In this document: in pieces, positions 1 through 64,000 of the stretch
How the letters are laid out: every line of letters starts with the position of its first letter
Numbering within the stretch: position 1 is the stretch's first letter
Assembly: GCA_964453135.1 (NCBI GenBank)
Contig: CAYVOL010000001.1
Span: 24,895-88,894 of the forward strand
Reading direction: 5' to 3'
DNA: 64,000 bases
Origin: an uncultured Candidatus Saccharibacteria bacterium
GTDB taxonomy: Bacteria > Patescibacteriota > Minisyncoccia > UBA6257 > UBA9933
The notes under the pieces: model-generated
What the model saw: only the letters and a program-made list of their open reading frames with translations
The model's database searches: none
What the model was told of the DNA's origin: nothing
Made by a program: the position numbers and the translations under genes

Positions 1-207
1 AGGCGGAGAAGAATCTATTGTGTCATTTTGAACCGCCAACTGGCTCCGCCAACTGGCGGAGAAGAATCCCGTATTTATGCAAGTTTGATCATGTGAGATC
101 CTTCGTCCCCCGCCGTGGCGGGGGACGAAGGATGACAATAAAAACAGAATAACAATAAAAAACAACGATGAAAAGTGTAAACAACACTATGAAACCCTAC
201 AAATTAA
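1..207 (-). mobile_element. MITE-like element, copy 1 (minus orientation, truncated by window start): GC-hairpin core modules plus the terminal inverted-repeat motif at 163-207
   Basis: Reverse complement of tgtcatcc..tcccccgccacggcggggga..gaaggatctc at 93-135. ccgccaactggcNccgccaactggcgg module at 1-70. TIR motif caacgatgaaaagtgtaaacaacactatgaaaccctacaaatta at 163-207 matches the copies at 11780-11822 and 35122-35166. Confidence 0.7.
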
Positions 208-242
208 CTAAGTGAAACAAAACAGCCGTAATTTCGTTATCT

Positions 243-806
243 ATGTTGAATGGCGAAGAAAATTTAATAAAACACGCCATTAGAGGTGAGTCCTCGGCTT
301 TTGGCTCGCTTTATGATGAGTACCAACCGCGAATTTACCGGTTTATTTATCTTAAAGTAGGCCATCGTGAGGAAGCCGAGGATCTCACCCACCAAGTTTT
401 CCTCAATGCCTGGAAGAATGTGAAAAATTACCGCTTCCAAGGATTTCCTTTTTCCAGCTGGCTTTATCAAATTGCCCGCAACCAGGTAATAGACCATTAC
501 CGAACGAAAAAAACGGCTTTTACTCTTGACGACAACAGGGATAATGAAGAAGAAAACAGCAATGGCGATAATTTTTTAACAGAAGACAATAATTTTAATT
601 TAGATATCCGCTCGGAAATCGCCGCGGTTCAGGAAGCTATAAAAAAATTAATCCCCGAACAGCAAGACGTCATTATTATGAGATTCGTGGAAGAAATGCC
701 TCATCGGGAAATCGCCGCTTCTTTGAATAAACCGGAAAGCACGGTGCGGGTGCTTCAGCATCGCGCCATTGCTAATTTAAGAAAAACGTTAAAAAACGTT
801 CGTTAA
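243..806 (+). CDS. ECF-type sigma-70 family RNA polymerase sigma factor (regions 2 and 4, acidic linker)
   Basis: Region-2-like YDEYQPRIYRFIYLKVGHREEAEDLTHQVFLNAW and region-4 HTH REIAASLNKPESTVRVLQHRAIANLRK. Confidence 0.8.
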   Translation: MLNGEENLIKHAIRGESSAFGSLYDEYQPRIYRFIYLKVGHREEAEDLTHQVFLNAWKNVKNYRFQGFPFSSWLYQIARNQVIDHYRTKKTAFTLDDNRDNEEENSNGDNFLTEDNNFNLDIRSEIAAVQEAIKKLIPEQQDVIIMRFVEEMPHREIAASLNKPESTVRVLQHRAIANLRKTLKNVR

Positions 807-815
807 AAAATATTT

Positions 816-1373
816 ATGGATAAAATCCGCCAATTATTAAAAGAATTAAAAAAGATTGAGCCGGACAGGGATTACAGCCGGACGTCTAAAATAGCCATTC
901 TCAACTATTCCCGTCCCGAAGAAAAAAGTGGGAGATTTTTGATGGAGATAATCCGTTTCGCAGCGGCGGCGGCTGCCGGCATCTTACTGATAATAACTGC
1001 CCTGGGAGGCGCGTCTTATTTTAATGAAAAATACTCCCCTCTTAATATGGAGGGCCTAAACCAAAAAAATCTGGTCAGCGAAGCCAAAGACATCAATGAT
1101 TCCATAAAAATAACTCTAGAAGAAATAAAATATCTTGACCAGTCCAACAAAAAAGCCATCAACGCGATGAACGAACTGTCCAAAAATAAACCCAACGCCT
1201 CGTCTCTTTCGGCAACCGCTTCCTCTTCTTTGAACGCCACCTCAACCGAGGATTTAAATAATTTTCTTATTAATCCATCTGTCGCCCCATCGGCCGCCAC
1301 TTCCACGGAAATAAACGGAACAAGCACTAATTTTCAAGATGTTAACGCATTGCTGGAAAAAATCTCTCAATAA
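816..1373 (+). CDS. Putative membrane-anchored anti-sigma factor (N-in, single TM, Ser/Thr-rich ectodomain)
   Basis: Immediately downstream of the sigma factor with a 9-nt gap. One TM helix (AAAAAAGILLIITALGGA). No recognisable catalytic motifs. Confidence 0.35.
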   Translation: MDKIRQLLKELKKIEPDRDYSRTSKIAILNYSRPEEKSGRFLMEIIRFAAAAAAGILLIITALGGASYFNEKYSPLNMEGLNQKNLVSEAKDINDSIKITLEEIKYLDQSNKKAINAMNELSKNKPNASSLSATASSSLNATSTEDLNNFLINPSVAPSAATSTEINGTSTNFQDVNALLEKISQ

Positions 1374-1407
1374 GAATGGCGAAGCAAATTATGCGCCTTT
1401 CGTTATT

Positions 1408-2229
1408 TTGGTGGCGAGCGGATTATTTTTTTCAAGCGGCGCTTTTTCGCCGATAAGTCCGCTGATAAATTTCCCGACGGCTTACGCTTCCAGCGCTTCT
1501 TCATCAGCGGCTGAAATTCCGGAAACTTCCGAATTGAGTTTAGGCGACAGAAAACAACTCCTGACGGATATTCTTTCTTCGGCTTTGTCGCAAACCAACG
1601 AACTGGCAAATTATCTTTCCGCTTTGCAGACCCCCAATGAAGAATGGGATAAAATACGGGGCAATTTAGTATCCGACCTTGCCAATTTCAGCGGGCATTA
1701 CCAACTGACAATAGACAAAATCAACGACGCCAGTTCCACCATCACTCTGGAGGAAATTAAAAAAACAGCGCGGGGATTGAAAGACTGGCAGGAAAACATT
1801 TATTCTCCGGAAATAGACAGGGCAATCAACGCTTCCCTTATTTTGAGAGCCGATGATTTTTTCAACACCACGCAAAGCAGATTTGATAAAATATCGGCTG
1901 ATATAAAAAAATTGGAGAGGCAAAGATTTATCAAAACAAATCTTTCCAAGAGATATTTGTCGGATATTTCCCGCCATCTGAAAAACATTGGGAGTTCTAT
2001 TGACAGCGCGAAGAAGTTGTATTTAAAATCTTCCGCGGCCGCGGAAGAAAATTCCGCCACCAGCACCGACGCGCTTTCCAATAAAGCGGAAGAAAAAACC
2101 TCCCTTCAAGAAAGCCGCGCTCAAATCCAGGACACAATAAGAAAAACAATCCAGGACGCGCTGAAAGAATTAAAAACAACTTACGAGATATTCTTCCAGA
2201 TAAACGACAGAATAAAAAACGGGAATTAG
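1408..2229 (+). CDS. Membrane-anchored coiled-coil protein of unknown function (third gene of the sigma locus)
   Basis: The ORF-track start at 1339 overlaps the previous gene. TTG 1408 or GTG 1411 is the more likely start. N-terminal TM FVILVASGLFFSSGAFSPI followed by a long helical region. Confidence 0.4.
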   Translation: MVASGLFFSSGAFSPISPLINFPTAYASSASSSAAEIPETSELSLGDRKQLLTDILSSALSQTNELANYLSALQTPNEEWDKIRGNLVSDLANFSGHYQLTIDKINDASSTITLEEIKKTARGLKDWQENIYSPEIDRAINASLILRADDFFNTTQSRFDKISADIKKLERQRFIKTNLSKRYLSDISRHLKNIGSSIDSAKKLYLKSSAAAEENSATSTDALSNKAEEKTSLQESRAQIQDTIRKTIQDALKELKTTYEIFFQINDRIKNGN

Positions 2230-2248
2230 AAAGTCGGACTATCAATAA

Positions 2249-2280
2249 AACAACCCCCCGCCGCGGCGGGGGGTTGTTTT
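2249..2280. terminator. Bidirectional rho-independent terminator between the sigma locus (+) and hup (-)
   Basis: aacaaccccccgccgcggcggggggttgtttt: perfect GC hairpin with a U-tract on both sides. Confidence 0.6.
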
Positions 2281-2314
2281 ATTCGCTTAAAATATACAGA
2301 GATACTGACGAAGT

Positions 2315-2590
2315 TTACTGCACTGCTTCTTTCAAAGCTTTGGCCGCTCTGAATTTCGGCTTAATGGAAGCGGCAATTTGAATTTTTTCTCCGGTTTTCG
2401 GATTAACGCCCATGCGAGCCGCTCTTTTGGCAACCTTAAATGTGCCGAAGCCGGCCACCGCCACTTCTTCTCCTCTGCTTAACGCTTTGGTGATAGTATC
2501 AAAAACAGCGTCTACCGCGGAAGTTGCCTGTTTTTTAACTTCAATATTGGCAGCACCCATCACTACCTCTACTAAACTTACCTTGTTCAT
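2315..2590 (-). CDS. hup: DNA-binding protein HU
   Basis: 91 aa. GFGTFKVAKRAARMGVNPKTGEKIQIAASIKPKFRAAKALKEAV is the typical HU/IHF arm. Confidence 0.9.
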   Translation of the reverse strand: MNKVSLVEVVMGAANIEVKKQATSAVDAVFDTITKALSRGEEVAVAGFGTFKVAKRAARMGVNPKTGEKIQIAASIKPKFRAAKALKEAVQ

Positions 2591-2685
2591 AGATATTAAA
2601 ACTTGCTTTTGCTCTGTCGACCTTTGAATGATTAAAATAATTATAGCAAATTTCTCATTGTGAAATCAATTGCCGCTAATAAATG

Positions 2686-2803
2686 AACGCGCTTTTCACC
2701 ATGGTTATTCTGAATTTTATTGTTTGTCATTCTGAGTCCGCCAGTTGGCGGACGAAGGATCTCGCAAGATTCTTCTCCGCCGGCTGGCGGATTCAGAATG
2801 ACA
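2686..2803 (+). mobile_element. MITE-like element, copy 2 (partial left TIR plus core)
   Basis: aacgcgcttttcaccatggttattctgaattttattgtttgtcattctgagtccgccagttggcggacgaaggatctcgcaagattcttctccgccggctggcggattcagaatgaca. Confidence 0.7.
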
Positions 2804-2843
2804 GGTGGTCTAGGATCAAAACGACAATCCGCGCAAAAATCTC

Positions 2844-4367
2844 CTATTTCGCATATTCCACGGCTTTAACTTCCCTGATGACATTGACTTTGATTTCGCC
2901 CGGATATTTCAGCTCCGCTTCAATTCTGTCGGCAACGTCTTTAGCTAATTGGTAAGCGCCGAAGTCGTCAATTTTTTCCGGCGTTACGAAAATCCTCAAT
3001 TCCCGTCCCGCGGAAATAGCGTAAGAATTTTTCACTCCGGCAAAACCATTGGCGATTTTCTCCAAATCTTCCAGCCGCTTGATATAATTTTCCAAGCTTT
3101 CCCTTCTCGCTCCGGGACGCGAAGCAGACAAAGCATCCGCCGCTGTTACCACAAACGATTCGGGCGTAGCGAAAGGATAATCTTCGTGATGCGCCTCCAT
3201 CGCCTTGATTACTTCTTCGGATATATTGTATTTTTTGAGTATTTTTCTTCCCAGTTCAATATGGCTTCCTCCCACTTCGTGGTCTATGGCTTTGCCGATG
3301 TCATGAAGCAAAGCCGCTTTTTTGGCAACTTCCACGTTCAAACCCAGCTCCGCCGCCATCATCGCCGCCAAATGAGTGGCCTCCAAGGAATGGAGCAAAA
3401 CATTTTGCCCATAGCTGGTGCGGAAATGAAGCCGCCCCAATAACTGAACAATCTCTTTGGGCAAGTCGTAAAGGCCGACTTCGTAAACCGCTTCCTCTCC
3501 TATTTCCGCGGTCCGCTTGTTCATTTCTTCCTTGGCTTCCTCCACTTTTTCTTCAATGCGCGCGGGCTGGATTCTCCCGTCTTTCATCAATTTTTCCAAA
3601 GCCAAACGGGCGATTTCCCGCCTCATGGGATCAAAAGAAGAAATGACGATGTAATCGGGCGATTCGTCAATGATAAATTCCACGCCCGTGGAGCGCTCGA
3701 GCGCTTTTATGTTTCTGCCTTCCCGTCCGATTATTTTTCCTTTCAGATCTTCATTTTCAAGATTGAAAATGGCAGTAGTGATTTCGGAAACATGGGAATG
3801 GCTATAGCGCTGAATGGCGACAGTCATAATGTCTTTGGCTTTGCTTTCCAATTCCTCACGCCTTTCTTTATTCAATTTTTGAACAAGGGAACTTAATTCT
3901 TTCTGGTTATCTTCGTAAACTCTTTTAATAAGGAGTTCTTTGGCTTTGTCAGATGTTAACCCCGCGACTTTCTGGATTTCTTCTTCGGATTTTTTTCTTA
4001 ATTCTTCAAGGTCGCTTTGCCGCTTTTTTATTTCTTCCTGTTCTTTGATTAATTTTTCCTCCCGCAAGCGGAAATGATTTACTTCGCTTTGAAGCGCCTC
4101 TTCCTTGGAACGAAATCTGTCTTCTAATTTATCCAGCTGCTGCTTTCTTTCCCGCTCTTCTTTTTTGATCTCTTCCAATATGTCAGCGGACTTGTTTTCC
4201 GCCTCTAAAACTATTTCTTTCGCCTTAACTTTTGCGTCTTCTAACTGATTTTCAATTTTTTTCTCCTGGCGGGCTTTACTTCCGGAAATAAGGAAATGGC
4301 GAAAGACATACACCGCCGCTCCGGCCGCCGCAACCAAAACTATCCCCAGAATTGGGTTGATGTACAT
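2844..4367 (-). CDS. rny: Ribonuclease Y (N-terminal TM, coiled coil, KH and HD domains)
   Basis: MYINPILGIVLVAAAGAAVYVF anchor. KH motif IIGREGRNIKALE. HD motif LLHDIGKAIDHE. Confidence 0.9.
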   Translation of the reverse strand: MYINPILGIVLVAAAGAAVYVFRHFLISGSKARQEKKIENQLEDAKVKAKEIVLEAENKSADILEEIKKEERERKQQLDKLEDRFRSKEEALQSEVNHFRLREEKLIKEQEEIKKRQSDLEELRKKSEEEIQKVAGLTSDKAKELLIKRVYEDNQKELSSLVQKLNKERREELESKAKDIMTVAIQRYSHSHVSEITTAIFNLENEDLKGKIIGREGRNIKALERSTGVEFIIDESPDYIVISSFDPMRREIARLALEKLMKDGRIQPARIEEKVEEAKEEMNKRTAEIGEEAVYEVGLYDLPKEIVQLLGRLHFRTSYGQNVLLHSLEATHLAAMMAAELGLNVEVAKKAALLHDIGKAIDHEVGGSHIELGRKILKKYNISEEVIKAMEAHHEDYPFATPESFVVTAADALSASRPGARRESLENYIKRLEDLEKIANGFAGVKNSYAISAGRELRIFVTPEKIDDFGAYQLAKDVADRIEAELKYPGEIKVNVIREVKAVEYAK

Positions 4368-4520
4368 ATGTTAAATTGTTCGCTAATTCATCCGTAAAAG
4401 TATGCGCCAAATCAGCATTCAGCGATACCATTATTTTAGTTAGGAACATAAAAAATGACTTTTATTATTACCCGTATTATAAAACTTTGCGATAAAAAGT
4501 AAACCCCGCCAGCGCAAGAA

Positions 4521-4755
4521 TGTCATCCTGAGTCCCCCGCCACGGCGGGGGACGAAGGATCTCGCTAAGATTCTTCACTACGTTCAGAATGACAGCGTAA
4601 GTCATCCTGAGCGAAGGCGAAGGATCTAACGAAATTTTTCTCCGCCAGTTGGCGTCCGCCGGCTGGCGGATCAGAATGACAGCTTTGGATTTCCGCTTTC
4701 GCGGGAATGACAGGCGCTAAGATTCTTCTCCGCCGGCTGGCGGATCAGAATGACA
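4521..4755 (+). repeat. Three tandem MITE core units (each ends in cagaatgaca)
   Basis: Unit boundaries near 4596 and 4682. Hairpins tcccccgccacggcggggga, gcgaaggcgaagg, ccgccagttggcgtccgccggctggcgg. Not CRISPR: the spacers are not unique and the units differ in length. Confidence 0.7.
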
Positions 4756-4896
4756 TTTTACGGACAGCGCCTCCCGTCAGTAATCAGTAAAAGATAGGGG
4801 CGGGCGGAACACATCATTTCGCCATGGCCGGAATGCCGTTGCGATAAGATATAAAAAGGGACAAAAAACTTTAATTAAGTCAAAATGGGTTTCGCA

Positions 4897-6780
4897 TTAT
4901 TGATAGCAATAATGATAGTAAAGTCGGCTACAGTTGGAATCTACTGGCTCAAAACTGGTTAATTGAACGTCTGTAAAACCAGCTGGACAGGAATACCCTC
5001 CGGTCCAAGGATTGGTTACTGCCGGTTGACACCCGCTACCGGAGATAGTCGTATACATTCCTCCAAATCTACCCGTGCTCGCCCAACGCGCGGGACCACC
5101 AGCTTGCGGAGAACCCAACCACACATCTCCACTCCAAACGGAAATATTTCCACCACTAACCGACAGTTTATTGTCCGGCGCTGTTGTTCCGATGCCGACG
5201 TACCCGTTACTTTGGTTAATATAATCGAGGCTATTTGCGAAATAAAGATCTCCTGTTGAATTGCTAATCATTAACGGTCGCAAGGTATTCCAACTCCCAT
5301 ATTGATTGCCGGAATTGGTAAGTAAAGGCATATATGTATTGACGCCATCATTTCTAATAAAAGCTCCGTAATTTCCAGATATAGCTCTAAATTGACCTGA
5401 GCCACCCCCTAAAGTACTAATGAATTCTGTTGCTGTTCTAGTAGAGCCATTGACATCTAATGTATAGCCTGGTGATGCCGTCCCGATACCCACGTAAGTT
5501 CCATTATCATATATCTGCGAATTGGTAATACTAGGCACAGTTCCCCATTTTGTAAGATAGTTTGTGGTGCCGGAAGTGTAGGTGACCGTACCCGCACCCA
5601 AACTGGTGCAGCTTCCAGCAGAAGTGACAATGCCGCCGGATATTGTAAGACCGCTGGGAGTGGTGCCTGCTGAACAGGTTAATGAATTGACGCCAGCAGT
5701 GCCGCCGCGCCGGTAATAATTGGTTGCGCCGACATTGATGTCTCCGGAAACATCAAGCTTGTAAACAGGAGACATTCCCACGCCGACATTGCCGGAAGAA
5801 TTCCAGACTCCGCTGCCCGGGAAATTAATTGTCCCGCTGAAAGTAGGGCTGGAACTAAAAACCAAAGAACCGCTGCCGGTTTCGTCGGTAATTATTGACG
5901 CTAAGTTGGCGGAAGTATCGGTGTTGAAATAAGTGGAAGACAAGCCGGCGATTTTTCCAGCGGAGGTTATTAAGTTGACATTGCCGGTGCCGAATTGGGC
6001 GGCGCCCTGGACATCAAGAAGCGCGCCGGGAGTGGAAGTTCCGACGCCGAGATATTTGTTGGTATTGTTCCAGAAAAGATTGGCGTCTCCGCCTAAAGTG
6101 CCGGCATTGTTGAATTGCACCTGGCCGGTGGAGCCGCCGGCGAATCCTGTGGGCCAGGAAGCAATGCAGGAACCGTTAAGGCAGAACTGGGTGGAGCTGG
6201 TGTTACCCGAAACTTCCAAGGGCTGGCTGGGATTAGAGGTGCCTACTCCGAAATTACCGGAGTTGTAATAAAGTTTAGAGCCGGAGGAAAAAAGGCAGGC
6301 GCTGTTGACGCATAGCCCGGTGTCGGAACGGACATAGCCGCCCAAGACGTCAAGCTTGACCCCTGGGCTGGCGGTGCCAACGCCGACATTGCCGCTCATA
6401 AGAGCAGTGGGGTTACCTTGTTTACCAATTTGTAATACTACGTTATTTCCACTATCAAAAAATTGATATTGAGTTGCATAACCGCCAGTACCGCCGGGAT
6501 TAAAACCCATCCAAGAATTAACTGAATCACCCGAAATATAAGAGGAATTCCCTAACCCAAATTTTAACGCTGATGTAACTCTCGCATTGCCATTAACATC
6601 TAATATATATTGCGGCGTCGTTGTCCCAATGCCCACATTGCCGCCGGAATAATATAAGACACCCCCCCCTGCGCCGGGAGCAGAGGAAGGAGAAGTCCAG
6701 CCGAAAACTACGGTGGCAAAAGAAACTGCTAAAATGAGGCAAGAGAATATGAAAAGGATTTTAGGAAGGGAGCGGGACAT
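4897..6780 (-). CDS. Secreted Gly-rich beta-helical repeat protein (tail-fibre-like repeats), Cys-rich C-terminus
   Basis: Signal/TM at the N-terminus. About 10 degenerate repeats of the form GNVGIGTTxPxxxLDVxG. C-terminal CxxGxxxC..C..YCY. Confidence 0.6.
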   Translation of the reverse strand: MSRSLPKILFIFSCLILAVSFATVVFGWTSPSSAPGAGGGVLYYSGGNVGIGTTTPQYILDVNGNARVTSALKFGLGNSSYISGDSVNSWMGFNPGGTGGYATQYQFFDSGNNVVLQIGKQGNPTALMSGNVGVGTASPGVKLDVLGGYVRSDTGLCVNSACLFSSGSKLYYNSGNFGVGTSNPSQPLEVSGNTSSTQFCLNGSCIASWPTGFAGGSTGQVQFNNAGTLGGDANLFWNNTNKYLGVGTSTPGALLDVQGAAQFGTGNVNLITSAGKIAGLSSTYFNTDTSANLASIITDETGSGSLVFSSSPTFSGTINFPGSGVWNSSGNVGVGMSPVYKLDVSGDINVGATNYYRRGGTAGVNSLTCSAGTTPSGLTISGGIVTSAGSCTSLGAGTVTYTSGTTNYLTKWGTVPSITNSQIYDNGTYVGIGTASPGYTLDVNGSTRTATEFISTLGGGSGQFRAISGNYGAFIRNDGVNTYMPLLTNSGNQYGSWNTLRPLMISNSTGDLYFANSLDYINQSNGYVGIGTTAPDNKLSVSGGNISVWSGDVWLGSPQAGGPARWASTGRFGGMYTTISGSGCQPAVTNPWTGGYSCPAGFTDVQLTSFEPVDSNCSRLYYHYCYQ

Positions 6781-6821
6781 TTTTTATTTATCGTTGTTTT
6801 TATTGTTATCCTGTTTTAATA

Positions 6822-6968
6822 GTCATCCTGAAAGTGTTTTTGTCATCCTGAGTCCCCCGCCACGGCGGGGGACGAAGGATCTCGCAAGATTCTTCACTGC
6901 GTTCAGAATGACGGGGTGGATTCTTCTCCGCCAGCTGGCGTCCGCCAGCTGGCGGATTCATAATGACA
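6822..6968 (+). mobile_element. MITE-like element, copy 4 (core, partial duplicated 5-prime end)
   Basis: gtcatcctgaaagtg partial, then tgtcatcctgagtcccccgccacggcgggggacgaaggatctcgcaagattcttcactgcgttcagaatgac...ccgccagctggcgtccgccagctggcggattcataatgaca. Confidence 0.7.
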
Positions 6969-7169
6969 TAAGAAAAGTCGTAAATTTATTTTTTAGTTTA
7001 TTAATAATTTTACTTCTGCTGAAAATGAAAATCAATGAAGAGTTATCCACATAAGCAATATCAAAACCCGTTTAATTTGACAGAGCCGCTGTTGAAAAAT
7101 AACAAAAAAGAGGCGAGAGCCGTTAAAAGCACTCTCGCCCCTGATACAAAAGAACTATAATCCCCCCCC

Positions 7170-8252
7170 TTAGTTTGCCACCAACGGGGCTGGACCCATC
7201 GGCGGCGAGAATAAAGGTCCGTTTGGAGGCAAAGGAGCCGGTCCGCCTCCTGGAAGTCCAGGGGAACCCGGAGGACCAATGGGACCTTGAGCGCCAACGG
7301 GGCCTTGTGAACCGACTGGGCCTTGCGGGCCTGCCGGACCTTGAGCGCCAGTTGCGCCCCCTGGCCCCTGAGGACCTGTCGAGCCCTGGGCTCCTTGAGA
7401 TCCTTGCGGACCTCTAAATCCTCGCGGACCCTGAACGCCTTGCTGGCCTTGGGGACCTTGCGGACCTACTGGGCCGCGAGGGTGATGAATGATATGGATG
7501 GAGGATGCTGCCGCTCCTCCGTAAATCGCGGCCTTATCAATGTCGCTCGCCGCCAAAAATGGGACGCCGCACTCCTCCGGAAGGAAGGCTTTTTCAAAAA
7601 TTCCTCCCAGAAGAGAACCACCGACCGCGGCTAACGCACCGATTGGATGGCTCATCGCCATGGCTCCGCCAAATCCGGCAAGCCCTCCCAAAGTGCCGCC
7701 CCATCCAGAGGGAGTACATCTTTTTTGCCAGGCATCTCTTCGCTCCAGGGCGTAATTCACCGCTGCCACCACATCTGCCTGAGTAATCTGCGGCTGTGGC
7801 GGAGGATACTGGTAAATAGCTTGAGGCGGTGGCGACGCTGGCATCGGCTGATACGACGCCGCTGCCGGCTGTTGAACAACTGCTTCTTGCGGCCGCGGAC
7901 GCGTTGCTGAAACCGCCCTGTCCTCAATGAAATTCAAAAACACTCGATTGAGAATAGGGTTGCCGCAGGCACATACTTTGTCCGCCAGCCAACGCTCTCC
8001 GTCTTTACGCATAGAGACTTCTGTTCCGACTGGCAACCAGCCAGTGGAAATTTTTCCGCTGGCGCCAATTATTTTCACCTCGGCATCCTCGTCCAACTTC
8101 ATGGTCGGGAGGTTTTCTTTCTTACAAAGGTCCGGCGCCACCGGGTCGGCGCCGATGTTAATATATTTTTTCCCGGTTTCCGCGGCAACGGGCGAAATCC
8201 CCGTCGCGGCTAATGCAACTATGGCAAGAGCAATGACACCCATTCTTCTCAT
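7170..8252 (-). CDS. Secreted collagen-like triple-helix repeat protein (GC-rich, SD-preceded)
   Basis: Signal peptide [25 protein letters not shown]-terminal run of G-X-Y triplets ([22 protein letters not shown]...). Strong SD aaggaggagggg upstream. Local GC is well above the neighbouring genes. Confidence 0.65.
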
Positions 8253-8366
8253 TCCCCTCCTCCTTTCTTGTTTTAATATATATAATTGTGAAGAGCAATA
8301 TTGACGATCAGATGAATCGCCAAAGCACTATCTTTTTACCATAATTTTACTAACTTGTCAAAAAAA

Positions 8367-9053
8367 TTAGTTATTGATTACGAGGGGCACGAAACTGAAC
8401 CCGAAATACTCTCTCCGGCGATAATCATCTTGGGAAATTTTATCTATCACCGCGATGCTGTTTCCCACCGGCGCCACAATTCTGCCGCCGATTTTCAACT
8501 GCTTTTTCCATGCTTCCGGAATATCTCCTTCGGCGGCCGCTCCGGCGATAATTTTGTCAAAAGGCGCTTCGCTTTGATACCCCTTGGAGCCGTCGCCTAA
8601 AATTACCTGGACCGCTCCCGAACTGACGAATTTATAATGCTCAATGTTTTGCTCCGCTTTTTTCTTAAGTTCCGCAATGCGCTCAATGGCAATGATTTTA
8701 CCGGATTGGCCGCTGTTTCCCCCGTTGTCTTTTTCAGAATTTGTATTGGCAGGCGCTTTGCTTACAATGTGCGCCAAAAGAGCAGAGGTCCAACCCGAAC
8801 CGCAGCCGATATCTAAAATTTTTTCTCCCTTTTTCGGCTGAAGAAGTTCCAACATAAAAGCCACGGTCAGCGGCTGAGAAATGGTCTGGCCAAAGCCAAT
8901 GGGCAAAGGAGCATTGATGTGCGCCTGGCCGTGATACCCTTCGGAAACAAAATAATGCCGGTCAATCGCCCGGAACGCCTCTATGATATCGGCGCTTTTC
9001 AAGTAGCCGTCTTTAATCAACCCGTTAATTAAATTTTCACTTGTCTGGTCCAT
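8367..9053 (-). CDS. pcm: Protein-L-isoaspartate O-methyltransferase
   Basis: GFGQTISQPLTVAFMLELL and ILDIGCGSGWTSALLA SAM-binding motif. Confidence 0.8.
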   Translation of the reverse strand: MDQTSENLINGLIKDGYLKSADIIEAFRAIDRHYFVSEGYHGQAHINAPLPIGFGQTISQPLTVAFMLELLQPKKGEKILDIGCGSGWTSALLAHIVSKAPANTNSEKDNGGNSGQSGKIIAIERIAELKKKAEQNIEHYKFVSSGAVQVILGDGSKGYQSEAPFDKIIAGAAAEGDIPEAWKKQLKIGGRIVAPVGNSIAVIDKISQDDYRRREYFGFSFVPLVINN

Positions 9054-9203
9054 AAAAACTCAGAACTTGGATCTTAAAACTTAAAACGTATATTCTATTA
9101 TACCAAAGTTGACAACCCAAGAAAAGAAAGTTAACATTTTAATTGGTCTTGCAACAACTAAAATAACATTTTAAGCACGAGGAAAAGGAGGTGATGAATT
9201 TGG

Positions 9204-9803
9204 TTGTTTCTTGTTAAATATAGAGAAAGAGATTGGACATTCGCGAACGAAAAACAAAAAGCGGAACAATCACGGACAAGGAGATGGCCAATGGAGATGG
9301 GCGATGCGTCAGCAATGCCACCAGGAAGTGAAAAAGAGCTGTGCTGCAATCCCGATGTAGCGATCGTCCGAGAGCGTCTATCAGCCCTGCTGAAGTACAA
9401 ATCTAAGACACCAATACTATTCTCTCTGCAACCAGTGGGCAACAAATTCCGATTTGCCATAAGATCACTGCGCGCCAACAACCTCGGTATCCCACCGAGA
9501 ATAGTGGCAAGAAGACTTTGCGACATCTCTGTCCAAGTGGCCAAGCATTTACTTCCCGAATACCATCACGAGGACCCCGAATTCCTCGTTGTTCGCAGAA
9601 ATTTAATGGCAATGCTGAGCAAAAAGATTCAGGAACCGGTAATAACGCTCGGCAGGATAGAAAATAAGTTCCTGCTGTTCATACACAACGTGAACCTGGA
9701 AATTCCGTCGGGAATAGTAGTAGCGGATAGTCTTTGGGGCATTTACATTCAGGCGGCCCAACATCTGTTTCCCGATGAAGGCCTCCAACCTGCCCTCGCC
9801 TAA
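9204..9803 (+). CDS. ORFan hypothetical protein (TTG start, SD ggaggtg, own terminator)
   Basis: GC-richer codon usage than its neighbours. Candidate promoter TTGACA-17-TAACAT at about 9102-9130. Terminator at 9838-9877. Confidence 0.4.
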   Translation: MFLVKYRERDWTFANEKQKAEQSRTRRWPMEMGDASAMPPGSEKELCCNPDVAIVRERLSALLKYKSKTPILFSLQPVGNKFRFAIRSLRANNLGIPPRIVARRLCDISVQVAKHLLPEYHHEDPEFLVVRRNLMAMLSKKIQEPVITLGRIENKFLLFIHNVNLEIPSGIVVADSLWGIYIQAAQHLFPDEGLQPALA

Positions 9804-9837
9804 CCAGCGCGCCAACTATATTTCTTTACCCCCCTTC

Positions 9838-9877
9838 CAAGCCCCTCTCCACAACAACGGAGAGGGGCTTTGTTTTT
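9838..9877 (+). terminator. Rho-independent terminator
   Basis: aagcccctctccacaacaacggagaggggctttgtttttt. Confidence 0.6.
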
Positions 9878-9884
9878 TATTGAA

Positions 9885-10337
9885 TTATAATTCTTGCCGC
9901 TTTAAGAAAATCGCCAAAGCGTTAAACAGCAAAAAGCCGAAAAGCAAATTATAAAAAATTTCTTTGGCCAACAAAGGAGTTAAGATCAGGGAAGGAAAAG
10001 TAAAAAGGTAGAGAGAAAAAGTGAAAAGAGAAATTAAAAATAAGCCGCTGACAGCGGGATGCCAGGGAAGATATTTTTTGACAACCACAGCGGCAAGCGC
10101 TAACAAAGAGAAAATAAGCAGTTCTTTTTCAGCAGAGGGGGAAAATTTAATAAGGAAAGCAATTAAAGAGACAAAAAACAAACTTTCCCAAAAATCGGCG
10201 GTAAAAAAAAGAATGGAAACCAAAGCAACCAAAGGCAGATTTGGCTTCGATCCCCAAAACGGAGGAATTATAAATTGCGCTAGCGAGAAGGCAACCGACA
10301 CGAATAATAAAATAATAAAACGATAATAATTTCTCAT
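9885..10337 (-). CDS. Small polytopic membrane protein (4-5 TM), unknown function, coupled to the dnaJ stop
   Basis: Hydrophobic throughout. Overlaps the dnaJ stop by 4 nt. Confidence 0.4.
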
Positions 10338-11455
10338 TCCATTTCTTCTCCCAGATCTTTAAACAATTGTTTGGCTTTATGGCTGATTTTTTTGGGAGTT
10401 TTCACGCTAACAATGACAATTAAATCTCCCCGGCCCGAACGGTTAAAACGCGGCATTCCTTCGCCGTGAATTTTCAGCGGCTCGCCCAAAGTAAAATCAG
10501 GGGGCAGGGAAATTTTTAGAACATTTCCGGAAAGATGCGGAATTTCCAGTTTATGAGATTCATCGGACAGAAGACGCAACAGTTCCGACAAGGGAATATT
10601 TTTACGGATGATTAAATCGTCTCCCTGGCGGACAAATTCTTTGTGCGGCTTAACGGTTATTCTTACGAAGAGGTCGCCCGCGCCGGTGCCGCGCTCGCCT
10701 GCTTCTCCTTTTTCTTTTACCTGAATAATCTGTCCGGCGGCAATGCCCGGAATGATTTTTATTTTGACAACAACTTCGGCCATCATTCTTCCTTTCCCCT
10801 GGCAGGCATCGCAATTTTTCTTGGCGATTTTGCCAGAGCCATGGCAATTGGCGCATTCTCTTACTTCGGAGAAAGAACCGAAAAAAGTGCTTCGTTTTTC
10901 CCGAATCTCTCCTTTACCTCCGCAAACCTCGCACTGATGAAGCCCGGCAGAGGAATCATAACCAAGACCTTTGCACTTTTCGCATTTTACGTAAGTCCGA
11001 TAGTGCAATTCTTTCTCCGCGCCCTTAAAAGCTTCTTCTAAAGTAATTTCTAAAATTGCCTCAATGTCAGCTCCGGCGCGGCGGGTTTTTTCTCGTGTCC
11101 GCGCAGAGCCCGCGCCGCCCATTCCGCGGAAAAACATTTCTATCACATCGTCCAAATTGCCGAAGTTAACATTTTCCTCGCCGCCGAGATCGCCAAAATC
11201 AAACCCAAAGCCGAAAGGACTCCCGCCCGCGCCGAAACCGCCGGCGCCTTGGTCAAATGTCCGGCCGTATTTATCGTATTGCGCTCTTTTGTTTTTATCC
11301 GACAGCACCTGATAGGCTTCGTTGATTTCTTTGAATTTTTTTTCATCGCCTCCGGATTTGTCCGGATGATATTTGTGCGCCAGCTTACGAAAAGCTTTTT
11401 TAATTTCTTCTTCCGAAGCGTTCTTCGGAACGCCCAGAATTTCGTAATAATTCAT
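10334..11455 (-). CDS. dnaJ: Chaperone DnaJ
   Basis: J-domain with HPD (YHPDK), G/F region, four CxxCxGxG zinc-finger repeats. Confidence 0.9.
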
Positions 11456-11605
11456 CTTTTAATAAACTAGAATGCCAAAACTCAACCCAAATTATCATTT
11501 TGCATTTTGAGGCCTGAAATTTCAATTTATATTATTATATATAAGATTTCATGGCCTTGTTTATGCTTTGCATCGTTGTTTTTTATTATTATTCTGCTTT
11601 ATTGC

Positions 11606-11822
11606 TATCCTGAACGTCTTTGTCATCTTGAGTTTTTTGTTTGTCATCCTGAGTCCCGCTTAGCGGGACGAAGGATCTCGTAAGATTCTTCTCCGCCAGT
11701 TGGCGGAGCCGGTTGGCGAATCAGAATGACAGAGGGTCGGAACTCATAATGACAGGGGGCTATCGGGAACAAAAATAGTCAATGTTTTGAACGTAAACAA
11801 CGCTATGAAATCTTACATATTA
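11606..11822 (+). mobile_element. MITE-like element, copy 5 (near full length: core plus right TIR)
   Basis: Core tgtcatcctgagtcccgcttagcgggacgaaggatctcgtaagattcttctccgccagttggcggagccggttggcgaatcagaatgaca. Right TIR caatgttttgaacgtaaacaacgctatgaaatcttacatatta at 11780-11822. Confidence 0.75.
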
Positions 11823-11826
11823 TATC

Positions 11827-12858
11827 TTACACAATCACTTTTTCTTTAGGCCTGTCCACTATCTGAATATGGGAAAAATTGCTCATCAAAAGAATCTGAT
11901 AAACGATAAAAGCAAGGAAGGCTATGACTCCGCGGAGAATAAAAGCCATACTTTCAATGCTTAAAAATATGATTGCTCCGAAAACGGCGTAAATAATATC
12001 TTTAACCGGCTGGGAAAGCCCGAAAAATTTTCCCTTCGCCGCTTCGTAGATAAAAGACGGCAGGGTTAATTTGGGATTAACCGGCGCTCCGACCAAATCG
12101 GATATTTTTTTATACAATTCCTTGCTGCTTTCTTTAATAAGCGACTCCTTGACAGCCGGCGGCAGGGCTTTGCTGTTCGCCTGGCTATTGATAGTGTTTT
12201 CAGCCGAATGGCGCGCCCATTCTTCCAGGGTTACAGACGAATTGAAATCAGGCACCCACTGCCCGATGATGCCGGAAGCGGAAGAAAACGCACTTTCAAA
12301 GAATATCTGGGGAATGAAAAAATCTGAATTTTTTTGCCGGTACGACAAAGGAACAGCCGCGGCAATCACCAAAGAAACAGCCAGAATTCCTTTAGGCAAA
12401 ACCAGACGGCTGATTTGATTAAAATTAATCCTCAGCGAATTGCTAATCCACTTGGCGCCGCTTCGATTTCCGTAAACAAGCACGAAAAAAACGATAAAAA
12501 TAAAAGCGGCGGCTGGCCAATAAAAGTTGCCGACAAACAGCGGAGCGGTCATCGCCAAAGCCTGAGCGAAATTAATCAAGCCGACTTCCGTTTCATCTTC
12601 AATAAACAAGCTTTCCAATAAATACAAAACAAGAAATAAAACGGCAAAGACGGCGCTGTACACGAAAGCCGTTAAATCCCGGCTGTTTACGGCGACCTCT
12701 AAATACCAGCTAAACAAAAAAGCGAAGAGAGCGGAAACAAGGCAAAAAATTCCCAGCTTAAGAGAAAAAATCGTGTTGGTAGTATTGTAATGGGAAACGT
12801 TCTTGGGGACAGTCAGCGTTTCAGACTTATTCAGTATGAGGCGGGGCGGTATTTCCAT
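11827..12858 (-). CDS. Polytopic membrane protein of unknown function, inserted between dnaK and dnaJ
   Basis: The ORF-track start at 12942 overlaps the dnaK 3-prime end by 115 nt. Met at 12858 (MEIPPRL) reduces the overlap to 32 nt. Multiple TM helices. Confidence 0.45.
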
Positions 12859-14665
12859 CGTTACTTTGATTATACATCGCTTGCCCGATTTTTTGAAGTT
12901 CTTGGGAAAGCTCTTCCATTTTTGACTTAATGGCTTCCGCATCGCCGCTTTCTTTAAGGGACTTCAATTCGCTTATTTTTGCTTCAATACTGCTTTTAAC
13001 ATCGCCAGCCACTTTGTCTCCGGCTTCTCTTAATGATTTCTCCGCTAGATAAATCATCTGCTCGGCCTGATTTTTAAGTTCCACCAATTCTTTTTTCTTT
13101 TTGTCTTCTTCGGCATGAAGTCCGGCTTCGGTTTTTAATTTTTCAATTTCTTCCTTGGAGAGCTGGGTGGAAGCTTCAATTTTAACGGACTGCGTTTTGC
13201 CAGAGGCCTTATCTTTAGCGGAAACATTCAATATGCCGTTGGCGTCAATGTCAAAAGTCACCTCAATCTGCGGAATCCCCCGAGGAGAAGGAGGAACGCC
13301 GTCCAAGATAAATCTTCCCAAAGTTTTATTGTCGCTCGCCATGGCGCGTTCTCCCTGCAAGATATGAATTTCCACAGAAGTCTGGTTGTCCGCGGCCGTG
13401 GAAAACGTCTGCGATTTCTGCGTGGGGATAGTCGTGTTTTTTTCTATCAGCGGAGTAAACACTCCTCCCAATGTTTCAATGCCCAGAGAAAGCGGAATAA
13501 CATCCAAAAGCAAAACGTCTTTCACATCCCCTTGGAAAATTCCGGCTTGCACCGCCGCGCCCACAGCCACCACTTCATCGGGATTGATTCCCCGGTGCGG
13601 CTCTTTGCCGAACAAATTTTTTACCGCTTCCTGAATTTTCGGCATCCTGGTTTGCCCTCCCACTAAAATGATTTCATTGATATCAGAAAGCTGGAAGCCG
13701 GCTTCCTTGACGATTTTTTCCGTAATTTCAACGGAACGCTTAATAAATCCTTCGGTTAATTCCTCTAATTTAGCGCGGGTTAATTTTATCAGAAAATGTT
13801 TGGGACCGGCCGCGTCGGAAGTAATATAGGGAAGATTGATTTCCGTTTCAAAAGCAGTGGAAAGCTCGTGCTTGGCGCGCTCCGCCGCTTCTTTCAGGCG
13901 CTGCAAGGCCAGAGGGTCGCCGGACAAATTAACGCCTTCCTGTTTTTTGTATTCGGCGACAAGATATTCAATCAAATTTTTATCCAAATCATCTCCGCCC
14001 AAATGCGTGTCGCCGCCCGTGGCTTTCACTTCCACCACGTCATCGCCGATTTCCAAAACAGAAACGTCAAAAGTGCCTCCGCCAAAGTCATAAACGACAA
14101 TCTTTTCGTTTTTCTGCCTATTGAGCCCGTAAGCCAAAGCCGCGGCTGTCGGTTCATTAATAATTCTTCTCACTTTAAATCCGGCGATTTCTCCGGCATT
14201 TTTCGTAGCTTGCCTTTGGGAATCGTCAAAATAAGCGGGCACGGTGATAACCGCTTCTTCAATTTTTTCTCCCAGTTTCGCTTCGGCGTCGGTTTTTAAT
14301 TTCGCCAAAATCATAGCCGAAATTTCTTCCGGCTTGTACCAGCGGTCTCCCATTTTTACTTCCACTCCGCCCGAGGAAGAACTATTGATATCGTAAGGAA
14401 GCCACGCCTTGTCGCGCTGAACTTCCGGGTCATCAAACTTTCTGCCAATCAAACGTTTAACGGAAAAAATAGTGTTTTTCGGGTTGACCACGGACTGCCT
14501 TTTTGCCAGCATACCCGCCAGCCTTTCCCCCGCTTTGCTGACAGCCACAATGGAAGGGGTGGTGCGCGCTCCTTCGTGATTTTCTAAAATTTTCGGCTCT
14601 CCGCCTTCCACGACAGCCATGGCGGAGTTGGTAGTGCCTAAATCAATGCCAATTATCTTTGCCAT
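12827..14665 (-). CDS. dnaK: Chaperone DnaK (Hsp70)
   Basis: [28 protein letters not shown] signatures. Confidence 0.95.
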
Positions 14666-14767
14666 ACAATTTCTAAAATTTAAGAATTAGAATTCGGGAT
14701 TCAGAATTTAGGATTTGGGAAATTAAATCTCAATTCTAACTGCCGAATACTAATTCCCTTTTTATCT

Positions 14768-15265
14768 TTATTTCGCCACTTTTACTCTCGCGGGCCTGAT
14801 GAGTTTGCCGTGTAGCAAATATCCTCTTTCAATTTCTTCTATTATTGTGCCCGATGGCTTATCCGACTCTATTTCCGCGACTGCTTCCTGCAAAGAAGGA
14901 TCAAACGGATGGTCTATGGAAATGATTACTTTTTCCAGCCCGTAATTTTTCAAAACATCTTCCAGCTGGGATTTGATAAGATAAATTCCCTTTTCCGCTT
15001 TGCCTTCTTTTTCCAGAGTTATTAATGCCAGGTCAAAACTATCCAAAACAGCGATTAGTTCGCGGATAATTTGTTCATTGGCAAATTGAGATAGCGTTTC
15101 AAAACGTTTGGCTTCGTCTTTTTTATAGTTAATTATCTCGGCCCGCGCTCTTTGCCAGCCGTCCAAATATTCCGCCCTCTCTTTCTGACATCGGGCAAGT
15201 TCGTCCGATTCCCCGCTGCTGTTTGGCTGACCGGCCGCCTCGCCGTTTTTTGTGTTTTCATCCAT
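14768..15265 (-). CDS. grpE: Nucleotide exchange factor GrpE
   Basis: 165 aa, coiled-coil N-terminus, C-terminal GrpE fold. Immediately upstream of dnaK. Confidence 0.8.
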   Translation of the reverse strand: MDENTKNGEAAGQPNSSGESDELARCQKERAEYLDGWQRARAEIINYKKDEAKRFETLSQFANEQIIRELIAVLDSFDLALITLEKEGKAEKGIYLIKSQLEDVLKNYGLEKVIISIDHPFDPSLQEAVAEIESDKPSGTIIEEIERGYLLHGKLIRPARVKVAK

Positions 15266-15314
15266 AACTTATAAATATAAAAATAAATTTTTTGTTGTCA
15301 ACCCCACAATGGGG

Positions 15315-15953
15315 TCAGTCGTTGGCGGTTGCGCGCGCCTCGGCATTTTTATAGCGCCAATACAGCCAATAAACGGCTGTCCCAAAAACCATCGCAACAA
15401 TCAGATAATCAAAGCGGTGGAAATAAACAGCCAAAACATTCCAGTTGCTTCCCAAAATGACTCCTGTTTCCGTCAAAATAAGACACCAAAAGAAAGAACC
15501 AAGGAAAGTTAAAAGGGAAAATCTTGCCAGATCAATTTTCATTATTCCGGCGGGAAAGGAAATAAAAGTACGCGCCACGGGCAACAAGCGGCTGGCAAAA
15601 ACAGCGACGTCTCCCCACTTGTCAAGCCATTCCCTCCCCCGTTCCGCTTCCTGGTTTATTTTGTGATTATTCCACTTCAAAACATTGCGGCTCGCTAAAC
15701 TTCCGAGCCAATACGAAAACAGCGAGCCGGCAAGATTCCCGAAAGCGCCGGCTAAAACAACAAGCCAGAAATTAAATCCGCCGGCCGGCAAACCGCCGAA
15801 AGCAGAGGCGGAAGAAATCAAAAAACCGGAAAACGGCATTATTATTTCCGAAGGAACCGGGATGTTAGCAGACTCCAAAGCCATTAAAACAAAAATTCCG
15901 AAATATCCGCTGGCGGCTATGATTTTCAAAACAAATTGAGCGATAATTTCCAT
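15315..15953 (-). CDS. DedA/VTT-family membrane protein
   Basis: YFGIFVLMALESANIPVPSEIIMPFSGFL, the typical DedA N-terminal motif. Confidence 0.7.
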   Translation of the reverse strand: MEIIAQFVLKIIAASGYFGIFVLMALESANIPVPSEIIMPFSGFLISSASAFGGLPAGGFNFWLVVLAGAFGNLAGSLFSYWLGSLASRNVLKWNNHKINQEAERGREWLDKWGDVAVFASRLLPVARTFISFPAGIMKIDLARFSLLTFLGSFFWCLILTETGVILGSNWNVLAVYFHRFDYLIVAMVFGTAVYWLYWRYKNAEARATAND

Positions 15954-16008
15954 AGGTTAAGTATCAAGTATCAGGTATCAGGTATTAAATATTTAATGCG
16001 AAAGGGGG

Positions 16009-17007
16009 CTATCTTAAAATTTTGGCGGCGTAATCCGGGTCAATGGAATTGATGTCAATGCCGGTGCCCAGCTCAAAGCCGCCGGGGGTGCTGAATTTCG
16101 GCAGAATTTCAATGTGCCAGTGATAATGCCGGTACTTTTTCTTGTCACGCAAAGGCGAAGTGTGGATATAAAAATTATAATCCGGGTCATTAAGCTTGCT
16201 TTCCATTTTTTTCAAAGATTTTTGCAAAGCTTCCACGACACCGGCCATAACATCGGAAGAAGTATCTTCAAAATAAGGAAGGTGTTTTTTGGGAAAAATC
16301 CTTAATTCAAACGAGGCGCGAGAGACAAACGGAGCGAACACCGCGGCGAATTTATTTTCGTAAACAATTCTCTTTTTTTCTTTCAGCTCCCAGTCAAGCA
16401 TCGCGCAATGCACGCATTTTTTGTGTTTGGCGTAATAGTCAGCCGACCCTTGCAAAGAATGCTCCACGTCCGGCGGCACAATGGGCAAAGCGATTATCTG
16501 ATAGTGCGGATGATAAACGCTGGCGCCGGCTCTCGGCCCCCAGCTGTGAAAAATAGAGGCATAATTCAGACAATAATCGTTGGCTAAAATTTTATAATAA
16601 TCCGCGAAAGCCTTGAAAACCAGATTGGCTGTTTTTTTGCTGAGCCGCGGAAAATTGTCGTGATGATGGCGAGTGATGACTAAATTATGATGGCCGATGC
16701 CGTCCATCACCGAATAAGGTCCTTTCTTTCCTGTTTGGGCGCAAACATTAATATGAGTGAAGGCCGGATATTTATTTTCTATAACCACCACTTCCCAGTC
16801 ATGGGAATTCTGATATTTCAATACCGGCGGATGATGGCCGCTTTTTTCTAAATTTTCAAAAGGGCATTCTTTAACCGGAGTTTTAATCCGCTTTGTCCTT
16901 TTGCCAGCGGTAAGCTGATTCGGTTTTTTGGCTCGTCCCGGAGCGATGACAATCCAATCGCCGGAAACGATATCTTGGCGAAATTCGCTGTCCATAAAAA
17001 AATTCAA
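16009..17007 (-). CDS. Galactose-1-phosphate uridylyltransferase-family (HIT superfamily) nucleotidyltransferase
   Basis: CPFE..GHH zinc motif and HPHYQ (HxHxQ) active-site motif. Confidence 0.65.
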   Translation of the reverse strand: MNFFMDSEFRQDIVSGDWIVIAPGRAKKPNQLTAGKRTKRIKTPVKECPFENLEKSGHHPPVLKYQNSHDWEVVVIENKYPAFTHINVCAQTGKKGPYSVMDGIGHHNLVITRHHHDNFPRLSKKTANLVFKAFADYYKILANDYCLNYASIFHSWGPRAGASVYHPHYQIIALPIVPPDVEHSLQGSADYYAKHKKCVHCAMLDWELKEKKRIVYENKFAAVFAPFVSRASFELRIFPKKHLPYFEDTSSDVMAGVVEALQKSLKKMESKLNDPDYNFYIHTSPLRDKKKYRHYHWHIEILPKFSTPGGFELGTGIDINSIDPDYAAKILR

Positions 17008-17138
17008 ATCTCAAAACGCAAAACTCAAAATCATAACCTTAAAATCTCTACTAATCGAAAAGACTAATTTAGTTTCAAAGTTTTAAGTTTCAATTTTGAC
17101 ATTTGATTAAGATAATTATGCGTAGATAATCAACCTGC

Positions 17139-18386
17139 TTATTTGATATCAATGAGTTTTAAAATTTCCTTCGCGTTAACTAATTTTACTTCCGAGGAAT
17201 TCCTTTTTTTAATTTCAATTTTATCCCCTGTTTTATCGCTCACCACCAGCCGCCAAGGAATTCCGATTAAATCCGCGTCGGCGAATTTTTCTCCGGCGGT
17301 CGCGTCCAACCGGTCGTCATATAATACTTCAATTCCGGCTTTATGCCAATTATCATAAATTTTTTTAGCAAATTCTCTGACTTCCGGTTTGGAACTTTTA
17401 ATTTCTACGAGATGCGCCTGAAACGGCGCCACTGACAACGGCCAGATAATTCCCCGTTCATCGTTATGGACCTCCGCAATCGTTCCCATCAAACGATTTA
17501 TTCCTATTCCATAACAGCCCATCATCACGTCTTGTTTTTCTCCTTTCTCGTCCCGATACTTCAAATTAAACGGCGCGGAGTATTTTGTTTTTAACTTAAA
17601 AATGTTTCCCACCTCAATCGCTTTTTCCTCTTTCAATTTTTCATTCCCGCATTGAGGACATGCCTTTTGATCTTTGATAATCTCTTTATTGACGGCAACG
17701 CGGCATTTGGAACATAAATAAATAATATCTTCTCCAGCCGGAGTCAGTGTCTGAAATTCATGGGAGTATTTCGCGAATGTTCCGCCGGAAGCGAAAGTTA
17801 AATAGGTCAAATCAGCGATGCCGGTTCTTTGAAAAATCTTGAAATAAACGGCCTTCACTTTTTCGTAATAATCATCCAGGTCGCTTTCGTTTTTGTGGAA
17901 AGAATACAAATCTTTCATCAAAAATTCCCGGCCGCGCAAAATGCCCGATTTCACCCGTTTTTCGTCGCGAAATTTATTTTGAATTTGGAAAACATATTGC
18001 GGCAAATCTTTATAAGAAGAAATAAACTTCGCCATCAAAGGAGAAACGATTTCCTCGTGCGTAGGCGAAAGCGCGTATTCGTTTTTAGAATAAAAACTCT
18101 TGAACTTGAAAAGAGAATCGTAGGTTTCCCAGCGTCCGGTCTCTTGCCAGTTTGCTTTCGGATGGAGAGAGGGCATCAGGATTTCCCGACCGCCGACGTT
18201 AATCATTTCCTCTCGGATGATGTTTTCAATTTTTTTCAAAACGAGGAATCCCAGGGGCAGAAAAGTGTAAACGCCGGCCATCAATTTATCAATAAACCCG
18301 GCCTGGATTAAAAGCCGGGCATTTCTCGCTTCCTCGTCTTTAGGAAATTCCCGTTTTGTTTTAGAAAAAAGTTGGGATTGAAGCAT
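17139..18386 (-). CDS. proS: Proline--tRNA ligase (short form lacking the editing insertion)
   Basis: The N-terminus matches ProRS (ARLLIQAGFIDKLMAGVYTFLPLGFLVLKKIENIIREEM...ILMPSLHP). Class II motifs are present. Confidence 0.7.
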   Translation of the reverse strand: MLQSQLFSKTKREFPKDEEARNARLLIQAGFIDKLMAGVYTFLPLGFLVLKKIENIIREEMINVGGREILMPSLHPKANWQETGRWETYDSLFKFKSFYSKNEYALSPTHEEIVSPLMAKFISSYKDLPQYVFQIQNKFRDEKRVKSGILRGREFLMKDLYSFHKNESDLDDYYEKVKAVYFKIFQRTGIADLTYLTFASGGTFAKYSHEFQTLTPAGEDIIYLCSKCRVAVNKEIIKDQKACPQCGNEKLKEEKAIEVGNIFKLKTKYSAPFNLKYRDEKGEKQDVMMGCYGIGINRLMGTIAEVHNDERGIIWPLSVAPFQAHLVEIKSSKPEVREFAKKIYDNWHKAGIEVLYDDRLDATAGEKFADADLIGIPWRLVVSDKTGDKIEIKKRNSSEVKLVNAKEILKLIDIK

Positions 18387-18412
18387 AAAAATTCATAAAA
18401 ATTGCATAAAGA

Positions 18413-19387
18413 TTATTGGGTGGCAGGTTTTTCGCGCTTCAGCGGCTGGGCGTGAATAAAACAAAGCTCGCCGTGAATTTTATGATCGTTGTAAGCGGAG
18501 GTGGCGGCGACCGCACCCATTGCCGCGGCGGTGATATCCTGCTTGAAATTTCCGAAATGATTGGTAATATCTCCGGCGGCGAATACTCCGTCAATGTTGG
18601 TTTTCATCATATTGTCAACTTTAATGTATCCGCGCTCGTCCAACTCAACGCCCAAAGATTCGACAAGGTCAACATTTGATTCCGCGCCAATTTCAATAAA
18701 TAATCCGTCTACTATCAGCTCGTCAGAATTTTTATATTGGCGAGAAAGGCGCAGTTTTTCCAATTTTTCCTTTCCGATTATTTCTTTCACTTCTGTTTCG
18801 TAAATAATTTCCACCTTATCGCCCAACTTTTTTAGCTGCTCAAGATTGACCGGCTCGGCGCTAACTTCTTTTTCCCGGACAATGAGAAAAATCTTGTTGG
18901 CATACTCAGCCGCCAGAAGCGCTCCTTTTATTGACGCGTCCCCTCCTCCCGCCAGAGCAATGGTTTTTCCCCCATATACCGGAGCGTCGCAGGTAACGCA
19001 ATAATGGACGCCTTTGGACGTCAATTCTTTTTCATTGGGAAGATTCAAGCGGCGCCTTCTTGTGCCCGCGGCGAAAATAATTTCACTTGCCTGATAAGAG
19101 GCTTTATCCGTCAAAACTTCAAAACAATGTTCCTGCCGTTTGACTGCTTTAACTTCGGCGTCTAAAATCTGCGCGCCGAAATTTTCCGCCTGTTTTTTCA
19201 TTGCGTTCATCAACTCAAATCCGTCAATGGATAAAAATCCGGGATAATTTTCAATATTTCCCGCGAGCGAAGTTTCTCCGCCGAATTCCTTGCCGATAAC
19301 CAGCACTTTCAATTGATACCGGCCGCCGTAAATCGCCGCTCCCAAACCGGCTGCTCCGGAACCGATTATTATGAGGTCGTAATTCAT
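18413..19387 (-). CDS. trxB: Thioredoxin-disulfide reductase-like FAD/NAD(P)-dependent oxidoreductase
   Basis: GSGAAG FAD motif, CVTCDAPVYGG redox-active motif region, second GGG NAD(P) motif. Confidence 0.7.
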   Translation of the reverse strand: MNYDLIIIGSGAAGLGAAIYGGRYQLKVLVIGKEFGGETSLAGNIENYPGFLSIDGFELMNAMKKQAENFGAQILDAEVKAVKRQEHCFEVLTDKASYQASEIIFAAGTRRRRLNLPNEKELTSKGVHYCVTCDAPVYGGKTIALAGGGDASIKGALLAAEYANKIFLIVREKEVSAEPVNLEQLKKLGDKVEIIYETEVKEIIGKEKLEKLRLSRQYKNSDELIVDGLFIEIGAESNVDLVESLGVELDERGYIKVDNMMKTNIDGVFAAGDITNHFGNFKQDITAAAMGAVAATSAYNDHKIHGELCFIHAQPLKREKPATQ

Positions 19388-19401
19388 AAAAAACTTTTCT
19401 A

Positions 19402-19638
19402 TTATTTAATGCCGATGATGCTGGAGAGGCTTTCCTTGTCAAAACCGACAACAATTTCCCCTTCAATATCAATCACCGGCACGCCCATCTGGTGTGATTT
19501 GGCGACCATCTCGTCGCGCGCCGCCATATCAGAGGAAACGTCTTTTTCTTCGTATGGGACGTTATTTTCCTTAAAAAAGGCTTTGGTCATCTTGCAATAA
19601 ACGCAAGTGGGAGTTGTGTAGATAATTATTTTTTTCAT
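19402..19638 (-). CDS. Glutaredoxin/NrdH-like small redoxin
   Basis: 78 aa. CVYC active site inside a thioredoxin-fold context (IIIYTTPTCVYCKMTKAF). Confidence 0.7.
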   Translation of the reverse strand: MKKIIIYTTPTCVYCKMTKAFFKENNVPYEEKDVSSDMAARDEMVAKSHQMGVPVIDIEGEIVVGFDKESLSSIIGIK

Positions 19639-19732
19639 ACGCGTTTTATAATTTTAGTTTACTGCTATATCATACAAAAATTTTTGAAAATTGGGAAGGC
19701 AAGGTGGTTGCTATCAATATTCTACAAGAAAT

Positions 19733-19761
19733 CCCCCGCATTCCAAAACAGAATGCGGGGG
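19733..19761 (-). terminator. Hairpin terminator downstream of the ORFan gene 19778..20425
   Basis: cccccgcattccaaaacagaatgcggggg. Confidence 0.5.
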
Positions 19762-19777
19762 ATTGAAATAAGTATGT

Positions 19778-20425
19778 TTAAGCCAGTTGCGGAACAACAA
19801 CCCGACGCCTGTAGACGGCGTACCGAACGTCGTCACGCTCAAACCGGAGGACACGCACGCGGAGCTCGCCACCCGAGTACACGCGCACATACACGCAGGC
19901 AACAAAGAAATGCTCATGCGACTTAAACAAAAAGAATGTCGCGTAGCCGTCGGTTTGGAGCCACCTTCTGTGCCCTTTCACGAAGTCCTTTATCTGGGCT
20001 TGCGTGAGGCACAATTTGTTTGGGTCTGTAGAAATAGACCCGAACATCTGCGCGAAAGTGGCGTCTTTCACCAATTCATAAACTTGGACCGGCATTTCTT
20101 TGGTTGTCGGCCCGGGTGCGTCCGTGCCCCAAAGCCGAAAAGCGCTGTCTATATACGCGAAAACATCTTTCGCGTCTGCCAGAACTTCCTTGCCATCGGT
20201 CGCGCCCAGAATCAGCGCCTCGTCGTTGGAGATGAGACGAACAAATTCATTTCGGCTATTCGATCCCCCCTCTGCGAACCTCCCCTCAATCGCGCCCTGA
20301 AGATGCTTCTTTAGAGCTTCCGCATCGTAGGGATAACCATTTTTCTGCCTCAACTGCCTTCCGATTTCAAATAACTGCCCCGTAATACTCTCGTACAGTT
20401 CGCCCGCGACAATCTGCTTTGCCAT
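19778..20425 (-). CDS. ORFan hypothetical protein in a GC-rich patch (SD aaaggag, ATG start)
   Basis: 215 aa with no motifs I recognise. The local GC elevation also creates a long antisense ORF at 19787..20314, which I treat as an artefact. Confidence 0.5.
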   Translation of the reverse strand: MAKQIVAGELYESITGQLFEIGRQLRQKNGYPYDAEALKKHLQGAIEGRFAEGGSNSRNEFVRLISNDEALILGATDGKEVLADAKDVFAYIDSAFRLWGTDAPGPTTKEMPVQVYELVKDATFAQMFGSISTDPNKLCLTQAQIKDFVKGHRRWLQTDGYATFFLFKSHEHFFVACVYVRVYSGGELRVRVLRFERDDVRYAVYRRRVVVPQLA

Positions 20426-20526
20426 GACGATTCTCCTTTTTCTTTTGTAAATTTACTGCGTTATAAGCCTGTTTTTCGGCGCCATACCGAAGCATTGCTT
20501 ATTTTTAAGCAATAACATTTATTTTA

Positions 20527-20994
20527 TTATTTGTTAATCATTCTGACAAAATTACTCTCCTGCGCGTCCAATTCCCTGTTGACCAGCCAATCCGCTTTTT
20601 TATTTTCTTCTCGCGGAATATGGATAAAATTTACTTTGCCAAAGTCCTGCTTCAAATTCCAGATTTCAATAAAAAAAGGAGTTAAATTTTCTTCTTTCAA
20701 TTTATATTTGCCGTTTAACTGCTTGACAACAAGTTCGCTGTCCGCCCTAACTTCAATTTCCGATTTTTTCGCCGCCTCTTTCCCGATAAGCTGTTTTGCT
20801 TTTTTCAATCCGAAAATTACGGCTTGATATTCTGCTTCGTTGTTTGTGGCAGTGCCCAGAAACTGGCTGTATTCGTGCAAGCCTTTTCCGCGTTTATCAG
20901 CGTCAAGTCCGCGCAAGTCTGCGATGACGCCTATGGCGGAATAACCGGGATTTCCCCGCGATCCGCCGTCGCAATAAATGATTATTTTCTCCAT
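20527..20994 (-). CDS. rnhA: Ribonuclease HI
   Basis: YCDGGSRGNPG N-terminus and catalytic D/E/D context (EAEYQAVIFGL, HIPREENKKADWL). Confidence 0.85.
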   Translation of the reverse strand: MEKIIIYCDGGSRGNPGYSAIGVIADLRGLDADKRGKGLHEYSQFLGTATNNEAEYQAVIFGLKKAKQLIGKEAAKKSEIEVRADSELVVKQLNGKYKLKEENLTPFFIEIWNLKQDFGKVNFIHIPREENKKADWLVNRELDAQESNFVRMINK

Positions 20995-21815
20995 GGTAAT
21001 GGTTTATCGGCGTCCAATCTGAATCCGCTTGCCGCTTTGTGGCCGCCACCGCCATATTTTACTCCGATTTTAGAAACATCAAATTTGCCGTCCGAGCGGA
21101 GCGAAACATTAATCTTACCCGCCTTGCGAGCCCAGATAATAGCGGGTGCTTTTCTATTTTTCACAATCCAATTCCCTATTTCCGAACGCCAAATCGGTGA
21201 ATTAACAACATAAAATGTTTTATTTTCCAATTTTGCTTTTTCCGCGCCGCCCGCAATATCTTTCAAAATTTCATCCCGATATTTCAAAATCAATTTCCCG
21301 TCATTAATATACTTCTTTCTTTTTTGAGGATTTTCAAAATCCGCTACCATCTTATTAAATTTTTTGAAATCAAAACCGCTATGAATTTCTAACGTCAACA
21401 GCGCTTCTCTTGTGAAAGGCATTTTGAATTTCCAGAGATCAATGTCTTCAATATGCCGCAAAAGCCGCGGCGTCGGCTTGCCCGGCCAAAAATATCGCCA
21501 AGCCGCGACCGCCCCCGAATGATCGGCGCTGTAATAAAACTTTTTATAATCTTTCATTTCTTCAACCAAAGAAATATGATGGTCAATAATCGTAATATTG
21601 GGATTGGCCGCCAATAATTTTTCAAACTGCGGCCGATGATAGCAAAAGTCAATCAAAAAAATTTCCTTGCGATTTTTCAAGTCTTTAATTTTCGGCAAAG
21701 CGCGGTACTCAACGGCTTTATAATCCGCACGATTGCCGAATTTCTTCCGAGCAGCCCACGCGCCGCAAAAACCGTCAAAACAATTTTTATGATAAAGAAT
21801 TAAATATGGTTTCAT
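20982..21815 (-). CDS. DHH/DHHA1-family phosphoesterase (NrnA-like)
   Basis: DHH motif (IIDHHIS) and DHHA1 GGGH motif (KYGGGGHKAASGF). Confidence 0.65.
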   Translation of the reverse strand: MKPYLILYHKNCFDGFCGAWAARKKFGNRADYKAVEYRALPKIKDLKNRKEIFLIDFCYHRPQFEKLLAANPNITIIDHHISLVEEMKDYKKFYYSADHSGAVAAWRYFWPGKPTPRLLRHIEDIDLWKFKMPFTREALLTLEIHSGFDFKKFNKMVADFENPQKRKKYINDGKLILKYRDEILKDIAGGAEKAKLENKTFYVVNSPIWRSEIGNWIVKNRKAPAIIWARKAGKINVSLRSDGKFDVSKIGVKYGGGGHKAASGFRLDADKPLPWRK

Positions 21816-21816
21816 A

Positions 21817-23067
21817 TTATTCCAGCGCTTTAATTCCGGGGAGTTTTTTGCCGGATAGATATTCTAACATCGCTCCTCCTCCTGTGGATATCCACAGGCG
21901 CGGAATAACGCGGACTTGACGCTGAATATCGCTGAATTTATTTCTGCGTAATTCTGCGTGGTTTTCTGCGAAATTCCGCGCATCGTTTTGAAAAAACGAT
22001 GAGGTTTCGCCGCCGCCGATAACGGAAAACGCTTTTTGGTTGCCGATTATTGCCTTGGCAACCGCTTCTGACGCGCGGGCAAATTTTTTATTTTCAAAAT
22101 AACCCATGGGCCCGTTCCAAATAATAACTCTGGCTTTTTTAATTATATCGGAATAAAGGCGCGCGGTATTGGGGCCGAGGTCTAAAATTTTTCTTTTTTC
22201 CACCACATAATCAATCGGCAGAATAATTTTTTTACTTCGCATCAGCCGGCGCGCCACTCCTTTTTCGTCCGCTGTTTTATCGTAGATAGAATCGCCGATG
22301 GGCAATCCTTGAACTTTTAAAAAATTATGGGCAATGCCTCCGCCGATAAGAAAATAATCGGCGCTCCGCCGGCCGGTAGACAAAAAATTTTTAATCAATC
22401 CGATTTTGTCGGAAATTTTCGCGCCACCCATTATGACGACCAGGGGATGCCTGTGATTTTTCAAAACTTTATCAAGATTTTTGACTTCTTTTTCCAGCAA
22501 TAATCCGGCGTACGACGGCAAAAACTTAGTAATGGCGCAGACCGAGGAGTCAGCGCGATGGCTTACCGCAAACGCATCATTGACGTAAAAATCTCCCAGA
22601 GACGCCAAACGCCGAGCCATGGCAACATTTCTCCAATCATCACTTTCTTCTCCCAAAAAAAACCTGAGATTTTCAAACAGCAAGACACTTCTCTGGTCGT
22701 CTTGAATAATCCTTCTGATATGCGGCCGCATAAAATAAGAGTATTCCAGAAATCCCACATTGGTTTTTAAAATATTTTCCAATAATTTCACGAATGGCGA
22801 GAGAGTGAAATCAAAATTTTCTTTGGCGAATTGCCAATCTATATTCACGCCGCGTAATAATTTTTCCTCCTGATGGATGGGACGCCCCCGATGGCTCAAC
22901 AAAACTATTTTTACTTTGTTTTTAAGAAGAAATTTTATGGTCGGTAAAATCGCCTGAATGCGCAGATTGTTTTTATCCAGTTCGCTGTTTTTTATATTCA
23001 AATCTACCCTCAACAGGCAAATTTTTCCCTGCAAATCTTTTTTTGATAAAGAGGATAGGAGTTTCAT
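21817..23067 (-). CDS. pgk: Phosphoglycerate kinase
   Basis: LLRVDLN N-terminal substrate-binding motif. C-terminal STGGGAMLEYL. Confidence 0.9.
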   Translation of the reverse strand: MKLLSSLSKKDLQGKICLLRVDLNIKNSELDKNNLRIQAILPTIKFLLKNKVKIVLLSHRGRPIHQEEKLLRGVNIDWQFAKENFDFTLSPFVKLLENILKTNVGFLEYSYFMRPHIRRIIQDDQRSVLLFENLRFFLGEESDDWRNVAMARRLASLGDFYVNDAFAVSHRADSSVCAITKFLPSYAGLLLEKEVKNLDKVLKNHRHPLVVIMGGAKISDKIGLIKNFLSTGRRSADYFLIGGGIAHNFLKVQGLPIGDSIYDKTADEKGVARRLMRSKKIILPIDYVVEKRKILDLGPNTARLYSDIIKKARVIIWNGPMGYFENKKFARASEAVAKAIIGNQKAFSVIGGGETSSFFQNDARNFAENHAELRRNKFSDIQRQVRVIPRLWISTGGGAMLEYLSGKKLPGIKALE

Positions 23068-23735
23068 TTGTTAAATATCAATTCTTCAAAAAAATGTTTT
23101 TTCGACTTTTCCGCCAATTCTAATATTTCAAAAAATCCCGGAATAAATTTGCTTTTGAATTTCGCGGCGTTTGCCCACTGGCAGACGCCTTTTTCCGAGT
23201 CGCAAATCAAACTCCCTGAAAACTTGTCGGAAAAAAACACATGGCATAGCATATGCGAAACCAGTTCTTGGTCTTTGTAAACGAGCAGGTAAGCGTCTCC
23301 TTTATGCGACACATCCGCCAAAAGTCCGGTTTTTTCTTTCAATTCCCGCTTCGCGGCTACTAAGAAATTCTCCCCGAAATGAATTTTGCCGTAAGGGAAT
23401 CCCGCTAAGCCGTGAAACGGCTGACGCTTGTTGAAATACAAAAGATGTTCTCCATTATTATTTTTGATTATCAAAAGATTGACGATTTTTGGCTGAACAC
23501 GGTGTTCCACCGACGAGAAACTTATTTTATCAACGAAACGCAACCCATTGCCGGTTAGCTTATAGCCACCAACGACTTTTTCAAGCAATCCTTCTTTGAT
23601 TAATCGCTTCAAATGATAAACAAAAAGATTACTTTCCGCTCCGGATGGCTTCAAGTCGCGATATCTTACGATATCGCCCACGGCCATTTTCTTCAAGATA
23701 TATTTCGCAATATCCATAAAAACATGTTTAGTCAA
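23064..23735 (-). CDS. Winged-helix DNA-binding domain fused to a Nudix hydrolase domain
   Basis: N-terminal wHTH-like segment (VRYRDLKPSGAESNLFVYHLKRLIKEGLL). Nudix box GENFLVAAKRELKEKTGL. Overlaps the pgk start by 4 nt. Confidence 0.55.
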   Translation of the reverse strand: MTKHVFMDIAKYILKKMAVGDIVRYRDLKPSGAESNLFVYHLKRLIKEGLLEKVVGGYKLTGNGLRFVDKISFSSVEHRVQPKIVNLLIIKNNNGEHLLYFNKRQPFHGLAGFPYGKIHFGENFLVAAKRELKEKTGLLADVSHKGDAYLLVYKDQELVSHMLCHVFFSDKFSGSLICDSEKGVCQWANAAKFKSKFIPGFFEILELAEKSKKHFFEELIFNK

Positions 23736-23844
23736 TTAAATTTGACTCAACCCTATTTTGTCTTGAATCTCATTCTTTTACAACCTAATTTTATATTAGA
23801 ACATTAACACAAATCCAACAACCTTCTATTTGAAAGGGGATGCC

Positions 23845-24555
23845 ATGGAAATCCTAATTAGAAATCCCGAACTACCGGAAAAATGCGGCAAAGCGCGGAT
23901 CAGTTACGAAAATAATATCATCCAACCCTCGAGGAACGGGGAAACGATACACCTGCCCATAAAAGTAAAACATCAATATGCAGATGGATGCTTCATGGAC
24001 CTGCATCTCTTACAACAAAAGACGCAATTCCTTTTTTCTATAGCGCCGTACCATGGTAATGGCATTGTTTACGAAAGTGATCGATTGCTGTGGTTCGGAG
24101 GGACTGACGAAGAACCATTCCTGACAAGACTTAATCCGTATGCTCTATATGTATTTGAACAATGCGGAGAAAAAGGTTTCTTTGAGTATCTGAAGCCAAA
24201 AGAAATTGTAGAAATGGAATCTATAACCGGAAAAGGAACAAAAAGGCAAGGCGATATTTTCGCTATGCCCGTGCCGTTTCCTTGGAAGACAATAGAGACT
24301 ATGGCACGACTGATACGAGATGAAAGCGAGAGCCGGGGAGAACTAATGGAGACCGAGAAAGATGGCGTCAGTGTCTATGGCACCAGACATCGATTCACGG
24401 GCATCACAACATCCGTCCACATCAAGGTTGCCTCGCTTTCTCTCTGGATTTGTGAGGGCGTCCTTACGGCGCCGGATCATCAAGATTTAGAACTGAAAGA
24501 GCCGCATGCCTTATTCCAGGCGGCCAATCTCTTTGATCCGAAAAACGCCGATTGA
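23845..24555 (+). CDS. ORFan hypothetical protein (SD aaagggga, ATG 23845; ORF-track TTG 23830)
   Basis: No motif I recognise. Converges on the shared terminator at 24585-24615. Confidence 0.45.
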   Translation: MEILIRNPELPEKCGKARISYENNIIQPSRNGETIHLPIKVKHQYADGCFMDLHLLQQKTQFLFSIAPYHGNGIVYESDRLLWFGGTDEEPFLTRLNPYALYVFEQCGEKGFFEYLKPKEIVEMESITGKGTKRQGDIFAMPVPFPWKTIETMARLIRDESESRGELMETEKDGVSVYGTRHRFTGITTSVHIKVASLSLWICEGVLTAPDHQDLELKEPHALFQAANLFDPKNAD

Positions 24556-24584
24556 TTTTCGGCTGACTGGGATGAAACGAAAAT

Positions 24585-24615
24585 AGCCTCCACCAGGTAA
24601 TACCTGGTGGAGGCT
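24585..24615. terminator. Bidirectional hairpin terminator
   Basis: agcctccaccaggtaatacctggtggaggct flanked by A/T runs. Confidence 0.65.
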
Positions 24616-24638
24616 ATTATATTGCTTGCGAATTTCCC

Positions 24639-25112
24639 CTATTTCTTCCGCTCTTTCATATGCGGGATATCGAGAATCTTCGCGAAATAGACATCTGTCT
24701 CCTGCTCTTCTATTTTTTCCTCCTTTCTTGTTGTCTCCGTCTCCGTTGACGGAAGAGGCGAAGGTTTTTCGCTTTCCGTAGCGGCGGCATGCTGTTCCTC
24801 GCCTTTCTTTTCCCTCCTTTCAGCCAACACGCCGTCAAAATACTGTTTCTTTTCGGCGTAAAGCTGACTCTCACCGGCGGTCAAATCTTCGCCGGTTACA
24901 AGTTTTGTTATGACCCGCTCATTGGCAATCACCGACTTGCGGGCCTCCACTTTGGAATCGAGGCGATCCTTGTGGTGGGAGTAAAAATTCTGCTCTTCTT
25001 TCGTCAGTTCATTGCCCTGGACGATTTTTTCAACCACCGCCGAGTCATCCGGAGCTCCGCAACCCGCCAAAGCAAAAGCAAGAATCAAGCTCATGGCTAT
25101 GGTTTTTTTCAT
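24639..25112 (-). CDS. Lipoprotein with two internal ~25-aa repeats and an acidic C-terminus
   Basis: Lipobox LALAGC. Repeats EKIVQGNELTKEEQNFYSHHKDRL and TKLVTGEDLTAGESQLYAEKKQYF. Its start abuts the SPFH stop. Confidence 0.5.
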   Translation of the reverse strand: MKKTIAMSLILAFALAGCGAPDDSAVVEKIVQGNELTKEEQNFYSHHKDRLDSKVEARKSVIANERVITKLVTGEDLTAGESQLYAEKKQYFDGVLAERREKKGEEQHAAATESEKPSPLPSTETETTRKEEKIEEQETDVYFAKILDIPHMKERKK

Positions 25113-26366
25113 TTACTTCTTCTCCGGCGTTTTACCGCCCTTCACGCTCAGGTCCACCCCAAGCGTTTTGGCGGCCTGTATAGTCAGCAAATCCATCATG
25201 CTGGCTACGGGCTGTCCGGGCGCATACGTTCCATTGGCCCCGCCCATGACGATTTGCGGAGTCCAGTTTTGCTTGCCAAACTCCTGAGCAAACCTGCCCA
25301 TTACCCGCTCCAGAGTCTCAAGCTTGAGAGCCAGGGCGCCATCCGCCTGCATAATCAGGCGGCGCTTCTCGCCCTCACCCTGACCGAGCAAGATATCCCT
25401 TTGTCTGGTGAATTCGGCCGCCTCTTTGTCAAGCTTGGCGACCTCCTTCCTTTGCTCGGCTTCAGTAACCGCTTTCGCCTTCAGAGCTTCCTGAGTCCAT
25501 TTGGCTCTAGCGGCCGCCGCCTGGCCGTCTTTCTCCGCGGTAATCGCGGCCTGTTCAGACTTTTTCGCCTGGGCGATAGCCGTCTGAACTTGCATAATTG
25601 CGTCTTGTTGCTGCTTAATCTGCCCCTCAACAATTTCATCGTACAGCACCTCATTTATTGAGGGATTGAAAACCCGGATGCCGAACTCTTTAAGCGGCGA
25701 TTCGTCCGCACGAATGTAATTGCCGCTTTTGTCGCGCATCAACTGCACGATATTGACCGTTTTCATCTGACCGGTCATCTGATCAGGAACTCGTTGCTGG
25801 ACCGTTTCAGTCCGGTAGATCCCATTCTGGACCTGGTCCTCAATGAACGTAAGAAGCTCGTTGCGGCGCTCCGCATACGACTCCTTCGAGCTCATCAAAG
25901 GGCCGGTCATGTACACGGCTTTTTCAACCACCGTGCGAATTAGTTGCTGTTCAACCGCACGCTCAGTCTTGTACTTACTGAGGAGCTTGTACAAATGCCC
26001 CTCATCAATCGGCATCTCCCATGAGATTGACCCGGAGATGCGGGCATGGCCGCCGTCATTAAAGCGAATTTTGATTGACTCGTCCTGCTCCTTTCCCTGG
26101 TCCCCCTTAGAGGAGAACCAGAATTGAGTCCGCTTGTGAAAGCGTGTTACGGTAGCGAGCCACTGGGTATACGGCCCCTGCTCCGTTATCCATCGAATAT
26201 TTCCGGTTGGGTATTGAAGCGAAACAATTTCTTCCGCCCCTACCCATATAATCATCTTGAAAGCGGATACAATCAAAAGTACCGCCATCAAGATGCCAAC
26301 AATTCCGGCAAACATCTTCTTCCCGCTACTAAAAAAGTCGCTCTCCACGTCTTGCTCCTTTCGCAA
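25113..26366 (-). CDS. SPFH/band-7 (prohibitin/flotillin-like) domain membrane protein with a C-terminal coiled coil
   Basis: N-terminal TM, SPFH-like core, Ala/Gln/Lys-rich heptad segment (AIAQAKKSEQAAITAEKDGQAAAARAKW...). GTG at 26348 preceded by SD aaaggag is an alternative start. Confidence 0.6.
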   Translation of the reverse strand: MRKEQDVESDFFSSGKKMFAGIVGILMAVLLIVSAFKMIIWVGAEEIVSLQYPTGNIRWITEQGPYTQWLATVTRFHKRTQFWFSSKGDQGKEQDESIKIRFNDGGHARISGSISWEMPIDEGHLYKLLSKYKTERAVEQQLIRTVVEKAVYMTGPLMSSKESYAERRNELLTFIEDQVQNGIYRTETVQQRVPDQMTGQMKTVNIVQLMRDKSGNYIRADESPLKEFGIRVFNPSINEVLYDEIVEGQIKQQQDAIMQVQTAIAQAKKSEQAAITAEKDGQAAAARAKWTQEALKAKAVTEAEQRKEVAKLDKEAAEFTRQRDILLGQGEGEKRRLIMQADGALALKLETLERVMGRFAQEFGKQNWTPQIVMGGANGTYAPGQPVASMMDLLTIQAAKTLGVDLSVKGGKTPEKK

Positions 26367-26396
26367 TAATTTGATTTTTTCGTTAGCTTCTTCGCG

Positions 26397-26663
26397 CTAC
26401 TTTTCTTCCACTCTTTTTTCTTTTTTGCCTACGCTCCTCCTCCTTTGTTTAAGAGCCTCCTGTAAATCGGCAACCTTCTCCCGCGTCGCCAGATCCGCCA
26501 TTTCTTCCTCGGCTTCTGCCAAGCCCTTCTCCGATTTCTTGAAAATCCAAAAGAAGGGTTTACTGGAGAAAGCCGGATACACCACCTGGCTGACCAAAAA
26601 CGACGCCAGCACAAGGACCAAGACGATTTCTGCGACTTCCACAACTGCCAGCATCAATATCAC
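26397..26663 (-). CDS. Small single-pass membrane protein (operon partner of SPFH)
   Basis: 88 aa, N-terminal TM, charged tail. 4-nt overlap with the upstream transglycosylase gene. Confidence 0.35.
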
Positions 26664-27337
26664 CCCCTTTCCACTTCTATCTTATTGGCTTTCTTTACCA
26701 CTTTCTCCCCGTACCTCCGCAAATGCCTTTTCCAGTGCGAGCCGGCGTAATACTTAGCCGCCGCGATCTTTTCAGCGCGAAACGAACCAGTGTCCGCTCC
26801 GGCGTTTCTAAGATAAAGCGCGGTAGCCAGGAAGGCGTCTCTGTGTCTCCATGGAGAGGGATGTTTGCCTGTAAGAAAAGCGATCTGGCCGCTGTATTCC
26901 GCCCAAGTTGACGGGATAAACTGCGCCGGCCCCATTGCCCCTCCATAAGTTCCGTCGCGGGCAATGGGACAAGAAACCGGAATCGTATCTGGATTCAAAC
27001 CCGATTCCCTGACAATTTCCAGAAATACAGGAATATCGCGCGTCGGGTGCATAGCAGTTTTATAATTGCACTTACCCATGCTTTTCCCCAACGTTGACTC
27101 GCGGTCCAAAACCGCCAGAATCAAGGCGGCGCGAACTCCGGTTTTCGATTCGGCAAACTTGGCGAATTTATAAGCGTCTTCAAACTTAAGCTCTCCGCCG
27201 CCGATAAATTCAAAAGTCTTATCCACCCTTTCCTTTTCTACCCAAATCATAGTCGCCATAAAAGCGACAATAATCACAATTAAAGCCGCCAAAGCGGAAG
27301 CTACCTTTGGGAATATCTTCTTGGCAATTGTTGTCAA
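26660..27337 (-). CDS. Membrane-anchored MltB-like lytic transglycosylase (SLT_2-type domain)
   Basis: [14 protein letters not shown], the family-3 lytic transglycosylase motif. SD aggagg plus TTG start. Confidence 0.6.
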
Positions 27338-27586
27338 TGTAATTTCCTCCTAATTCTGATAAAAGTTGTTCTTTTTGTTTTTAGAGATGTCTATTCTTAT
27401 TCTATTGTGAAGGTACTTATTCAGGCCGAAAAGTCAGCGGCCCGAATATTTTAAGCAGCCGCCCCATGATAAATCGCAGGGAATTTGCTTCCTCGTATTT
27501 ATCCATAATTTGATTAAATTGTCAAATTAATGTAAAATTATAATTTAAATATTTGGATTATGGTGTGCCTTTCAAAACTACTGCGA

Positions 27587-29005
27587 CTAAGCGTTTAAGG
27601 TATTTATATCCTGCTGGAATTCGTTGGCTTTCGTGACGGCTTTTTCTCCGTAGCTCCACAGATAATTTCTCCAGCGGGCGCCGGCGTAATATTTAGCCGC
27701 GGCAATTCTCTCGGCGTTAAACGAGCCCGCATCCGCTCCGGCATTTTTCAGAAAAAGAGCGGTGGCCAAAAAAGCATCGATATTTTTCCAAGGGGACGGA
27801 GGATTGTCGCCGGTAAAAGAAGCTATTTGGTCGCTGTATTTTGTCCAGGTGGAAGGAAGAAACTGCGCCGGACCCATTGCGCCGCCGTAAGCGCCGTCGC
27901 GAGAAATGGGACAAGAAACCATGGTCGTGTCCGGATTCAAATCAAGCGCTTTGGTGATTGCCAAAAAAATGGGAATGTCGCGCGTCGGATGCATGGCGTC
28001 TTTATAATTACATTTCCCCACATTTTTCCCCATAGCGGACTCGCGGTCCAACACCGCCAAAACCAGGGCGGCGCGCACGCCGGTTTTTGATTCGGCGAAC
28101 TTGGCAAATTTATACGCGTCTTCAAATTTCAGTTCTCCGCCGCCGATAAGTTCAAAAATCCTGCTTCTTATTTGTGCAGCAGTTTTTTGTGTTTCCGCCA
28201 GAATTTTTTTATACTCCGATTCTTTCCCTTTGGTAACTGTCAGCAGATTATTTTTTTCTTCTTTTGTTTTTTGGATAGAATTTTTTTGCTCTTCCTGGTA
28301 GCTTTTCAAAACCAGGGCGTCGTTTTTTTTCAAAGCCAGCTGTTCTTTCTGGTCCATCAATTCGCCGCGCAAACTGTTTAATTCCTGGACCGCCGCCCCT
28401 AATCTTTCCTGAGTGCTGTTAAGATGGCTTATTTCGTTAAAAGCGTCGGAGATTTTATTATTGGCCAAAATAACCGTGGCGATGTTCTCATTGTTTTTCT
28501 GATACATTTCCTGAAGAAGGAGAGAAATTATTTTTTTCTTGACGGTCATCTTGTCCTCAGTAGAGGTAATTTGGGATTGGGTCTGAACAAGGTCTTTATC
28601 CAGTTTTCGCAAGGTTAAGGTGACGGCTTTTATCTGCAGGCTTAATTTGGCAATTTTGTCGTTTAATTTTTTAATTTCCGACTGCAGGCTGTTGCCTTGT
28701 TTTTTGTATTCTCCGATTTTCTTTTCGTATTCATTCATCTGGCTTTCTAGCTGAGCCAGTTGAGCTTCCAGGGCTTTTCTTTCTTCGGAATTATTGGCTG
28801 ATTGAGCAGCCATAACTCCTCCGCTCGTGGGGGCCAGCACAGAATTAAGCACGAAAGAAGCAATAAAGAACAAAACAAAAAAAACGCTTAAGATGTTTTT
28901 AAGCGGCACTCGGATTACTTTTTGATAATTAAGATTTATCTGGCGAGGGTGATTATAATAGGAACTTCCTTCTTTTTTGATATCCCGAAGAATTTTTTGT
29001 CTCAT
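27587..29005 (-). CDS. TM anchor, ~250-aa coiled coil and C-terminal MltB-like lytic transglycosylase domain (paralog of 26660..27337)
   Basis: The C-terminal 190 aa align to the upstream paralog at about 70-75% aa identity ([14 protein letters not shown]). The N-terminal region is heptad-rich (LQSEIKKLNDKIAKLSLQIKAVTLTLRKLDKDL...). Confidence 0.65.
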   Translation of the reverse strand: MRQKILRDIKKEGSSYYNHPRQINLNYQKVIRVPLKNILSVFFVLFFIASFVLNSVLAPTSGGVMAAQSANNSEERKALEAQLAQLESQMNEYEKKIGEYKKQGNSLQSEIKKLNDKIAKLSLQIKAVTLTLRKLDKDLVQTQSQITSTEDKMTVKKKIISLLLQEMYQKNNENIATVILANNKISDAFNEISHLNSTQERLGAAVQELNSLRGELMDQKEQLALKKNDALVLKSYQEEQKNSIQKTKEEKNNLLTVTKGKESEYKKILAETQKTAAQIRSRIFELIGGGELKFEDAYKFAKFAESKTGVRAALVLAVLDRESAMGKNVGKCNYKDAMHPTRDIPIFLAITKALDLNPDTTMVSCPISRDGAYGGAMGPAQFLPSTWTKYSDQIASFTGDNPPSPWKNIDAFLATALFLKNAGADAGSFNAERIAAAKYYAGARWRNYLWSYGEKAVTKANEFQQDINTLNA

Positions 29006-29043
29006 AACGAAAGCTCATAACAAAAACTGGGACAATTAAACAA

Positions 29044-29688
29044 TTACTCGCTGGATTCCTTGCCCTTCTCTTTCTTTTTCTCTTCTCCTTCCACCTTGAC
29101 GTCTTCTACGCTCGCCGCCGCCGGAGCCGCTTCTTCTTTGGTTTGTTCAATAATAGTAGCAACCGCCGTATCGGGGTCAAGAAAGATTTTAACTGCTTTA
29201 GGAATAGCGAGGTCTTTAATGTAAACGCTATTGTGAAGCTCGGCCAATTTTTCCAAATTCACCTTTATGGCGCCGGGCAGATCAGCCGGCAAAGATTCCA
29301 CTTCAATTTCTTTCTTCAGTTTGACCAAAACGCCGCCTTGCTTTACCGCCGGAGATTCTCCGGTAAATTCCAAAGGAACTTTAGTTCTGATTTTTTCGTC
29401 CATTCTCACCGCGTAAAAATCAACGTGCCGCAATTCCCCGGTTAGCGAATCAAGCTGGACGTCGTAAATAAGCGCCGGAAATTTCTGGTTTTCCAGCACT
29501 AAATTTATCACCGTATTCTCGCCCGCTTCCTTGAAAACCTTTTTAAAATCCTTAGCCGCGATGCTCAAATGGCTGTTTTCTATATTGTGGCCGTAAAGTT
29601 CTGCCGGCGCCAGCCCGTCTTTCTTTAATGCTTTAACCGCTTTCCCGAAAATATCTCTTTTTTGAACTGTTAATTCCATAGCGGCCAT
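29044..29688 (-). CDS. rplY: 50S ribosomal protein L25 / general stress protein Ctc
   Basis: MELTVQKRDIFGKAVKALKKDGLAPAELYG N-terminus plus C-terminal Ctc extension. Confidence 0.8.
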   Translation of the reverse strand: MAAMELTVQKRDIFGKAVKALKKDGLAPAELYGHNIENSHLSIAAKDFKKVFKEAGENTVINLVLENQKFPALIYDVQLDSLTGELRHVDFYAVRMDEKIRTKVPLEFTGESPAVKQGGVLVKLKKEIEVESLPADLPGAIKVNLEKLAELHNSVYIKDLAIPKAVKIFLDPDTAVATIIEQTKEEAAPAAASVEDVKVEGEEKKKEKGKESSE

Positions 29689-30557
29689 TATACCATTCTA
29701 TTGAATAATTTCAAGCGCCGCGAAACAACTTCTTTAATTTCTTCGACGGCCTTGGGCAAAATTTTATACGGCGCCACTTCTTCAGGATTTTCTTTCAGAG
29801 CCGCTTCTATCCCTTTGCGCCAAGCCAAACGAAGCTCCGTGTTGATATGGACAATAGACGCTCCGGCTTCAATGGCTTTGATAAAATTCTCGTCGTCTGT
29901 TCCCGAGCCGCCGTGAAGAACCAATGGGATGCCGGCCGCTTTTCTAATTTCCCCTACTCTTCCCGCGTTTAAGGTGGACTTGGGCGCGCCGACAACCATG
30001 CCATGGAAATTGCCGACCGCCGGCGCCAGCAAATCAACGCCAGTTTCTTTTACGAATTCCGCCGCTTCTTCTGGCTTGGTCAAATCTTCCGGTTTAATAG
30101 CCGCGCCCCGAGGGATTTCTTTCAAAATCGCGGAGCTTGATCCAATATAACCCAATTCCCCTTCCACCAGAATTTCCGGATTAACGCTTTTGGCGCATTC
30201 CACCACTTCTCTGGTTTTTCTGATATTTTCTTCAAGCGGCAATTTTCCTCCGTCAAAAAGCACCGCGTCAAAGCCGGCCTCAACCGCTTCTTTTATTTTT
30301 TCCAAAGAATGCGTATGGTCGGCGTTGATAAAAATCGGCCAGTTAAATTCTTCGCGCAAACTTTTTACCATCAAAGCCGCGCGCCGCGTTCCCATAAATT
30401 CCCGCTCTCCTTCGGACAAACCGATAATAACCGGCAAATTTAAATCCTGCGCCGCCGCAAAAATTCCTTTTAGAGCCGCGAGCTCGGAGATGTTAAAATG
30501 ACCGACAGCGGTTTTTTTCGTTTCGGCATTATGAATGGCTTCCAAAAGTGAGGTCAT
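29688..30557 (-). CDS. fba: Class II fructose-bisphosphate aldolase
   Basis: HFNISE, ADHTHS and LHGGSG motifs. Confidence 0.85.
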   Translation of the reverse strand: MTSLLEAIHNAETKKTAVGHFNISELAALKGIFAAAQDLNLPVIIGLSEGEREFMGTRRAALMVKSLREEFNWPIFINADHTHSLEKIKEAVEAGFDAVLFDGGKLPLEENIRKTREVVECAKSVNPEILVEGELGYIGSSSAILKEIPRGAAIKPEDLTKPEEAAEFVKETGVDLLAPAVGNFHGMVVGAPKSTLNAGRVGEIRKAAGIPLVLHGGSGTDDENFIKAIEAGASIVHINTELRLAWRKGIEAALKENPEEVAPYKILPKAVEEIKEVVSRRLKLFNRMV

Positions 30558-30691
30558 AAAATTAAAACTTTTTTATAATCCCGCGCCGACCAAAAATACG
30601 GCGAGATATTTTTTATTATATCAGAAAATCCTCATGGCGATAATCGCTAACTTATATTTCTTGCGGATAATTTATGGCCGGATTTCGCGCT

Positions 30692-31711
30692 TTACGAGTG
30701 CCTGATAACCATCACATCCCCGTCTTGGACAATATAGTCTTTCCCTTCGGTGCGCAACCAGCCTTTTCTTTTCGCTTCGTTCCACGAACCGGCTTCCAGC
30801 AATTTCTGCCAGTCAATTGTTTCCGCGCGGATGAATTTTTTTTCAAAATCGCTGTGAATGACTCCGGCGGCTTCCGGCGCTTTTGCTCCGTCTTTGATAG
30901 TCCACGCGCGGGTTTCATCTTCTCCGGTAGTGAGAAAACTGATAAGCCCTAGGATTTTATACGTTTCGGCGATAAGCTCGTTTAAGTTGTCGGCGCGCGA
31001 CAAATCGCAAATGACATAGTCCGCGCCAAGCGATTTGATTTTCGCTTTTAAGTCTTCGTTCACATCATCAACGCCGCCGTTTAACAAATAGATTTTTTCT
31101 TTGGCGGTTAAAAGGTTTATCTCTCCCAAAAGCTCTTGCTGGCTTTGACTTGAAGAAAAGCCGCGCAGAAAATCGGAAGCCGGCCTGCCGCTATCAACTA
31201 TTTCTTTCAATTTTTTCATCAAAGCTAAATCTTCTATTTTCTTTTTATCGCCGGAGCGCGCTTCTCCTTCCAATTTTCCGATTTTTTTATCAATTGTTTC
31301 CAAATCTTTCAAAGCCAACTCGGCGCCGATAATTTCAATATCTCTTATCGGATCAACTTTTTCTTCCACATGGACTATTTCCGGCGAAGGAAAAATCCTC
31401 ACCACTTCAACGATGGCGCTCACGTCCCTGATGTGCGACAAAAACTGATTGCCCAATCCCTCGCCCTTGTAAGCGCCTTTAACCAGACCGGCGATATCGT
31501 AAAATTCCACAATAGCGGGAATTGTTTTTTTTGACGCGCTCATCTTTGCCAATTTTGCCAGACGTTCGTCGGGCACAGGCACCACGCCCACATTGGGGTC
31601 TATGGTGGCAAAAGGGTAATTGGCCACATACACCTCCTGTTTGGTTAAAATTTTAAATAAAGAAGACTTGCCCACATTGGGAAGTCCCACGATGCCGATG
31701 GATAATTTCAT
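30692..31711 (-). CDS. ychF: Ribosome-binding ATPase YchF
   Basis: GIVGLPNVGKSSLF P-loop and YPFATIDPN motif. C-terminal TGS-like domain. Confidence 0.9.
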   Translation of the reverse strand: MKLSIGIVGLPNVGKSSLFKILTKQEVYVANYPFATIDPNVGVVPVPDERLAKLAKMSASKKTIPAIVEFYDIAGLVKGAYKGEGLGNQFLSHIRDVSAIVEVVRIFPSPEIVHVEEKVDPIRDIEIIGAELALKDLETIDKKIGKLEGEARSGDKKKIEDLALMKKLKEIVDSGRPASDFLRGFSSSQSQQELLGEINLLTAKEKIYLLNGGVDDVNEDLKAKIKSLGADYVICDLSRADNLNELIAETYKILGLISFLTTGEDETRAWTIKDGAKAPEAAGVIHSDFEKKFIRAETIDWQKLLEAGSWNEAKRKGWLRTEGKDYIVQDGDVMVIRHS

Positions 31712-31795
31712 AATTTTTACTCTAACATTATTTTTTCTAAAAACAAAAAGTCTCGCATTGTAAGCGAGAGCTTTTGTTTCTTCCGCCTTTGCAGG

Positions 31796-32776
31796 TTAAC
31801 GTTTCATTAGTTTTTTGAGTTCTTCAATCAGCGACACTTTCTCGCTTTCCGCTTTATAAATTTTAGCCGTGTGATAAGCAGTCCAATCAGCTAAAAGCAG
31901 AGAATTAAAAATCTTGCGGAAAGTTGGTGGACCGCTTAAAGGAATAATTTCCACCGGCAGTCCGCGCTTGCGATAAAGCCGGGCAGTGAGAGCCATTCGC
32001 TTCCTAATCTGCGGGCGGTCATCTTTATCGCTTAAAAAAACAAAGTGAAAATTATTGGAAACATTAGAGGTATTGCGCGCAGCGCCTGTTGTGCCAAAGC
32101 CGGCCATTTCGTTGTGATTGAGTTCGGGGAAATTATTGGCAAAAGCCGGAGTTTTTCCCGTTTCGTTAAACTTGATTTTCCAGTTATAGGCAATGGCCGC
32201 ATTATTCAGCGACGAATAAATAACCGGTGCGCGCCCGAACATTTTTTTAGCCAGCAATTTTCCTTTTTTCTCCGCGGCAAAAACATCAAGCGCGCTCTCC
32301 AATTCGCGCAATTCTTTCTCCAAAGAACGCAGGTTCATCAGAGCAGTCAAGCCGAGCGTCGCGTAGCCCAAAGCCATGCGCGGCTGAATGTCGGTAGCCG
32401 GCAATTGAATATAGGGGATGCGATATTTTTTCGCCAATACCAGCAATTTTCCTCCGGTGGCAATAGCGGCGAGAGAAAGCCGCCTCTTCCGCGCTTCTTG
32501 AAAACCGTCAACGGTTTCTTCGGTATTGCCCGAGTAAGAGCTGGCGATAACAAGACTCTCTCGCAAAACTCCGGAGGGAATTTTCGGAAGCCCATAATTT
32601 CTATGGGAATGAATGTCCAAAAAGGGATCGCGCATTTTCAATAATTCCGGCGCTAAATTGGAGCCCCCCATGCCAAGGACGATAAATTTCTTGCGATCGG
32701 CCAATTTATTTTTATTGATAATCACCGGCCGATATTTGAATTGCTGGGGGAAATTTTTTATTGCTTCTTTCATCAT
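31796..32776 (-). CDS. Bifunctional phosphoglucose/phosphomannose isomerase (SIS domain, archaeal-type)
   Basis: FIVLGMGGSNLAPE and SYSGNTEET SIS motifs. About 326 aa. Confidence 0.65.
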   Translation of the reverse strand: MMKEAIKNFPQQFKYRPVIINKNKLADRKKFIVLGMGGSNLAPELLKMRDPFLDIHSHRNYGLPKIPSGVLRESLVIASSYSGNTEETVDGFQEARKRRLSLAAIATGGKLLVLAKKYRIPYIQLPATDIQPRMALGYATLGLTALMNLRSLEKELRELESALDVFAAEKKGKLLAKKMFGRAPVIYSSLNNAAIAYNWKIKFNETGKTPAFANNFPELNHNEMAGFGTTGAARNTSNVSNNFHFVFLSDKDDRPQIRKRMALTARLYRKRGLPVEIIPLSGPPTFRKIFNSLLLADWTAYHTAKIYKAESEKVSLIEELKKLMKR

Positions 32777-32826
32777 GATTAAAAAATTGTTTCGCCAAAA
32801 ATTTTAAAAGTTTTTGCTGAAAATTC

Positions 32827-34293
32827 TTACTGAGTTTTTTTGTATTGCCCGCTGTCAACCGGCATTTCTATGGGTTCTTCGGAAACAATAGGGATAGTGA
32901 AATAAAATATCGCGCCTTTGTTTTCCTCCGAAGAAAACCATACCTTCCCTCCCAAAGTCTCCACCAGTCTTTTTACCAAAGACAGCCCCAAACCGTTGCC
33001 GTCGGGAATTTTTGACACGGCATTGGCAGCGCGGAAAAATTTTTCAAACACCCGGCCTTTCTGATTTTTGGGGATGCCAATGCCGTCATCCTTAATGGAA
33101 TAGATAAATTCTTTTTCCGCGCGTCCGATTTTTATTTTTATGCTTCCGTTTTCATTGGTATAGCGAATGGCGTTGGAAAGCAAATTGCCTATCACCTGGC
33201 TCAAGAGAGCGTCGTCAACGACTATTTCAAACATCCCGGCTTCTTTAGGGTCAATTTCAATATCCAGATGAAGTTTTTTCTCCCGCAACAAAGGATTGAG
33301 TTCCTTAACTAAATTTTCGGTAAGATGGAAAATGTTTGCCCTTGAAGAATGAACTTTTATCTGCCCTCCTTCAAGGCGCGCCATGTTGAGCAGAAAATTG
33401 ATTATGTCATTTAACCGCAAAGCGCTATTGTGGATTTGTTCCAAGAAACTTTTTTGTTCCGCGCTAAAAACGCCTGCTTCGTCTCCTTGCAAGATTTCCG
33501 AATACCAGCGAATGGCGGTTAAGGGGGTGCGCAGTTGATGGGAAGCGGTGGAAATAAAACCGGCCCTCGCTTCTTCCAGAGATTTTTCCCTGCTGACATC
33601 GGCAAAAACCATCACTGCTCCGGTAATGCCGTTTCCTTTTAAGGGAGAAACTGTGAGCCGGATGGGAAATTTCCGTCCGCTGACAAAAACTTGATAATAA
33701 AAATTATCTTCAATTTCAATGCTAACGACATCTCCTTTTTCAAGAGTCTTAACCACCGGCCTTTCCTTCAAAGGAACCGCTTTGTCTCCCTGTAAAACGT
33801 CAAACATCTCCAGTATTTCTTTCCCCAGAGCTTCTTTCTGGGAAATTCCCAAAAGCTCTTCCGCTTTTCTGTTGATCAGAATGATTTGGTAATTTTTATC
33901 AACCACTAAAACGCCCTCTCCGATAGAAGCGGACACGGCCCGGGCCCGGTCGCGCTCCTCTTTAAGATTTTTTTCGTATTCGGCGGCGTCTTCAAGAATA
34001 TTGATAATCGCTTTTTCCGCCTGGCCTGAAAGCTCGTTATGTTTTTCCAGTTGGTCATTTAAAAATTTGATTTTCTTGATGTCGCGCGCGTTATTTACTA
34101 ATTCATAAAGCAGGTCTCTGTTTTGCTCATTTAAGAAATCCTTGGCGAAATTTGCCAGACGCAATAAAACTATTTCTTTTCTTAAAGTCCGCGGGGAGAC
34201 GCCGAAATTTTTTTTAATCCCGGGCAACAACGACGATAGTTCAGATATCTCTTCTTGAAAAGATTGTTCTTTTGTTGAAATATTATTCTGCAT
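32827..34293 (-). CDS. Sensor histidine kinase (PAS, HisKA, HATPase_c), cytoplasmic
   Basis: H-box ASHQLRTPLTAI, N-box LLSNAIRYT, G-boxes IKDDGIGIP and GNGLGLSLV. Confidence 0.85.
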   Translation of the reverse strand: MQNNISTKEQSFQEEISELSSLLPGIKKNFGVSPRTLRKEIVLLRLANFAKDFLNEQNRDLLYELVNNARDIKKIKFLNDQLEKHNELSGQAEKAIINILEDAAEYEKNLKEERDRARAVSASIGEGVLVVDKNYQIILINRKAEELLGISQKEALGKEILEMFDVLQGDKAVPLKERPVVKTLEKGDVVSIEIEDNFYYQVFVSGRKFPIRLTVSPLKGNGITGAVMVFADVSREKSLEEARAGFISTASHQLRTPLTAIRWYSEILQGDEAGVFSAEQKSFLEQIHNSALRLNDIINFLLNMARLEGGQIKVHSSRANIFHLTENLVKELNPLLREKKLHLDIEIDPKEAGMFEIVVDDALLSQVIGNLLSNAIRYTNENGSIKIKIGRAEKEFIYSIKDDGIGIPKNQKGRVFEKFFRAANAVSKIPDGNGLGLSLVKRLVETLGGKVWFSSEENKGAIFYFTIPIVSEEPIEMPVDSGQYKKTQ

Positions 34294-34377
34294 ACTGGCT
34301 TAATTTCACATAGAAATTAACGGGATAAATTCAAATATCAAACCTCAAAACGCAATTTGAATTTCGGGCTTGTTTTG

Positions 34378-35118
34378 TTATTCCATATATTTTCCGTATT
34401 CAAATTTTCCCAAAGCCTCAATCATCTGCGGGACAAGTTTTTGGGGAATAACAGAGCCGTGCTGAGGGCAGATATTTCCAATTTCTAATTTTTTAATCCG
34501 GCTGAGATAATTCTGCATAATTTCCGAAGAAGGCATATAATTCTCGTGGAATCCTTTCATTTTTTCTTCGTATCGGGCGTCGGCGTAAATTTCCCATTTA
34601 GGAGTGAAAGCGCCGAAAATATCCGAAGAAAAAAGAGTTTTTGTTTTTTCGTCGTAAGTATTGATAGTGCCAGGGGTATGTAAATAATGCGCGGGCAGGA
34701 ATTTCAATATCCGGCCGGAAGAGAATTTGAAAATATTGTCGTTTTCTTCGGGATGATAAAAATTCATTTTTTCCCGGGAATAATAGGAAATAAGAAGCGA
34801 GGCGCGCCAATGAGCGATAATCTGAAGGCTTTCTTGGTTAATAATGTCCTGAAATAATGGCACGGAAGCGCAAAGATCCGGGTCCATATGATGCAGGATT
34901 ATCCCTTTAATCATTTTCGGCTCAACAATGCTGAAAACTTTTCTCGCCACGTAAGGAAAATGGCCCAAAGAACCGCAATCCACCAGAACCGCTTCGTCAT
35001 TGTCAACAATCAGATACGGATTGCAGGAGAAAATCGCCGCCTTATCGTAGAAGCCGGCCCAAAAAATTCCCGGCGCCACCTCAACTGCTTCGTCGTAATT
35101 ATAAGATTTTAAAAGCAT
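34378..35118 (-). CDS. Flavodiiron-like metallo-beta-lactamase-fold protein (ODP-like, no flavodoxin domain)
   Basis: GIFWAGFYD...NPYLIVDNDEAVLVDCG and ILHHMDPDL resemble the flavodiiron N-domain HxExDH region, with substitutions. Confidence 0.45.
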   Translation of the reverse strand: MLLKSYNYDEAVEVAPGIFWAGFYDKAAIFSCNPYLIVDNDEAVLVDCGSLGHFPYVARKVFSIVEPKMIKGIILHHMDPDLCASVPLFQDIINQESLQIIAHWRASLLISYYSREKMNFYHPEENDNIFKFSSGRILKFLPAHYLHTPGTINTYDEKTKTLFSSDIFGAFTPKWEIYADARYEEKMKGFHENYMPSSEIMQNYLSRIKKLEIGNICPQHGSVIPQKLVPQMIEALGKFEYGKYME

Positions 35119-35121
35119 AAG

Positions 35122-35320
35122 TTAATTTGTAAGATTTCATAGCGTTGTTTACGCTTTTCATCATTGTTTTTTTATGGTCATCCTGAGTCCCGCTTAGCGG
35201 GACGAAAGATCTCGTTCCGAAGCAACAGACTTTCCGCTTGAACCAAAGAGATTCTTCGCTTCGCTCAGAATGACATGAAGGATTCTTTGTCCCCCGCCGT
35301 GGCGGGGGACAAAGAATGAC
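35122..35320 (+). mobile_element. MITE-like element, copy 6 (left TIR plus core), immediately upstream of the ODP-like gene start
   Basis: Left TIR ttaatttgtaagatttcatagcgttgtttacgcttttcatcattg. Core ggtcatcctgagtcccgcttagcgggacgaaagatctcg...ttcgctcagaatgaca...cccccgccgtggcgggggacaaagaatgaca. Confidence 0.75.
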
Positions 35321-35343
35321 AGGGGGGGGGGATAAAACGAGAT

Positions 35344-35763
35344 CTAAATCTGCCAGTACAAATAAACGCCTTCCTCTTCCGCGTCAATCCGCAATATCAG
35401 ATTAGAAATCATATCGTTTAACTCCATGCGGAAACCGGGAAAATCTTTTTGAATTGCTTCTGCCTGCGCGTATTTGGCTATAAAAACTCCTACTTTCCCG
35501 CCGATCGCTTTCATTTCATCTATAAAAACCTGGATACTCGTTAAATCCATATTATTCTTTCTCATTTTTTCCAGAAGCTGGGGGTAAAAAATATTGTTTT
35601 CCAGATTAATGTGTTCTCTCAGGTGGCTCTGAAATTCTTCTATGACTCTTATTATGGAATCAATATCCGGCGATTTGCTCTCGGATTCTTTTTTCAAAGA
35701 AGACATATCTTTTCTTAATTGATTGTGCTGCGCTATTAAAATATCTACTATGTTGTTTACCAT
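35344..35763 (-). CDS. Hemerythrin-like (HHE cation-binding) domain protein
   Basis: Paired H-x3-E-type motifs (QHNQLRKDM, FQSHLREHINLENNIFYP). 139 aa. Confidence 0.55.
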   Translation of the reverse strand: MVNNIVDILIAQHNQLRKDMSSLKKESESKSPDIDSIIRVIEEFQSHLREHINLENNIFYPQLLEKMRKNNMDLTSIQVFIDEMKAIGGKVGVFIAKYAQAEAIQKDFPGFRMELNDMISNLILRIDAEEEGVYLYWQI

Positions 35764-35805
35764 ATTGTTTCTTTTTAATTTTAATCGTGAAAATTGAAAA
35801 TGGTT

Positions 35806-37206
35806 TTAGACGCTTTCTTTCTTAAAAATCATTTTCTCCAGCTCCTCAATCCGCTTCTTTAATTCTACCATTTTTAATTCGCGGCCGACAGCCATAGTCT
35901 TGAATTTTTCCAGGTCGTTTACCCTGTCCTGCAAGCTTTGCGTGCGCAGGTCAACTTCCCATTCCAGCCGGTCTTTTATTTCTTCGTTCTCTTTGGTTCT
36001 CTCTTCCAGAGAATTTGCCAGTATTTTATTGGATTCCTGCAGTAATTTCTTCGCCTGCCTCACTTGTTGCTGAGAATCCGCCAAAGCGTCCACCGCCGTG
36101 TTGACGGTTTGCGCCAGCTCTCCAATTTCGTCTTGAGCGTCGCTTTTCACTCTGACACTCAAATCGCCCGACGAAATTTTGCGCGCGAAAGAAAGAACTT
36201 TATTTAAGTTTCTTAAAAGAAATTTACTAAAGGCGAAAATCAGCAAAACTCCGAAGATTTCGATAAAAATCAGCATTAGCCACATCCGTTTCTCGGCTTG
36301 GTTCAAATAGGAAAAAATTTCGCTGTTTTGAATTTCAGTAACCAAAACGAGATTGTAGTCTTTGAGACACCGGGAAAATCCCAAAACAGATTTCCCCAGA
36401 TAATCTTTATATTCCTGCTGGCCGATATCCGGTTTGTTTTCCAAACAAGCGCGGACCAGCGCGTTATCCATTTTTTGGGATAAAACTGTTTGCTGGTAAG
36501 TGCGCGATAGAGCGATAATAAATTTTTGGCTGTTGACTAAATAGGTTTTGATGGTCTGGTAAGAATTGGTTGTTTTGTTGTTCAATAAATCTGTTATTTC
36601 CCGGTCCTTGGAGAAATGCAGGAATAAAGAAGCGTCAAGCGGCGTTAGAGTTTCTTTGGCGGAAAAAATCCGGGAAACGGCGTAAACCAAAGGGGTGGCC
36701 GCTGTTTCCGTTCCCGCTATTGTTCCAAAACCGGCGGAGGCCTCGCCGAACTTTTCGGGCAATTTGTCCGGCTTGTCATTCTCTGCGCCGCCTATCCTTC
36801 CGCTGTCGCTGGAAGCAATGATGCTGCCGTTTTTATCAACAATATCCGTTATCGCCACGGACGGGTCAAGAGGCATTTTTTTATCTTTCAAATAGCCGCC
36901 AAGAGTCTGCACCAGCTGATTGCGGACATTGGCATCTGAAGAATTAAGAATAGCTTCGGTTGTATTTCTGATGTAGCCGTCAGACGACCAGTCGGCGGTT
37001 CTTGTTTTAACATTATCCAAAATAGCGTAAAGAGCGTCTTTCTTGCCGTCTATAATTATAGAAAAATACTGAACAACCTGAGTTTGAATCGCCTGGCGCA
37101 AATCATTCAGAAAATAAAGATTCAAAAAAAATCCCAAGACGACAACGACCGCGCTGAAAACAAGAACAATTTTTATACCCAGACTTTTTTTTATTTTATC
37201 GAACAT
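35806..37206 (-). CDS. Membrane sensor with periplasmic ligand-binding region, HAMP domain and C-terminal coiled coil (no kinase or MCP output)
   Basis: TM1 IVLVFSAVVVVLGFFLNLYFL. TM2 MWLMLIFIEIFGVLLIFAF. HAMP (LSFARKISSGDLSVRVKSDAQDEIGELAQTVN). Heptad tail. Confidence 0.55.
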   Translation of the reverse strand: MFDKIKKSLGIKIVLVFSAVVVVLGFFLNLYFLNDLRQAIQTQVVQYFSIIIDGKKDALYAILDNVKTRTADWSSDGYIRNTTEAILNSSDANVRNQLVQTLGGYLKDKKMPLDPSVAITDIVDKNGSIIASSDSGRIGGAENDKPDKLPEKFGEASAGFGTIAGTETAATPLVYAVSRIFSAKETLTPLDASLFLHFSKDREITDLLNNKTTNSYQTIKTYLVNSQKFIIALSRTYQQTVLSQKMDNALVRACLENKPDIGQQEYKDYLGKSVLGFSRCLKDYNLVLVTEIQNSEIFSYLNQAEKRMWLMLIFIEIFGVLLIFAFSKFLLRNLNKVLSFARKISSGDLSVRVKSDAQDEIGELAQTVNTAVDALADSQQQVRQAKKLLQESNKILANSLEERTKENEEIKDRLEWEVDLRTQSLQDRVNDLEKFKTMAVGRELKMVELKKRIEELEKMIFKKESV

Positions 37207-37350
37207 AAACTTTAGGTCAGGCGCGGAATTTAAACGATTTTTTTACTTTACTCTAATTTTATAATCTGTAGAAATTTTTACAATGGCTGACGGAGAAAGT
37301 TATCCCCATATCGCAGGCCTGCGACTCTCGGTTAGTTTGTTAAGTTTGTT

Positions 37351-37396
37351 ATGAGAAACAAAAATCTCCGTCAAAACGGAGATTTTTGTTTCTCAT
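37351..37396. terminator. Perfect 20-bp-arm hairpin terminator after rpsI
   Basis: atgagaaacaaaaatctccgtcaaaacggagatttttgtttctcat. Confidence 0.65.
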
Positions 37397-37435
37397 ACTT
37401 TTTTATGCTTTTTGATACTTTTCGATACTTGCCGC

Positions 37436-37891
37436 TTACCGCTTCTTCCATTGGGGAGCGCGGCGGGCTTTTTTCAATCCGTATTTCTTTCTTTCCACCA
37501 CCCGGGCGTCGCGCGTAAGAAAACTCAATTTTCGGAGCCGCTTGGCAAAAATGGGATTGAATTCCAGCAAAGCGCGCGCCACTCCCAAACGGGTGGCTTC
37601 AGCTTGAGCGGTTAATCCCCCGCCTTTCACTTTCACTGTTCCTCCTAACTTATCAGTTAATTTTATTTCTTCCAAAGGGTCGAGTGCTGTTTTCTGCAAA
37701 CGGAGCAAAGGAAAATATTTTTCCAAAGCGCGTTCGTTGACGGTAAAGCCTTTGACTTTGGTATAAAGCCGCACGCGGCTGGTGGCGTTTTTCCGGCGGC
37801 CTACTGCTTCGTAATATCTTTCTTTTTTGTTTTCTTTTTTGGAAGCCGCTGATTTTTCTTCTTTTTTAGCGGCGGTTTTAGTTTCAGTCAT
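37436..37891 (-). CDS. rpsI: 30S ribosomal protein S9 (Lys-rich N-terminal extension)
   Basis: C-terminal GGGLTAQAEATRLGVARALLEF...KKARRAPQWKKR. Confidence 0.9.
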   Translation of the reverse strand: MTETKTAAKKEEKSAASKKENKKERYYEAVGRRKNATSRVRLYTKVKGFTVNERALEKYFPLLRLQKTALDPLEEIKLTDKLGGTVKVKGGGLTAQAEATRLGVARALLEFNPIFAKRLRKLSFLTRDARVVERKKYGLKKARRAPQWKKR

Positions 37892-37919
37892 AGTATATAA
37901 ATAGGCTGCGAAAAAAAGC

Positions 37920-38321
37920 TTATTCTACAACCAACCTTTTCATCCGCCCGACGCGTAATTTATTTTTCGGAAGCATCTGGGAAACCGCTTTTTTTAACGC
38001 TTCTCCTTTCCCCTTCTTTCCGATTAATTCTTTAAGCGTTTGGGACTTAAGATGCCCCATGTAGCCGGTGTGATGGTAATAAATTTTTTGCTCTTCTTTT
38101 TTGCCGGTAAAAACAACCCTGTCAATGTTAATGACTTTGACTTTGTCTTCGCCCAATAAACGCGGATCGTAAGACGGCGACTTTTTCCCCTGCAAAATTA
38201 TCGCCGCCTCGCTGGCCACTCTTCCCATTGGTTTATTGGCGGCGTCAATGACGTATTCCATAGTGAAGTAAGCATACAAAAAGTCTCCGATAATTTCAAG
38301 CCCCCGCGCCTTCATCCGCAA
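37920..38321 (-). CDS. rplM: 50S ribosomal protein L13
   Basis: VIDAANKPMGRVAS, IYYHHTGYMG. Internal Met at 38261 is an alternative start. Confidence 0.9.
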   Translation of the reverse strand: MRMKARGLEIIGDFLYAYFTMEYVIDAANKPMGRVASEAAIILQGKKSPSYDPRLLGEDKVKVINIDRVVFTGKKEEQKIYYHHTGYMGHLKSQTLKELIGKKGKGEALKKAVSQMLPKNKLRVGRMKRLVVE

Positions 38322-38325
38322 AAAA

Positions 38326-39819
38326 TCAGCGGCGCGGGAATAAATTCTCCCCCTTTGTTATCCGGAAAAAATCGCCCTCTCTTTGAATGCTTTGAGAAAT
38401 CTTGGAAGCGGCTTCCGGAAGAAAAGGAGAAAGCAGGTGGGCGACAAATTCCAAAATACGAATCAAATTAACTAAAACATCTTTTTTCTCTTCGGCATTT
38501 TCCCTATTTTCTCTATTTTCCCAGGGCTTTGTCTGATTAATATAATTGTCTCCGAAACTAATAAGTCCCCAAACAACCGATAGGGCCTCGTGAAATTTGA
38601 ATTCGTTAATTTTCTGCTCAACAATCTCCTTTGTTTTTTTAATTATATTCTCAATCTCTTTATCTGAAATATTCGCAGATATCCGCAGATTGGACTCGCG
38701 AGAAGCGAGAGTCAATACCCGCGCCGCAAAATTTCCCAAGCCGTTAGCCAAATCTCCATTGTATCTTTCCTTAAATTTTTCCTCCGTGTAATCGCCGTCT
38801 TCCGAAGAAGGAATTTCCCGCAAGAAATAATACCGCAATGCGTCGGCGCCATATTTTTCCGCCAGCTCTTCGGGCGAAACAACGTTGCCCAAAGATTTGG
38901 ACATTTTCTGCCCGCCGGAAGTTATATAGCCGTGGACAAAAATATTTTTAGGCACTTCCAAACCGGCGGCCAAAAGAATAGCGGGCCAGATAATGGCGTG
39001 AAACCGCAAAATATCTTTTCCGATAAAATGCGCGTCAGCGGGCCAGAATTTTTTGAATTTTTCATCAAAATATTTTTCGCCAGGAGAAACGCCGAATCCC
39101 AAAGCGGACAAATAATTCGGGAGAGCGTCAAACCAGACGTAAATCGTATGGCTGTCATCGCCAGGCACGGGGATGCCCCAGCTATTTTTTTCTTTAGGAC
39201 GCGAGATGCTGATGTCCTCCAACCCGCGCCTTAAAAAGGCCAAAGTTTCATTTTTGCGGCTCTCGGGAATTATCTTGATTTCATTATTTTTGATTCTCTT
39301 CTCAATTTCTCCCCCGTATCGCGAAAGGCGGAAAAAATAATTTTTCTCTTTGACTAATTCCGGCTCTGTTAAATGCTCGGGACACTGGCCGTTAACAAGG
39401 TCTTTGGGAGTTTTAAAAGATTCGCATCCGACGCAATAAAGGCCTTCAAATTCTTTTAAGTAGATATCCCCTTTTTTATTTAACGCGTTCCAGACGGCAA
39501 TCACGCCGGGCCAATGTTTTGCTCGGTCGCTTGTGCGGATAAATTCGTCCCAGCTTAAATTCAAAATGTCTTTTAGCCGGCGGAACTGCGCGGCAATATC
39601 ATCAACAAATTCCTGAGGAGATTTATTATTTTTTTTAGCCGCTTGGACGATTTTTGTCCCGTGCTCGTCCACGCCGGATAAAAAAAACACTTCGTCTCCT
39701 TTTTGGCGATGCCAACGGGCAAGCAAGTCTGCCTCGACGCTTTCCAAGGCAAAACCGATATGAGGAGAGGCATTGGCGTAAGCAATGGAAGTGGTGATGT
39801 AAAATTTTTCGCCTGCCAT
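38326..39819 (-). CDS. metG: Methionine--tRNA ligase (core only, no C-terminal tRNA-binding domain)
   Basis: HIGH-like ANASPHIGFA and KMSKS motifs. CxxC zinc knuckle. Confidence 0.9.
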   Translation of the reverse strand: MAGEKFYITTSIAYANASPHIGFALESVEADLLARWHRQKGDEVFFLSGVDEHGTKIVQAAKKNNKSPQEFVDDIAAQFRRLKDILNLSWDEFIRTSDRAKHWPGVIAVWNALNKKGDIYLKEFEGLYCVGCESFKTPKDLVNGQCPEHLTEPELVKEKNYFFRLSRYGGEIEKRIKNNEIKIIPESRKNETLAFLRRGLEDISISRPKEKNSWGIPVPGDDSHTIYVWFDALPNYLSALGFGVSPGEKYFDEKFKKFWPADAHFIGKDILRFHAIIWPAILLAAGLEVPKNIFVHGYITSGGQKMSKSLGNVVSPEELAEKYGADALRYYFLREIPSSEDGDYTEEKFKERYNGDLANGLGNFAARVLTLASRESNLRISANISDKEIENIIKKTKEIVEQKINEFKFHEALSVVWGLISFGDNYINQTKPWENRENRENAEEKKDVLVNLIRILEFVAHLLSPFLPEAASKISQSIQREGDFFRITKGENLFPRR

Positions 39820-39912
39820 AATTGAATTATGGAGGAAACAAACTTATAATTCAATAAAAATATCGCTGGGTCGCGATTAGATTAGCTGGACCAGGGCGAT
39901 AACAAATAACAA

Positions 39913-40599
39913 ATGAGGTTTGATATTATTACAATTTTTCCCCAGATGTTTGACTCTTATTTGAACGAGTCTATTTTGAAGCGGACGCGGGAAAAACGTT
40001 TGATTGAAATTAAAACCCACGACCTCCGGCGCTTTGCCCGGGACAAACACCGCAAAGTGGACGACCGGCCGTTTGGCGGAGGCCCAGGAATGGTGCTCAA
40101 GATTGAACCGTTAATCAAAGCGATAAACCATGCAGCGCGATCCAAGATCCAAGATCCAAGATCCAAGATCCTAGTGGTATTATTTTCACCAGCAGGAAAA
40201 CAATTGGACGATAAAACAGCTTTGAGATTGGCTAAAAATAAAAACCGCCTTATCTTAATCTGCGGACGCTACGAGGGCGTAGACAATCGCTTGAGCAAAA
40301 TAGTAAAAGATTTGGGATTGAAAATAGAAAATTTATCTCTTGGTCCCTATGTTTTAACCGGCGGCGAACTTCCGGCAATGGTTTTGATTGACGCTGTTGC
40401 GCGAAAAATTCCGGGCGTTTTGGGAAAAGACAATTCGCTGGAAGAAAAAAGGTTCGGCATAGGAGTGCCAACTTATTCCCGTCCGGAAATTTTCACTTAC
40501 AAAAAGAAAAAATACAAAGTGCCCGAAGTTCTTCTTACGGGCAATCACAAGAGAATAGAAGGGTGGAAAAGGGAAAACGCGCCGACTATTAAGGATTGA
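39913..40599 (+). CDS. trmD: tRNA (guanine37-N1)-methyltransferase
   Basis: FDIITIFPQMF N-terminus, PFGGGPGMVLKIEP, LICGRYEGVD. Confidence 0.9.
   Translation: MRFDIITIFPQMFDSYLNESILKRTREKRLIEIKTHDLRRFARDKHRKVDDRPFGGGPGMVLKIEPLIKAINHAARSKIQDPRSKILVVLFSPAGKQLDDKTALRLAKNKNRLILICGRYEGVDNRLSKIVKDLGLKIENLSLGPYVLTGGELPAMVLIDAVARKIPGVLGKDNSLEEKRFGIGVPTYSRPEIFTYKKKKYKVPEVLLTGNHKRIEGWKRENAPTIKD
40139..40171 (+). repeat. Heptanucleotide microsatellite (gatccaa) x 4.7 inside the trmD CDS
   Basis: gatccaagatccaagatccaagatccaagatcc read directly. Translates as SKIQDPRSKIL in the loop before the conserved SPAG motif. Confidence 0.8.
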
Positions 40600-41077
40600 C
40601 GGTGATTGTGCCGGCGCGAAAGGGATTAAGGTGGTTGTGGTATTCCCAGACGCCGACTTTGTTAAACTGGAATGACCACGCTTGTCCCGGCTGCGTCCCT
40701 CCGCAGGCGTCAAAAGCGTTATTATCGGGATTGGCGCAGTGTTCGGACAAAGACGTGCCGCTGTAATCTCTATGGCTGGGGTGAACGCCCGAAGCGGTCC
40801 ACATAGCCTCTGAGCTGTTATTCTGGAAAACAACAGTCGCGCCGACTTTCACTTCTAAATTTTCGGGCGAGTATCCTTGGTCGGTATAAACAACAACAAA
40901 CTGGCCGGCTGATTTTTCTTTTACAGAAGAAGGCGTTTCGGAAATAGGCGCGGTTGGCGCTGGATTATTGTAATTAGGCGCCAGAACTTTTCCGCTTTCC
41001 TTGTTCGCGTATAAATAAACTCCGTAAACAAAAAGAATAATAACGATAACGAGAATAAAAATAATCGGTCTTTTCAT
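40589..41077 (-). CDS. Secreted His/Cys-containing beta-rich protein (possible cupredoxin-like fold)
   Basis: Signal anchor IIFILVIVIILFVYGVYL. C-terminal HxxxC...C...YHNH. The fold assignment is speculative. Confidence 0.35.
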   Translation of the reverse strand: MKRPIIFILVIVIILFVYGVYLYANKESGKVLAPNYNNPAPTAPISETPSSVKEKSAGQFVVVYTDQGYSPENLEVKVGATVVFQNNSSEAMWTASGVHPSHRDYSGTSLSEHCANPDNNAFDACGGTQPGQAWSFQFNKVGVWEYHNHLNPFRAGTITVNP

Positions 41078-41102
41078 ATTTCTATAAAAGATTATAGCGA
41101 AA

Positions 41103-41483
41103 TTAGCGACCTTTGGGAAAATAGTTCTTGAAAGAAAAATTGTCCGGCAGGGAGTCTGTAAGAATGGCGATAGCGGCTGTTAAAAGTCCGATGTCTCTCA
41201 CTGTTATATCAGTAATGCCGCTTACCGTAAGTACAATGAGCAAATGGATGGCGGCTATTAAAGCTGCTAACCAGGTGAAATAGTCAACCAGAAGCAAAAA
41301 GCCTATAGCAATGTCAAGAAACGCCGTGCCTATCATCGCTTGCTCTAATGGCACGGGCAAAAGTCCGGCGGCCCAGGGCTGTAAATACCCGCCCCAAGCC
41401 AACGGCATTTTGAAAATCAAAACACCAATCCAAAGAAAGGTTATTGCCATTCCGACTCTTAAAATGTGGTGGGATGTCTTGCG
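41103..41483 (-). CDS. DoxX-family membrane protein
   Basis: The ORF-track N-terminus (to 41807) overlaps the VKOR gene in another frame. Starting at Met 41483 leaves a 126-aa four-TM protein with DoxX-like topology (ITFLWIGVLIFKMPLAWGG...). Confidence 0.5.
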   Translation of the reverse strand, partial: RKTSHHILRVGMAITFLWIGVLIFKMPLAWGGYLQPWAAGLLPVPLEQAMIGTAFLDIAIGFLLLVDYFTWLAALIAAIHLLIVLTVSGITDITVRDIGLLTAAIAILTDSLPDNFSFKNYFPKGR

Positions 41484-41491
41484 CATAGAAA

Positions 41492-41902
41492 TCAAATCAA
41501 GATCTTTAAAATAATTATAATCCCCATAAGCCAAAAAGTAAAAGCCGACATCACGCACCAAAAACACCACGCGCGGATAACTGTCTTCTGAAGATAAATG
41601 AATAAAAACGACACCAGCGAAGCGACCGCGACAAGAAGATTGAGGACAAAGCTCCACAAAGCCATAGGCGTAATTCCGATAACCAGAAAAGCCGACACCA
41701 AAGAAATGATTACGTAAACAAATAAACCAATAACATCGTTCGGGATAATGAAAATTTTGCTGTACGCGCTGGTTAGCACAGTCAAACAATCCTCTCCTAT
41801 GGGGCAAACAGGTTTTTCGGCGGCAATTCTTTTGCGGATAAGGTAAGACGTCTCGCTGATGCCGATAGCGGACAGAGTAAAAATGAGGGCCAAGGAGGTC
41901 AT
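41492..41902 (-). CDS. Vitamin K epoxide reductase (VKOR)-family thiol oxidoreductase
   Basis: Loop cysteines CPIGEDC plus TM CFWC active-site motif. Confidence 0.6.
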   Translation of the reverse strand: MTSLALIFTLSAIGISETSYLIRKRIAAEKPVCPIGEDCLTVLTSAYSKIFIIPNDVIGLFVYVIISLVSAFLVIGITPMALWSFVLNLLVAVASLVSFLFIYLQKTVIRAWCFWCVMSAFTFWLMGIIIILKILI

Positions 41903-41907
41903 AAACT

Positions 41908-42897
41908 TTATATCGTCAGTCCTAAAACTTTTTTTACCGCTGCCATTTTTTCGCGGGCGCGGACGCGGGCTTTTTCATTTCCCTCGGCGATGATTTTTCC
42001 AAAAGACGCCGGGTCTTTCAAAAAATGTGTTTTGCGCTCCTGAAAGTCTTTTAATTTTTCCGCCAACAAGTCGGCCAGAGCGTTTTTGAAAGTTCCGTAA
42101 TTCTGGCCTTTAAATTTTTTTTCTATCTCCCTTAGCGTCATTCCGCTGAAACCCCGATAAATTTCCATGAGGTTAGAAACAGCTGGCTTGATTTTCGGGT
42201 CATATTTAATTTCCTTGCCTGAATCAGTGGTCGCTCTTTTGATTTTAGCGCGGACAATATCAGCGGGGTCATCCAAAAACAAACAGCTATCCGGGATGGA
42301 TTTGGACATTTTTTTCGCCGGATTGTACAAACCCATAAGCCGGGGCGTTTCGGTTAAAACCGCCTGGGGCTCGGTGAATATCTTGCCGAACTGAACATTA
42401 AATTTTCTCGCCAAGGTGCGGGCAAGCTCTAAATGCTGTTTTTGATCTTCTCCAATAGGCACAAAACGGGCGTCGTATAAAAGAATATCCGCGGCCTGCA
42501 AAATGGGATAAGTGAAAAGCCCCACATTGATATTGCTTTTCTGCCTTTGGGCTTTGTCCTTAAACTGGGTCATCCGCGAAACATCGCCAAAAGGAGCGAT
42601 GGCGCTGAAAATCCAAGCCAGCTCGGCGTGCTCGGCGATTTGCGACTGGATGAAAATCGTCGCTTTTTTGGGATCAATGCCGGCGGCTAAAAAATTCAAA
42701 ACAATGTCCAAAATCTGGCGCGGCTTTTCTTGAGGAACAAAATCTTCGGTAAGAGAATGGAGGTCGGCCACGAAAAAATAACATTCATACTGGCCGGAAT
42801 TCTGGAGATTAACAAAATTCTTCAATGCCCCCAAATAATTACCGATATGTAGTTTTCCTGTTGGTTGAATGCCGGAGATTAAGATATTTTTGGGCAT
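41908..42897 (-). CDS. trpS: Tryptophan--tRNA ligase
   Basis: SGIQPTGKLHIGNYLG (HIGH) and KMSKS. Confidence 0.9.
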   Translation of the reverse strand: MPKNILISGIQPTGKLHIGNYLGALKNFVNLQNSGQYECYFFVADLHSLTEDFVPQEKPRQILDIVLNFLAAGIDPKKATIFIQSQIAEHAELAWIFSAIAPFGDVSRMTQFKDKAQRQKSNINVGLFTYPILQAADILLYDARFVPIGEDQKQHLELARTLARKFNVQFGKIFTEPQAVLTETPRLMGLYNPAKKMSKSIPDSCLFLDDPADIVRAKIKRATTDSGKEIKYDPKIKPAVSNLMEIYRGFSGMTLREIEKKFKGQNYGTFKNALADLLAEKLKDFQERKTHFLKDPASFGKIIAEGNEKARVRAREKMAAVKKVLGLTI

Positions 42898-42977
42898 AGG
42901 CGTTATATTAAAACTTAAATCATGAAACTTGAATCGTAAAAATTAAGGCATAAAGCTTGAAACTTGAAACATAAATT

Positions 42978-44792
42978 TTACACCTGGATTATTACCGGCA
43001 AAACCATAGGCCTTCGCTTTGTCTTATTATATAAGAACTGGCTAATTTGGTCGCGCATCAGTCCTTTGAGATAGTCGGGTTCCAATTCTTGAAGACGAGG
43101 CATGCGCGAAACGATGCTGGTTATTCTTTTTCTCAATTCTTCCACCAGTTCTTTATTTTCGCGAAGATAAATAAACCCTCGCGAAATAATATCAGGGTTT
43201 TTCAAAAACCGGCCGGTTCTTCTGTCCAAAGTGGCGATAATAACCACCATCCCTTCCTGCGCCAAAACGCGCCTGTCCCGCAGAACGATTTCTCCCACAT
43301 CCCCCACTCCCAATCCGTCCACCATCACATAGTAAGCCGGCACTGTTTCTTGAGTAGGGCGGGCGGCGCCGGGAGTGAATTCCGTTATTTGTCCGTTGTC
43401 AGCCAGAATAACGTTATCTTTGGGAATTTTAAGCTCCTCGGCCAATCTTCCCAAAGTAGCCCGCATAAAATATTGCCCGTGAATAGGCACTAAAAATTTC
43501 GGGTTTACCAGTTTAATAATAGTTTGAAGCTCTTCTCCGGTGGCGTGCCCAGAAGCATGAAGGTCTACAATTCGGGAATGGTAAATTCTCGCTCCCTGCC
43601 GCGTTAGATTATCTTTAAGAACCTGAACATCGCGCTCGTTTCCCGGAATAACCGAGGAAGAAAAAATAACGGTATCGCCCGTCTTGATTTGAACCTGGCG
43701 ATGCTCGCCGTTGACGATTTTCATCAGGCTGGCGTTCGGCTCTCCTTGGGCGCCAGTGGAAAGAATCAAAATTTTCTCGTCTTTGTAGCGGGAAATATCT
43801 TCTAAAGGAATGATAGCTCCTTTTTTCACTTTGATATAGCCGAGATTCTGGGCAATCTGGACGTTGGTTTTCATGGAAAGTCCGGAAAAGAAAACTTTGC
43901 GGTCGTATTTTTCCGCGATTTTTATTATTTCCGCGATGCGGGTAAGCATGGAGGCGAAAGTGCCGATGATTATCCGGCCGGAAGATTTTTTGAAGATCTC
44001 TTCAATGTTTTTCTCTACGACTTTTTCCGAAGCGGAAACACCCGGCACGTCGGCGTTGGTGCTTTCCAAAAACAAAGCGTGAATGTCAAAATTTTTCCCC
44101 GCCCATTTAAATTCTTCCAAGCCAATGGGGTTGTCTTTTTCGTCGTAGTCAAACTTCACATCCGTGCAGTACACGAAATTGCCCGCCGGGGTTTTAATCA
44201 CCGCGCTCACCGTGTCGGGAATGCTGTGGATAATTCCAAAAAATTCTACTTCAAAATTATCGGAAAATTTCACTTTTTCCCGGTTGCCTATCAGCTCAAA
44301 ATTCAACTTGGGAGAATTGATAAAATCTTCCTGCCTTTTTTGGATTATCTCTCGGGTTAGTTTAGTGGCATAAATAGTCGGATTACCCAGTTTTTCAATC
44401 AGATAAGGCAGGGCTCCGATGTGGTCGTAATGGGCGTGAGTGATAATCAAGCCGCGGATTTTGTTTTTGCGCTCTTCTAAATACTGGACATTGGGAATAA
44501 TGTAATCAATGCCCGGAGTTTCTTCGTCCGGAAACTGAATGCCGGCGTCTAAAACAATGATGTCGTCCTGATATTCAAAAAAAGACATATTCCTTCCCAC
44601 TTCTTCCAAGCCGCCCAAAGCGCCGAAGCGCAGAACTTCTTTCTTGGGCATAGGAGAAATAATATTTTCGTCCAAAGGTTCCGCCGCCGGCCTAAAAGGC
44701 ATTCTCCGTCTTGACGGCCGCGAATATTTCCGCGCGTCTGTTTTTGAAATTAAATCTGAAGGATGGCTTCTTCGTCGGGAATTTTTAATCAT
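42978..44792 (-). CDS. rnj: Ribonuclease J (MBL, beta-CASP; basic N-terminal extension)
   Basis: LIITHAHYDHIGALPYL motif-2 plus beta-CASP motifs. 604 aa. Confidence 0.9.
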   Translation of the reverse strand: MIKNSRRRSHPSDLISKTDARKYSRPSRRRMPFRPAAEPLDENIISPMPKKEVLRFGALGGLEEVGRNMSFFEYQDDIIVLDAGIQFPDEETPGIDYIIPNVQYLEERKNKIRGLIITHAHYDHIGALPYLIEKLGNPTIYATKLTREIIQKRQEDFINSPKLNFELIGNREKVKFSDNFEVEFFGIIHSIPDTVSAVIKTPAGNFVYCTDVKFDYDEKDNPIGLEEFKWAGKNFDIHALFLESTNADVPGVSASEKVVEKNIEEIFKKSSGRIIIGTFASMLTRIAEIIKIAEKYDRKVFFSGLSMKTNVQIAQNLGYIKVKKGAIIPLEDISRYKDEKILILSTGAQGEPNASLMKIVNGEHRQVQIKTGDTVIFSSSVIPGNERDVQVLKDNLTRQGARIYHSRIVDLHASGHATGEELQTIIKLVNPKFLVPIHGQYFMRATLGRLAEELKIPKDNVILADNGQITEFTPGAARPTQETVPAYYVMVDGLGVGDVGEIVLRDRRVLAQEGMVVIIATLDRRTGRFLKNPDIISRGFIYLRENKELVEELRKRITSIVSRMPRLQELEPDYLKGLMRDQISQFLYNKTKRRPMVLPVIIQV

Positions 44793-44856
44793 ATTCTTGT
44801 GTATAAATTTAATTTTTCCGCCTACCGGCGACTAAGGGGTTAATTGTTCTAAAATG

Positions 44857-44928
44857 TGCGCCCATGAAGGATCGGACTTCAGGCCTCTTGCGTGTCATGC
44901 AAGCGCTCTACCACTGAGCTATGGGCGC
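44857..44928 (-). tRNA. tRNA-Val (anticodon GAC), no encoded CCA
   Basis: Manual fold: acceptor GCGCCCA/TGGGCGC, D-arm GCTCAGTGGTAGAGC, anticodon loop AUGACAC, T-arm TGAAGTCCGATCCTTCA. Confidence 0.8.
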
Positions 44929-45012
44929 GTCTGGAAAACTGGAAAATTTTAGTTTCTACACAGATAAATTTTATCGGAAAATATCTATTAACGGTGAAGC
45001 TAAATTAAATTC

Positions 45013-45087
45013 TGGTGGGTGTGGAAGGAATCGAACCTTCGACTTCTGTCTTATCAGGACAGCGTTCTACCACTGAACTACACACCC
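45013..45087 (-). tRNA. tRNA-Ile (anticodon GAU), CCA encoded
   Basis: Manual fold: acceptor GGGTGTG/CACACCC, anticodon loop CUGAUAA, T-loop GGTTCGATTCC, 3-prime ACCA. Confidence 0.85.
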
Positions 45088-45241
45088 GAAATTTACAAAG
45101 ATTATCAGCGCGGTCTACCGCTAAACCATTCGCCTATGTCAATTTCCGGCTTTTAGCTTAAAGTTTACGAGAAATAAAATTTAGAGAATGAAATTGGGAA
45201 GCAATAAAAGGATATAAAAGTTTTAGCAAGGTAGACAACTA

Positions 45242-45560
45242 TTATCTATGGACATTGGTGCTGGTAGCAAAGCTCTTGGTCGCCGTCGCGCTGGAGATTG
45301 TTGAACTGACAATGGCCTCCGAAGACGACGTATTAATGGGGGAAACGTTCTCCGTAATAATACCAATTTTTTTTAATTTTTCAAATTGGAAGCCGGAAGC
45401 GGGAGCAAGCGCGCCGACAGAGCCGCCGCTCTCCTCTGTGGCATCTTTAATAAAACCAACCCAGTTAAAAGACGCCCAAATAAGCGCGGTGAGAATGGAA
45501 ATTCCTAAAAACGTAAAAATTATGCTGTATTTATATTCGATTAATTTAGCCACGGTGGTG
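45242..45560 (-). CDS. Small membrane protein, possible PilO/PilN-like partner (start uncertain)
   Basis: The ORF-track start at 45643 overlaps the upstream gene by 83 nt. One TM (YSIIFTFLGISILTALIWASF). Confidence 0.25.
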
Positions 45561-46112
45561 TCAAAAAGAAAAAATTTGTCCGCTAAAATTTCCGCTCGCG
45601 CTGGCGCCCTGAAAAATAGAATCAAACCGCTGAATTTTAACAAAATAACGGCTTTGCTCCAAGGCGCTCAAAAAATTCGCCAAGTCTTTCAGCTGGGCGT
45701 TCCCGCTAAAAGACAAATTTACATTAGTGCGCCGAAGACTTCCCGGAGAAGCCGCCTCCTCTCCAAAAGACACATTGGCGGACAAATTATTTCTTTGCGC
45801 CAAAGAATTTATGTCTCCCGGAAAAGTTAGAAGATTGTCTTTAGTGATAAAATACCGACTCATCAGCTGGTTATATTGTTTCGCCTGTTCCGCTTTGCTT
45901 TCCATATCAGCCAACTGGCTGATGTCGCGGGAATTTTCGGCAAACCGCGCCAGAAAAGAATGAATTTTATCCGCCCGCTGCTGTATGTCAGATTGTAAAT
46001 AAATTATGGCTGTTGTCAGAATCGCCGCTACGAAAATAATAATGGCTAATTTTCTGACAAGTAAAAATTTATTGAGCATAAAAATCGGCGGTTTCCGTTC
46101 AAAAATTATCAA
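45561..46112 (-). CDS. PilN/PilO-like type IV pilus assembly protein (TM, coiled coil, periplasmic domain)
   Basis: The topology and size fit PilN/PilO. Assignment is by architecture only. Confidence 0.35.
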   Translation of the reverse strand: MIIFERKPPIFMLNKFLLVRKLAIIIFVAAILTTAIIYLQSDIQQRADKIHSFLARFAENSRDISQLADMESKAEQAKQYNQLMSRYFITKDNLLTFPGDINSLAQRNNLSANVSFGEEAASPGSLRRTNVNLSFSGNAQLKDLANFLSALEQSRYFVKIQRFDSIFQGASASGNFSGQIFSF

Positions 46113-46165
46113 CTCGCCATACTATTTCTGATATTATATAATATTATTTAAAAAAATGAAATAAA

Positions 46166-47050
46166 ATGGATATTCAAGAAATTAAATTCAACAACCCCAA
46201 ATTTCCCCGTTTGCTGAAAACAATTTCCCGCCCGCCGAAGCACATTTTCTTGCGTGGAGAAATTCCTTCCGAGGGCATTTTCGCGGCAATAGTAGGAACA
46301 CGCAAAGCCACTGCGTCGGGAAAACAATTGGCCAAGGAATGGGCGGAAAAACTGGCGGAGATGGGAATTATCGTTGTCAGCGGATTGGCGCTGGGAATTG
46401 ACTCCGCGGCTCATGAAGGCGCGATAGCGACTGGCGGAAAAACTATCGCTGTTTTAGCCAACGGCGCGGACAAAATTTATCCCGCGCAAAATGAAAATCT
46501 GGCGAAAAAAATTCTGGAACTAGGCGGGGCGATTATTTCCGAATACGAACCGAAAACTCCCGCTCTCCCCCATCAATTTTTAGAACGCAATCGTTTAATA
46601 AGCGGATTAAGCATAGCCACTATTGTCATTGAGGCGCCCGAGCGCTCCGGAGCAATAGCTACCGCCCGATTAGCGGCGGAACAAGGACGGGAAGTATTTG
46701 TTGTTCCCGGGCCGGTAGAACATCCCAATTATAAAGGGGCGCACCAGTTAATCAGAGACGGGGCGAGATTGATAACGTCAATAGAAGATATTCTAGAAGA
46801 CCTTGGTTTAAATGATCTCGGGCGGCAAAAATTAAATTTAAATAATGCCGCGAAACTTTCTGAAGATGAATATCTAAATGCCAGCCAGCTAAAAATTATT
46901 GAGACCATCCGCCAAGCGGGAAAACCTCTTGCCATTGACGAAATAATTAAAATGACTAAACTGGACGCGTCCGTTGCCAATCAAGCCGTTGCTTTTCTGA
47001 CCATCGGAGAAATAATAGCGGAAACAGAACAAGGATACGGGTTAAGGTAA
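46166..47050 (+). CDS. dprA: DNA-processing protein DprA (Smf)
   Basis: AIVGTRKATASG and SGLALGIDSAAHEGA Rossmann-like DprA core. Confidence 0.85.
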   Translation: MDIQEIKFNNPKFPRLLKTISRPPKHIFLRGEIPSEGIFAAIVGTRKATASGKQLAKEWAEKLAEMGIIVVSGLALGIDSAAHEGAIATGGKTIAVLANGADKIYPAQNENLAKKILELGGAIISEYEPKTPALPHQFLERNRLISGLSIATIVIEAPERSGAIATARLAAEQGREVFVVPGPVEHPNYKGAHQLIRDGARLITSIEDILEDLGLNDLGRQKLNLNNAAKLSEDEYLNASQLKIIETIRQAGKPLAIDEIIKMTKLDASVANQAVAFLTIGEIIAETEQGYGLR

Positions 47051-47063
47051 ATTTTTAATTTCT

Positions 47064-49493
47064 ATGAATCTAATTATCGTTGAGTCTCCGGCAAAAACAA
47101 AAACCATAGCAAAGTACCTCAAGGGCGATTACGTTGTGAAAGCCAGCGTGGGCCATATTCGCGACTTGCCGAAAAACAACAAGAAAGCCATTGACATTGC
47201 GGGCGGTTTCACGCCGCATTATGAAATCATCCCAGGAAAAGAAAAAGTCATCGCCGAACTGAAAGAAACAGCCGGAAAAACAAAAGAAATTTTATTGGCC
47301 ACTGACCCGGACAGAGAAGGAGAAGCCATTGCCTGGCACATCATTGAGGCATTAAGCCTCGGAAATTCAAGATTCAAGATTAAAAATTCAAAACTGCCGA
47401 GCATTAAGCGGATTGTTTTTAATGAAATCACGGAATCCGCTGTCAAAGAAGCGTTAAAACATCCGCGAGACATTGATGTGAACTTGGTAAAAGCGCAGGA
47501 AGCGCGCCGCGTTCTTGACCGATTAGTGGGATACGATTTAAGCGGATTGATCTGGAAAAAAGTGCGCTACGGATTGTCGGCCGGCCGGGTGCAATCTCCG
47601 GCTTTGCGCATTTTAATGGAGAAAGAACGAGAAATTCGCGCTTTTAAGCCGGAAAATTACTGGGTGATAACCGGCGAGTTTGAAACCAAAAATAACGATA
47701 AAATAATTCTTATTTGCGAAGAAGAGCCGCGGGATAAAAAAGAGATGGAAAGAATAGTGGAAACGGCGAAGAAAAATAAGTGGCAAATAATCAATGCGAC
47801 GCAAACGGAGGCAAAACGTTCTCCCCGTCCTCCATTTATCACTTCCACGCTCCAGCAGGCGGCCAGCTCCCGCTTGGGAATGGCGCCCAGCCGCACAATG
47901 TCTTTGGCTCAAAAACTTTACGAGCAGGGATTCATCACTTATATGAGAACCGACAGCGTCAATATCAGCAAGGAAATTCTGCCGCAGATTTACGGAGTAA
48001 TAGAAAAACGCTTCGGCAAGAAATATCTCGCTCCGCGCGCTTACGCGGCGAAAAGCAAGACCGCCCAGGAAGCGCACGAGGCAATCAGGCCCAGCCGCCC
48101 GGATTTTATTCCGCAAAATTTAGGCGGCCAAGCAAAAATAACCGACAAACAGCAATCATCTCTTTATCAATTAATCTGGGAAAGAACTGTTGCTTCGCAA
48201 ATGGCTGACGCGAAAATTTCACGGACAAAAATCTCCGCCAATATTTATGATCAGCATGATATCTCTGGTTATCATGATATTTCTGATCACCATGATGTTT
48301 CTAATCACCATGATATTTCTGGTCATCATAATGTTTCGGATCATCCTAATATTTCTGGTCATCCTGAGCGAAGCGAAGGATCTCAAAAAGATTCTTCGAC
48401 TGCTTCGCTCCATCAGAATGACAATAATAAAATCCCCAACTTTTCCACCACTGGCAGCATAGTCATTTTTGACGGCTGGCTGGCCGCCGACCCTCTCAGC
48501 CGCGGAGAAAATGTTGAACTGCCCGCGTTAAAAATTGGGGAACCGTTAAAACTTCTTAACATCAGCGATGAAGAAAAAACCACTGAGCCGCCTCCCCGCT
48601 ACACCGAAGCCGGACTGATTAAAGAATTGGAAAAGCGGGAAATCGGCCGTCCCAGCACATACGCGACTATCATAAAAACCTTATATGACCGCGGGTACAC
48701 AATTAAGGAAGGCAAGGCGCTGAAGCCGACGGACACCGGCGAAGTAGTCAGTAATTTTTTGGAAAAAAATTTTTCCGCTTATATCAGCGATTCCTTCACC
48801 GCGGAAATGGAAAATGAATTAGACGAAATCGCCGGCGGCAAAAGGCGCTACGAAAAAATGTTGGGCGATTTTTATAAGCCGTTCTCGCAGGCGGTGAAAG
48901 ACAAAGAAAAAACCGCGGAAAAATTAACCAACCTCGGCGAAGCGGACAAAGAACACAAATGTCCGGTTTGCGAAGGGCCGATGGTGATAAAATTATCGCG
49001 CAGCGGAAAATTTTTAAGCTGCGCTAAATTCCCCGAATGCCAGGGAGCACGAAAAATCGACGGCGCCGCAATGGAAGGCCCGAAAGAAACCGGCGAAAAA
49101 TGTCCGCAATGTAAAGAGGGAGATTTAATTGAGCGGGAAGGCCGCTTTGGCAAATTCATCGCCTGCTCCAACTATCCCAAATGTAAATTTATAAAAACCA
49201 GCGCGGAAGAAGAGGCGAAGAAAAAAACCGGTGTCGCCTGCCCGGAGTGCCAAAAAGGATTGTCCGCCGAAGCCTCGGCAAAGACAGGCGAGATTATGGA
49301 GCGCCGCGGACGCTTCGGCTTGTTTTATTCCTGCTCCAATTATCCCAAATGCAAATTTATTATGAAATCGCGGCCAACAGGAAACATTTGTAAATTATGC
49401 AAAGCGCTGATGATGGAGGGAACTAAAACAATTCCCGAACGCTGCAGTGATAAAAATTGCCCCAATTACAATCCGTCAAAACAAAAGAATTAA
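47064..49493 (+). CDS. topA: DNA topoisomerase I with C-terminal zinc ribbons and an in-frame repeat insertion
   Basis: Toprim start MNLIIVESPAKTKTIAKYL...HIRDLP. Several C4 zinc-ribbon repeats (CPVCEG...C..C; CPQCKEG; CPECQKG). Confidence 0.9.
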   Translation: MNLIIVESPAKTKTIAKYLKGDYVVKASVGHIRDLPKNNKKAIDIAGGFTPHYEIIPGKEKVIAELKETAGKTKEILLATDPDREGEAIAWHIIEALSLGNSRFKIKNSKLPSIKRIVFNEITESAVKEALKHPRDIDVNLVKAQEARRVLDRLVGYDLSGLIWKKVRYGLSAGRVQSPALRILMEKEREIRAFKPENYWVITGEFETKNNDKIILICEEEPRDKKEMERIVETAKKNKWQIINATQTEAKRSPRPPFITSTLQQAASSRLGMAPSRTMSLAQKLYEQGFITYMRTDSVNISKEILPQIYGVIEKRFGKKYLAPRAYAAKSKTAQEAHEAIRPSRPDFIPQNLGGQAKITDKQQSSLYQLIWERTVASQMADAKISRTKISANIYDQHDISGYHDISDHHDVSNHHDISGHHNVSDHPNISGHPERSEGSQKDSSTASLHQNDNNKIPNFSTTGSIVIFDGWLAADPLSRGENVELPALKIGEPLKLLNISDEEKTTEPPPRYTEAGLIKELEKREIGRPSTYATIIKTLYDRGYTIKEGKALKPTDTGEVVSNFLEKNFSAYISDSFTAEMENELDEIAGGKRRYEKMLGDFYKPFSQAVKDKEKTAEKLTNLGEADKEHKCPVCEGPMVIKLSRSGKFLSCAKFPECQGARKIDGAAMEGPKETGEKCPQCKEGDLIEREGRFGKFIACSNYPKCKFIKTSAEEEAKKKTGVACPECQKGLSAEASAKTGEIMERRGRFGLFYSCSNYPKCKFIMKSRPTGNICKLCKALMMEGTKTIPERCSDKNCPNYNPSKQKN
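48247..48423 (+). repeat. In-frame insertion in topA: 18-bp tandem repeats encoding x-H-H-D-I-S hexapeptides, followed by a 66-bp MITE core (gtcatcctgagcgaagcgaaggatctc...cagaatgaca)
   Basis: Six 18-nt units (ggttatcatgatatttct / gatcaccatgatgtttct / ...). The last unit merges into ggtcatcctgag, the MITE 5-prime end. The MITE core at 48358-48423 is 66 bp (22 codons). Confidence 0.8.
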
Positions 49494-49502
49494 TAAAAAA
49501 TT

Positions 49503-49564
49503 TGTCGTTCCCCGCCCCGCCGTGGCGGCGGGGCGGGGCGAGGAATCTCGCGGGATTGCTTTTC
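49503..49564 (+). repeat. MITE-family left half (module 1) at the left border of the ORFan island
   Basis: tgtcgttccccgccccgccgtggcggcggggcggggcgaggaatctcgcgggattgcttttcc, compared with tgtcatcctgag-hairpin-gaaggatctcgcaagattcttc. Confidence 0.55.
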
Positions 49565-49578
49565 CAATAAAACAAAGT

Positions 49579-49607
49579 TTGACTAAAATAGCATTTGCTG
49601 GTATTAT
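49579..49607 (+). promoter_or_regulatory. Consensus sigma70-type promoter (TTGACT, 17 nt, TATTAT) for the island operon
   Basis: ttgactaaaatagcatttgctggtattat. The 5-prime UTR ends in SD aaaggagg before ATG 49688. Confidence 0.55.
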
Positions 49608-49687
49608 ATAAAAAGTAAATAAACAGATTTTTATTGAGGCGTAAACACGCGGCACAATGATAGCGACTTCACAAAAGGAGGAACGAA

Positions 49688-50146
49688 ATGCTGGTGATCT
49701 CGGCTTTAAACACCATAAGACTGCTAATGGAAGAGGTGAAGGAAACCGAAATCCTGATAGAGCCGGAGGAAGAGGTGCGGAAAGGCGAGAGAGTCATAGG
49801 AGAGATGGCGGGAGAACTGAGAAAAATATACACCCTAGCGCAAGTTTACAGGCAAGCGGCAGTGAACTTGTCCCATTCTGTTTTAAATGGCGGCGCGACG
49901 GGCAAAGAATCAGAGAAGGGCAGGACGGCCTTCATAAAGATGAAGCGGTGCGAATATACCCATACCTATCTCATGGATACCCTGTGGCATTCTCTGTTCT
50001 TGTACTACGATGAAAAACTTTCCCATCTTTGCGCCGACACGGTTGCCGTAAGAGCCGGCTGGAAAATCGTCGTGTTCAATACTGACGACGCTGTTAAAGA
50101 ATGCGGCGAATGCCAATGCGGAACCGCAATGATTAATCCGAACTGA
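49688..50146 (+). CDS. Island ORFan 1, Cys-rich C-terminus (CGECQC)
   Basis: SD aaaggagg 8 nt before the ATG. 152 aa, no TM, GC-richer codons. Confidence 0.5.
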   Translation: MLVISALNTIRLLMEEVKETEILIEPEEEVRKGERVIGEMAGELRKIYTLAQVYRQAAVNLSHSVLNGGATGKESEKGRTAFIKMKRCEYTHTYLMDTLWHSLFLYYDEKLSHLCADTVAVRAGWKIVVFNTDDAVKECGECQCGTAMINPN

Positions 50147-50162
50147 AAAGAAAGGAGGCGCG

Positions 50163-50435
50163 ATGAACGTTTTGCTGGAATGTTTTAACGCCGCGTACAT
50201 TGAGGCACGGCGGCAATTTCAGAAGCAGTATCCGAAATACAACGCGGGCGCCGTGCTTTCTGCGTTTCAGAGATGCCCTCGCGCCCGCGGCGACCCCCGC
50301 GACATATCGGGAGCATACAAGCACGTTTTCGGCGGCGCGGAAACCGACGAAAAAGCACAGTGTTCCCAGTGCGATGGGTTTTTGTGGCGATACGAACGGG
50401 CTATCAGAAATTATTCCCGCGTTATGCGGGATTAA
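50163..50435 (+). CDS. Island ORFan 2 (90 aa, CSQC motif)
   Basis: SD gaaaggagg. Follows ORFan 1 after 16 nt. Confidence 0.45.
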   Translation: MNVLLECFNAAYIEARRQFQKQYPKYNAGAVLSAFQRCPRARGDPRDISGAYKHVFGGAETDEKAQCSQCDGFLWRYERAIRNYSRVMRD

Positions 50436-50462
50436 AAAGAAAGGAGACGCCTTATGTATTTA

Positions 50463-50498
50463 GGGCTGTCCCGCTGTTGAGCGGGACAGCCCTTTTTT
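50463..50498 (+). terminator. Rho-independent terminator
   Basis: gggctgtcccgctgttgagcgggacagcccttttttatt. Confidence 0.7.
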
Positions 50499-50650
50499 AT
50501 TGGCTTTCCGAACAACGCAATTTCTATTTGACAAAATTAAATAAAGTTGTATAATTATGAAATAAAAAGTGGCTCTTTCCCAATAAAATAACGGGATAAC
50601 GGGGTTTTTACCCCTAACGCGGCACTGCCGCAAAGAGAGGAGAAAGCGCG

Positions 50651-51034
50651 ATGAAGAGAATTTCTGTAATCGTCCTGTGTTTGGTTGTTGCTGGTTTCGC
50701 GTTAGTTGGTTGTTCACAACCGACACCCCAAGAGCGAAAGCAATACTATAACACCTTAACCCAACTCAAGAATGTCACGCGAGGAGATCTGATTGTCAAC
50801 AAAGATGGTTGGGTAGTAATCGTTTGCCTATCCCCCGTAAAAACAGCTGGTGGGATAGGAGAAGATATAAGCCTCCTTGTTAACGAGTGGGGGCTGTGGC
50901 AAACAAACATTCAAACTCTGTCGTATGAGCAGTATGTGCGCAGAGTTATTCTTAAAGGCGATCCGGATTATACAGATGCCCTAAGGCATTTTGCGATAAG
51001 GGATAAATACTATAAAGAGGCACCAATCAAATAA
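50651..51034 (+). CDS. Island lipoprotein (127 aa)
   Basis: Lipobox ALVGC after an h-region. SD agaggag. Confidence 0.5.
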   Translation: MKRISVIVLCLVVAGFALVGCSQPTPQERKQYYNTLTQLKNVTRGDLIVNKDGWVVIVCLSPVKTAGGIGEDISLLVNEWGLWQTNIQTLSYEQYVRRVILKGDPDYTDALRHFAIRDKYYKEAPIK

Positions 51035-51064
51035 ATATCGCGCACCTAAAGGAGGTGATATACG

Positions 51065-51256
51065 GTGCCATACTACTCAACGAAGAAGAAACACCACCGC
51101 AGCCATATCAGCGGCCAGCGGTGGGTGAAATCGGAGAATATGCAGGCCTACATTGAAAGCCTGCACCGCAAAGAGAAACAACTGATAAAGAAAATGGCGA
51201 AAATTCATTCCCGCTTCCGGTCTGAATATCAGAAGGAAGCGGCTCAAAGGAGGTGA
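51065..51256 (+). CDS. Island small basic protein (63 aa, GTG start)
   Basis: SD aaaggaggtgatatac before the GTG. Lys/Arg/His-rich. Confidence 0.35.
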   Translation: MPYYSTKKKHHRSHISGQRWVKSENMQAYIESLHRKEKQLIKKMAKIHSRFRSEYQKEAAQRR

Positions 51257-51261
51257 TATAC

Positions 51262-51753
51262 ATGAAGGCGAAGTTTGTTTTTTTCGCGGCCTTCGCGGCA
51301 ATAGCGGTGTTATGGCTCATCGTGGGTTGCGCTCCGGGGACGCAGTTAGCGTTTAACCCGGAGATTCAAATGAACGGGTTCGGCGGGGCGTATGGAACAT
51401 CATACAGCCCCACCCTCCGCTATGGTTACTACTATCCCTTCGCGGAGATAGTGGTAACCAACAACACACCTTATTATCTTCAGCCTGAGCAGGACGGCCG
51501 GCTAAAGGTTTTAAGGGATGCCCAGGGGCAGGTTTACACCACTATTGCCCCAGGGCAGTCTTTGAGATACCACATCGCCGTGCCGTACTATACTTCGGTG
51601 CCCACGGCGGTCGTGGCCAAGGCGTTTACGCCAGACGGGAGATTTATTGGCGTTGCCGATAGAAAGTTTTACTTCTACGGCAACATCAATCAACGTCTTT
51701 TGGAGTCGTGGGTGGTCAACACCTACGATGTCCGGGAGGCGCGCTCCCGTTAG
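51262..51753 (+). CDS. Island lipoprotein (about 164 aa, Tyr/Gly-rich)
   Basis: The identical SD context aaaggaggtgatatac is duplicated from the previous gene. Lipobox LIVGC. Confidence 0.5.
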   Translation: MKAKFVFFAAFAAIAVLWLIVGCAPGTQLAFNPEIQMNGFGGAYGTSYSPTLRYGYYYPFAEIVVTNNTPYYLQPEQDGRLKVLRDAQGQVYTTIAPGQSLRYHIAVPYYTSVPTAVVAKAFTPDGRFIGVADRKFYFYGNINQRLLESWVVNTYDVREARSR

Positions 51754-51773
51754 GATAAGACAAAAACATTTTT

Positions 51774-51812
51774 CCCCCGCAACAGGAATTCCTGTTGCGG
51801 GGCGTTTTATTT
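51774..51812 (+). terminator. Rho-independent terminator
   Basis: cccccgcaacaggaattcctgttgcggggcgttttatttt. Confidence 0.7.
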
Positions 51813-51821
51813 TAGGGGTTT

Positions 51822-51869
51822 GGATTGCTTCGCCCGCCCCGCCATGGCGGGGCGGGACTCGCAATGACA
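51822..51869 (+). repeat. MITE-family right half (module 2-like) at the right border of the island
   Basis: ggattgcttcgcccgccccgccatggcggggcgggactcgcaatgaca, compared with gattcttc...hairpin...attcagaatgaca. Confidence 0.5.
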
Positions 51870-51913
51870 AAAATATCAATTATGACTTCTCTAAAAAATG
51901 CTATAATAAATTA

Positions 51914-52525
51914 ATGATTGAAAACATTATTGTTCATTTTTCCGCGGCGCACCCTTTGACGACTTACGGGGCTATTTTCGGAGGAATGTTCATTGAGGGC
52001 GAAATTATTTTGCTTTTGTCAGGCGTTTTGATAAAAGCGGGAGCCATCAGATTTTTTTACACCCTTCTAATCACCTTTGCGGCAGTGGCCCTCCACGACA
52101 TCGCCTACTGGTACATCGGCAAAAAACTTTTTCAATTCCATCAGACACGATTCCTCTGGTTCAAAATAGACAAAATCCTGCCGTTTCTTCACAAAATAAA
52201 AAGGCGGGAAGGATTTTATGTTTTCGTTTCCAAATTCATCTGGAATACCAACCGCTTCGTCTTAATATCTTTGGGCTATCTCAACACGCCCTTGGAAAAA
52301 TTTTTGAAGAACAGCCTGATGGCCGCTTTCTTCTGGCCCTTGACGCTGATTTCTTTGGGCTATATGTTTGCCGAACAAACCGAGCTGTTGCGGCAAGATT
52401 TGAAAATCGCCGCGATATTTGTAATAATCTTTGCTGCTGTTATCATGGTTTTAGGAGCGTCTTTCCAAAAATTCTTCAGAATCTTGAACGGCAATGCGGA
52501 GAGTATTTCCGGAAAAAAATCCTGA
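51914..52525 (+). CDS. DedA/VTT-family membrane protein
   Basis: Start at Met MIENIIV (the ORF-track N-terminus overlaps the island). TYGAIFGGMFIEGEIILLLSGVL motif. Confidence 0.65.
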   Translation: MIENIIVHFSAAHPLTTYGAIFGGMFIEGEIILLLSGVLIKAGAIRFFYTLLITFAAVALHDIAYWYIGKKLFQFHQTRFLWFKIDKILPFLHKIKRREGFYVFVSKFIWNTNRFVLISLGYLNTPLEKFLKNSLMAAFFWPLTLISLGYMFAEQTELLRQDLKIAAIFVIIFAAVIMVLGASFQKFFRILNGNAESISGKKS

Positions 52526-52526
52526 A

Positions 52527-52603
52527 GCGCGCGTAGCTCAGCCGGTTAGAGCGTCTCGTTTACACCGAGAAGGTCCCCTGTTCGAGCCAGGGCGCGCGCA
52601 CCA
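52527..52603 (+). tRNA. tRNA-Val (anticodon UAC), CCA encoded; starts 2 nt after the DedA stop
   Basis: Manual fold: acceptor GCGCGCG/CGCGCGC, D-arm GCTCAGCCGGTTAGAGC, anticodon loop UUUACAC, T-arm CCCTGTTCGAGCCAGGG, ACCA. Confidence 0.85.
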
Positions 52604-52792
52604 ATTCAAAATTTGATTTTTCCAAAAAACTTGCTACAATATGATTGAGTCGTGGCAGTGATTCTCGGGTCAATGGATTAAAAAGGGAGGGAGTATTTAG
52701 TCTTCGGATTGAAAATCCCACCCACCTGGTTTACAGCCGGGATAATCCCACGCCACGGCTCTTTTAGCGCCAATTTAAATTGAAATAATTTT

Positions 52793-52993
52793 ATGCGCCA
52801 ATGTGAAATCTGCGGGAAAGGGTCTATTATGATGGCGGGCAGAAAAAAACTGCGCGGCAAATATAATCCCACTCCCGCGACAAGAAAATATCCCAATTTG
52901 CAAAAAGCTCTTCTCGCTGACGGAAGGCGCGTTTTGGCTTGCACAAAATGCATCAGGACCGACGCCAAAACAAAAAACAAGACAAAAAAGTAG
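52793..52993 (+). CDS. rpmB: 50S ribosomal protein L28
   Basis: CEICGKG zinc knuckle, RKYPNLQ motif, second CxxC. Confidence 0.6.
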   Translation: MRQCEICGKGSIMMAGRKKLRGKYNPTPATRKYPNLQKALLADGRRVLACTKCIRTDAKTKNKTKK

Positions 52994-52994
52994 C

Positions 52995-53036
52995 ATACCA
53001 AAACTCCCCCCGCCATGGCGGGGGGAGTTTTGGTAT
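52995..53036. terminator. Bidirectional hairpin terminator
   Basis: ataccaaaactccccccgccatggcggggggagttttggtat. Confidence 0.7.
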
Positions 53037-53067
53037 TAAGCGGCATTGGTAAAAATTATCTTCTCTA

Positions 53068-53601
53068 TTATCTTCTCGTATTGTTCACCAAATGAAATGC
53101 CACGATGCCGAAAGCCACGGCGACATTCAACGATTCTTTCCCTTGGCCGGCGCAGCGAGGATGGCCGGCTTGCCTGATTATTTTTCCACGCATGGGGATT
53201 TCTAAAATTTTATCCGCCTGTTTTAGAATTGGCGGCGGCAAGCCTTTGGTTTCGCTTCCCAATATCAATGCCGAATTTTCAACCTGCAAAGCAGATAGGC
53301 GAACCTTGTGATAAGGGACGGATTTTTGCCCTTGTTCAATGGCAAAAATTTTATATTTTTTATCCGTCGGCGATTTTTTTAATTTATCAATAAATTTCAC
53401 GGCGGAGCGATAATATTCCCACTGGATATATTTCTCCGCGCCCAATGAAACTTTAGCGAACTGCGGGCGTGGACGACCGAACTCGTCAATAGGTTTGGGA
53501 GTGATACCGCAGAGATAAATTTTTTCTATGCCGAGAGCGTCGGCGGTGCGGAAAATAGAGCCGACATTATGGAGGCTGCGGATATTGTGCAAAATAATTT
53601 T
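53068..53601 (-). CDS. SpoU/TrmH-family RNA 2-prime-O-methyltransferase
   Basis: LHNVGSIFRTADALG and ILGSETKGL plus C-terminal LNVAVAFGI knot motifs. Start taken at Met MKIILHN. Confidence 0.75.
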   Translation of the reverse strand, partial: KIILHNIRSLHNVGSIFRTADALGIEKIYLCGITPKPIDEFGRPRPQFAKVSLGAEKYIQWEYYRSAVKFIDKLKKSPTDKKYKIFAIEQGQKSVPYHKVRLSALQVENSALILGSETKGLPPPILKQADKILEIPMRGKIIRQAGHPRCAGQGKESLNVAVAFGIVAFHLVNNTRR

Positions 53602-53673
53602 CATATTTTCCAGTATCAAACCAAACATTCAATGCGTCAAGAACAAATCTTCGGCTTTGGCGCTGTTTGGAAA

Positions 53674-53781
53674 GTCATTCTGAGTCCCCTTGCCCCGCCA
53701 AGGCGGGGGGCGAAGAATCCCGTATTGACCGCGGAAACTTTCAAGATGCTTCGTTCCGCCACGGCGGGGCTCAGCATGACT
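53674..53781 (+). mobile_element. MITE-like element, copy 9 (core)
   Basis: gtcattctgagtccccttgccccgccaaggcggggggcgaagaatcccg...gatgcttcgttccgccacggcggggctcagcatgac. Confidence 0.65.
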
Positions 53782-53910
53782 GGCGATATGAATCGGAGTT
53801 TTTCAAACAACGCTCCCCTTTTTGACAAAAAGAAAATTAAGCGCTATTCTTTTTATCAAAAGAAAGGTCGAGGGCAAAGAAAAAAGTAAAGAAAAAGAAC
53901 GAGATAAGAT

Positions 53911-54198
53911 ATGGAGACTTACAAAGACAAAGAATTTCTGGAATTTCTCGTCAAATCAATCGTTGACCATCCTGACGACGTTCAGGTAGAAAGGAAGGTT
54001 GATGAAATGGGAGTTCTGCTTTCTCTGAAAGTCAATCCGCTGGATATGGGACAAATTGTCGGAAGACAGGGCTCTACGGCAAAAGTCATCCGCTCTCTTT
54101 TGAGGATAGTGGGCGTTAAAAATCACGCCCGCGTCAACTTAAAAATTGTGGAGCCGGAAGGGTCCACCCGCGGACAGCAGCCAAGAGAATCTTTCTAA
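53911..54198 (+). CDS. KH-domain RNA-binding protein (KhpA/YlqC-like)
   Basis: VGRQGSTAKVIRSLLRIVG GXXG KH loop. 95 aa. Confidence 0.75.
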   Translation: METYKDKEFLEFLVKSIVDHPDDVQVERKVDEMGVLLSLKVNPLDMGQIVGRQGSTAKVIRSLLRIVGVKNHARVNLKIVEPEGSTRGQQPRESF

Positions 54199-54205
54199 AC
54201 TAAAA

Positions 54206-54236
54206 TCAAAAACCCCCGCTAAGCGGGGGTTTTTGA
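54206..54236. terminator. Bidirectional hairpin terminator
   Basis: caaaaacccccgctaagcgggggtttttg. Confidence 0.7.
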
Positions 54237-54243
54237 TTGGAAC

Positions 54244-54702
54244 CTATTCAAATTTAATTTTTATCTTCTTCGCCTTCTTTTTATCAGCCTTGGGAAGAAC
54301 AATTTTCAAAATTCCGTTTTTGAGAGAAGCCGCGGAGCGATCGGTGTCAATCTCTTCAGGCAAAATAACGGAGCGGGAAAATTTCCCCCAATAACATTCC
54401 TGGACAAAATAATCTCGCTTGTCTTCTTTGCCGTATCTTTCCCGTTTGCCCTTTATAACCACCGATTCCGGAGTAATATCAACGTCCAAATCGTCTATGC
54501 TGACGCCCGCCACCGGCGCTTCAATGACTATATTGCCGTTGTCTTGATAGACATCCACAGCCAATTGACCTTCTTCTTCGTCAAAGATATTTTCTTCCCG
54601 CGACATTCTTCCGTTGTCAGTCAAATGAGGCTTAACCTTTTCTTCCCAGTCATCGTCCACCCCAGCCAACCTTTCAAAAAATTTTTTTGTGTCGTCGCTC
54701 AT
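54244..54702 (-). CDS. Hsp20/alpha-crystallin small heat-shock protein
   Basis: Alpha-crystallin domain with C-terminal ILKIVLPK. Confidence 0.8.
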   Translation of the reverse strand: MSDDTKKFFERLAGVDDDWEEKVKPHLTDNGRMSREENIFDEEEGQLAVDVYQDNGNIVIEAPVAGVSIDDLDVDITPESVVIKGKRERYGKEDKRDYFVQECYWGKFSRSVILPEEIDTDRSAASLKNGILKIVLPKADKKKAKKIKIKFE

Positions 54703-54703
54703 T

Positions 54704-55429
54704 TTATTTCTTTAATTCTTTCGCATTAGATGCGGAGGTTAACCGCTCTTCCTCTCTTTTTATTTTTTCAAAATCATAAAAAATGAAAAAAGAAACGAGA
54801 AAAAGAAGTATTAGAGGGTAAATAATCACTCCTTTATGGACAATTATAAGATAATTAAAAACAGCATGCAAGACCGAGGCTGCCGCCAGGCCGATAACAA
54901 TGAAAATCGCGGTCTGCTTCCTGATAATGCCCTTGGCCCAATAATAACCCAGCAGGGCGGAACTAAAAGCGTGAAGCACGGTGGCGCCCAAAAATCGCGA
55001 GATTAATATATCCATTTTATAGCCGAGGGAAAAATCCTGCATCATGGTAGAAACATTTTCCGCAGCGGCAAAACCGGCGGCGGCTGTTATCATATAAATC
55101 ATCGCGTCTATCGGCTCGTCAAAATACGCGGTCCTGGCAATGGTAAGAAACACCGCCAGCCATTTTGCCGCTTCTTCAATAACGGCAAAAATCAGTATGG
55201 GGGAGAGATTTTCAGGGGAATTTCCCGAAAAAAAGGCAGCGGATAGGCCATTGCCATAAAATTTATTTAAGTAAATTTCGGCAAGCAAAGCCGCCAAGGC
55301 GGCGGCAACTCCTGTCAAAAAAACATAAAAAATTTCCCGGCGCGGTTCGGGATGAATATCCTCCTGCAAAAACAAGCTTAACCAGATAAGACTGGGCAGC
55401 AATCCGAGAAAAACGAAAGTGATGGCCAT
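54704..55429 (-). CDS. PrsW-family intramembrane metalloprotease
   Basis: EExxK (AVIEEAAKW) and FxxxH (LHAFSSALLGYY) motifs. Polytopic. Confidence 0.6.
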   Translation of the reverse strand: MAITFVFLGLLPSLIWLSLFLQEDIHPEPRREIFYVFLTGVAAALAALLAEIYLNKFYGNGLSAAFFSGNSPENLSPILIFAVIEEAAKWLAVFLTIARTAYFDEPIDAMIYMITAAAGFAAAENVSTMMQDFSLGYKMDILISRFLGATVLHAFSSALLGYYWAKGIIRKQTAIFIVIGLAAASVLHAVFNYLIIVHKGVIIYPLILLFLVSFFIFYDFEKIKREEERLTSASNAKELKK

Positions 55430-55439
55430 AAAATTTTAA

Positions 55440-56711
55440 TCACACCTCAAACCATCCTTTGATGATATTGTCCTTGACTATTCTTTCCAATTCTTCTTCG
55501 CCGAAGTATTCAATAAAAATTTTATTCCACAAAGATTCCTGATGGTGATAAAGATACTTTATCATTTCTTTTTCCATAACCAAAGACATCGTGGTGTCAA
55601 CGAGATTAAAACTGGCCAAAACATCTATGCCGACATCGCTCTTATAATAATCCCCCACCCAGTTAAGATTTTGCCAAAAAGATAAATCTTTGGAAAATCC
55701 GTCCATTGTCTCGGCAATTTTTACCAGCATTCTTTCCGCCCGCTCCCAATGAAGAGCTTCGGGATTCAAATGCGGCTCAAACAGACGCCAGTCATTTTCG
55801 TCGTCTTTCGCCAAATATCTTTGGACAATCATCCAGCGCGATTTATCTCCGCCAGCCGACGAAGGCAGGTGTTCGTCTAACACGTCGCCTCTTAAAAGAG
55901 AAATGATATTGAGAGCAAAAGAATCGCCGTTGCTGGAAAATTTCCGGAAAAGAGAGGAATAAAAAACAACTTCGTTGAGGTAATGAAGCACCAAAATAAA
56001 CGTTCTCATCAACTCGCCGGGAACATTAAAAGAAATAGGAATAATAAAAATCATTCCCATCTCTTTCAGGTGAGAAATGTTGTGATATTTTTTCTTGACA
56101 AAGCTTTCAGCCGCGGCTACCCACTTTTCCGGCAGGACCTTCAAAATAATTTCCCGTTCTTCAAAATCGGAGGGTTTTAAATTTCCATACTGCTTGAAAA
56201 AAACCTCATTAAGCCATCGGGGGTCTTCCAGAAAACGAAGGGCGCTGAAAATTTCGTAGATATCTTCTTTGGCCAGCAATTCTTCAACATCGCGATATCC
56301 CAAAGTTTTGATGATTTTTTGCGGCGGTTCTTTCTTGAGAAATTCCGTTGCCCGTTCTTTTTTTAAAAAAAATCCCTTGGGCGCTCCTTCCGATTTCAAA
56401 ATTGCTTCAAGAACACGGCGGCAGACTACGGAATACTCGGCCGCTTGCGCCGAGTCCAATTTCAACGCCTTGCTTAACAAATCGTTGTCAGCGCTTATTT
56501 TTTCAATTAAACCGTCGTAAATGGTTTTGGCAGAGACATCGGTCGTTAATCCCAGATCAGCCAGACGATTTTTCATCATCGCTTCGTTTTCTTCCACGAT
56601 TCTGTCAATGACATTTTTCTTGCCGGTTACGGCGGAAAAACGTTCTTCTATCAAACGGATAACATCCCGGTCGCATCTTAAAATTTTGGCAATTCTTTCG
56701 TAAGACTTCAT
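55440..56711 (-). CDS. Hypothetical cytoplasmic protein (423 aa), unknown function
   Basis: No motif I recognise. Sits in the operon position where a transketolase C-subunit would be expected. Confidence 0.5.
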   Translation of the reverse strand: MKSYERIAKILRCDRDVIRLIEERFSAVTGKKNVIDRIVEENEAMMKNRLADLGLTTDVSAKTIYDGLIEKISADNDLLSKALKLDSAQAAEYSVVCRRVLEAILKSEGAPKGFFLKKERATEFLKKEPPQKIIKTLGYRDVEELLAKEDIYEIFSALRFLEDPRWLNEVFFKQYGNLKPSDFEEREIILKVLPEKWVAAAESFVKKKYHNISHLKEMGMIFIIPISFNVPGELMRTFILVLHYLNEVVFYSSLFRKFSSNGDSFALNIISLLRGDVLDEHLPSSAGGDKSRWMIVQRYLAKDDENDWRLFEPHLNPEALHWERAERMLVKIAETMDGFSKDLSFWQNLNWVGDYYKSDVGIDVLASFNLVDTTMSLVMEKEMIKYLYHHQESLWNKIFIEYFGEEELERIVKDNIIKGWFEV

Positions 56712-56719
56712 AATAAGAA

Positions 56720-57601
56720 TTATTCGTGCTCGGATTTTATCTTTCCTCCTAAAGTGCGCAATTCTTTTAGCGCCTCGCTTGCCTGTTTTTTATTGGGAGG
56801 AATGCCGTGCCATAAATAATCGCGCTCCATGAAACTGACGCCTTTGCCGGGAATGGTATGGGCAATGATGGCGGTGGGTTTTTCAAAAATGGCCTTGGCT
56901 TCCACTACGGCCGAGGCAATTTGTAAAATGTTGTGGCCGTCTACTTCCAAAACATGCCAGTTAAAAGATTCGTATTTGGCGCGCAACGGCTCCAAAGCCA
57001 TCACATCTTCGGTAAATCCGTCAATTTGAATATTGTTGCGATCAATTATTCCTATTAAATTATTCAAGCGATATTTACCGGCCAGCATCACCGCTTCCCA
57101 CATATTTCCCTCCTGATACTCTCCGTCCGACATCAAACAAAAAACATAATGCTTCTCTTTATTAAGTTTGGCGCTCAAAGCCATGCCGATGGATTGAGAC
57201 AAGCCAGAGCCCAATGGCCCGGAAGTGGTTTCTATGCCGGGGAGCGCCTTCCTGTGAGGATGCCCTTGCAAACGGCTTCCTAATTTCCTTAAAGTTTTTA
57301 ATTCTTCCACAGGGAAATATCCGGCGCGGGCCAAAGACGCATAAAGCACAGGACAAATGTGTCCGTTAGATAAAACCACGCGATCCCTTTCCGGCCAGTC
57401 TGGCGTTTTAGGATTATGCCGTAAAATATGAAAATACAAAGCGCTGAAAATATCGGCCATTCCCAAAGGGCCGGCTGAATGACCCGAGCCCGCTTCCAAC
57501 AGCATTTCAATAATATCCTGGCGAAGGACATTGGCCATTTCTTCCAAAAATTTCAATTTTTTGTCGTGTAGAAGTTCCATTTGGCACAATTCAAATTTCA
57601 A
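56720..57601 (-). CDS. Transketolase, N-terminal (TPP-binding) subunit of a split enzyme
   Basis: GSGHSAGPLGMADIF, DRVVLSNGH, GPLGSGLSQSIGMA. Confidence 0.8.
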   Translation of the reverse strand: MKFELCQMELLHDKKLKFLEEMANVLRQDIIEMLLEAGSGHSAGPLGMADIFSALYFHILRHNPKTPDWPERDRVVLSNGHICPVLYASLARAGYFPVEELKTLRKLGSRLQGHPHRKALPGIETTSGPLGSGLSQSIGMALSAKLNKEKHYVFCLMSDGEYQEGNMWEAVMLAGKYRLNNLIGIIDRNNIQIDGFTEDVMALEPLRAKYESFNWHVLEVDGHNILQIASAVVEAKAIFEKPTAIIAHTIPGKGVSFMERDYLWHGIPPNKKQASEALKELRTLGGKIKSEHE

Positions 57602-57610
57602 AAGATGCCT

Positions 57611-60142
57611 TTAATTTACAAATTTCAACTCGTTATTTTCCGCCTCCACCCGTACGCTGTCTCCTTTTTTAATTTCTTCGCGCAAAATTTTTTCCGCCAA
57701 AGGACTTTTTATTTTTTCAGAGATGGCGTTTCGTAAAGGACGGGCGCCGAAAACCGGGTCATAGCCTACATTAGCCAGATATTGAATGGAGCTTTCTGAA
57801 AATTCCAGTTTTATTTCCTGATTTTCCAGCAAAGCGGAAGATAATTTTTTCAATTGAATCTCAGTAATTCTCAAAATATCGTTTTGAGACAAATCTCTAA
57901 AAATAATAACATCGGAAAAGCGGTTAAGCAACTCGGGTTTGAAGAATGAAGACAATTTTTTCTTGAATTCTTCTTTAATGTCCACCACTGATTTTCCTTG
58001 CGCCAAAGATTCCTTGATGTAATCGGAGTTGGCGTTGGAGGTGGCAATGATGATGGTGTTTTTGAAGTCCACCGTGCGGCCTAAATTGTCCGTCAAGCGG
58101 CCGTCGTCAAAAACCTGCAAGAACAAATTCAAAACATCGCTGGAGGCTTTTTCAAACTCGTCCAGTAAAATCAAACAATACGGCTTTTGAATGACCGCCT
58201 CGGTCAAACTGCCGAAAATTTTCCCGTCCGGCGAGCCGATAAAACGAATGATGCTCTGCTTGTCCTGGTATTCGGACATATCAAAGCGAACCATCTCCTT
58301 TTCCGATCCGAATTGCGTCTGCGCAAGGATTTTCGCCAGCTCAGTTTTCCCCACACCAGTGGGCCCCACAAACAGAAAAGAAGCAATGGGCCCGGAAGAA
58401 CGGCTCAATCCGCTGCGGTATTCCCGTAAAGATCGGGAAACCGCTTTAACCGCGTCTTCCTGATCAACAAGATTTTGATGGATGATATTTTCCAGATTAA
58501 GAAGATTTTCCGCTTCTTCTTTGGTGGCGCGGTGAATGGGAACATTGACTTTACGCTCGCAAATTTTTATCACCGTTTCTTTGGTTAATACTTTATCACC
58601 CTGCTGATGAACATTCATCAAAGACTCCTGGAGTATATCCAGGGCGCTCGCGGGAAGTTTTTTCTGCGAAAAATAGCGATGCGCCAAAATCACGGCTTCT
58701 TTGATGGCGGAAAAACTGATAACTATCTCGTATTCTTTTTCCAAAATTACCGATTGATAAGTAAGAATTCTGAAGGCGTCGTCTTCGGAAATTTCATTGA
58801 CAATTATTTTCCCAAAAACATCGCTAAAATCCGCCCGTCCCTCAATGCTTTCTTTGTATTCTTGGGGATAAGTGCTGCCGATAACCTGGATGTTATAACT
58901 TTTTATGATGGGCATAAAAGAATCCGCCGCGTTAAGATAAGCCGCGCCGGAAGTCTTGGTAAGATAGTGAATATCAGGAATATACAGCACGATATTTTTG
59001 GAAGACAAAATTTCGTCTGCCACCTCGGCGATTCTTTGAGAAATCTCTTCGGGTGAAGCGCCGGCAATCAGATTTCCGATGCTTAATTCCACCACTCTTT
59101 TATCAAAAAGCGGCGAAGGGACTTTATCTTTGAGGATATTAAAAGCCAGATGTTCCACTAAAGTTTTTTTTCCGCTGCCCGGTTCGCCTACTAAAATTAC
59201 GTTTGGATTGGCCGGACGGGAAAGAATTTCCGTCATTTCCCCATACTCTTTTTCGTGGCCGATTAGAAAACCGGCCCCTCCGCTATAAACCAAATCGGTT
59301 AAGTCAACGCTGAATCTGTCCAGCAGAGGCGTGGGCTGGCTGGTCCAAGCGCGGTTAATGCGGCGGCGGCGAACTCTATGAGAATGAAAGGCGAAGCCGG
59401 CTAAAGTTTTGGGAATTCTCCAAAAAATACTTCCCAAATCATGGCGCTGGAAATGAGAAAAAATCATCGCCTTGGTCAAGTCGCCGCTGTCAACGGAGAA
59501 AATTTTAAAAATCTTATCAACCTCCTTATCCTCGGAAAAACTCAAGGCGCTGAAGAAATCATCCCGGCCGATGTCAGGCATTTGATTAGAGTAAGCGATA
59601 AAAAACGCCTGACTGGCCAGCAATTTCGTTTTCTCCAAAAGCGCCTCTTTGGTTTCATTTTTCAGATTTTTAGCCAAAACAATCTCTTCGTCAATTTTGC
59701 TTTCTATCTCCTCGGGGGAGACTTCCAAATGGCGCAAACCGCCGCGGATGCCCTTGTCTTTGATCAAAACTTTCAGGAAATGAAGATAAAAATTGCCGCC
59801 CGCGGACAAAGTTTTGTCAAAGGATTTTTCTAAAAGCCGGAATCCTTGAGGCTCCAAATAATCCGCTCCGTTAACGCCGGCGAAAGAATGATTTTCCAGT
59901 TCGGAAAAAGAATGAACCGGCCTATTGAGGGAAAACAGCCGATCCGCCAGAAATAAAAGAGACAGAATTCCCAACCATCTCATCCCGTCGATGTCGTTGC
60001 GGAAAATAAACAAAACGGCGCCGATGAAGAATATGGCGTAAAAAGAAAAATAAATAACGCGCCAAAGAAAACGGTTAAAAGAAGAAAATTCCAGGCGCGG
60101 CTCGGAAAAAATAATTTGTTCTGCGGCGGAATTATTCATCAT
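57611..60142 (-). CDS. Membrane-anchored Clp/Hsp100-family AAA+ ATPase with two nucleotide-binding domains (Clp_N replaced by two TM helices)
   Basis: Walker A-1 GEPGSGKKTL. Walker A-2 GPTGVGKTELAK. Walker B LLDEFEKA. N-terminal hydrophobic helices FLWRVIYFSFYAIFFIGAVLFIF and WLGILSLLFLADRLF. No IGF/IGL ClpP-docking tripeptide seen. Confidence 0.75.
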   Translation of the reverse strand: MMNNSAAEQIIFSEPRLEFSSFNRFLWRVIYFSFYAIFFIGAVLFIFRNDIDGMRWLGILSLLFLADRLFSLNRPVHSFSELENHSFAGVNGADYLEPQGFRLLEKSFDKTLSAGGNFYLHFLKVLIKDKGIRGGLRHLEVSPEEIESKIDEEIVLAKNLKNETKEALLEKTKLLASQAFFIAYSNQMPDIGRDDFFSALSFSEDKEVDKIFKIFSVDSGDLTKAMIFSHFQRHDLGSIFWRIPKTLAGFAFHSHRVRRRRINRAWTSQPTPLLDRFSVDLTDLVYSGGAGFLIGHEKEYGEMTEILSRPANPNVILVGEPGSGKKTLVEHLAFNILKDKVPSPLFDKRVVELSIGNLIAGASPEEISQRIAEVADEILSSKNIVLYIPDIHYLTKTSGAAYLNAADSFMPIIKSYNIQVIGSTYPQEYKESIEGRADFSDVFGKIIVNEISEDDAFRILTYQSVILEKEYEIVISFSAIKEAVILAHRYFSQKKLPASALDILQESLMNVHQQGDKVLTKETVIKICERKVNVPIHRATKEEAENLLNLENIIHQNLVDQEDAVKAVSRSLREYRSGLSRSSGPIASFLFVGPTGVGKTELAKILAQTQFGSEKEMVRFDMSEYQDKQSIIRFIGSPDGKIFGSLTEAVIQKPYCLILLDEFEKASSDVLNLFLQVFDDGRLTDNLGRTVDFKNTIIIATSNANSDYIKESLAQGKSVVDIKEEFKKKLSSFFKPELLNRFSDVIIFRDLSQNDILRITEIQLKKLSSALLENQEIKLEFSESSIQYLANVGYDPVFGARPLRNAISEKIKSPLAEKILREEIKKGDSVRVEAENNELKFVN

Positions 60143-60495
60143 AACAATTTATTGTGATTGACCGCTTTAAGAACCAGAAATAAAGGAACAGCGGCCCAGA
60201 TAAGATAAACAACAACGGCCGCGAAAATGATACAAAAATAAATTGAGGCGCCGATTACAATGCGCAAAGTCCTGAAAATAAATCCAAAAATATAACCGCT
60301 GATGGTGCGATCCTGATAAAGCGGCTCCAGCCAATGTTCCAATGTTATTTTCAGAGCAAAGACGCGGTCAAGACGTTCTAAAAAAGAAATAACCTTGTGG
60401 CTGTAAAACTTAAAAAAATCCACGTACCAATGGCGGATAAACTCGGCGATGCGGAAGACGAAACGGTTGAAAGCGTAAATAATCAATTTATCCAT
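60139..60495 (-). CDS. Small membrane protein translationally coupled (ATGA overlap) to the Clp ATPase gene
   Basis: 118 aa, C-terminal TM helices. Confidence 0.4.
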   Translation of the reverse strand: MDKLIIYAFNRFVFRIAEFIRHWYVDFFKFYSHKVISFLERLDRVFALKITLEHWLEPLYQDRTISGYIFGFIFRTLRIVIGASIYFCIIFAAVVVYLIWAAVPLFLVLKAVNHNKLL

Positions 60496-60544
60496 TTTAA
60501 TTTATTTTACCCTTCTTCGCGCGGCAAATAAAGCCCTTTGGACA

Positions 60545-60584
60545 GAATATAAAACCCCCCGCCATGGCGGGGGGTTTTATATTC
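60545..60584. terminator. Hairpin terminator
   Basis: gaatataaaaccccccgccatggcggggggttttatattc. Confidence 0.65.
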
Positions 60585-60605
60585 TGTAAATTCTCTTAAA
60601 GCAAA

Positions 60606-61289
60606 CTATTCGGTCTCTTGTTTGAGCTTATTAATCAAGCTGGCAGCGTAATCCTTGCCCGCCAAACCAAAAGCCAAACCGCCGGCCAAAGCCAACATTG
60701 CCACTATTCCGGTAACGATCGCGTTAAGGATATAAGGGACAATGCCGAATTGTTCCAAAGCGGAAACAAAACCGAAAAAGAAAATAGACCACCAGATAAA
60801 AGTTCCTAAAAATTTAGGAGCGTGAAGTTGAGCGCTGGCAACCGAGGCGGTGATTGTCGTCTTGGCGAATTTCGCCACAGCGAGCGTCGCCACCATTATC
60901 AAAGCGGCTATCGCAAATCTGGGAATATAAGACAACACATCTTCTCTTAAAAAGTCAGAGAATTTTTCCAACCCCACAACATCGGAGGCGGCCAAAAGAA
61001 AAACAACCACGGTAAACCAATAAACTATCCGTCCCAAAAAATGGCCGGAGTTCAATTTGATTCCGCCGCGGGAAGTATATTCTTCCACGCCAAGCTTCTT
61101 TAAAAGCGAATCAATCTTCAGCCCGCGCACCACCTGGTCTACAATCGCTCCCAAAGCCGCCGCCACAATCAACCCGATAATCAAAACTATCAAGGCTCCG
61201 ATAAATTTCGGGATAAACATCACTGTGCCGAACCAGGCGCTGCCGAATGCCGAATAAAGCGCGCCGATCAAAGACTGAATGTATTCCAT
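60606..61289 (-). CDS. Polytopic membrane protein with conserved-TM-helix repeats (MscS N-terminal-like)
   Basis: Repeated about 30-aa hydrophobic units with K/R spacers. Confidence 0.4.
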   Translation of the reverse strand: MEYIQSLIGALYSAFGSAWFGTVMFIPKFIGALIVLIIGLIVAAALGAIVDQVVRGLKIDSLLKKLGVEEYTSRGGIKLNSGHFLGRIVYWFTVVVFLLAASDVVGLEKFSDFLREDVLSYIPRFAIAALIMVATLAVAKFAKTTITASVASAQLHAPKFLGTFIWWSIFFFGFVSALEQFGIVPYILNAIVTGIVAMLALAGGLAFGLAGKDYAASLINKLKQETE

Positions 61290-61494
61290 ATTTTCTCTAT
61301 TGTGTTATTCGCGCTGAAAAAAATCAGCGTTTCGACCTTTTAATCAGTTGTCCAGGACGTTCAACAATGCAAACGCCCTTTCAATATTTAATTATAAACA
61401 GAGCATCGGGAAAAAGAAAGGGCAGTTATCAACATTGGGAGTTAGAAATGCTTGTTATAAGTTATTCGCTGCAAACCGCGCATTATAAAATTTT

Positions 61495-61971
61495 TTATTG
61501 TATTTCCGCCAGGTCGCCTATCTGCAAACCATATTTTTCGCGCAGACCGGCATTAACCTCCAAAACATATTGAGCAGGAGAACGGGAAACGTAGGAAGGG
61601 CAAAAAAGCGCGTCCGGGCAAGGCGCGAAGTTTTCTTTGAAATCAACGATTTTTTTGTCCCGCGAAATAAAAATCAGATCAAGGGGAATGAGCGTGTTTT
61701 TCATCCAAAAAGAACGGGGCGCTTCATCGGGAAAAATAAAAAGCATTCCCTTGTCTTCATCTAAAAATTTTTCAAACATCAATCCTTTAGCCCAGCGATA
61801 AGGGTCGGCCGCTATATCTATTTTAATTTCCAGATTTTTTTCGGGAAATTTTATCAGGCGGGCATTTTTTTTGCGGAGAAAGAAATCGGGATGCATAAAA
61901 TAAAAAATCGTAAACATCAGGACAGCTCCGGCAATAATCAGCCCATGCCAAAAAAATTTTTTTAGTTTCAT
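61495..61971 (-). CDS. DUF192 (COG1430) family protein with an N-terminal anchor
   Basis: GLMF...LFIFP...WMKNTLIPLDLIFI...VLEVNAG pattern. Confidence 0.6.
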   Translation of the reverse strand: MKLKKFFWHGLIIAGAVLMFTIFYFMHPDFFLRKKNARLIKFPEKNLEIKIDIAADPYRWAKGLMFEKFLDEDKGMLFIFPDEAPRSFWMKNTLIPLDLIFISRDKKIVDFKENFAPCPDALFCPSYVSRSPAQYVLEVNAGLREKYGLQIGDLAEIQ

Positions 61972-62039
61972 AACATAGTATAAAGGCTGCCTCTGCGAGA
62001 GACAGCCTTGGAATAGGTTGATGGAAATTTACAAAAAAC

Positions 62040-62300
62040 TCACAGGAGCAAGAGGGTAAAGCGGGCGCGATGCATACTGGATGCTTGAATCTTAGCCCGC
62101 GCTTCGGGGTTTTCCCTACAAGGAGAGCAGTACTCGCCTTTGTTGCCGCGGCGCAAGAAAGCGCCACACCCGCGACAACGTTTTTTCTCGCACTCTTCTT
62201 CGCAGGGAGCTACCGAATTGAAAACCAGGCGGTTGCTGAACAAATCCGGCGTGTAAGTAGGCCACTGCCTGTGAACGCTCTTGACCCTTATCGCGTCCAT
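62040..62300 (-). CDS. Small Cys-rich (zinc-ribbon-like) protein in a GC-rich patch
   Basis: SD ggagggg before the ATG. CEEECEKKRCRGCG...CSPC. Confidence 0.35.
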   Translation of the reverse strand: MDAIRVKSVHRQWPTYTPDLFSNRLVFNSVAPCEEECEKKRCRGCGAFLRRGNKGEYCSPCRENPEARAKIQASSMHRARFTLLLL

Positions 62301-62439
62301 CTCTCCCCTCCATGATTTCTCCGTGATTTCGGAGATTAATATTTACGGCTTATCTTCGCCGCCAAAACGGAGAAGCCAAGCCGCCCGCACTTTTTAAAAT
62401 TTACCTAATATCTACAATGCTGTCAATAGTTATCCGCAA

Positions 62440-62471
62440 AGAAAACTCCCCCGCTAAGCGGGGGAGTTTTC
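62440..62471. terminator. Hairpin terminator (same gctaagc loop as 54206-54236)
   Basis: gaaaactcccccgctaagcgggggagttttc. Confidence 0.65.
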
Positions 62472-62501
62472 TTGTTCAATCTTTTGACTTCTGTGGCTAA
62501 C

Positions 62502-63107
62502 CTATAATATCTCTGCCTTGGCGGATTTAACGCCGAATAGTTTGGCTTGATTGGCGTCAGGCAACCAAATATCTATTCTCTCTTCCGCGTCGTAGCGGGC
62601 GCTCATCGTATCTTCCACCACAAAAATTCTGTTTCCGAAAAGCGCCGGCAGTTTTATTTTAGAACCCATTGGCAGAAAACTGCTGGCAACTACGCCATTT
62701 CTTGTGTAACTGCCTGATGCGGTTATAAAAGGCGTGCTGTCAGTTTCTTCCTTGCGGCTGGTGTAAGCGGTAACCGTCACGTCCATAACTTCGGGCCGCA
62801 AAGCGCTATGGTTAACCTGAGGAAGGATAGTTTGGGACAATAATTCCCCTTCCGGTATTAAAACTCCTCTTTTTGACGAATCGTCTCCGGAAAAAGAAGA
62901 ATTTAGCTGGCTAAAACCAGTAGCCAAGGATAATTCCTTAATGGCAAAGAGCAAGTTAATACTTAACAAAAACGCTATGATCAGGAAGCGTTTATTACTG
63001 TTATCATCCATGTTAAACAACGGCTGATAAACCGATTTTACGCTTTGTTTATGCGGCTTTTCCGACCAAAAACCGCTCCTGCCCGCCATTGATAAAAACG
63101 CGGGCAA
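62502..63107 (-). CDS. 3D-domain (MltA/YuiC-like) cell-wall protein with signal anchor
   Basis: VTVTAYTS...VAS..LP.GSKIKLP..FG..IFVVEDTM..R....RIDIW. Met at 63011 (MDDNSNKRFLIIAFLL) is an alternative start. Confidence 0.6.
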   Translation of the reverse strand: MPAFLSMAGRSGFWSEKPHKQSVKSVYQPLFNMDDNSNKRFLIIAFLLSINLLFAIKELSLATGFSQLNSSFSGDDSSKRGVLIPEGELLSQTILPQVNHSALRPEVMDVTVTAYTSRKEETDSTPFITASGSYTRNGVVASSFLPMGSKIKLPALFGNRIFVVEDTMSARYDAEERIDIWLPDANQAKLFGVKSAKAEIL

Positions 63108-63302
63108 TTAAATATCCCCTCTCGGGGATTATAGAGATATTCTACTCTTTGACAGACAAAAGTCAAGAAAGTTATCCACAGAGCAGTTTTCGGCTTTTGG
63201 CCGTCAGGCCAGACGAATATCAGCCTCCTCCCGCATAAACGGTAAATGCAGATAGCTAGATAACTATTGCGGAAAAAATCATTAGATAAACAAGGCGATG
63301 TT

Positions 63303-63311
63303 TGGTATAAT
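63303..63311 (+). promoter_or_regulatory. Extended -10 promoter element TGgTATAAT
   Basis: tttggtataatc, 44 nt upstream of ATG 63355. Confidence 0.4.
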
Positions 63312-63354
63312 CAAAAATAATTTTGAAGTAATTTTGCGGAAAACCTGAAAATTT

Positions 63355-64000
63355 ATGCGCTACCGAAGGCAAATTTTTTATCTTTTTCTTTTCCTATTCC
63401 CAATAATAGGCGCGCTGACAACCGCTTATTCGCTGGGCTGGAGAATTAACTGGGACACCTGGAAAATTGAAAAAGTGGGTGGAATTTCCATCAAAACTTC
63501 TCCGCGCGACGTGGTGATAAAGATAAATAATGAAATTTATCCCGATAAATCGGGATTTTTGCAAAGCGAAACAGTTATCACCAACCTCCTGCCTAAAACT
63601 TATCACGTTCAAATATCCAAAGAGGGGTATTATCCGTATTACAAAGAATTGAAAGTAGATCCTGGAATGGTAAGCGGCCTATTGTCTGTCTGGCTGATAC
63701 CGGAGAAAATAAAATTCCAGGAAGTAGTCAAAACGCGAGGAGAAAAAATAGCGGATATTTCGCCAGACGGCTCAAGGTTTATCACTTATAACGCCGCCAA
63801 GAATATTTTTTATTTATATTCAACAGACTCTCCGGAACAAACAACCAATTTAACCGCTCTCCTCGGCAATGTTAAAAAATTGCCTTCGCTTAAAAAAATA
63901 GTGTTTGTTCCAAACCAGCCGGATAATTTTCTTTTTGAGGATGGAAAGTTTTTGAAAATCTACAGCAATGAAGATAAAAAAATAGATGTTATTAATTCCG
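63355..64000 (+). CDS. Membrane-anchored PEGA-like / beta-propeller-like protein (partial, runs off the window)
   Basis: Open frame from ATG 63355 with no stop to 64000. TM FYLFLFLFPIIGALTTAY. PEGA-like IKTSPRDVVIKINNEIY...TYHVQISKEGYYPY. Absent from the ORF track because it is incomplete. Confidence 0.5.
   Translation, partial: MRYRRQIFYLFLFLFPIIGALTTAYSLGWRINWDTWKIEKVGGISIKTSPRDVVIKINNEIYPDKSGFLQSETVITNLLPKTYHVQISKEGYYPYYKELKVDPGMVSGLLSVWLIPEKIKFQEVVKTRGEKIADISPDGSRFITYNAAKNIFYLYSTDSPEQTTNLTALLGNVKKLPSLKKIVFVPNQPDNFLFEDGKFLKIYSNEDKKIDVINS

Follow-up and report, generated by a model that had tools for sequence, protein, structure and literature searches.

How a repeat dispersed between the genes of a bacterium comes to be read as part of a conserved enzyme, and whether the enzyme gains from it, is the question raised by a DNA topoisomerase I gene (topA) of a Patescibacteria genome. 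The gene lies in a contiguous stretch of 64,000 nucleotides, referred to here as the window, which also holds further copies of the repeat. The evidence is presented below in order, from the gene and the repeat to the site in the protein, the same site in relatives, and the explanations that may account for it. Coordinates are collected in Table 1.

An intact topoisomerase gene with a repeat element in frame

The initial annotation had described the topA frame as running without interruption through a repeat element, and this was confirmed: the reading frame encodes 809 aa of a type IA DNA topoisomerase I and contains no internal stop. Pfam recognizes Toprim (1.9e-22), Topoisom_bac (3.3e-116) and three Zn_ribbon_Top1 stretches (3.3e-33) in the product, the last showing that the C-terminal 4-Cys zinc ribbons are present, and the best match among solved structures is Escherichia coli TopA (4rul, 1.2e-141). 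The acidic Toprim motif is kept (TDPDREGE, aligned to E. coli TDLDREGE), as is the catalytic-tyrosine motif (GFITYMRTDS, aligned to E. coli GYITYMRTDS). Judged by the open frame and by these two motifs, the insertion-bearing enzyme is probably still functional.

The element itself is a palindrome of 65-66 nt through which the frame stays open. Its translation had been given as GHPERSEGSQKDSSTASLHQNDN, which is correct for 48357-48425; the codon phase, however, runs from 48357 and not from 48358, and the peptide has 23 residues instead of 22. The DNA folds as a long imperfect hairpin, and 0/200 shuffles folded as well. A 25-mer at its left end (GTCATCCTGAGCGAAGCGAAGGATC, 48358-48382) recurs, with 2 mismatches, at 35250-35274 on the minus strand, where none would be expected by chance. 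Compared with 35248-35274, the right arm of the topA copy contains two 4-nt bulges (ACTG and CATC), and it is therefore not a fresh copy. A terminator or promoter role was considered and rejected, as no terminator-like site was found at the element; in addition, a search of the whole window against Rfam returned three tRNAs only and no match at this position.

A dispersed family bounded by inverted repeats

The termini of the topA element define a family whose members are bounded by 11-nt inverted repeats, TGTCATYCTGAG and CTCAGAATGACA. With up to one mismatch allowed, the terminus GTCATYCTGA occurs 29 times in the window; 4.05 occurrences would be expected, and none of 100 shuffles gave more than 10. 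At least nine other copies, all intergenic, share the termini and central stem of the topA copy, which brings the family to at least 10 members in 64 kb. The copies are small (65-109 nt) and non-coding, and GTCATYCTGA(G) stands at both ends of the 8 complete ones and forms the outer stem in every fold. Genes adjoining them encode RNase Y, DnaJ, a sigma-70 factor, SpoU, a metallo-beta-lactamase-fold protein and a hemerythrin. A literature search with GTCATCCTGAG and its variants gave matches to primers and vector sequences only.

The element had been called a MITE. As a description of a dispersed, multicopy inverted-repeat element of small size, the term is apt. However, none of the 8 complete copies is flanked by a direct repeat that could be a target-site duplication, no transposase is encoded beside any copy (10 neighbouring ORFs), and inspection of the window revealed neither an autonomous partner nor a parent insertion sequence sharing these ends. 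Strict MITE status is thus not shown and, with neither target-site duplications nor a transposase near the copies, transposition as the route is unproven.

Table 1. Coordinates of the topA gene, its extra segment and the repeat family in the window.
Feature	Position	Strand	Sequence or peptide	Evidence
topA, DNA topoisomerase I, intact ORF	47064..49493	+		Pfam, 4rul match, E. coli alignment
Extra coding segment, 62 aa, predicted turn of beta-hairpin, domain D2	48246..48431	+		Homologs, E. coli alignment, model pLDDT ~26
Six 18-bp tandem units	48249..48356	+	(G/D/N)-(H/Y/Q)-(H/P)-(D/N)-(I/V)-S	Tandem Repeats Finder (TRF), repeat listing, codon register
Array unit	48249		DQHDIS	
Array unit	48267		GYHDIS	
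Array unit	48285		DHHDVS	
Array unit	48303		NHHDIS	
Array unit	48321		GHHNVS	
Array unit	48339		DHPNIS	
Seventh unit, already the 5' end of the element	48357		GHPERS	
Palindromic repeat element, read in frame	48357..48423	+	GHPERSEGSQKDSSTASLHQND	Copies, termini, DNA MFE -16.5 kcal/mol, z = -4.8
Left terminal inverted repeat	48358..48368	+	GTCATCCTGAG	Terminus search
Right terminal inverted repeat	48413..48422	+	TCAGAATGAC	Minus-strand terminus match at 48413-48422
Central stem, loop TCAAAAA, common to family	48375..48397	+	GAAGGATC / GATTCTTC	Repeat listing, folding
Intergenic modules at window edge	1..140	-		Repeats, termini
Intergenic copy, near-perfect 79-nt hairpin; degenerate reiterated terminus 2704-2713	2725..2803	+		MFE -36.2, z = -11
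Intergenic cluster: 4521-4594, 4600-4681, partial 4703-4755	4521..4755	+		Repeats, termini, folding
Intergenic copy 6841-6913 and adjacent modules; reiterated terminus 6822, more degenerate one ~6802, 17-20 bp period	6795..6968	+		TRF 6795-6830 period 17, termini, folding
Intergenic copy 11642-11731, reiterated termini on both sides (11622 plus strand, 11744 minus strand)	11622..11753	+		Termini, folding
Intergenic copy 35176-35275, with the right arm that best matches the topA copy; adjacent module 35281-35321	35176..35321	+		25-mer match, repeats, folding
Intergenic copy, 109 nt	53673..53781	+		Termini, folding

An empty site in the nearest ortholog

Measured between the conserved A-N-I and I-P-N-F codons, the extra segment of the window's TopA comprises 62 aa, while 4-29 aa occupy the same position among the 119 other homologs listed, all of which lack the inserted segment. 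The nearest ortholog (P0002/L161) is 70% identical, keeps the dprA-topA synteny and has a 6-aa loop there, its DNA reading AATATT-ATTCAGGAATTAGAAACG-ATTCCG; no element termini were found in its 17.6 kb. The insertion of about 60 aa can accordingly be considered lineage-specific, as had been anticipated. The orthologous site is empty in both L161 and L162, and this contrast of occupied and empty sites is evidence of mobility, although an empty-site ortholog at 70% protein identity means that the difference is not a recent polymorphism. Furthermore, both family termini within 150 nt of each other were found in none of 162 loci (L001-L162). Only the inner module TCCGCCAGCTGGCGGA recurs in relatives, namely in the TopA loop of L163.

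A tandem array built on the element terminus

Immediately upstream of the element, Tandem Repeats Finder reports a period of 18 bp with 7.1 copies and 77% matches at 48241-48367, and the repeat listing of the window gives six in-register 18-bp copies. The six repeats first described are thus retained, and a seventh, which is the genuine junction between flank and element, is added to them. In the register of Tandem Repeats Finder, the unit ATATTTCTGGTCATCCTG consists of the upstream flank (AATATT, the conserved N-I codons) joined to the element terminus. Several intergenic copies (2704/2726, 6822/6842, 11622/11643 and ~35157/35177) likewise have the terminus reiterated once or twice on their 5' side, in degenerate form and with a period of 17-23 bp. 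Because these shorter reiterations precede intergenic copies, the earlier suggestion that the array was seeded at the element terminus holds; the slippage put forward with it would be a plausible source of the 18-bp units. By eye, the units do not decay in a consistent gradient as the element is approached (3, 2, 3, 4, 2, 2 and 0 mismatches to GGTCATCCTG), and the idea was set aside. As the units are just 77% alike, the array is an old one, in which slippage may have ceased; the differences between units are mostly non-synonymous first-position changes.

The array also bears on whether the locus is real. A chimera produced by repeats during assembly, or a decaying copy of topA, could be suspected in a metagenome-type assembly of a repeat-rich genome, the more so as the exact protein was found on one contig only. 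Units that differ by ~23%, however, are easy to assemble uniquely, the 809 codons are open with all domains and catalytic motifs present, and the added length is divisible by three. Many assemblies, independent of one another, also contain similar in-frame palindromes at this site, and an artefact is considered extremely unlikely.

The insertion site in the protein

Residues 392 and 462 of the window's TopA align to residues 417 and 426 of E. coli TopA, so that by sequence alignment the insertion site corresponds to a beta-hairpin turn in domain D2 (E. coli residues 418-425). An AlphaFold model of poor quality (mean pLDDT 57.6, pTM 0.30) places strands 383-394 and 460-466 around a coil with pLDDT ~26, and the loop is hypervariable across orthologs. 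The loop location proposed at the outset is supported by these observations, as far as alignment and prediction can indicate it. A charged loop of E. coli D2, R442KGDEDR (PMC4678816), lies downstream of the insertion site. The 62-aa segment contains 11 His and many Asp, and matches to Pfam domains and Rfam families are absent from the inserted part. A comparison of the insert with 5.8 billion proteins yielded no candidate with enough shared words, a result that is uninformative on other in-frame carriers.

Palindromes at the same loop across Patescibacteria

Among ~100 TopA genes of Patescibacteria, the same loop was repeatedly found to hold tandem repeats or unrelated palindromes, whose perfect stems measure 12-22 bp. 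The site is permissive: forty-four of 100 loops have at least 8 aa, and in L084 a composite palindrome of 54 aa occupies this position. Hairpins inside ORFs were observed in other genes as well (for example L091:11677, dprA of L123 and L001:3058). The notion that all insertions in TopA genes are hairpins, reflecting a general source and general tolerance, was not supported, since elsewhere in the gene perfect stems of at least 10 bp were found in 2/152 insertions.

A concentration of hairpins at one TopA site is not obviously predicted by random insertion and tolerance, and it raises the alternative that the 5' edge of the D2 loop is a phylum-wide hot spot at the nucleotide level, at which many palindrome families integrate or palindromes arise by template switching or unit duplication. 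Perfect stems of 12-22 bp in 10/44 expanded loops, from at least 10 unrelated sequences, are in line with this, as is the difference between the D2 loop (7/16) and other indel-tolerant sites of the same 80 genes (2/152; Fisher p = 5.6e-7), although those other variable sites are Lys-rich linkers, where probable compositional selection could remove hairpins. In 12 genomes of other phyla, no stem longer than 7 bp was found in expansions of this site. In 9-10 of the 11 strongest cases, the distance between the A-N-I/V codon and the left hairpin edge is -4..+3 nt, and three palindromes unrelated to one another begin at a single shared nucleotide in L104, L136 and L090, whose flanks are 72-75% identical; the basal loop is just 12-18 nt, however, which leaves little room for positions to differ. 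Direct duplications of self-palindromic units were found in L003, L093, L136 and L096, and in L093 and L136 the arms are perfectly paired though the flanks have diverged to 71-73% identity. A known effect of template switching is that hairpin arms are created and made alike (PMC8794818, PMC8604942); such quasi-palindrome mutagenesis would explain the concerted perfect arms of L093 and L136 and the growth of palindromes in orthologs.

The loop frequencies, on the other hand, carry a sampling bias, as L081-L160 were ranked in the metagenome scan by tblastn against the insertion-bearing query and long loops are therefore over-sampled; strong hairpins were present in just 2/17 loops of the unbiased genome set, and the matches listed from the genome-collection scan came mostly from other phyla. 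A conserved basal hairpin as the seed of the process was ruled out, since the short-loop orthologs fold no better than the rest of the gene (mean z = +0.34, n = 55). The in-ORF hairpins of other genes mentioned above also speak against a process confined to this loop, and the window element, unlike a template-switch product, matches dispersed copies and so was not locally made. A hot spot is regarded as the less likely account, though one to be taken seriously.

Proposed entry, reiteration and retention

Altogether, the favoured reading, to which we assign a probability of about 0.8, is that a dispersed palindromic repeat came to lie in the D2 turn of TopA, that its terminus was reiterated, and that a version with an open frame was kept, most likely as a tolerated passenger. 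Specifically, a 65-66-nt member of the dispersed composite palindromic family would have entered the DNA encoding the tip of the D2 beta-hairpin, after which the junction between flank and 5' terminus would have been reiterated six times with an 18-bp period. Only a frame-open version would have persisted, because topA is presumably indispensable. The product would carry ~57 extra residues, rich in His, Asp and Ser and of predicted disorder, at a turn exposed to solvent and apart from the catalytic residues. We infer both the mechanism of insertion and its neutrality; a passenger, as opposed to an adaptation, is the most likely status of the segment.

The segment could instead have been selected, either as a metal- or DNA-binding appendage provided by the His/Asp-rich array, or through an action of the hairpin on topA expression by mRNA structure or a supercoiling-responsive cruciform. 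Its 11 His and many Asp, the strong folding of the palindrome and the recurrence of palindromes at this site of a topoisomerase gene would agree with such a gain. The inserted peptides are unrelated between lineages, however, most orthologs are without any insertion, and the segment belongs to no Pfam domain or Rfam family. The mostly non-synonymous array differences give no sign of purifying selection, and a cruciform that blocked topA transcription at high supercoiling would, by reasoning, oppose homeostasis. Perfectly paired arms between flanks of 71-73% identity (L093/L136) might also suggest selection, but could equally result from gene conversion, template switching or independent insertions of a genome's own repeats. 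A functional gain is considered very improbable.

Relation to known repeat families

Rickettsia palindromic elements (RPEs) insert in frame into unrelated genes, as summarized in PMC10969869, citing Ogata et al. 2000. Set against that summary, the resemblance is that short palindromic repeats, scattered over a small genome, stand in frame in genes of conserved proteins and add a peptide judged to be compatible (for TopA, probably compatible) with fold and function; the host, by contrast, belongs to the Patescibacteria, and the element measures ~65 nt compared with ~150 bp for an RPE. Further differences from RPEs are that 1 of ~10 copies in the window is intragenic and carries an 18-bp reiteration of its terminus, and that the same protein loop holds unrelated palindromes in many other lineages. 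By analogy, the topA insertion may be classed as an RPE-type event, in the sense of a likeness of kind rather than of family membership.

Similarities also exist with REP/BIME sequences (PMC3733652), which share imperfect palindromes, variable inner hairpin modules, intergenic mosaics (here 4521-4755 and 6841-6968) and the absence of target-site duplications, whereas the window elements have an 11-nt inverted repeat at their ends and span 65-109 nt, and the topA copy lies within a gene and is translated. Bacterial MITEs located in genes (ERIC, BOX, Correia and others; PMC10969869, PMC2229807) are likewise small, non-coding and multicopy with inverted repeats, and are occasionally fused in frame with host ORFs; the window family differs from them in its 8 complete copies free of target-site duplication and in the lack of a same-ended parent insertion sequence in the window.

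Implications

These results provide a clean case, open to checking and from outside Rickettsia, in which selfish palindromic DNA is translated as part of a universally conserved and presumably essential enzyme, with the donor family, the empty site and the junction-derived array all visible in the sequence. In Patescibacteria, one TopA loop owes much of its variation in length to palindromes and tandem repeats. This bears on how the proteins of very small genomes gain new segments, on whether insertions in marker proteins reflect repeat activity or adaptation, and on the handling of such segments in alignments and phylogenies. A genuine site preference would point to an unknown integration or hairpin-generating mechanism; a true hot spot would imply targeting, or a selected role of the hairpin at the nucleic-acid level in a topoisomerase gene, and the window element with its terminal array would then be the largest case observed.

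An in-frame palindromic insertion in topoisomerase I

The topA gene of the window is preceded by dprA and is intact (table below). Protein searches returned homologs of 720–772 aa, the closest non-self match sharing 70% identity and the named matches belonging chiefly to Parcubacteria, Wolfebacteria and Paceibacterota, i.e., to Patescibacteria. In the window, 62 codons (48246–48431) separate the codons for A-N-I from those for I-P-N-F, compared with 4–29 in the 119 other homologs listed. The initial annotation had described an 18-bp hexapeptide array followed by a MITE core, both read in the topA frame; that observation is confirmed, with phase and count slightly amended, and its interpretation is supported. 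That the segment is an assembly artefact is highly improbable. In the nearest relative (loci L161/L162, TopA P0002), dprA-topA synteny is retained and the site reads AATATT-ATTCAGGAATTAGAAACG-ATTCCG (IQELET). Together with the 4–29 aa of the listed homologs, this short site bears out the proposal that the insertion is lineage-specific. Furthermore, no element termini were found in 17.6 kb of this relative, and none of the 162 loci compared contained both within 150 nt.

Features of the topA locus and of the related repeats (window coordinates; TRF, Tandem Repeats Finder)
Feature	Position	Strand	Remarks
dprA	46166–47050		directly upstream of topA
topA	47064–49493	+	type IA topoisomerase I, 809 aa, intact (ORF and domain search)
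18-bp tandem array	48241–48367		7.1 copies, 77% matches (TRF; also repeat search of the window)
Array in codon register	48249–48356		DQHDIS, GYHDIS, DHHDVS, NHHDIS, GHHNVS, DHPNIS
Palindromic element	48357–48423		65–66 nt, translated as GHPERSEGSQKDSSTASLHQND
Complete family copies	2725–2803, 4521–4594, 4600–4681, 6841–6913, 11642–11731, 35176–35275, 53673–53781		both termini
Further family modules	1–140, 4703–4755, 6914–6968, 35281–35321
Reiterated terminus GTTATTCTGA	22 nt 5′ of 2726		intergenic copy
Reiterated terminus GTCATCCTGA	20 nt 5′ of 6842		TGTTATCCTG further 5′; TRF 6795–6830
Reiterated terminus GTCATCTTGA	21 nt 5′ of 11643		intergenic copy; GCTATCCTGA further 5′
Reiterated terminus TTCATCATTG	20 nt 5′ of 35177		intergenic copy
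GTCATTATGA	11744–11753	−	just beyond right end at 11730 (−)

In a sequence alignment, residues 392 and 462 line up with positions 417 and 426 of E. coli TopA, so the insertion would replace a β-hairpin turn. The E. coli charged loop R442KGDEDR, which belongs to domain D2 in the full-length structure (PMC4678816), lies just downstream of this site; since its equivalent in the window is at about residues 472–487, the insertion would fall in D2 but not in the charged loop. An AlphaFold2 model from 25 sequences, poor overall (mean pLDDT 57.6, pTM 0.30), places a coil (pLDDT about 26) between strands 383–394 and 460–466, consistent with the loop location first suggested. In the alignment, both the acidic motif of the Toprim domain and the motif with the catalytic tyrosine are conserved, and it is reasonable to infer that the enzyme keeps its function. 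A selected function of the inserted peptide or hairpin is quite unlikely.

A second variable loop lies in the Toprim domain (47352–47399, residues about 97–112, peptide GNSRFKIKNSKLPS). It is coded by a 7-bp tandem repeat, AAATTCA ×4.4 (TRF 47363–47393), bracketed by CTCGG/CCGAG, and spans 11–33 aa in orthologs, with 14–15 bp hairpins in L143 and L152. The ~1.1 kb 3′ of topA (49494–50650) holds only short ORFs overlapping in several frames and gave no match at Rfam gathering scores.

The dispersed family and the origin of the array

The element belongs to a family whose terminus, GTCATYCTGA, has 29 occurrences in the window at ≤1 mismatch, where 4.05 are expected. Two stems are common to all copies, an outer one (GTCATYCTGAG / CTCAGAATGAC) and a central one (GAAGGATC / GATTCTTC), and the inner GC-rich hairpin modules differ from copy to copy. 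Every copy folds much better than shuffles (z −3.1 to −11). The family's minimal form is found in topA, where the copy has arms matching 4601–4627 and 35248–35274 and two 4-nt bulges in the right arm. All copies except this one sit between long ORFs, and the adjacent genes have ordinary housekeeping roles, with no transposase among them. The family is dispersed and multicopy, with complete copies bounded by both termini; because no target-site duplication was seen in the flanks of any window copy, it is here termed MITE-like or REP-like rather than MITE. Its mosaic organization without such duplications resembles that of REP/BIME clusters (PMC3733652).

In TRF register, the array unit ATATTTCTGGTCATCCTG consists of the conserved N-I codons AATATT, the few next bases and the element terminus GTCATCCTG. 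A shorter form of the same architecture precedes intergenic copies, and terminal reiteration is thus a family trait, which in topA reached six extra units with a period divisible by three. These features substantiate the earlier suggestion that the array was seeded at the element terminus. Replication slippage or the insertion chemistry of the element itself may have produced the reiteration.

Other repeats were observed in the window. Two ORFs bracketed by the repeat clusters of the family above appear phage- or surface-related: 4897–6780 (−) encodes a 627-aa product with a long-tail-fibre Gp34 trimerisation domain (3.4e-17), and 7170–8252 (−) a 360-aa product with collagen triple-helix repeats, seen as TRF periods 18 and 9 at 7276–7467. 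Perfect 17–23-bp palindromes between convergent or tandem genes (2244–2283, 52995–53036, 60542–60587, 54204–54238, 62439–62473), composed of A/T-run + CCCCCCGCC / GGCGGGGGG + A/T-run, look like bidirectional terminators; they form a class separate from the TGTCAT family, where their GC core is also an inner module. Three collinear direct repeats at 26685–28160 (183, 141 and 204 nt, 73–82% identical, spaced 939–942 bp) suggest two tandem paralogous genes.

The same loop in other Patescibacteria

One hundred Patescibacteria loops were parsed at this D2 site: 17 from a genome scan (from among the matches listed), 74 from a metagenome scan, eight by hand and that of the window. Forty-four are at least 8 aa long, and ten of these contain perfect uninterrupted stems of 12–22 bp (L149, L104, L093, L096, L136, L090, L094, L138, L009, L115). 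About ten more carry perfect stems that are shorter, or else long composite hairpins (e.g., L003, L085, L084). In the metagenome ortholog L084 (4355–4516), a composite palindrome made up of inner hairpins and an outer stem adds 54 aa in frame (MFE −76.8 kcal/mol over 174 nt); among the insertions seen, it alone rivals that of the window in size. Tandem repeats fill further loops (L001, ACGCGGAAC(A) ×4; L083, CAACCGA runs; L095; L089; L100; L165, 7-bp period). The palindromes form at least 10 unrelated sequence groups, and dispersed families account for some of them: the hairpin of L009 is found again at L091:11682–11704, the L117 loop has matches at five other loci, L110 and L147 match each other, and the L163 loop holds TCCGCCAGCTGGCGGA, which in the family of the window is the inner module.

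Peptides of 7-bp period (QNSRFKIQDSG) in the D2 loop of other orthologs, e.g., P0007 of the Wolfebacteria relative L165, resemble the window's Toprim-loop repeat. Next to topA in L165, a 1651-aa GyrA/topoisomerase IV subunit A (9371–14326) contains an intein bearing a LAGLIDADG endonuclease, and so a different type of selfish element has also entered a topoisomerase gene in the group.

Three controls help to interpret this recurrence at the loop, including the reading of the site as a mutational or integration hot spot. In other phyla, expansions at the same TopA site (12 genomes) reach stems of 7 bp at most, and the basal structure of short-loop orthologs is unremarkable (mean z = +0.34, n = 55). 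Across the same 80 Patescibacteria genes, perfect stems of ≥10 bp occur in 7/16 insertions at the D2 loop versus 2 of 152 insertions ≥8 aa at other indel-tolerant sites (Fisher p = 5.6e-7), although these other sites are Lys-rich linkers, in which arbitrary sequence may not be tolerated. Pointing the same way, the hairpin's left edge is no more than a few nt from the A-N-I/V codon in the strongest cases, three unrelated palindromes are located at the same nucleotide (L104, L136, L090), and L093 and L136, with flanks 71–73% identical, carry related units with concerted complementary changes in both copies. However, metagenome-scan loci were ranked against an insertion-bearing query, which over-samples long loops, and strong hairpins occur in only 2/17 loops of the unbiased genome set (among the matches listed). 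Hairpins also occur within ORFs of other genes. A site-specific hot spot is a tentative reading, held at well under even odds.

Perfect or near-perfect 14–19 bp stems lie deep within other long Patescibacteria ORFs (L091 11677–11709; L123 1546–1576 and 1909–1949, in dprA; L001 3058–3089), so in-frame hairpins are not restricted to topA. The L091 stem is of the ACTTGGAAG family, which also includes the hairpins in the TopA loops of L009, L096 and L104.

Relation to known systems

The explanation favored here, at a probability of roughly 0.8, is a tolerated in-frame palindromic insertion, akin to Rickettsia palindromic elements, with an array derived from its junction. In kind, these elements are the closest known; they are described as dispersed palindromic repeats, inserted in frame into unrelated genes and encoding a peptide judged fold-compatible (PMC10969869). 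ERIC, BOX and similar intragenic elements offer further precedents (PMC2229807), and template-switch work accounts for arms staying perfect (PMC8794818, PMC8604942). The window insertion differs from known cases in host phylum, in small element size, in a terminal reiteration of 18 bp whose translation is a His-rich hexapeptide array, and in that unrelated palindromes recur at this one loop. No published account of this repeat family or of palindromic insertions in Patescibacteria topA was found in a non-exhaustive literature coverage. In Patescibacteria the D2 loop of TopA has repeatedly taken up repeat DNA, a recurrence that is real, and its possible role as a hot spot, a side result of this analysis, merits a proper phylum-wide test.

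Follow-up and report, generated by a model that had tools for sequence, protein, structure and literature searches.

Between the end of topA (position 49493) and the start of a gene for a DedA-like membrane protein (51914), the window, meaning the whole 64-kb stretch of DNA analyzed here, holds five small open reading frames (ORF1 to ORF5) (Table 1). The five small genes proposed in the initial annotation were borne out, as were its near-perfect sigma70 promoter (P1) and its two strong terminators (T1 and T2), and we found a second, perfect promoter (P2) that had gone unreported. These signals suggest a layout in which one transcript would run from P1 through ORF1 and ORF2 and stop at T1, and another from P2 through ORF3, ORF4, and ORF5 to T2, with the downstream dedA probably served by its own extended -10 promoter (TGcTATAAT at 51899-51907, 6 nt upstream of the ATG). 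T1 has a folding energy of -36 kcal/mol (z = -6.5). Nothing stands out in the folds of the 5' UTRs, and Rfam searches at gathering and E-value thresholds returned only tRNAs and sub-threshold noise, with no riboswitch or leader. The 3' part of a mini-ORF overlaps the 5' arm of T1, and a 17-nt repeat (CTTTTCCAATAAAACAA) occurs at 49559 and 50575, a recurrence that we estimate to be at chance level. Because the locus sequence is 100% identical in the assemblies of two other sequencing runs, it is not an assembly artifact.

Table 1. Features of the topA-dedA interval and copies of the palindromic repeat in the window
Feature	Coordinates	Strand	Remarks
Left palindromic unit	49503-49561	+	Starts 10 nt after topA stop codon
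Promoter P1	49579-49607	+	TTGACT-17 nt-TATTAT, TG upstream; conserved in sister locus L002
ORF1	49688-50146	+	152 aa, acidic, pI 5.6; SD AAAGGAGG
ORF2	50163-50435	+	90 aa, basic, pI 9.2; SD GAAAGGAGG
Mini-ORF	50454-50480	+	8 codons (MYLGLSRC), own SD; putative, read from sequence
Terminator T1	50462-50493	+	14-bp perfect stem, then T-run
Promoter P2	50528-50555	+	Perfect TTGACA-16 nt-TATAAT; counterpart in L002
ORF3	50651-51034	+	127-aa predicted lipoprotein, lipobox LVGC, Cys21
ORF4	51065-51256	+	63 aa, very basic, pI 10.5, GTG start
ORF5	51262-51753	+	163-aa predicted lipoprotein, lipobox IVGC, Cys23, beta-sandwich core
Terminator T2	51775-51802	+	Conserved in L002
Right palindromic unit	51821-51869	-	Complete single unit; absent from L002
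DedA-like gene	51914-52525	+	Membrane protein, putative VTT domain, 203 aa
Intact repeat copies	2725-2803, 11643-11731, 4521-4594
Solo repeat units	4703-4755, 35278-35322, 51821-51869
Larger repeat clusters	4521-4755, 6797-6968		Three or more units

The Shine-Dalgarno (SD) sequence AAAGGAGG precedes four of the five cassette ORFs, and ORF3 has the weaker GAGAGGAGA, so the claim of a canonical SD before each gene holds for all but ORF3. The contrast in SD usage with the flanking genes, also pointed out earlier, is real: in a crude scan, an SD of at least 7 nt was found at 4/5 cassette ORFs, whereas elsewhere in the window just 3 ORFs outside the cassette had one. We dropped the idea that the genes without an SD are generally leaderless, since -10 hexamers are not enriched just upstream of start codons. 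The sharp difference in GC content that had been reported alongside was overstated. Third-position GC (GC3) is moderately raised in four cassette ORFs (0.59-0.67 versus 0.43-0.54 in neighbors), but it is 0.41 in ORF3, and the GC content of the individual ORFs (0.43-0.55) lies around that of the window (0.44). By tetranucleotide distance the cassette ranks at the 94th percentile, and the window has stretches that deviate more.

The cysteine motifs noted earlier were found again in the sequence: CGECQC near the C terminus of ORF1, whose N-terminal two thirds are predicted to be helical, and CSQC in ORF2, which has four cysteines (positions 7, 38, 67, and 70). The only orthologue of ORF1 lies at the sister locus L002 (30% identity, E = 8e-17) and has not kept the cysteine tail; the single-sequence AF2 model of ORF1 is of low confidence (pLDDT 57). 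ORF2 and ORF3 have no detected homologue and are both absent from L002, and sequence searches of the PDB with ORF1, ORF2, and ORF3 returned no match. The N termini of ORF3 and ORF5 run from a hydrophobic segment into ...FALVGC and ...WLIVGC, respectively, both of which fit the lipobox pattern [LVI][ASTVI][GAS]C, and the earlier reading of two lipoproteins with partner proteins still holds. Both would be exported and attached by a lipid anchor to the cytoplasmic membrane, at its outer face. An hhalign comparison of ORF3 with the ORF5 family gave 77% probability, mainly from the signal peptide.

ORF5 is a member of an unnamed family of small beta-sandwich lipoproteins. The family comprises about 17 clusters. 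We found 18 matches among 1.84 billion representatives; all but two of the 18 are 120-175 aa long, and the lipobox cysteine is invariant in 17/17 aligned members. The AF2 model of ORF5 (pLDDT 84) is a beta-sandwich, and the closest known systems include small beta-sandwich lipoproteins and pilotins such as TssJ, ExsB, and the C-terminal domain of AlgF. The last codons of ORF4 form the SD of ORF5, and the two genes therefore appear to be translationally coupled. Small basic ORFs resembling ORF4 lie directly upstream of the ORF5 homologue at two other loci, L092 (E = 8e-6) and L090; a RelB antitoxin match to ORF4 (E = 0.033) is far below the cut-off. The description of the five proteins as ORFans consequently stands at the profile level, with no Pfam, PHROGs, NCBIfam, or PADLOC match, and stands fully for ORF2 and ORF3, but not for ORF5 with its family or for ORF4 with its homologue, and ORF1 has its one orthologue.

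The gene downstream of ORF5 resembles the DedA superfamily in encoding a multispanning protein of about 200 aa, with transmembrane-like hydrophobic windows from residue 20 to about 190. It differs in that its tentative match to the VTT domain has a Pfam score below the gathering threshold (VTT_dom PF09335, E = 2e-6, 28.7 bits against a 33.9-bit cut-off); the DedA orthologue at L091 carries a weak precomputed VTT_dom match. In 5/7 readable contexts reached via the lipoprotein (L002, L088/89, L090, L091, and L108), the gene immediately after the ORF5-family member encodes a DedA orthologue, and the same lipoprotein-DedA pair occurs at L092 and L095, which were reached via DedA. In other genomes, the DedA orthologues directly after ORF5-family genes are 47-53% identical to the one here. 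Two ORF5-family members adjoin (yebC)-ruvC-PBP1A instead. Viewed from the DedA side, the pairing is not obligatory: of about 11 distinct DedA-orthologue loci, only 2 have an ORF5-family gene upstream. A single-sequence DedA query of genome and metagenome contigs gave no match.

Two palindromic units bracket the five genes. The left unit is made up of an outer end TGTCGT, a 13-bp GC hairpin, an inner end CGAGGAATC, a center TCGC, and, from a second unit, the opening 9 to 10 nt (GGGATTGCTT); the folding energy of the whole is -39.9 kcal/mol (z = -3.8). The right unit reads TGTCATTGCGAGT, hairpin, CGAAGCAATCC on the minus strand and folds at -31.8 kcal/mol. The two match each other at z ~9 over shuffles and have in common the hairpin sequence CCCGCCCCGCC, which is found nowhere else in the 64 kb. 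Placed end to end, they are collinear with the intact two-hairpin elements at other sites in the window; the overlap between them is 9 bp long (GGATTGCTT) and forms a direct repeat at 49553-49561 and 51821-51829. This is the only duplication and is internal to the element; no direct repeat lies outside the outer ends (aaaaaattt beyond TGTCGT and aaaatatca beyond AATGACA). The initial annotation described this geometry accurately, in that the two units resemble the left and right half of a single element. The pair has the appearance of an element that was split, for which two independent insertions offer no positive explanation, and to that extent the arrangement is not fully explained.

The repeat is modular and has heavily colonized the genome. 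Its terminal motif, GTCATYCTGAG, is found 9 times across the 64 kb, versus 0.03 expected, and the centers of intact elements vary from 5 to about 26 nt. One element lies in frame inside topA, and copies of the family stand on both sides of the housekeeping gene rny, so the bracketing of the cassette is not special; in a repeat-rich genome, dispersed repeats around genes are weak evidence of mobility. The elements are short, noncoding, and multicopy with terminal inverted repeats, as MITEs are, and they also consist of extragenic palindromic units, single and in clusters of alternating orientation, as REP/BIME sequences do. Like REPs (PMC3733652), the units are imperfect, GC-rich palindromes about 45 nt long that occur at high copy number, mostly intergenic and often just 3' of genes, as singles, inverted pairs, and larger clusters, and the occurrence of some copies within genes, including the replication-related topA, is likewise reported for REPs. 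The two REP superfamilies are defined by a GTAG or CGTC tag (PMC3733652), whereas all copies read here end in (T)GTCAT/ATGAC(A) without such a tag. The likeness to MITEs such as Correia/CREE, ERIC, and RUP (PMC10969869) lies in intact copies of 75-90 bp that are multicopy and without coding capacity. Where units are paired, the element carries true terminal inverted repeats (TGTCATTCTGAG...CTCAGAATGACA), which is MITE-like and a further difference from REP/BIME sequences. Rickettsia palindromic elements (RPE) are inserted in frame in protein-coding genes, as is the copy within topA. Unlike both MITEs and RPE, the elements here are modular: their hairpins are interchangeable, and half-units also occur alone. 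A literature search with the terminal motifs returned primers and vectors only.

A comparison that bears on the origin of the cassette is with L002, a single sister locus on a 2.5-kb contig. Its order is topA, P1, the ORF1 orthologue, T1, P2, the ORF5 orthologue (67% identity), T2, and dedA, and its flanks are 77% (topA C terminus) and 88% (DedA N terminus) identical at the amino acid level. Alignment of the L002 flanks with the repeat units against shuffles showed no similarity (p = 0.16-0.99; positive control z ~9). We had considered CATTGC and CAGAATG motifs in these flanks as possible remnants of decayed repeat units; they gave no signal in that alignment, and the CAGAATG motif aligns with the conserved -10 region of dedA. 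The presence of ORF1 and ORF5 orthologues, both promoters, and both terminators at a locus free of repeats speaks, by the yardstick that the initial annotation itself had set, against its proposal that the cassette is cargo of a MITE-family element or an insertion that split one. An empty site, with topA adjoining dedA and the cargo missing, was not found, since L002 itself contains ORF1 and ORF5 orthologues; more distant relatives have relA/spoT after topA and, because a different gene follows there, are uninformative on this point. With one sister locus only, parsimony is what decides between a gain in this lineage and a loss in the other.

We consider it somewhat more likely than not that the topA-dedA interval is a resident, vertically inherited, and fast-evolving islet of small envelope-associated genes, in which the repeats are ordinary copies and not a vehicle. 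The genome is that of a member of the Patescibacteria, and similarity of its topA places it near Paceibacterota/Wolfebacteria. The two palindromes would be copies of the abundant REP/BIME- or MITE-like element of this genome, one of which may have landed just after topA and the other between the ORF5 terminator and dedA in this lineage, and they would not have carried the genes in. ORF1 has its counterpart in the sister genome, and ORF2 and ORF3 would be additions specific to the lineage. Since the ORF5-dedA adjacency recurs in distant relatives, in two of them with an ORF4-like ORF, the right-hand repeat appears to have entered a preexisting gene pair. On this evidence, we judge it to be a locus of accessory envelope genes, ordinary in kind, within a genome rich in repeats. 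A doubt attaches to its middle part: only ORF4, ORF5, and perhaps ORF1 may be functional, with ORF2 and/or ORF3 spurious or decaying in a variable spacer. The lack of any homologue, the absence from the sister locus, and an ORF3 GC3 unlike that of its operon partners would fit such a spacer; we nevertheless find it unlikely, because both are preceded by a properly spaced SD and exactly fill the room between neighboring signals, the signal peptide and lipobox of ORF3 are those of a textbook lipoprotein, and the sequence recurs unchanged in the other two runs.

The flanking pair could also be taken at face value, as a full two-hairpin element (unsplit center GGAATCTCGCGGGATTGCTTCG) that once lay between topA and dedA and received the 2.26-kb P1-T2 segment in its center, with GGATTGCTT as a 9-bp target-site duplication. 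The collinearity of the joined halves, the direct repeat, and two nearly identical hairpins that are unique in the window all speak for this. We regard it as quite improbable, however, since the 9-mer belongs to the inner inverted repeat of the element, so that its recurrence is expected for any two family copies, and solo units and truncated copies are present elsewhere in the window. The segment also lacks terminal inverted repeats, a transposase, or a recombinase, the sister genome has the genes and no trace of either half, and an insertion would need to have placed ORF4 and ORF5 beside dedA by chance, recreating an adjacency conserved in distant genomes. A repeat family carrying cargo between its halves, as a bacterial "pack-MITE" of which the cassette is or was a mobile unit, would be consistent with the variable centers of intact elements and with outer ends (TGTCGT...AATGACA) oriented around the cassette as in an intact element. 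Such a unit would be a rare bacterial analogue of cargo-carrying MITEs, and the evidence is against it to the point that we give it hardly any credence: the repeats are missing from the sister locus, no target-site duplication is visible outside the element, exact and homology searches found no such cassette between repeats elsewhere, whether at another locus or in a different genome, phages, plasmids, and IMG/VR gave no matches, and 5.8 billion proteins hold no second copy of any cassette protein except the syntenic sister orthologue (not counting the NCBI contig of the window itself and two contigs of the same locus that are identical to the window). The small genes with strong promoters and SDs, the lipoproteins, the quick evolution, and the slightly atypical composition might instead recall a prophage remnant or a moron-type surface module, e.g., superinfection-exclusion lipoproteins. 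The searches count heavily against this phage-derived module, which the initial annotation had thought plausible and which now seems very unlikely: the five proteins gave nothing above noise against Pfam, PHROGs (no match below E = 0.04), NCBIfam, and PADLOC; tblastn against 50,697 phage records and against plasmids was empty, as were IMG/VR scans with ORF1, ORF2, and ORF3; and a BFVD fold search with the ORF5 model reached TM-scores of at most 0.33, which is not meaningful. No integrase, att site, or phage gene lies nearby, and ORF5-family genes sit in housekeeping neighborhoods of other genomes. Models of anti-phage defense or toxin-antitoxin systems (PADLOC, Pfam, and NCBIfam) found no match either.

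For the resident islet that we favor, the recurrent gene order suggests that ORF4 and ORF5 belong with dedA. DedA proteins are described as undecaprenyl-phosphate (UndP) or PE flippases, including UptA-type undecaprenyl-phosphate flippases and PetA (PMC10127716, PMC10193950). ORF5 may be an accessory of a DedA-type lipid or undecaprenyl-phosphate transporter or take part in the same envelope process. We know of no lipoprotein or small basic partner described for DedA proteins. As a tentative and rather doubtful extension, ORF4, ORF5, and DedA might make up an unrecognized three-component envelope module of Paceibacterota-type Patescibacteria, in which a surface lipoprotein and a small cytoplasmic basic protein would cooperate with a DedA-type lipid-carrier flippase or regulate it. 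A separate reading, less likely than this module, is that the palindromic family is able to split around gene-sized DNA and trap it. The repeated association of an unannotated lipoprotein family with a DedA gene offers a modest new lead, and the link matters because DedA proteins are candidate lipid-carrier flippases and the envelope biology of Patescibacteria is poorly understood.

The interval between topA and the DedA-like gene (dedA) reads as two compact transcription units, the second headed by a promoter, P2, that is missing from the initial annotation. Assemblies of the same locus from two other sequencing runs are 100% identical to the window over 48692-52575 (L001) and 51397-53024 (L007), so the islet structure is not an assembly artefact. 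A mini-ORF of 8 codons (MYLGLSRC, 50454-50480) with its own Shine-Dalgarno (SD) sequence, AAAGGAGA, has its stop inside the 5' arm of T1, and its translation could melt T1 and give coupled read-through into unit 2. At 51899-51916, an extended -10 of dedA (TGcTATAAT) ends 6 nt 5' of the ATG, a distance kept in the sister-genome locus L002 (TGtTATAAT, in the segment ~2163-2180). This conserved spacing suggests a leaderless dedA mRNA; a -10 placed just before the start was not generally enriched in a window-wide test. A tRNA-Val(TAC) gene (52527-52603) begins 2 nt past the dedA stop codon, and an unannotated ORF at 52793-52993, L28-like by eye, is followed by a 24-nt perfect palindrome (52995-53036) forming a bidirectional terminator.

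Features of the topA-dedA locus and of the repeat family in the window
Feature	Position	Description	Role
topA	47064-49493		upstream flank of islet
Left unit	49503-49561	one unit, centre and first 9-10 nt of second unit	repeat
P1	49579-49607	TTGACT-17-TATTAT with TG	unit 1
ORF1	49688-50146	152 aa	unit 1
ORF2	50163-50435	90 aa	unit 1
T1	50462-50493	fold -36 kcal/mol, z = -6.5	end of unit 1
P2	50528-50555	perfect TTGACA-16-TATAAT	unit 2
ORF3	50651-51034	127 aa, lipobox LVGC	unit 2
ORF4	51065-51256	63 aa, GTG start, pI 10.5	unit 2
ORF5	51262-51753	163 aa, lipobox IVGC	unit 2
T2	51775-51802	terminator	end of unit 2
Right unit	51821-51869	one complete unit, orientation opposite to left	repeat
DedA-like gene	starts 51914	203 aa
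Intact elements	2725-2803, 4521-4594, 6841-6914, 11643-11731		repeat
RNase Y gene	2844-4367	housekeeping
Tail-fibre-like gene	4897-6780	627-aa protein, phage long-tail-fibre Gp34 trimerisation domain
Collagen-repeat gene	7170-8252	strong SD

A profile search with ORF5 against 1.84 billion representatives returned 18 matches; with two exceptions these are 120-175 aa long, and the lipobox Cys is invariant in 17/17 aligned members. Among the seven members reached via the lipoprotein itself and with a readable downstream gene, five (L002, L088/89, L090, L091 and L108) have directly 3' a DedA orthologue with 47-53% identity or a clearly homologous N terminus, whereas the other two (L003-6 and L106) are followed instead by (yebC)-ruvC-small ORF-PBP1A. 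In this second conserved context the family members (L003 4613-5095; L106 3001-3528) lie directly 5' of (yebC)-ruvC, the small ORF and the class A penicillin-binding protein gene, near dnaA/dnaN in Hainich groundwater Patescibacteria. Starting from DedA, two more lipoprotein-DedA pairs were found (L092 and L095), but the lipoprotein is present at only 2 of ~11 distinct orthologue loci, so any partnership is facultative. L092 and L090 each have an ORF4 homologue, a small basic ORF, immediately 5' of their ORF5 homologue (KKKHRSHI.G..RW.KS....IE..HR; E = 8e-6 against six-frame ORFs of ~1 Mb), placing it alongside the ORF5-dedA pair in two distant loci. Because the pair recurs in other genomes, the ORF5-dedA adjacency is older than this genome. 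Neither this lipoprotein family nor its link to DedA is annotated or, to our knowledge, described. The ORFan status given to all five proteins fails for ORF5 and ORF4; ORF1 has one orthologue, in L002, and for ORF2 and ORF3 no homologue was found.

The dedA product is hydrophobic over most of its length and matches the VTT/DedA domain below the Pfam threshold; DedA proteins have been implicated in flipping of undecaprenyl-phosphate or phospholipid (PMC10127716, PMC10193950). In the most likely mechanism, P2 would give a coupled ORF3-ORF4-ORF5 message, ORF3 and ORF5 would be exported and lipid-anchored at the outer face of the membrane, and ORF5, possibly with ORF4, would cooperate with the DedA protein or serve the same process. 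It is their conserved adjacency that points to a functional link between ORF5 and DedA. ORF3 aligned to the ORF5 family at 77% hhalign probability, with the signal peptide as the main contributor. ORF4 is very basic and lacks a transmembrane segment, ORF2 is basic with four Cys, and ORF1 is acidic, with three long helices in a low-confidence model (pLDDT 57) and a Cys-rich tail that its orthologue does not keep.

L002, a fragment from Logan ERR6221073 (amino-acid identity 77% at the topA C terminus and 88% at the DedA N terminus), has the order topA, P1, ORF1', T1, P2, ORF5', T2, dedA. ORF5 and ORF5' share 67% identity and ORF1 and ORF1' only 30% (E = 8e-17), a much faster divergence than in the flanks. 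Homology with the window runs from the P1 -35 to the T-run of T2, and the repeat units were not detected in either L002 flank (alignment against shuffles, p = 0.16-0.99). In the closest species-representative genomes (Paceibacterota, Wolfebacteria; topA C terminus 70-80%), topA is followed by relA/spoT and parB/parA, with no cassette gene and no dedA within 6 kb 3' of topA. Given these different downstream genes, the topA-dedA junction is specific to the window's genus and lies at a synteny break. At these genomes' loci (L008, L009, L014 and L016) the gene directly after topA is of the RelA/SpoT-like HD-domain type, then come parB/parA; since none of these genes occurs within the 64-kb window, the window's lineage breaks synteny directly after topA.

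The window hosts a modular family of palindromic elements, which when intact comprise TGTCATyCTGAG, hairpin 1, CGAAGGATCTCGCAAGATTCTTC, hairpin 2 and TyCAGAATGACA. The family also occurs as single-hairpin solo units and as clusters, its terminal motif is found 9 times against 0.03 expected, and related GTCATTGCGAG elements are present in other Patescibacteria loci. Distribution and modularity resemble those of REP/BIME elements, although the tag defining REP superfamilies (GTAG or CGTC) is absent, and the paired form has terminal inverted repeats, as in MITEs. The RNase Y gene is also flanked by elements (2725-2803 and 4521-4755), so flanking repeats are common in the window. Clusters at 2725-2803, 4521-4755 and 6797-6968 bracket three genes (RNase Y, tail-fibre-like and collagen-repeat), and nowhere in the window does composition deviate more than at 4-6 kb.

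The initial annotation saw the left and right units as two halves of a MITE-like element, and this geometry is accurate: once joined via the common GGATTGCTT, the pair is collinear with intact elements, the two units match each other with z ~9, and the hairpin CCCGCCCCGCC is confined to them in the 64 kb. Its mobile-cassette interpretation is not supported, although the observation was largely correct. The repeats can be rejected as a gene vehicle: L002 has ORF1' and ORF5' between topA and dedA without them, a finding that the annotation had itself named as contrary evidence. An insertion from P1 to T2 that split a resident element would account for the split geometry and the locally unique common hairpin, but it must by chance have recreated the conserved ORF5-dedA adjacency, and we regard it as improbable. 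On the simplest reading, a parsimonious one, a single active subfamily would have inserted twice, leaving a 3'-truncated full copy behind topA and a solo unit behind T2. Because the ORF5-dedA adjacency is older, the right unit entered between them secondarily. Both units are at 3' ends of transcription units, typical sites of REP-like elements (PMC3733652). A phage-derived module, also suggested initially, found no backing: the cassette proteins had no match in Pfam, PHROGs, NCBIfam or PADLOC, a concatenated five-protein tblastn against phage and plasmid collections and IMG/VR scans with ORF1, ORF2 and ORF3 were empty, and the ORF5 model gave only meaningless matches in BFVD (TM-scores ≤0.33). 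We class the gene islet as an ordinary accessory locus specific to its lineage.

Four cassette ORFs have the canonical SD AAAGGAGG that had been ascribed to all five, and ORF3 has a weaker one, GAGAGGAGA. The contrast in SD usage with flanking genes is real: in a crude scan, 38 of 69 window ORFs lacked an SD-like motif, and matches of at least 7 nt were found at 4/5 cassette ORFs versus only three others. Equally strong SDs precede the orthologues in other genomes; the SDs are thus a trait of the genes themselves and do not signal a foreign source. The reported sharp difference in GC was not borne out (0.43-0.55 per ORF; window 0.44). For GC3, four cassette ORFs have 0.59-0.67 and ORF3 has 0.41, compared with 0.43-0.54 in neighbours. 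By tetranucleotide distance the cassette ranks at the 94th percentile, and two other stretches, at 4-6 kb and at 24-25 kb, deviate more. The final codons of ORF4 (CAA AGG AGG TGA) make the SD of ORF5, an overlap that suggests translational coupling. An exact 16-mer, AAAGGAGGTGATATAC, lies 5' of both ORF4 (51048-51063) and ORF5 (51246-51261) and also after ORF1' in L002 (~1396-1414), with no ORF behind it. AAAGGAGGTGAT complements the 3' tail of 16S rRNA in full; for L092 this 12-mer is predicted, rather than read from DNA, as K-G-G-D codons ending the ORF4-like ORF.

Other repeats were observed. An insertion of ~55 aa in topA (48241-48430), not present in four relatives, is made up of six tandem repeats of 18 nt, encoding HDISGY-like hexapeptides, and then a full palindromic element in frame (..GHPERSEGSQKDSSTASLHQNDNNK..), resembling the in-frame insertion of Rickettsia palindromic elements. 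In L090, the spacer from thrS to the ORF4-like ORF (4490-4770) translates as repeated PRLY(S/R)RGF motifs, as if another dispersed repeat family occupied the corresponding site there. Three collinear direct repeats at 26685-28160 (141-204 nt, 73-82% identity, spacing ~940 nt) indicate putative tandem paralogous genes.
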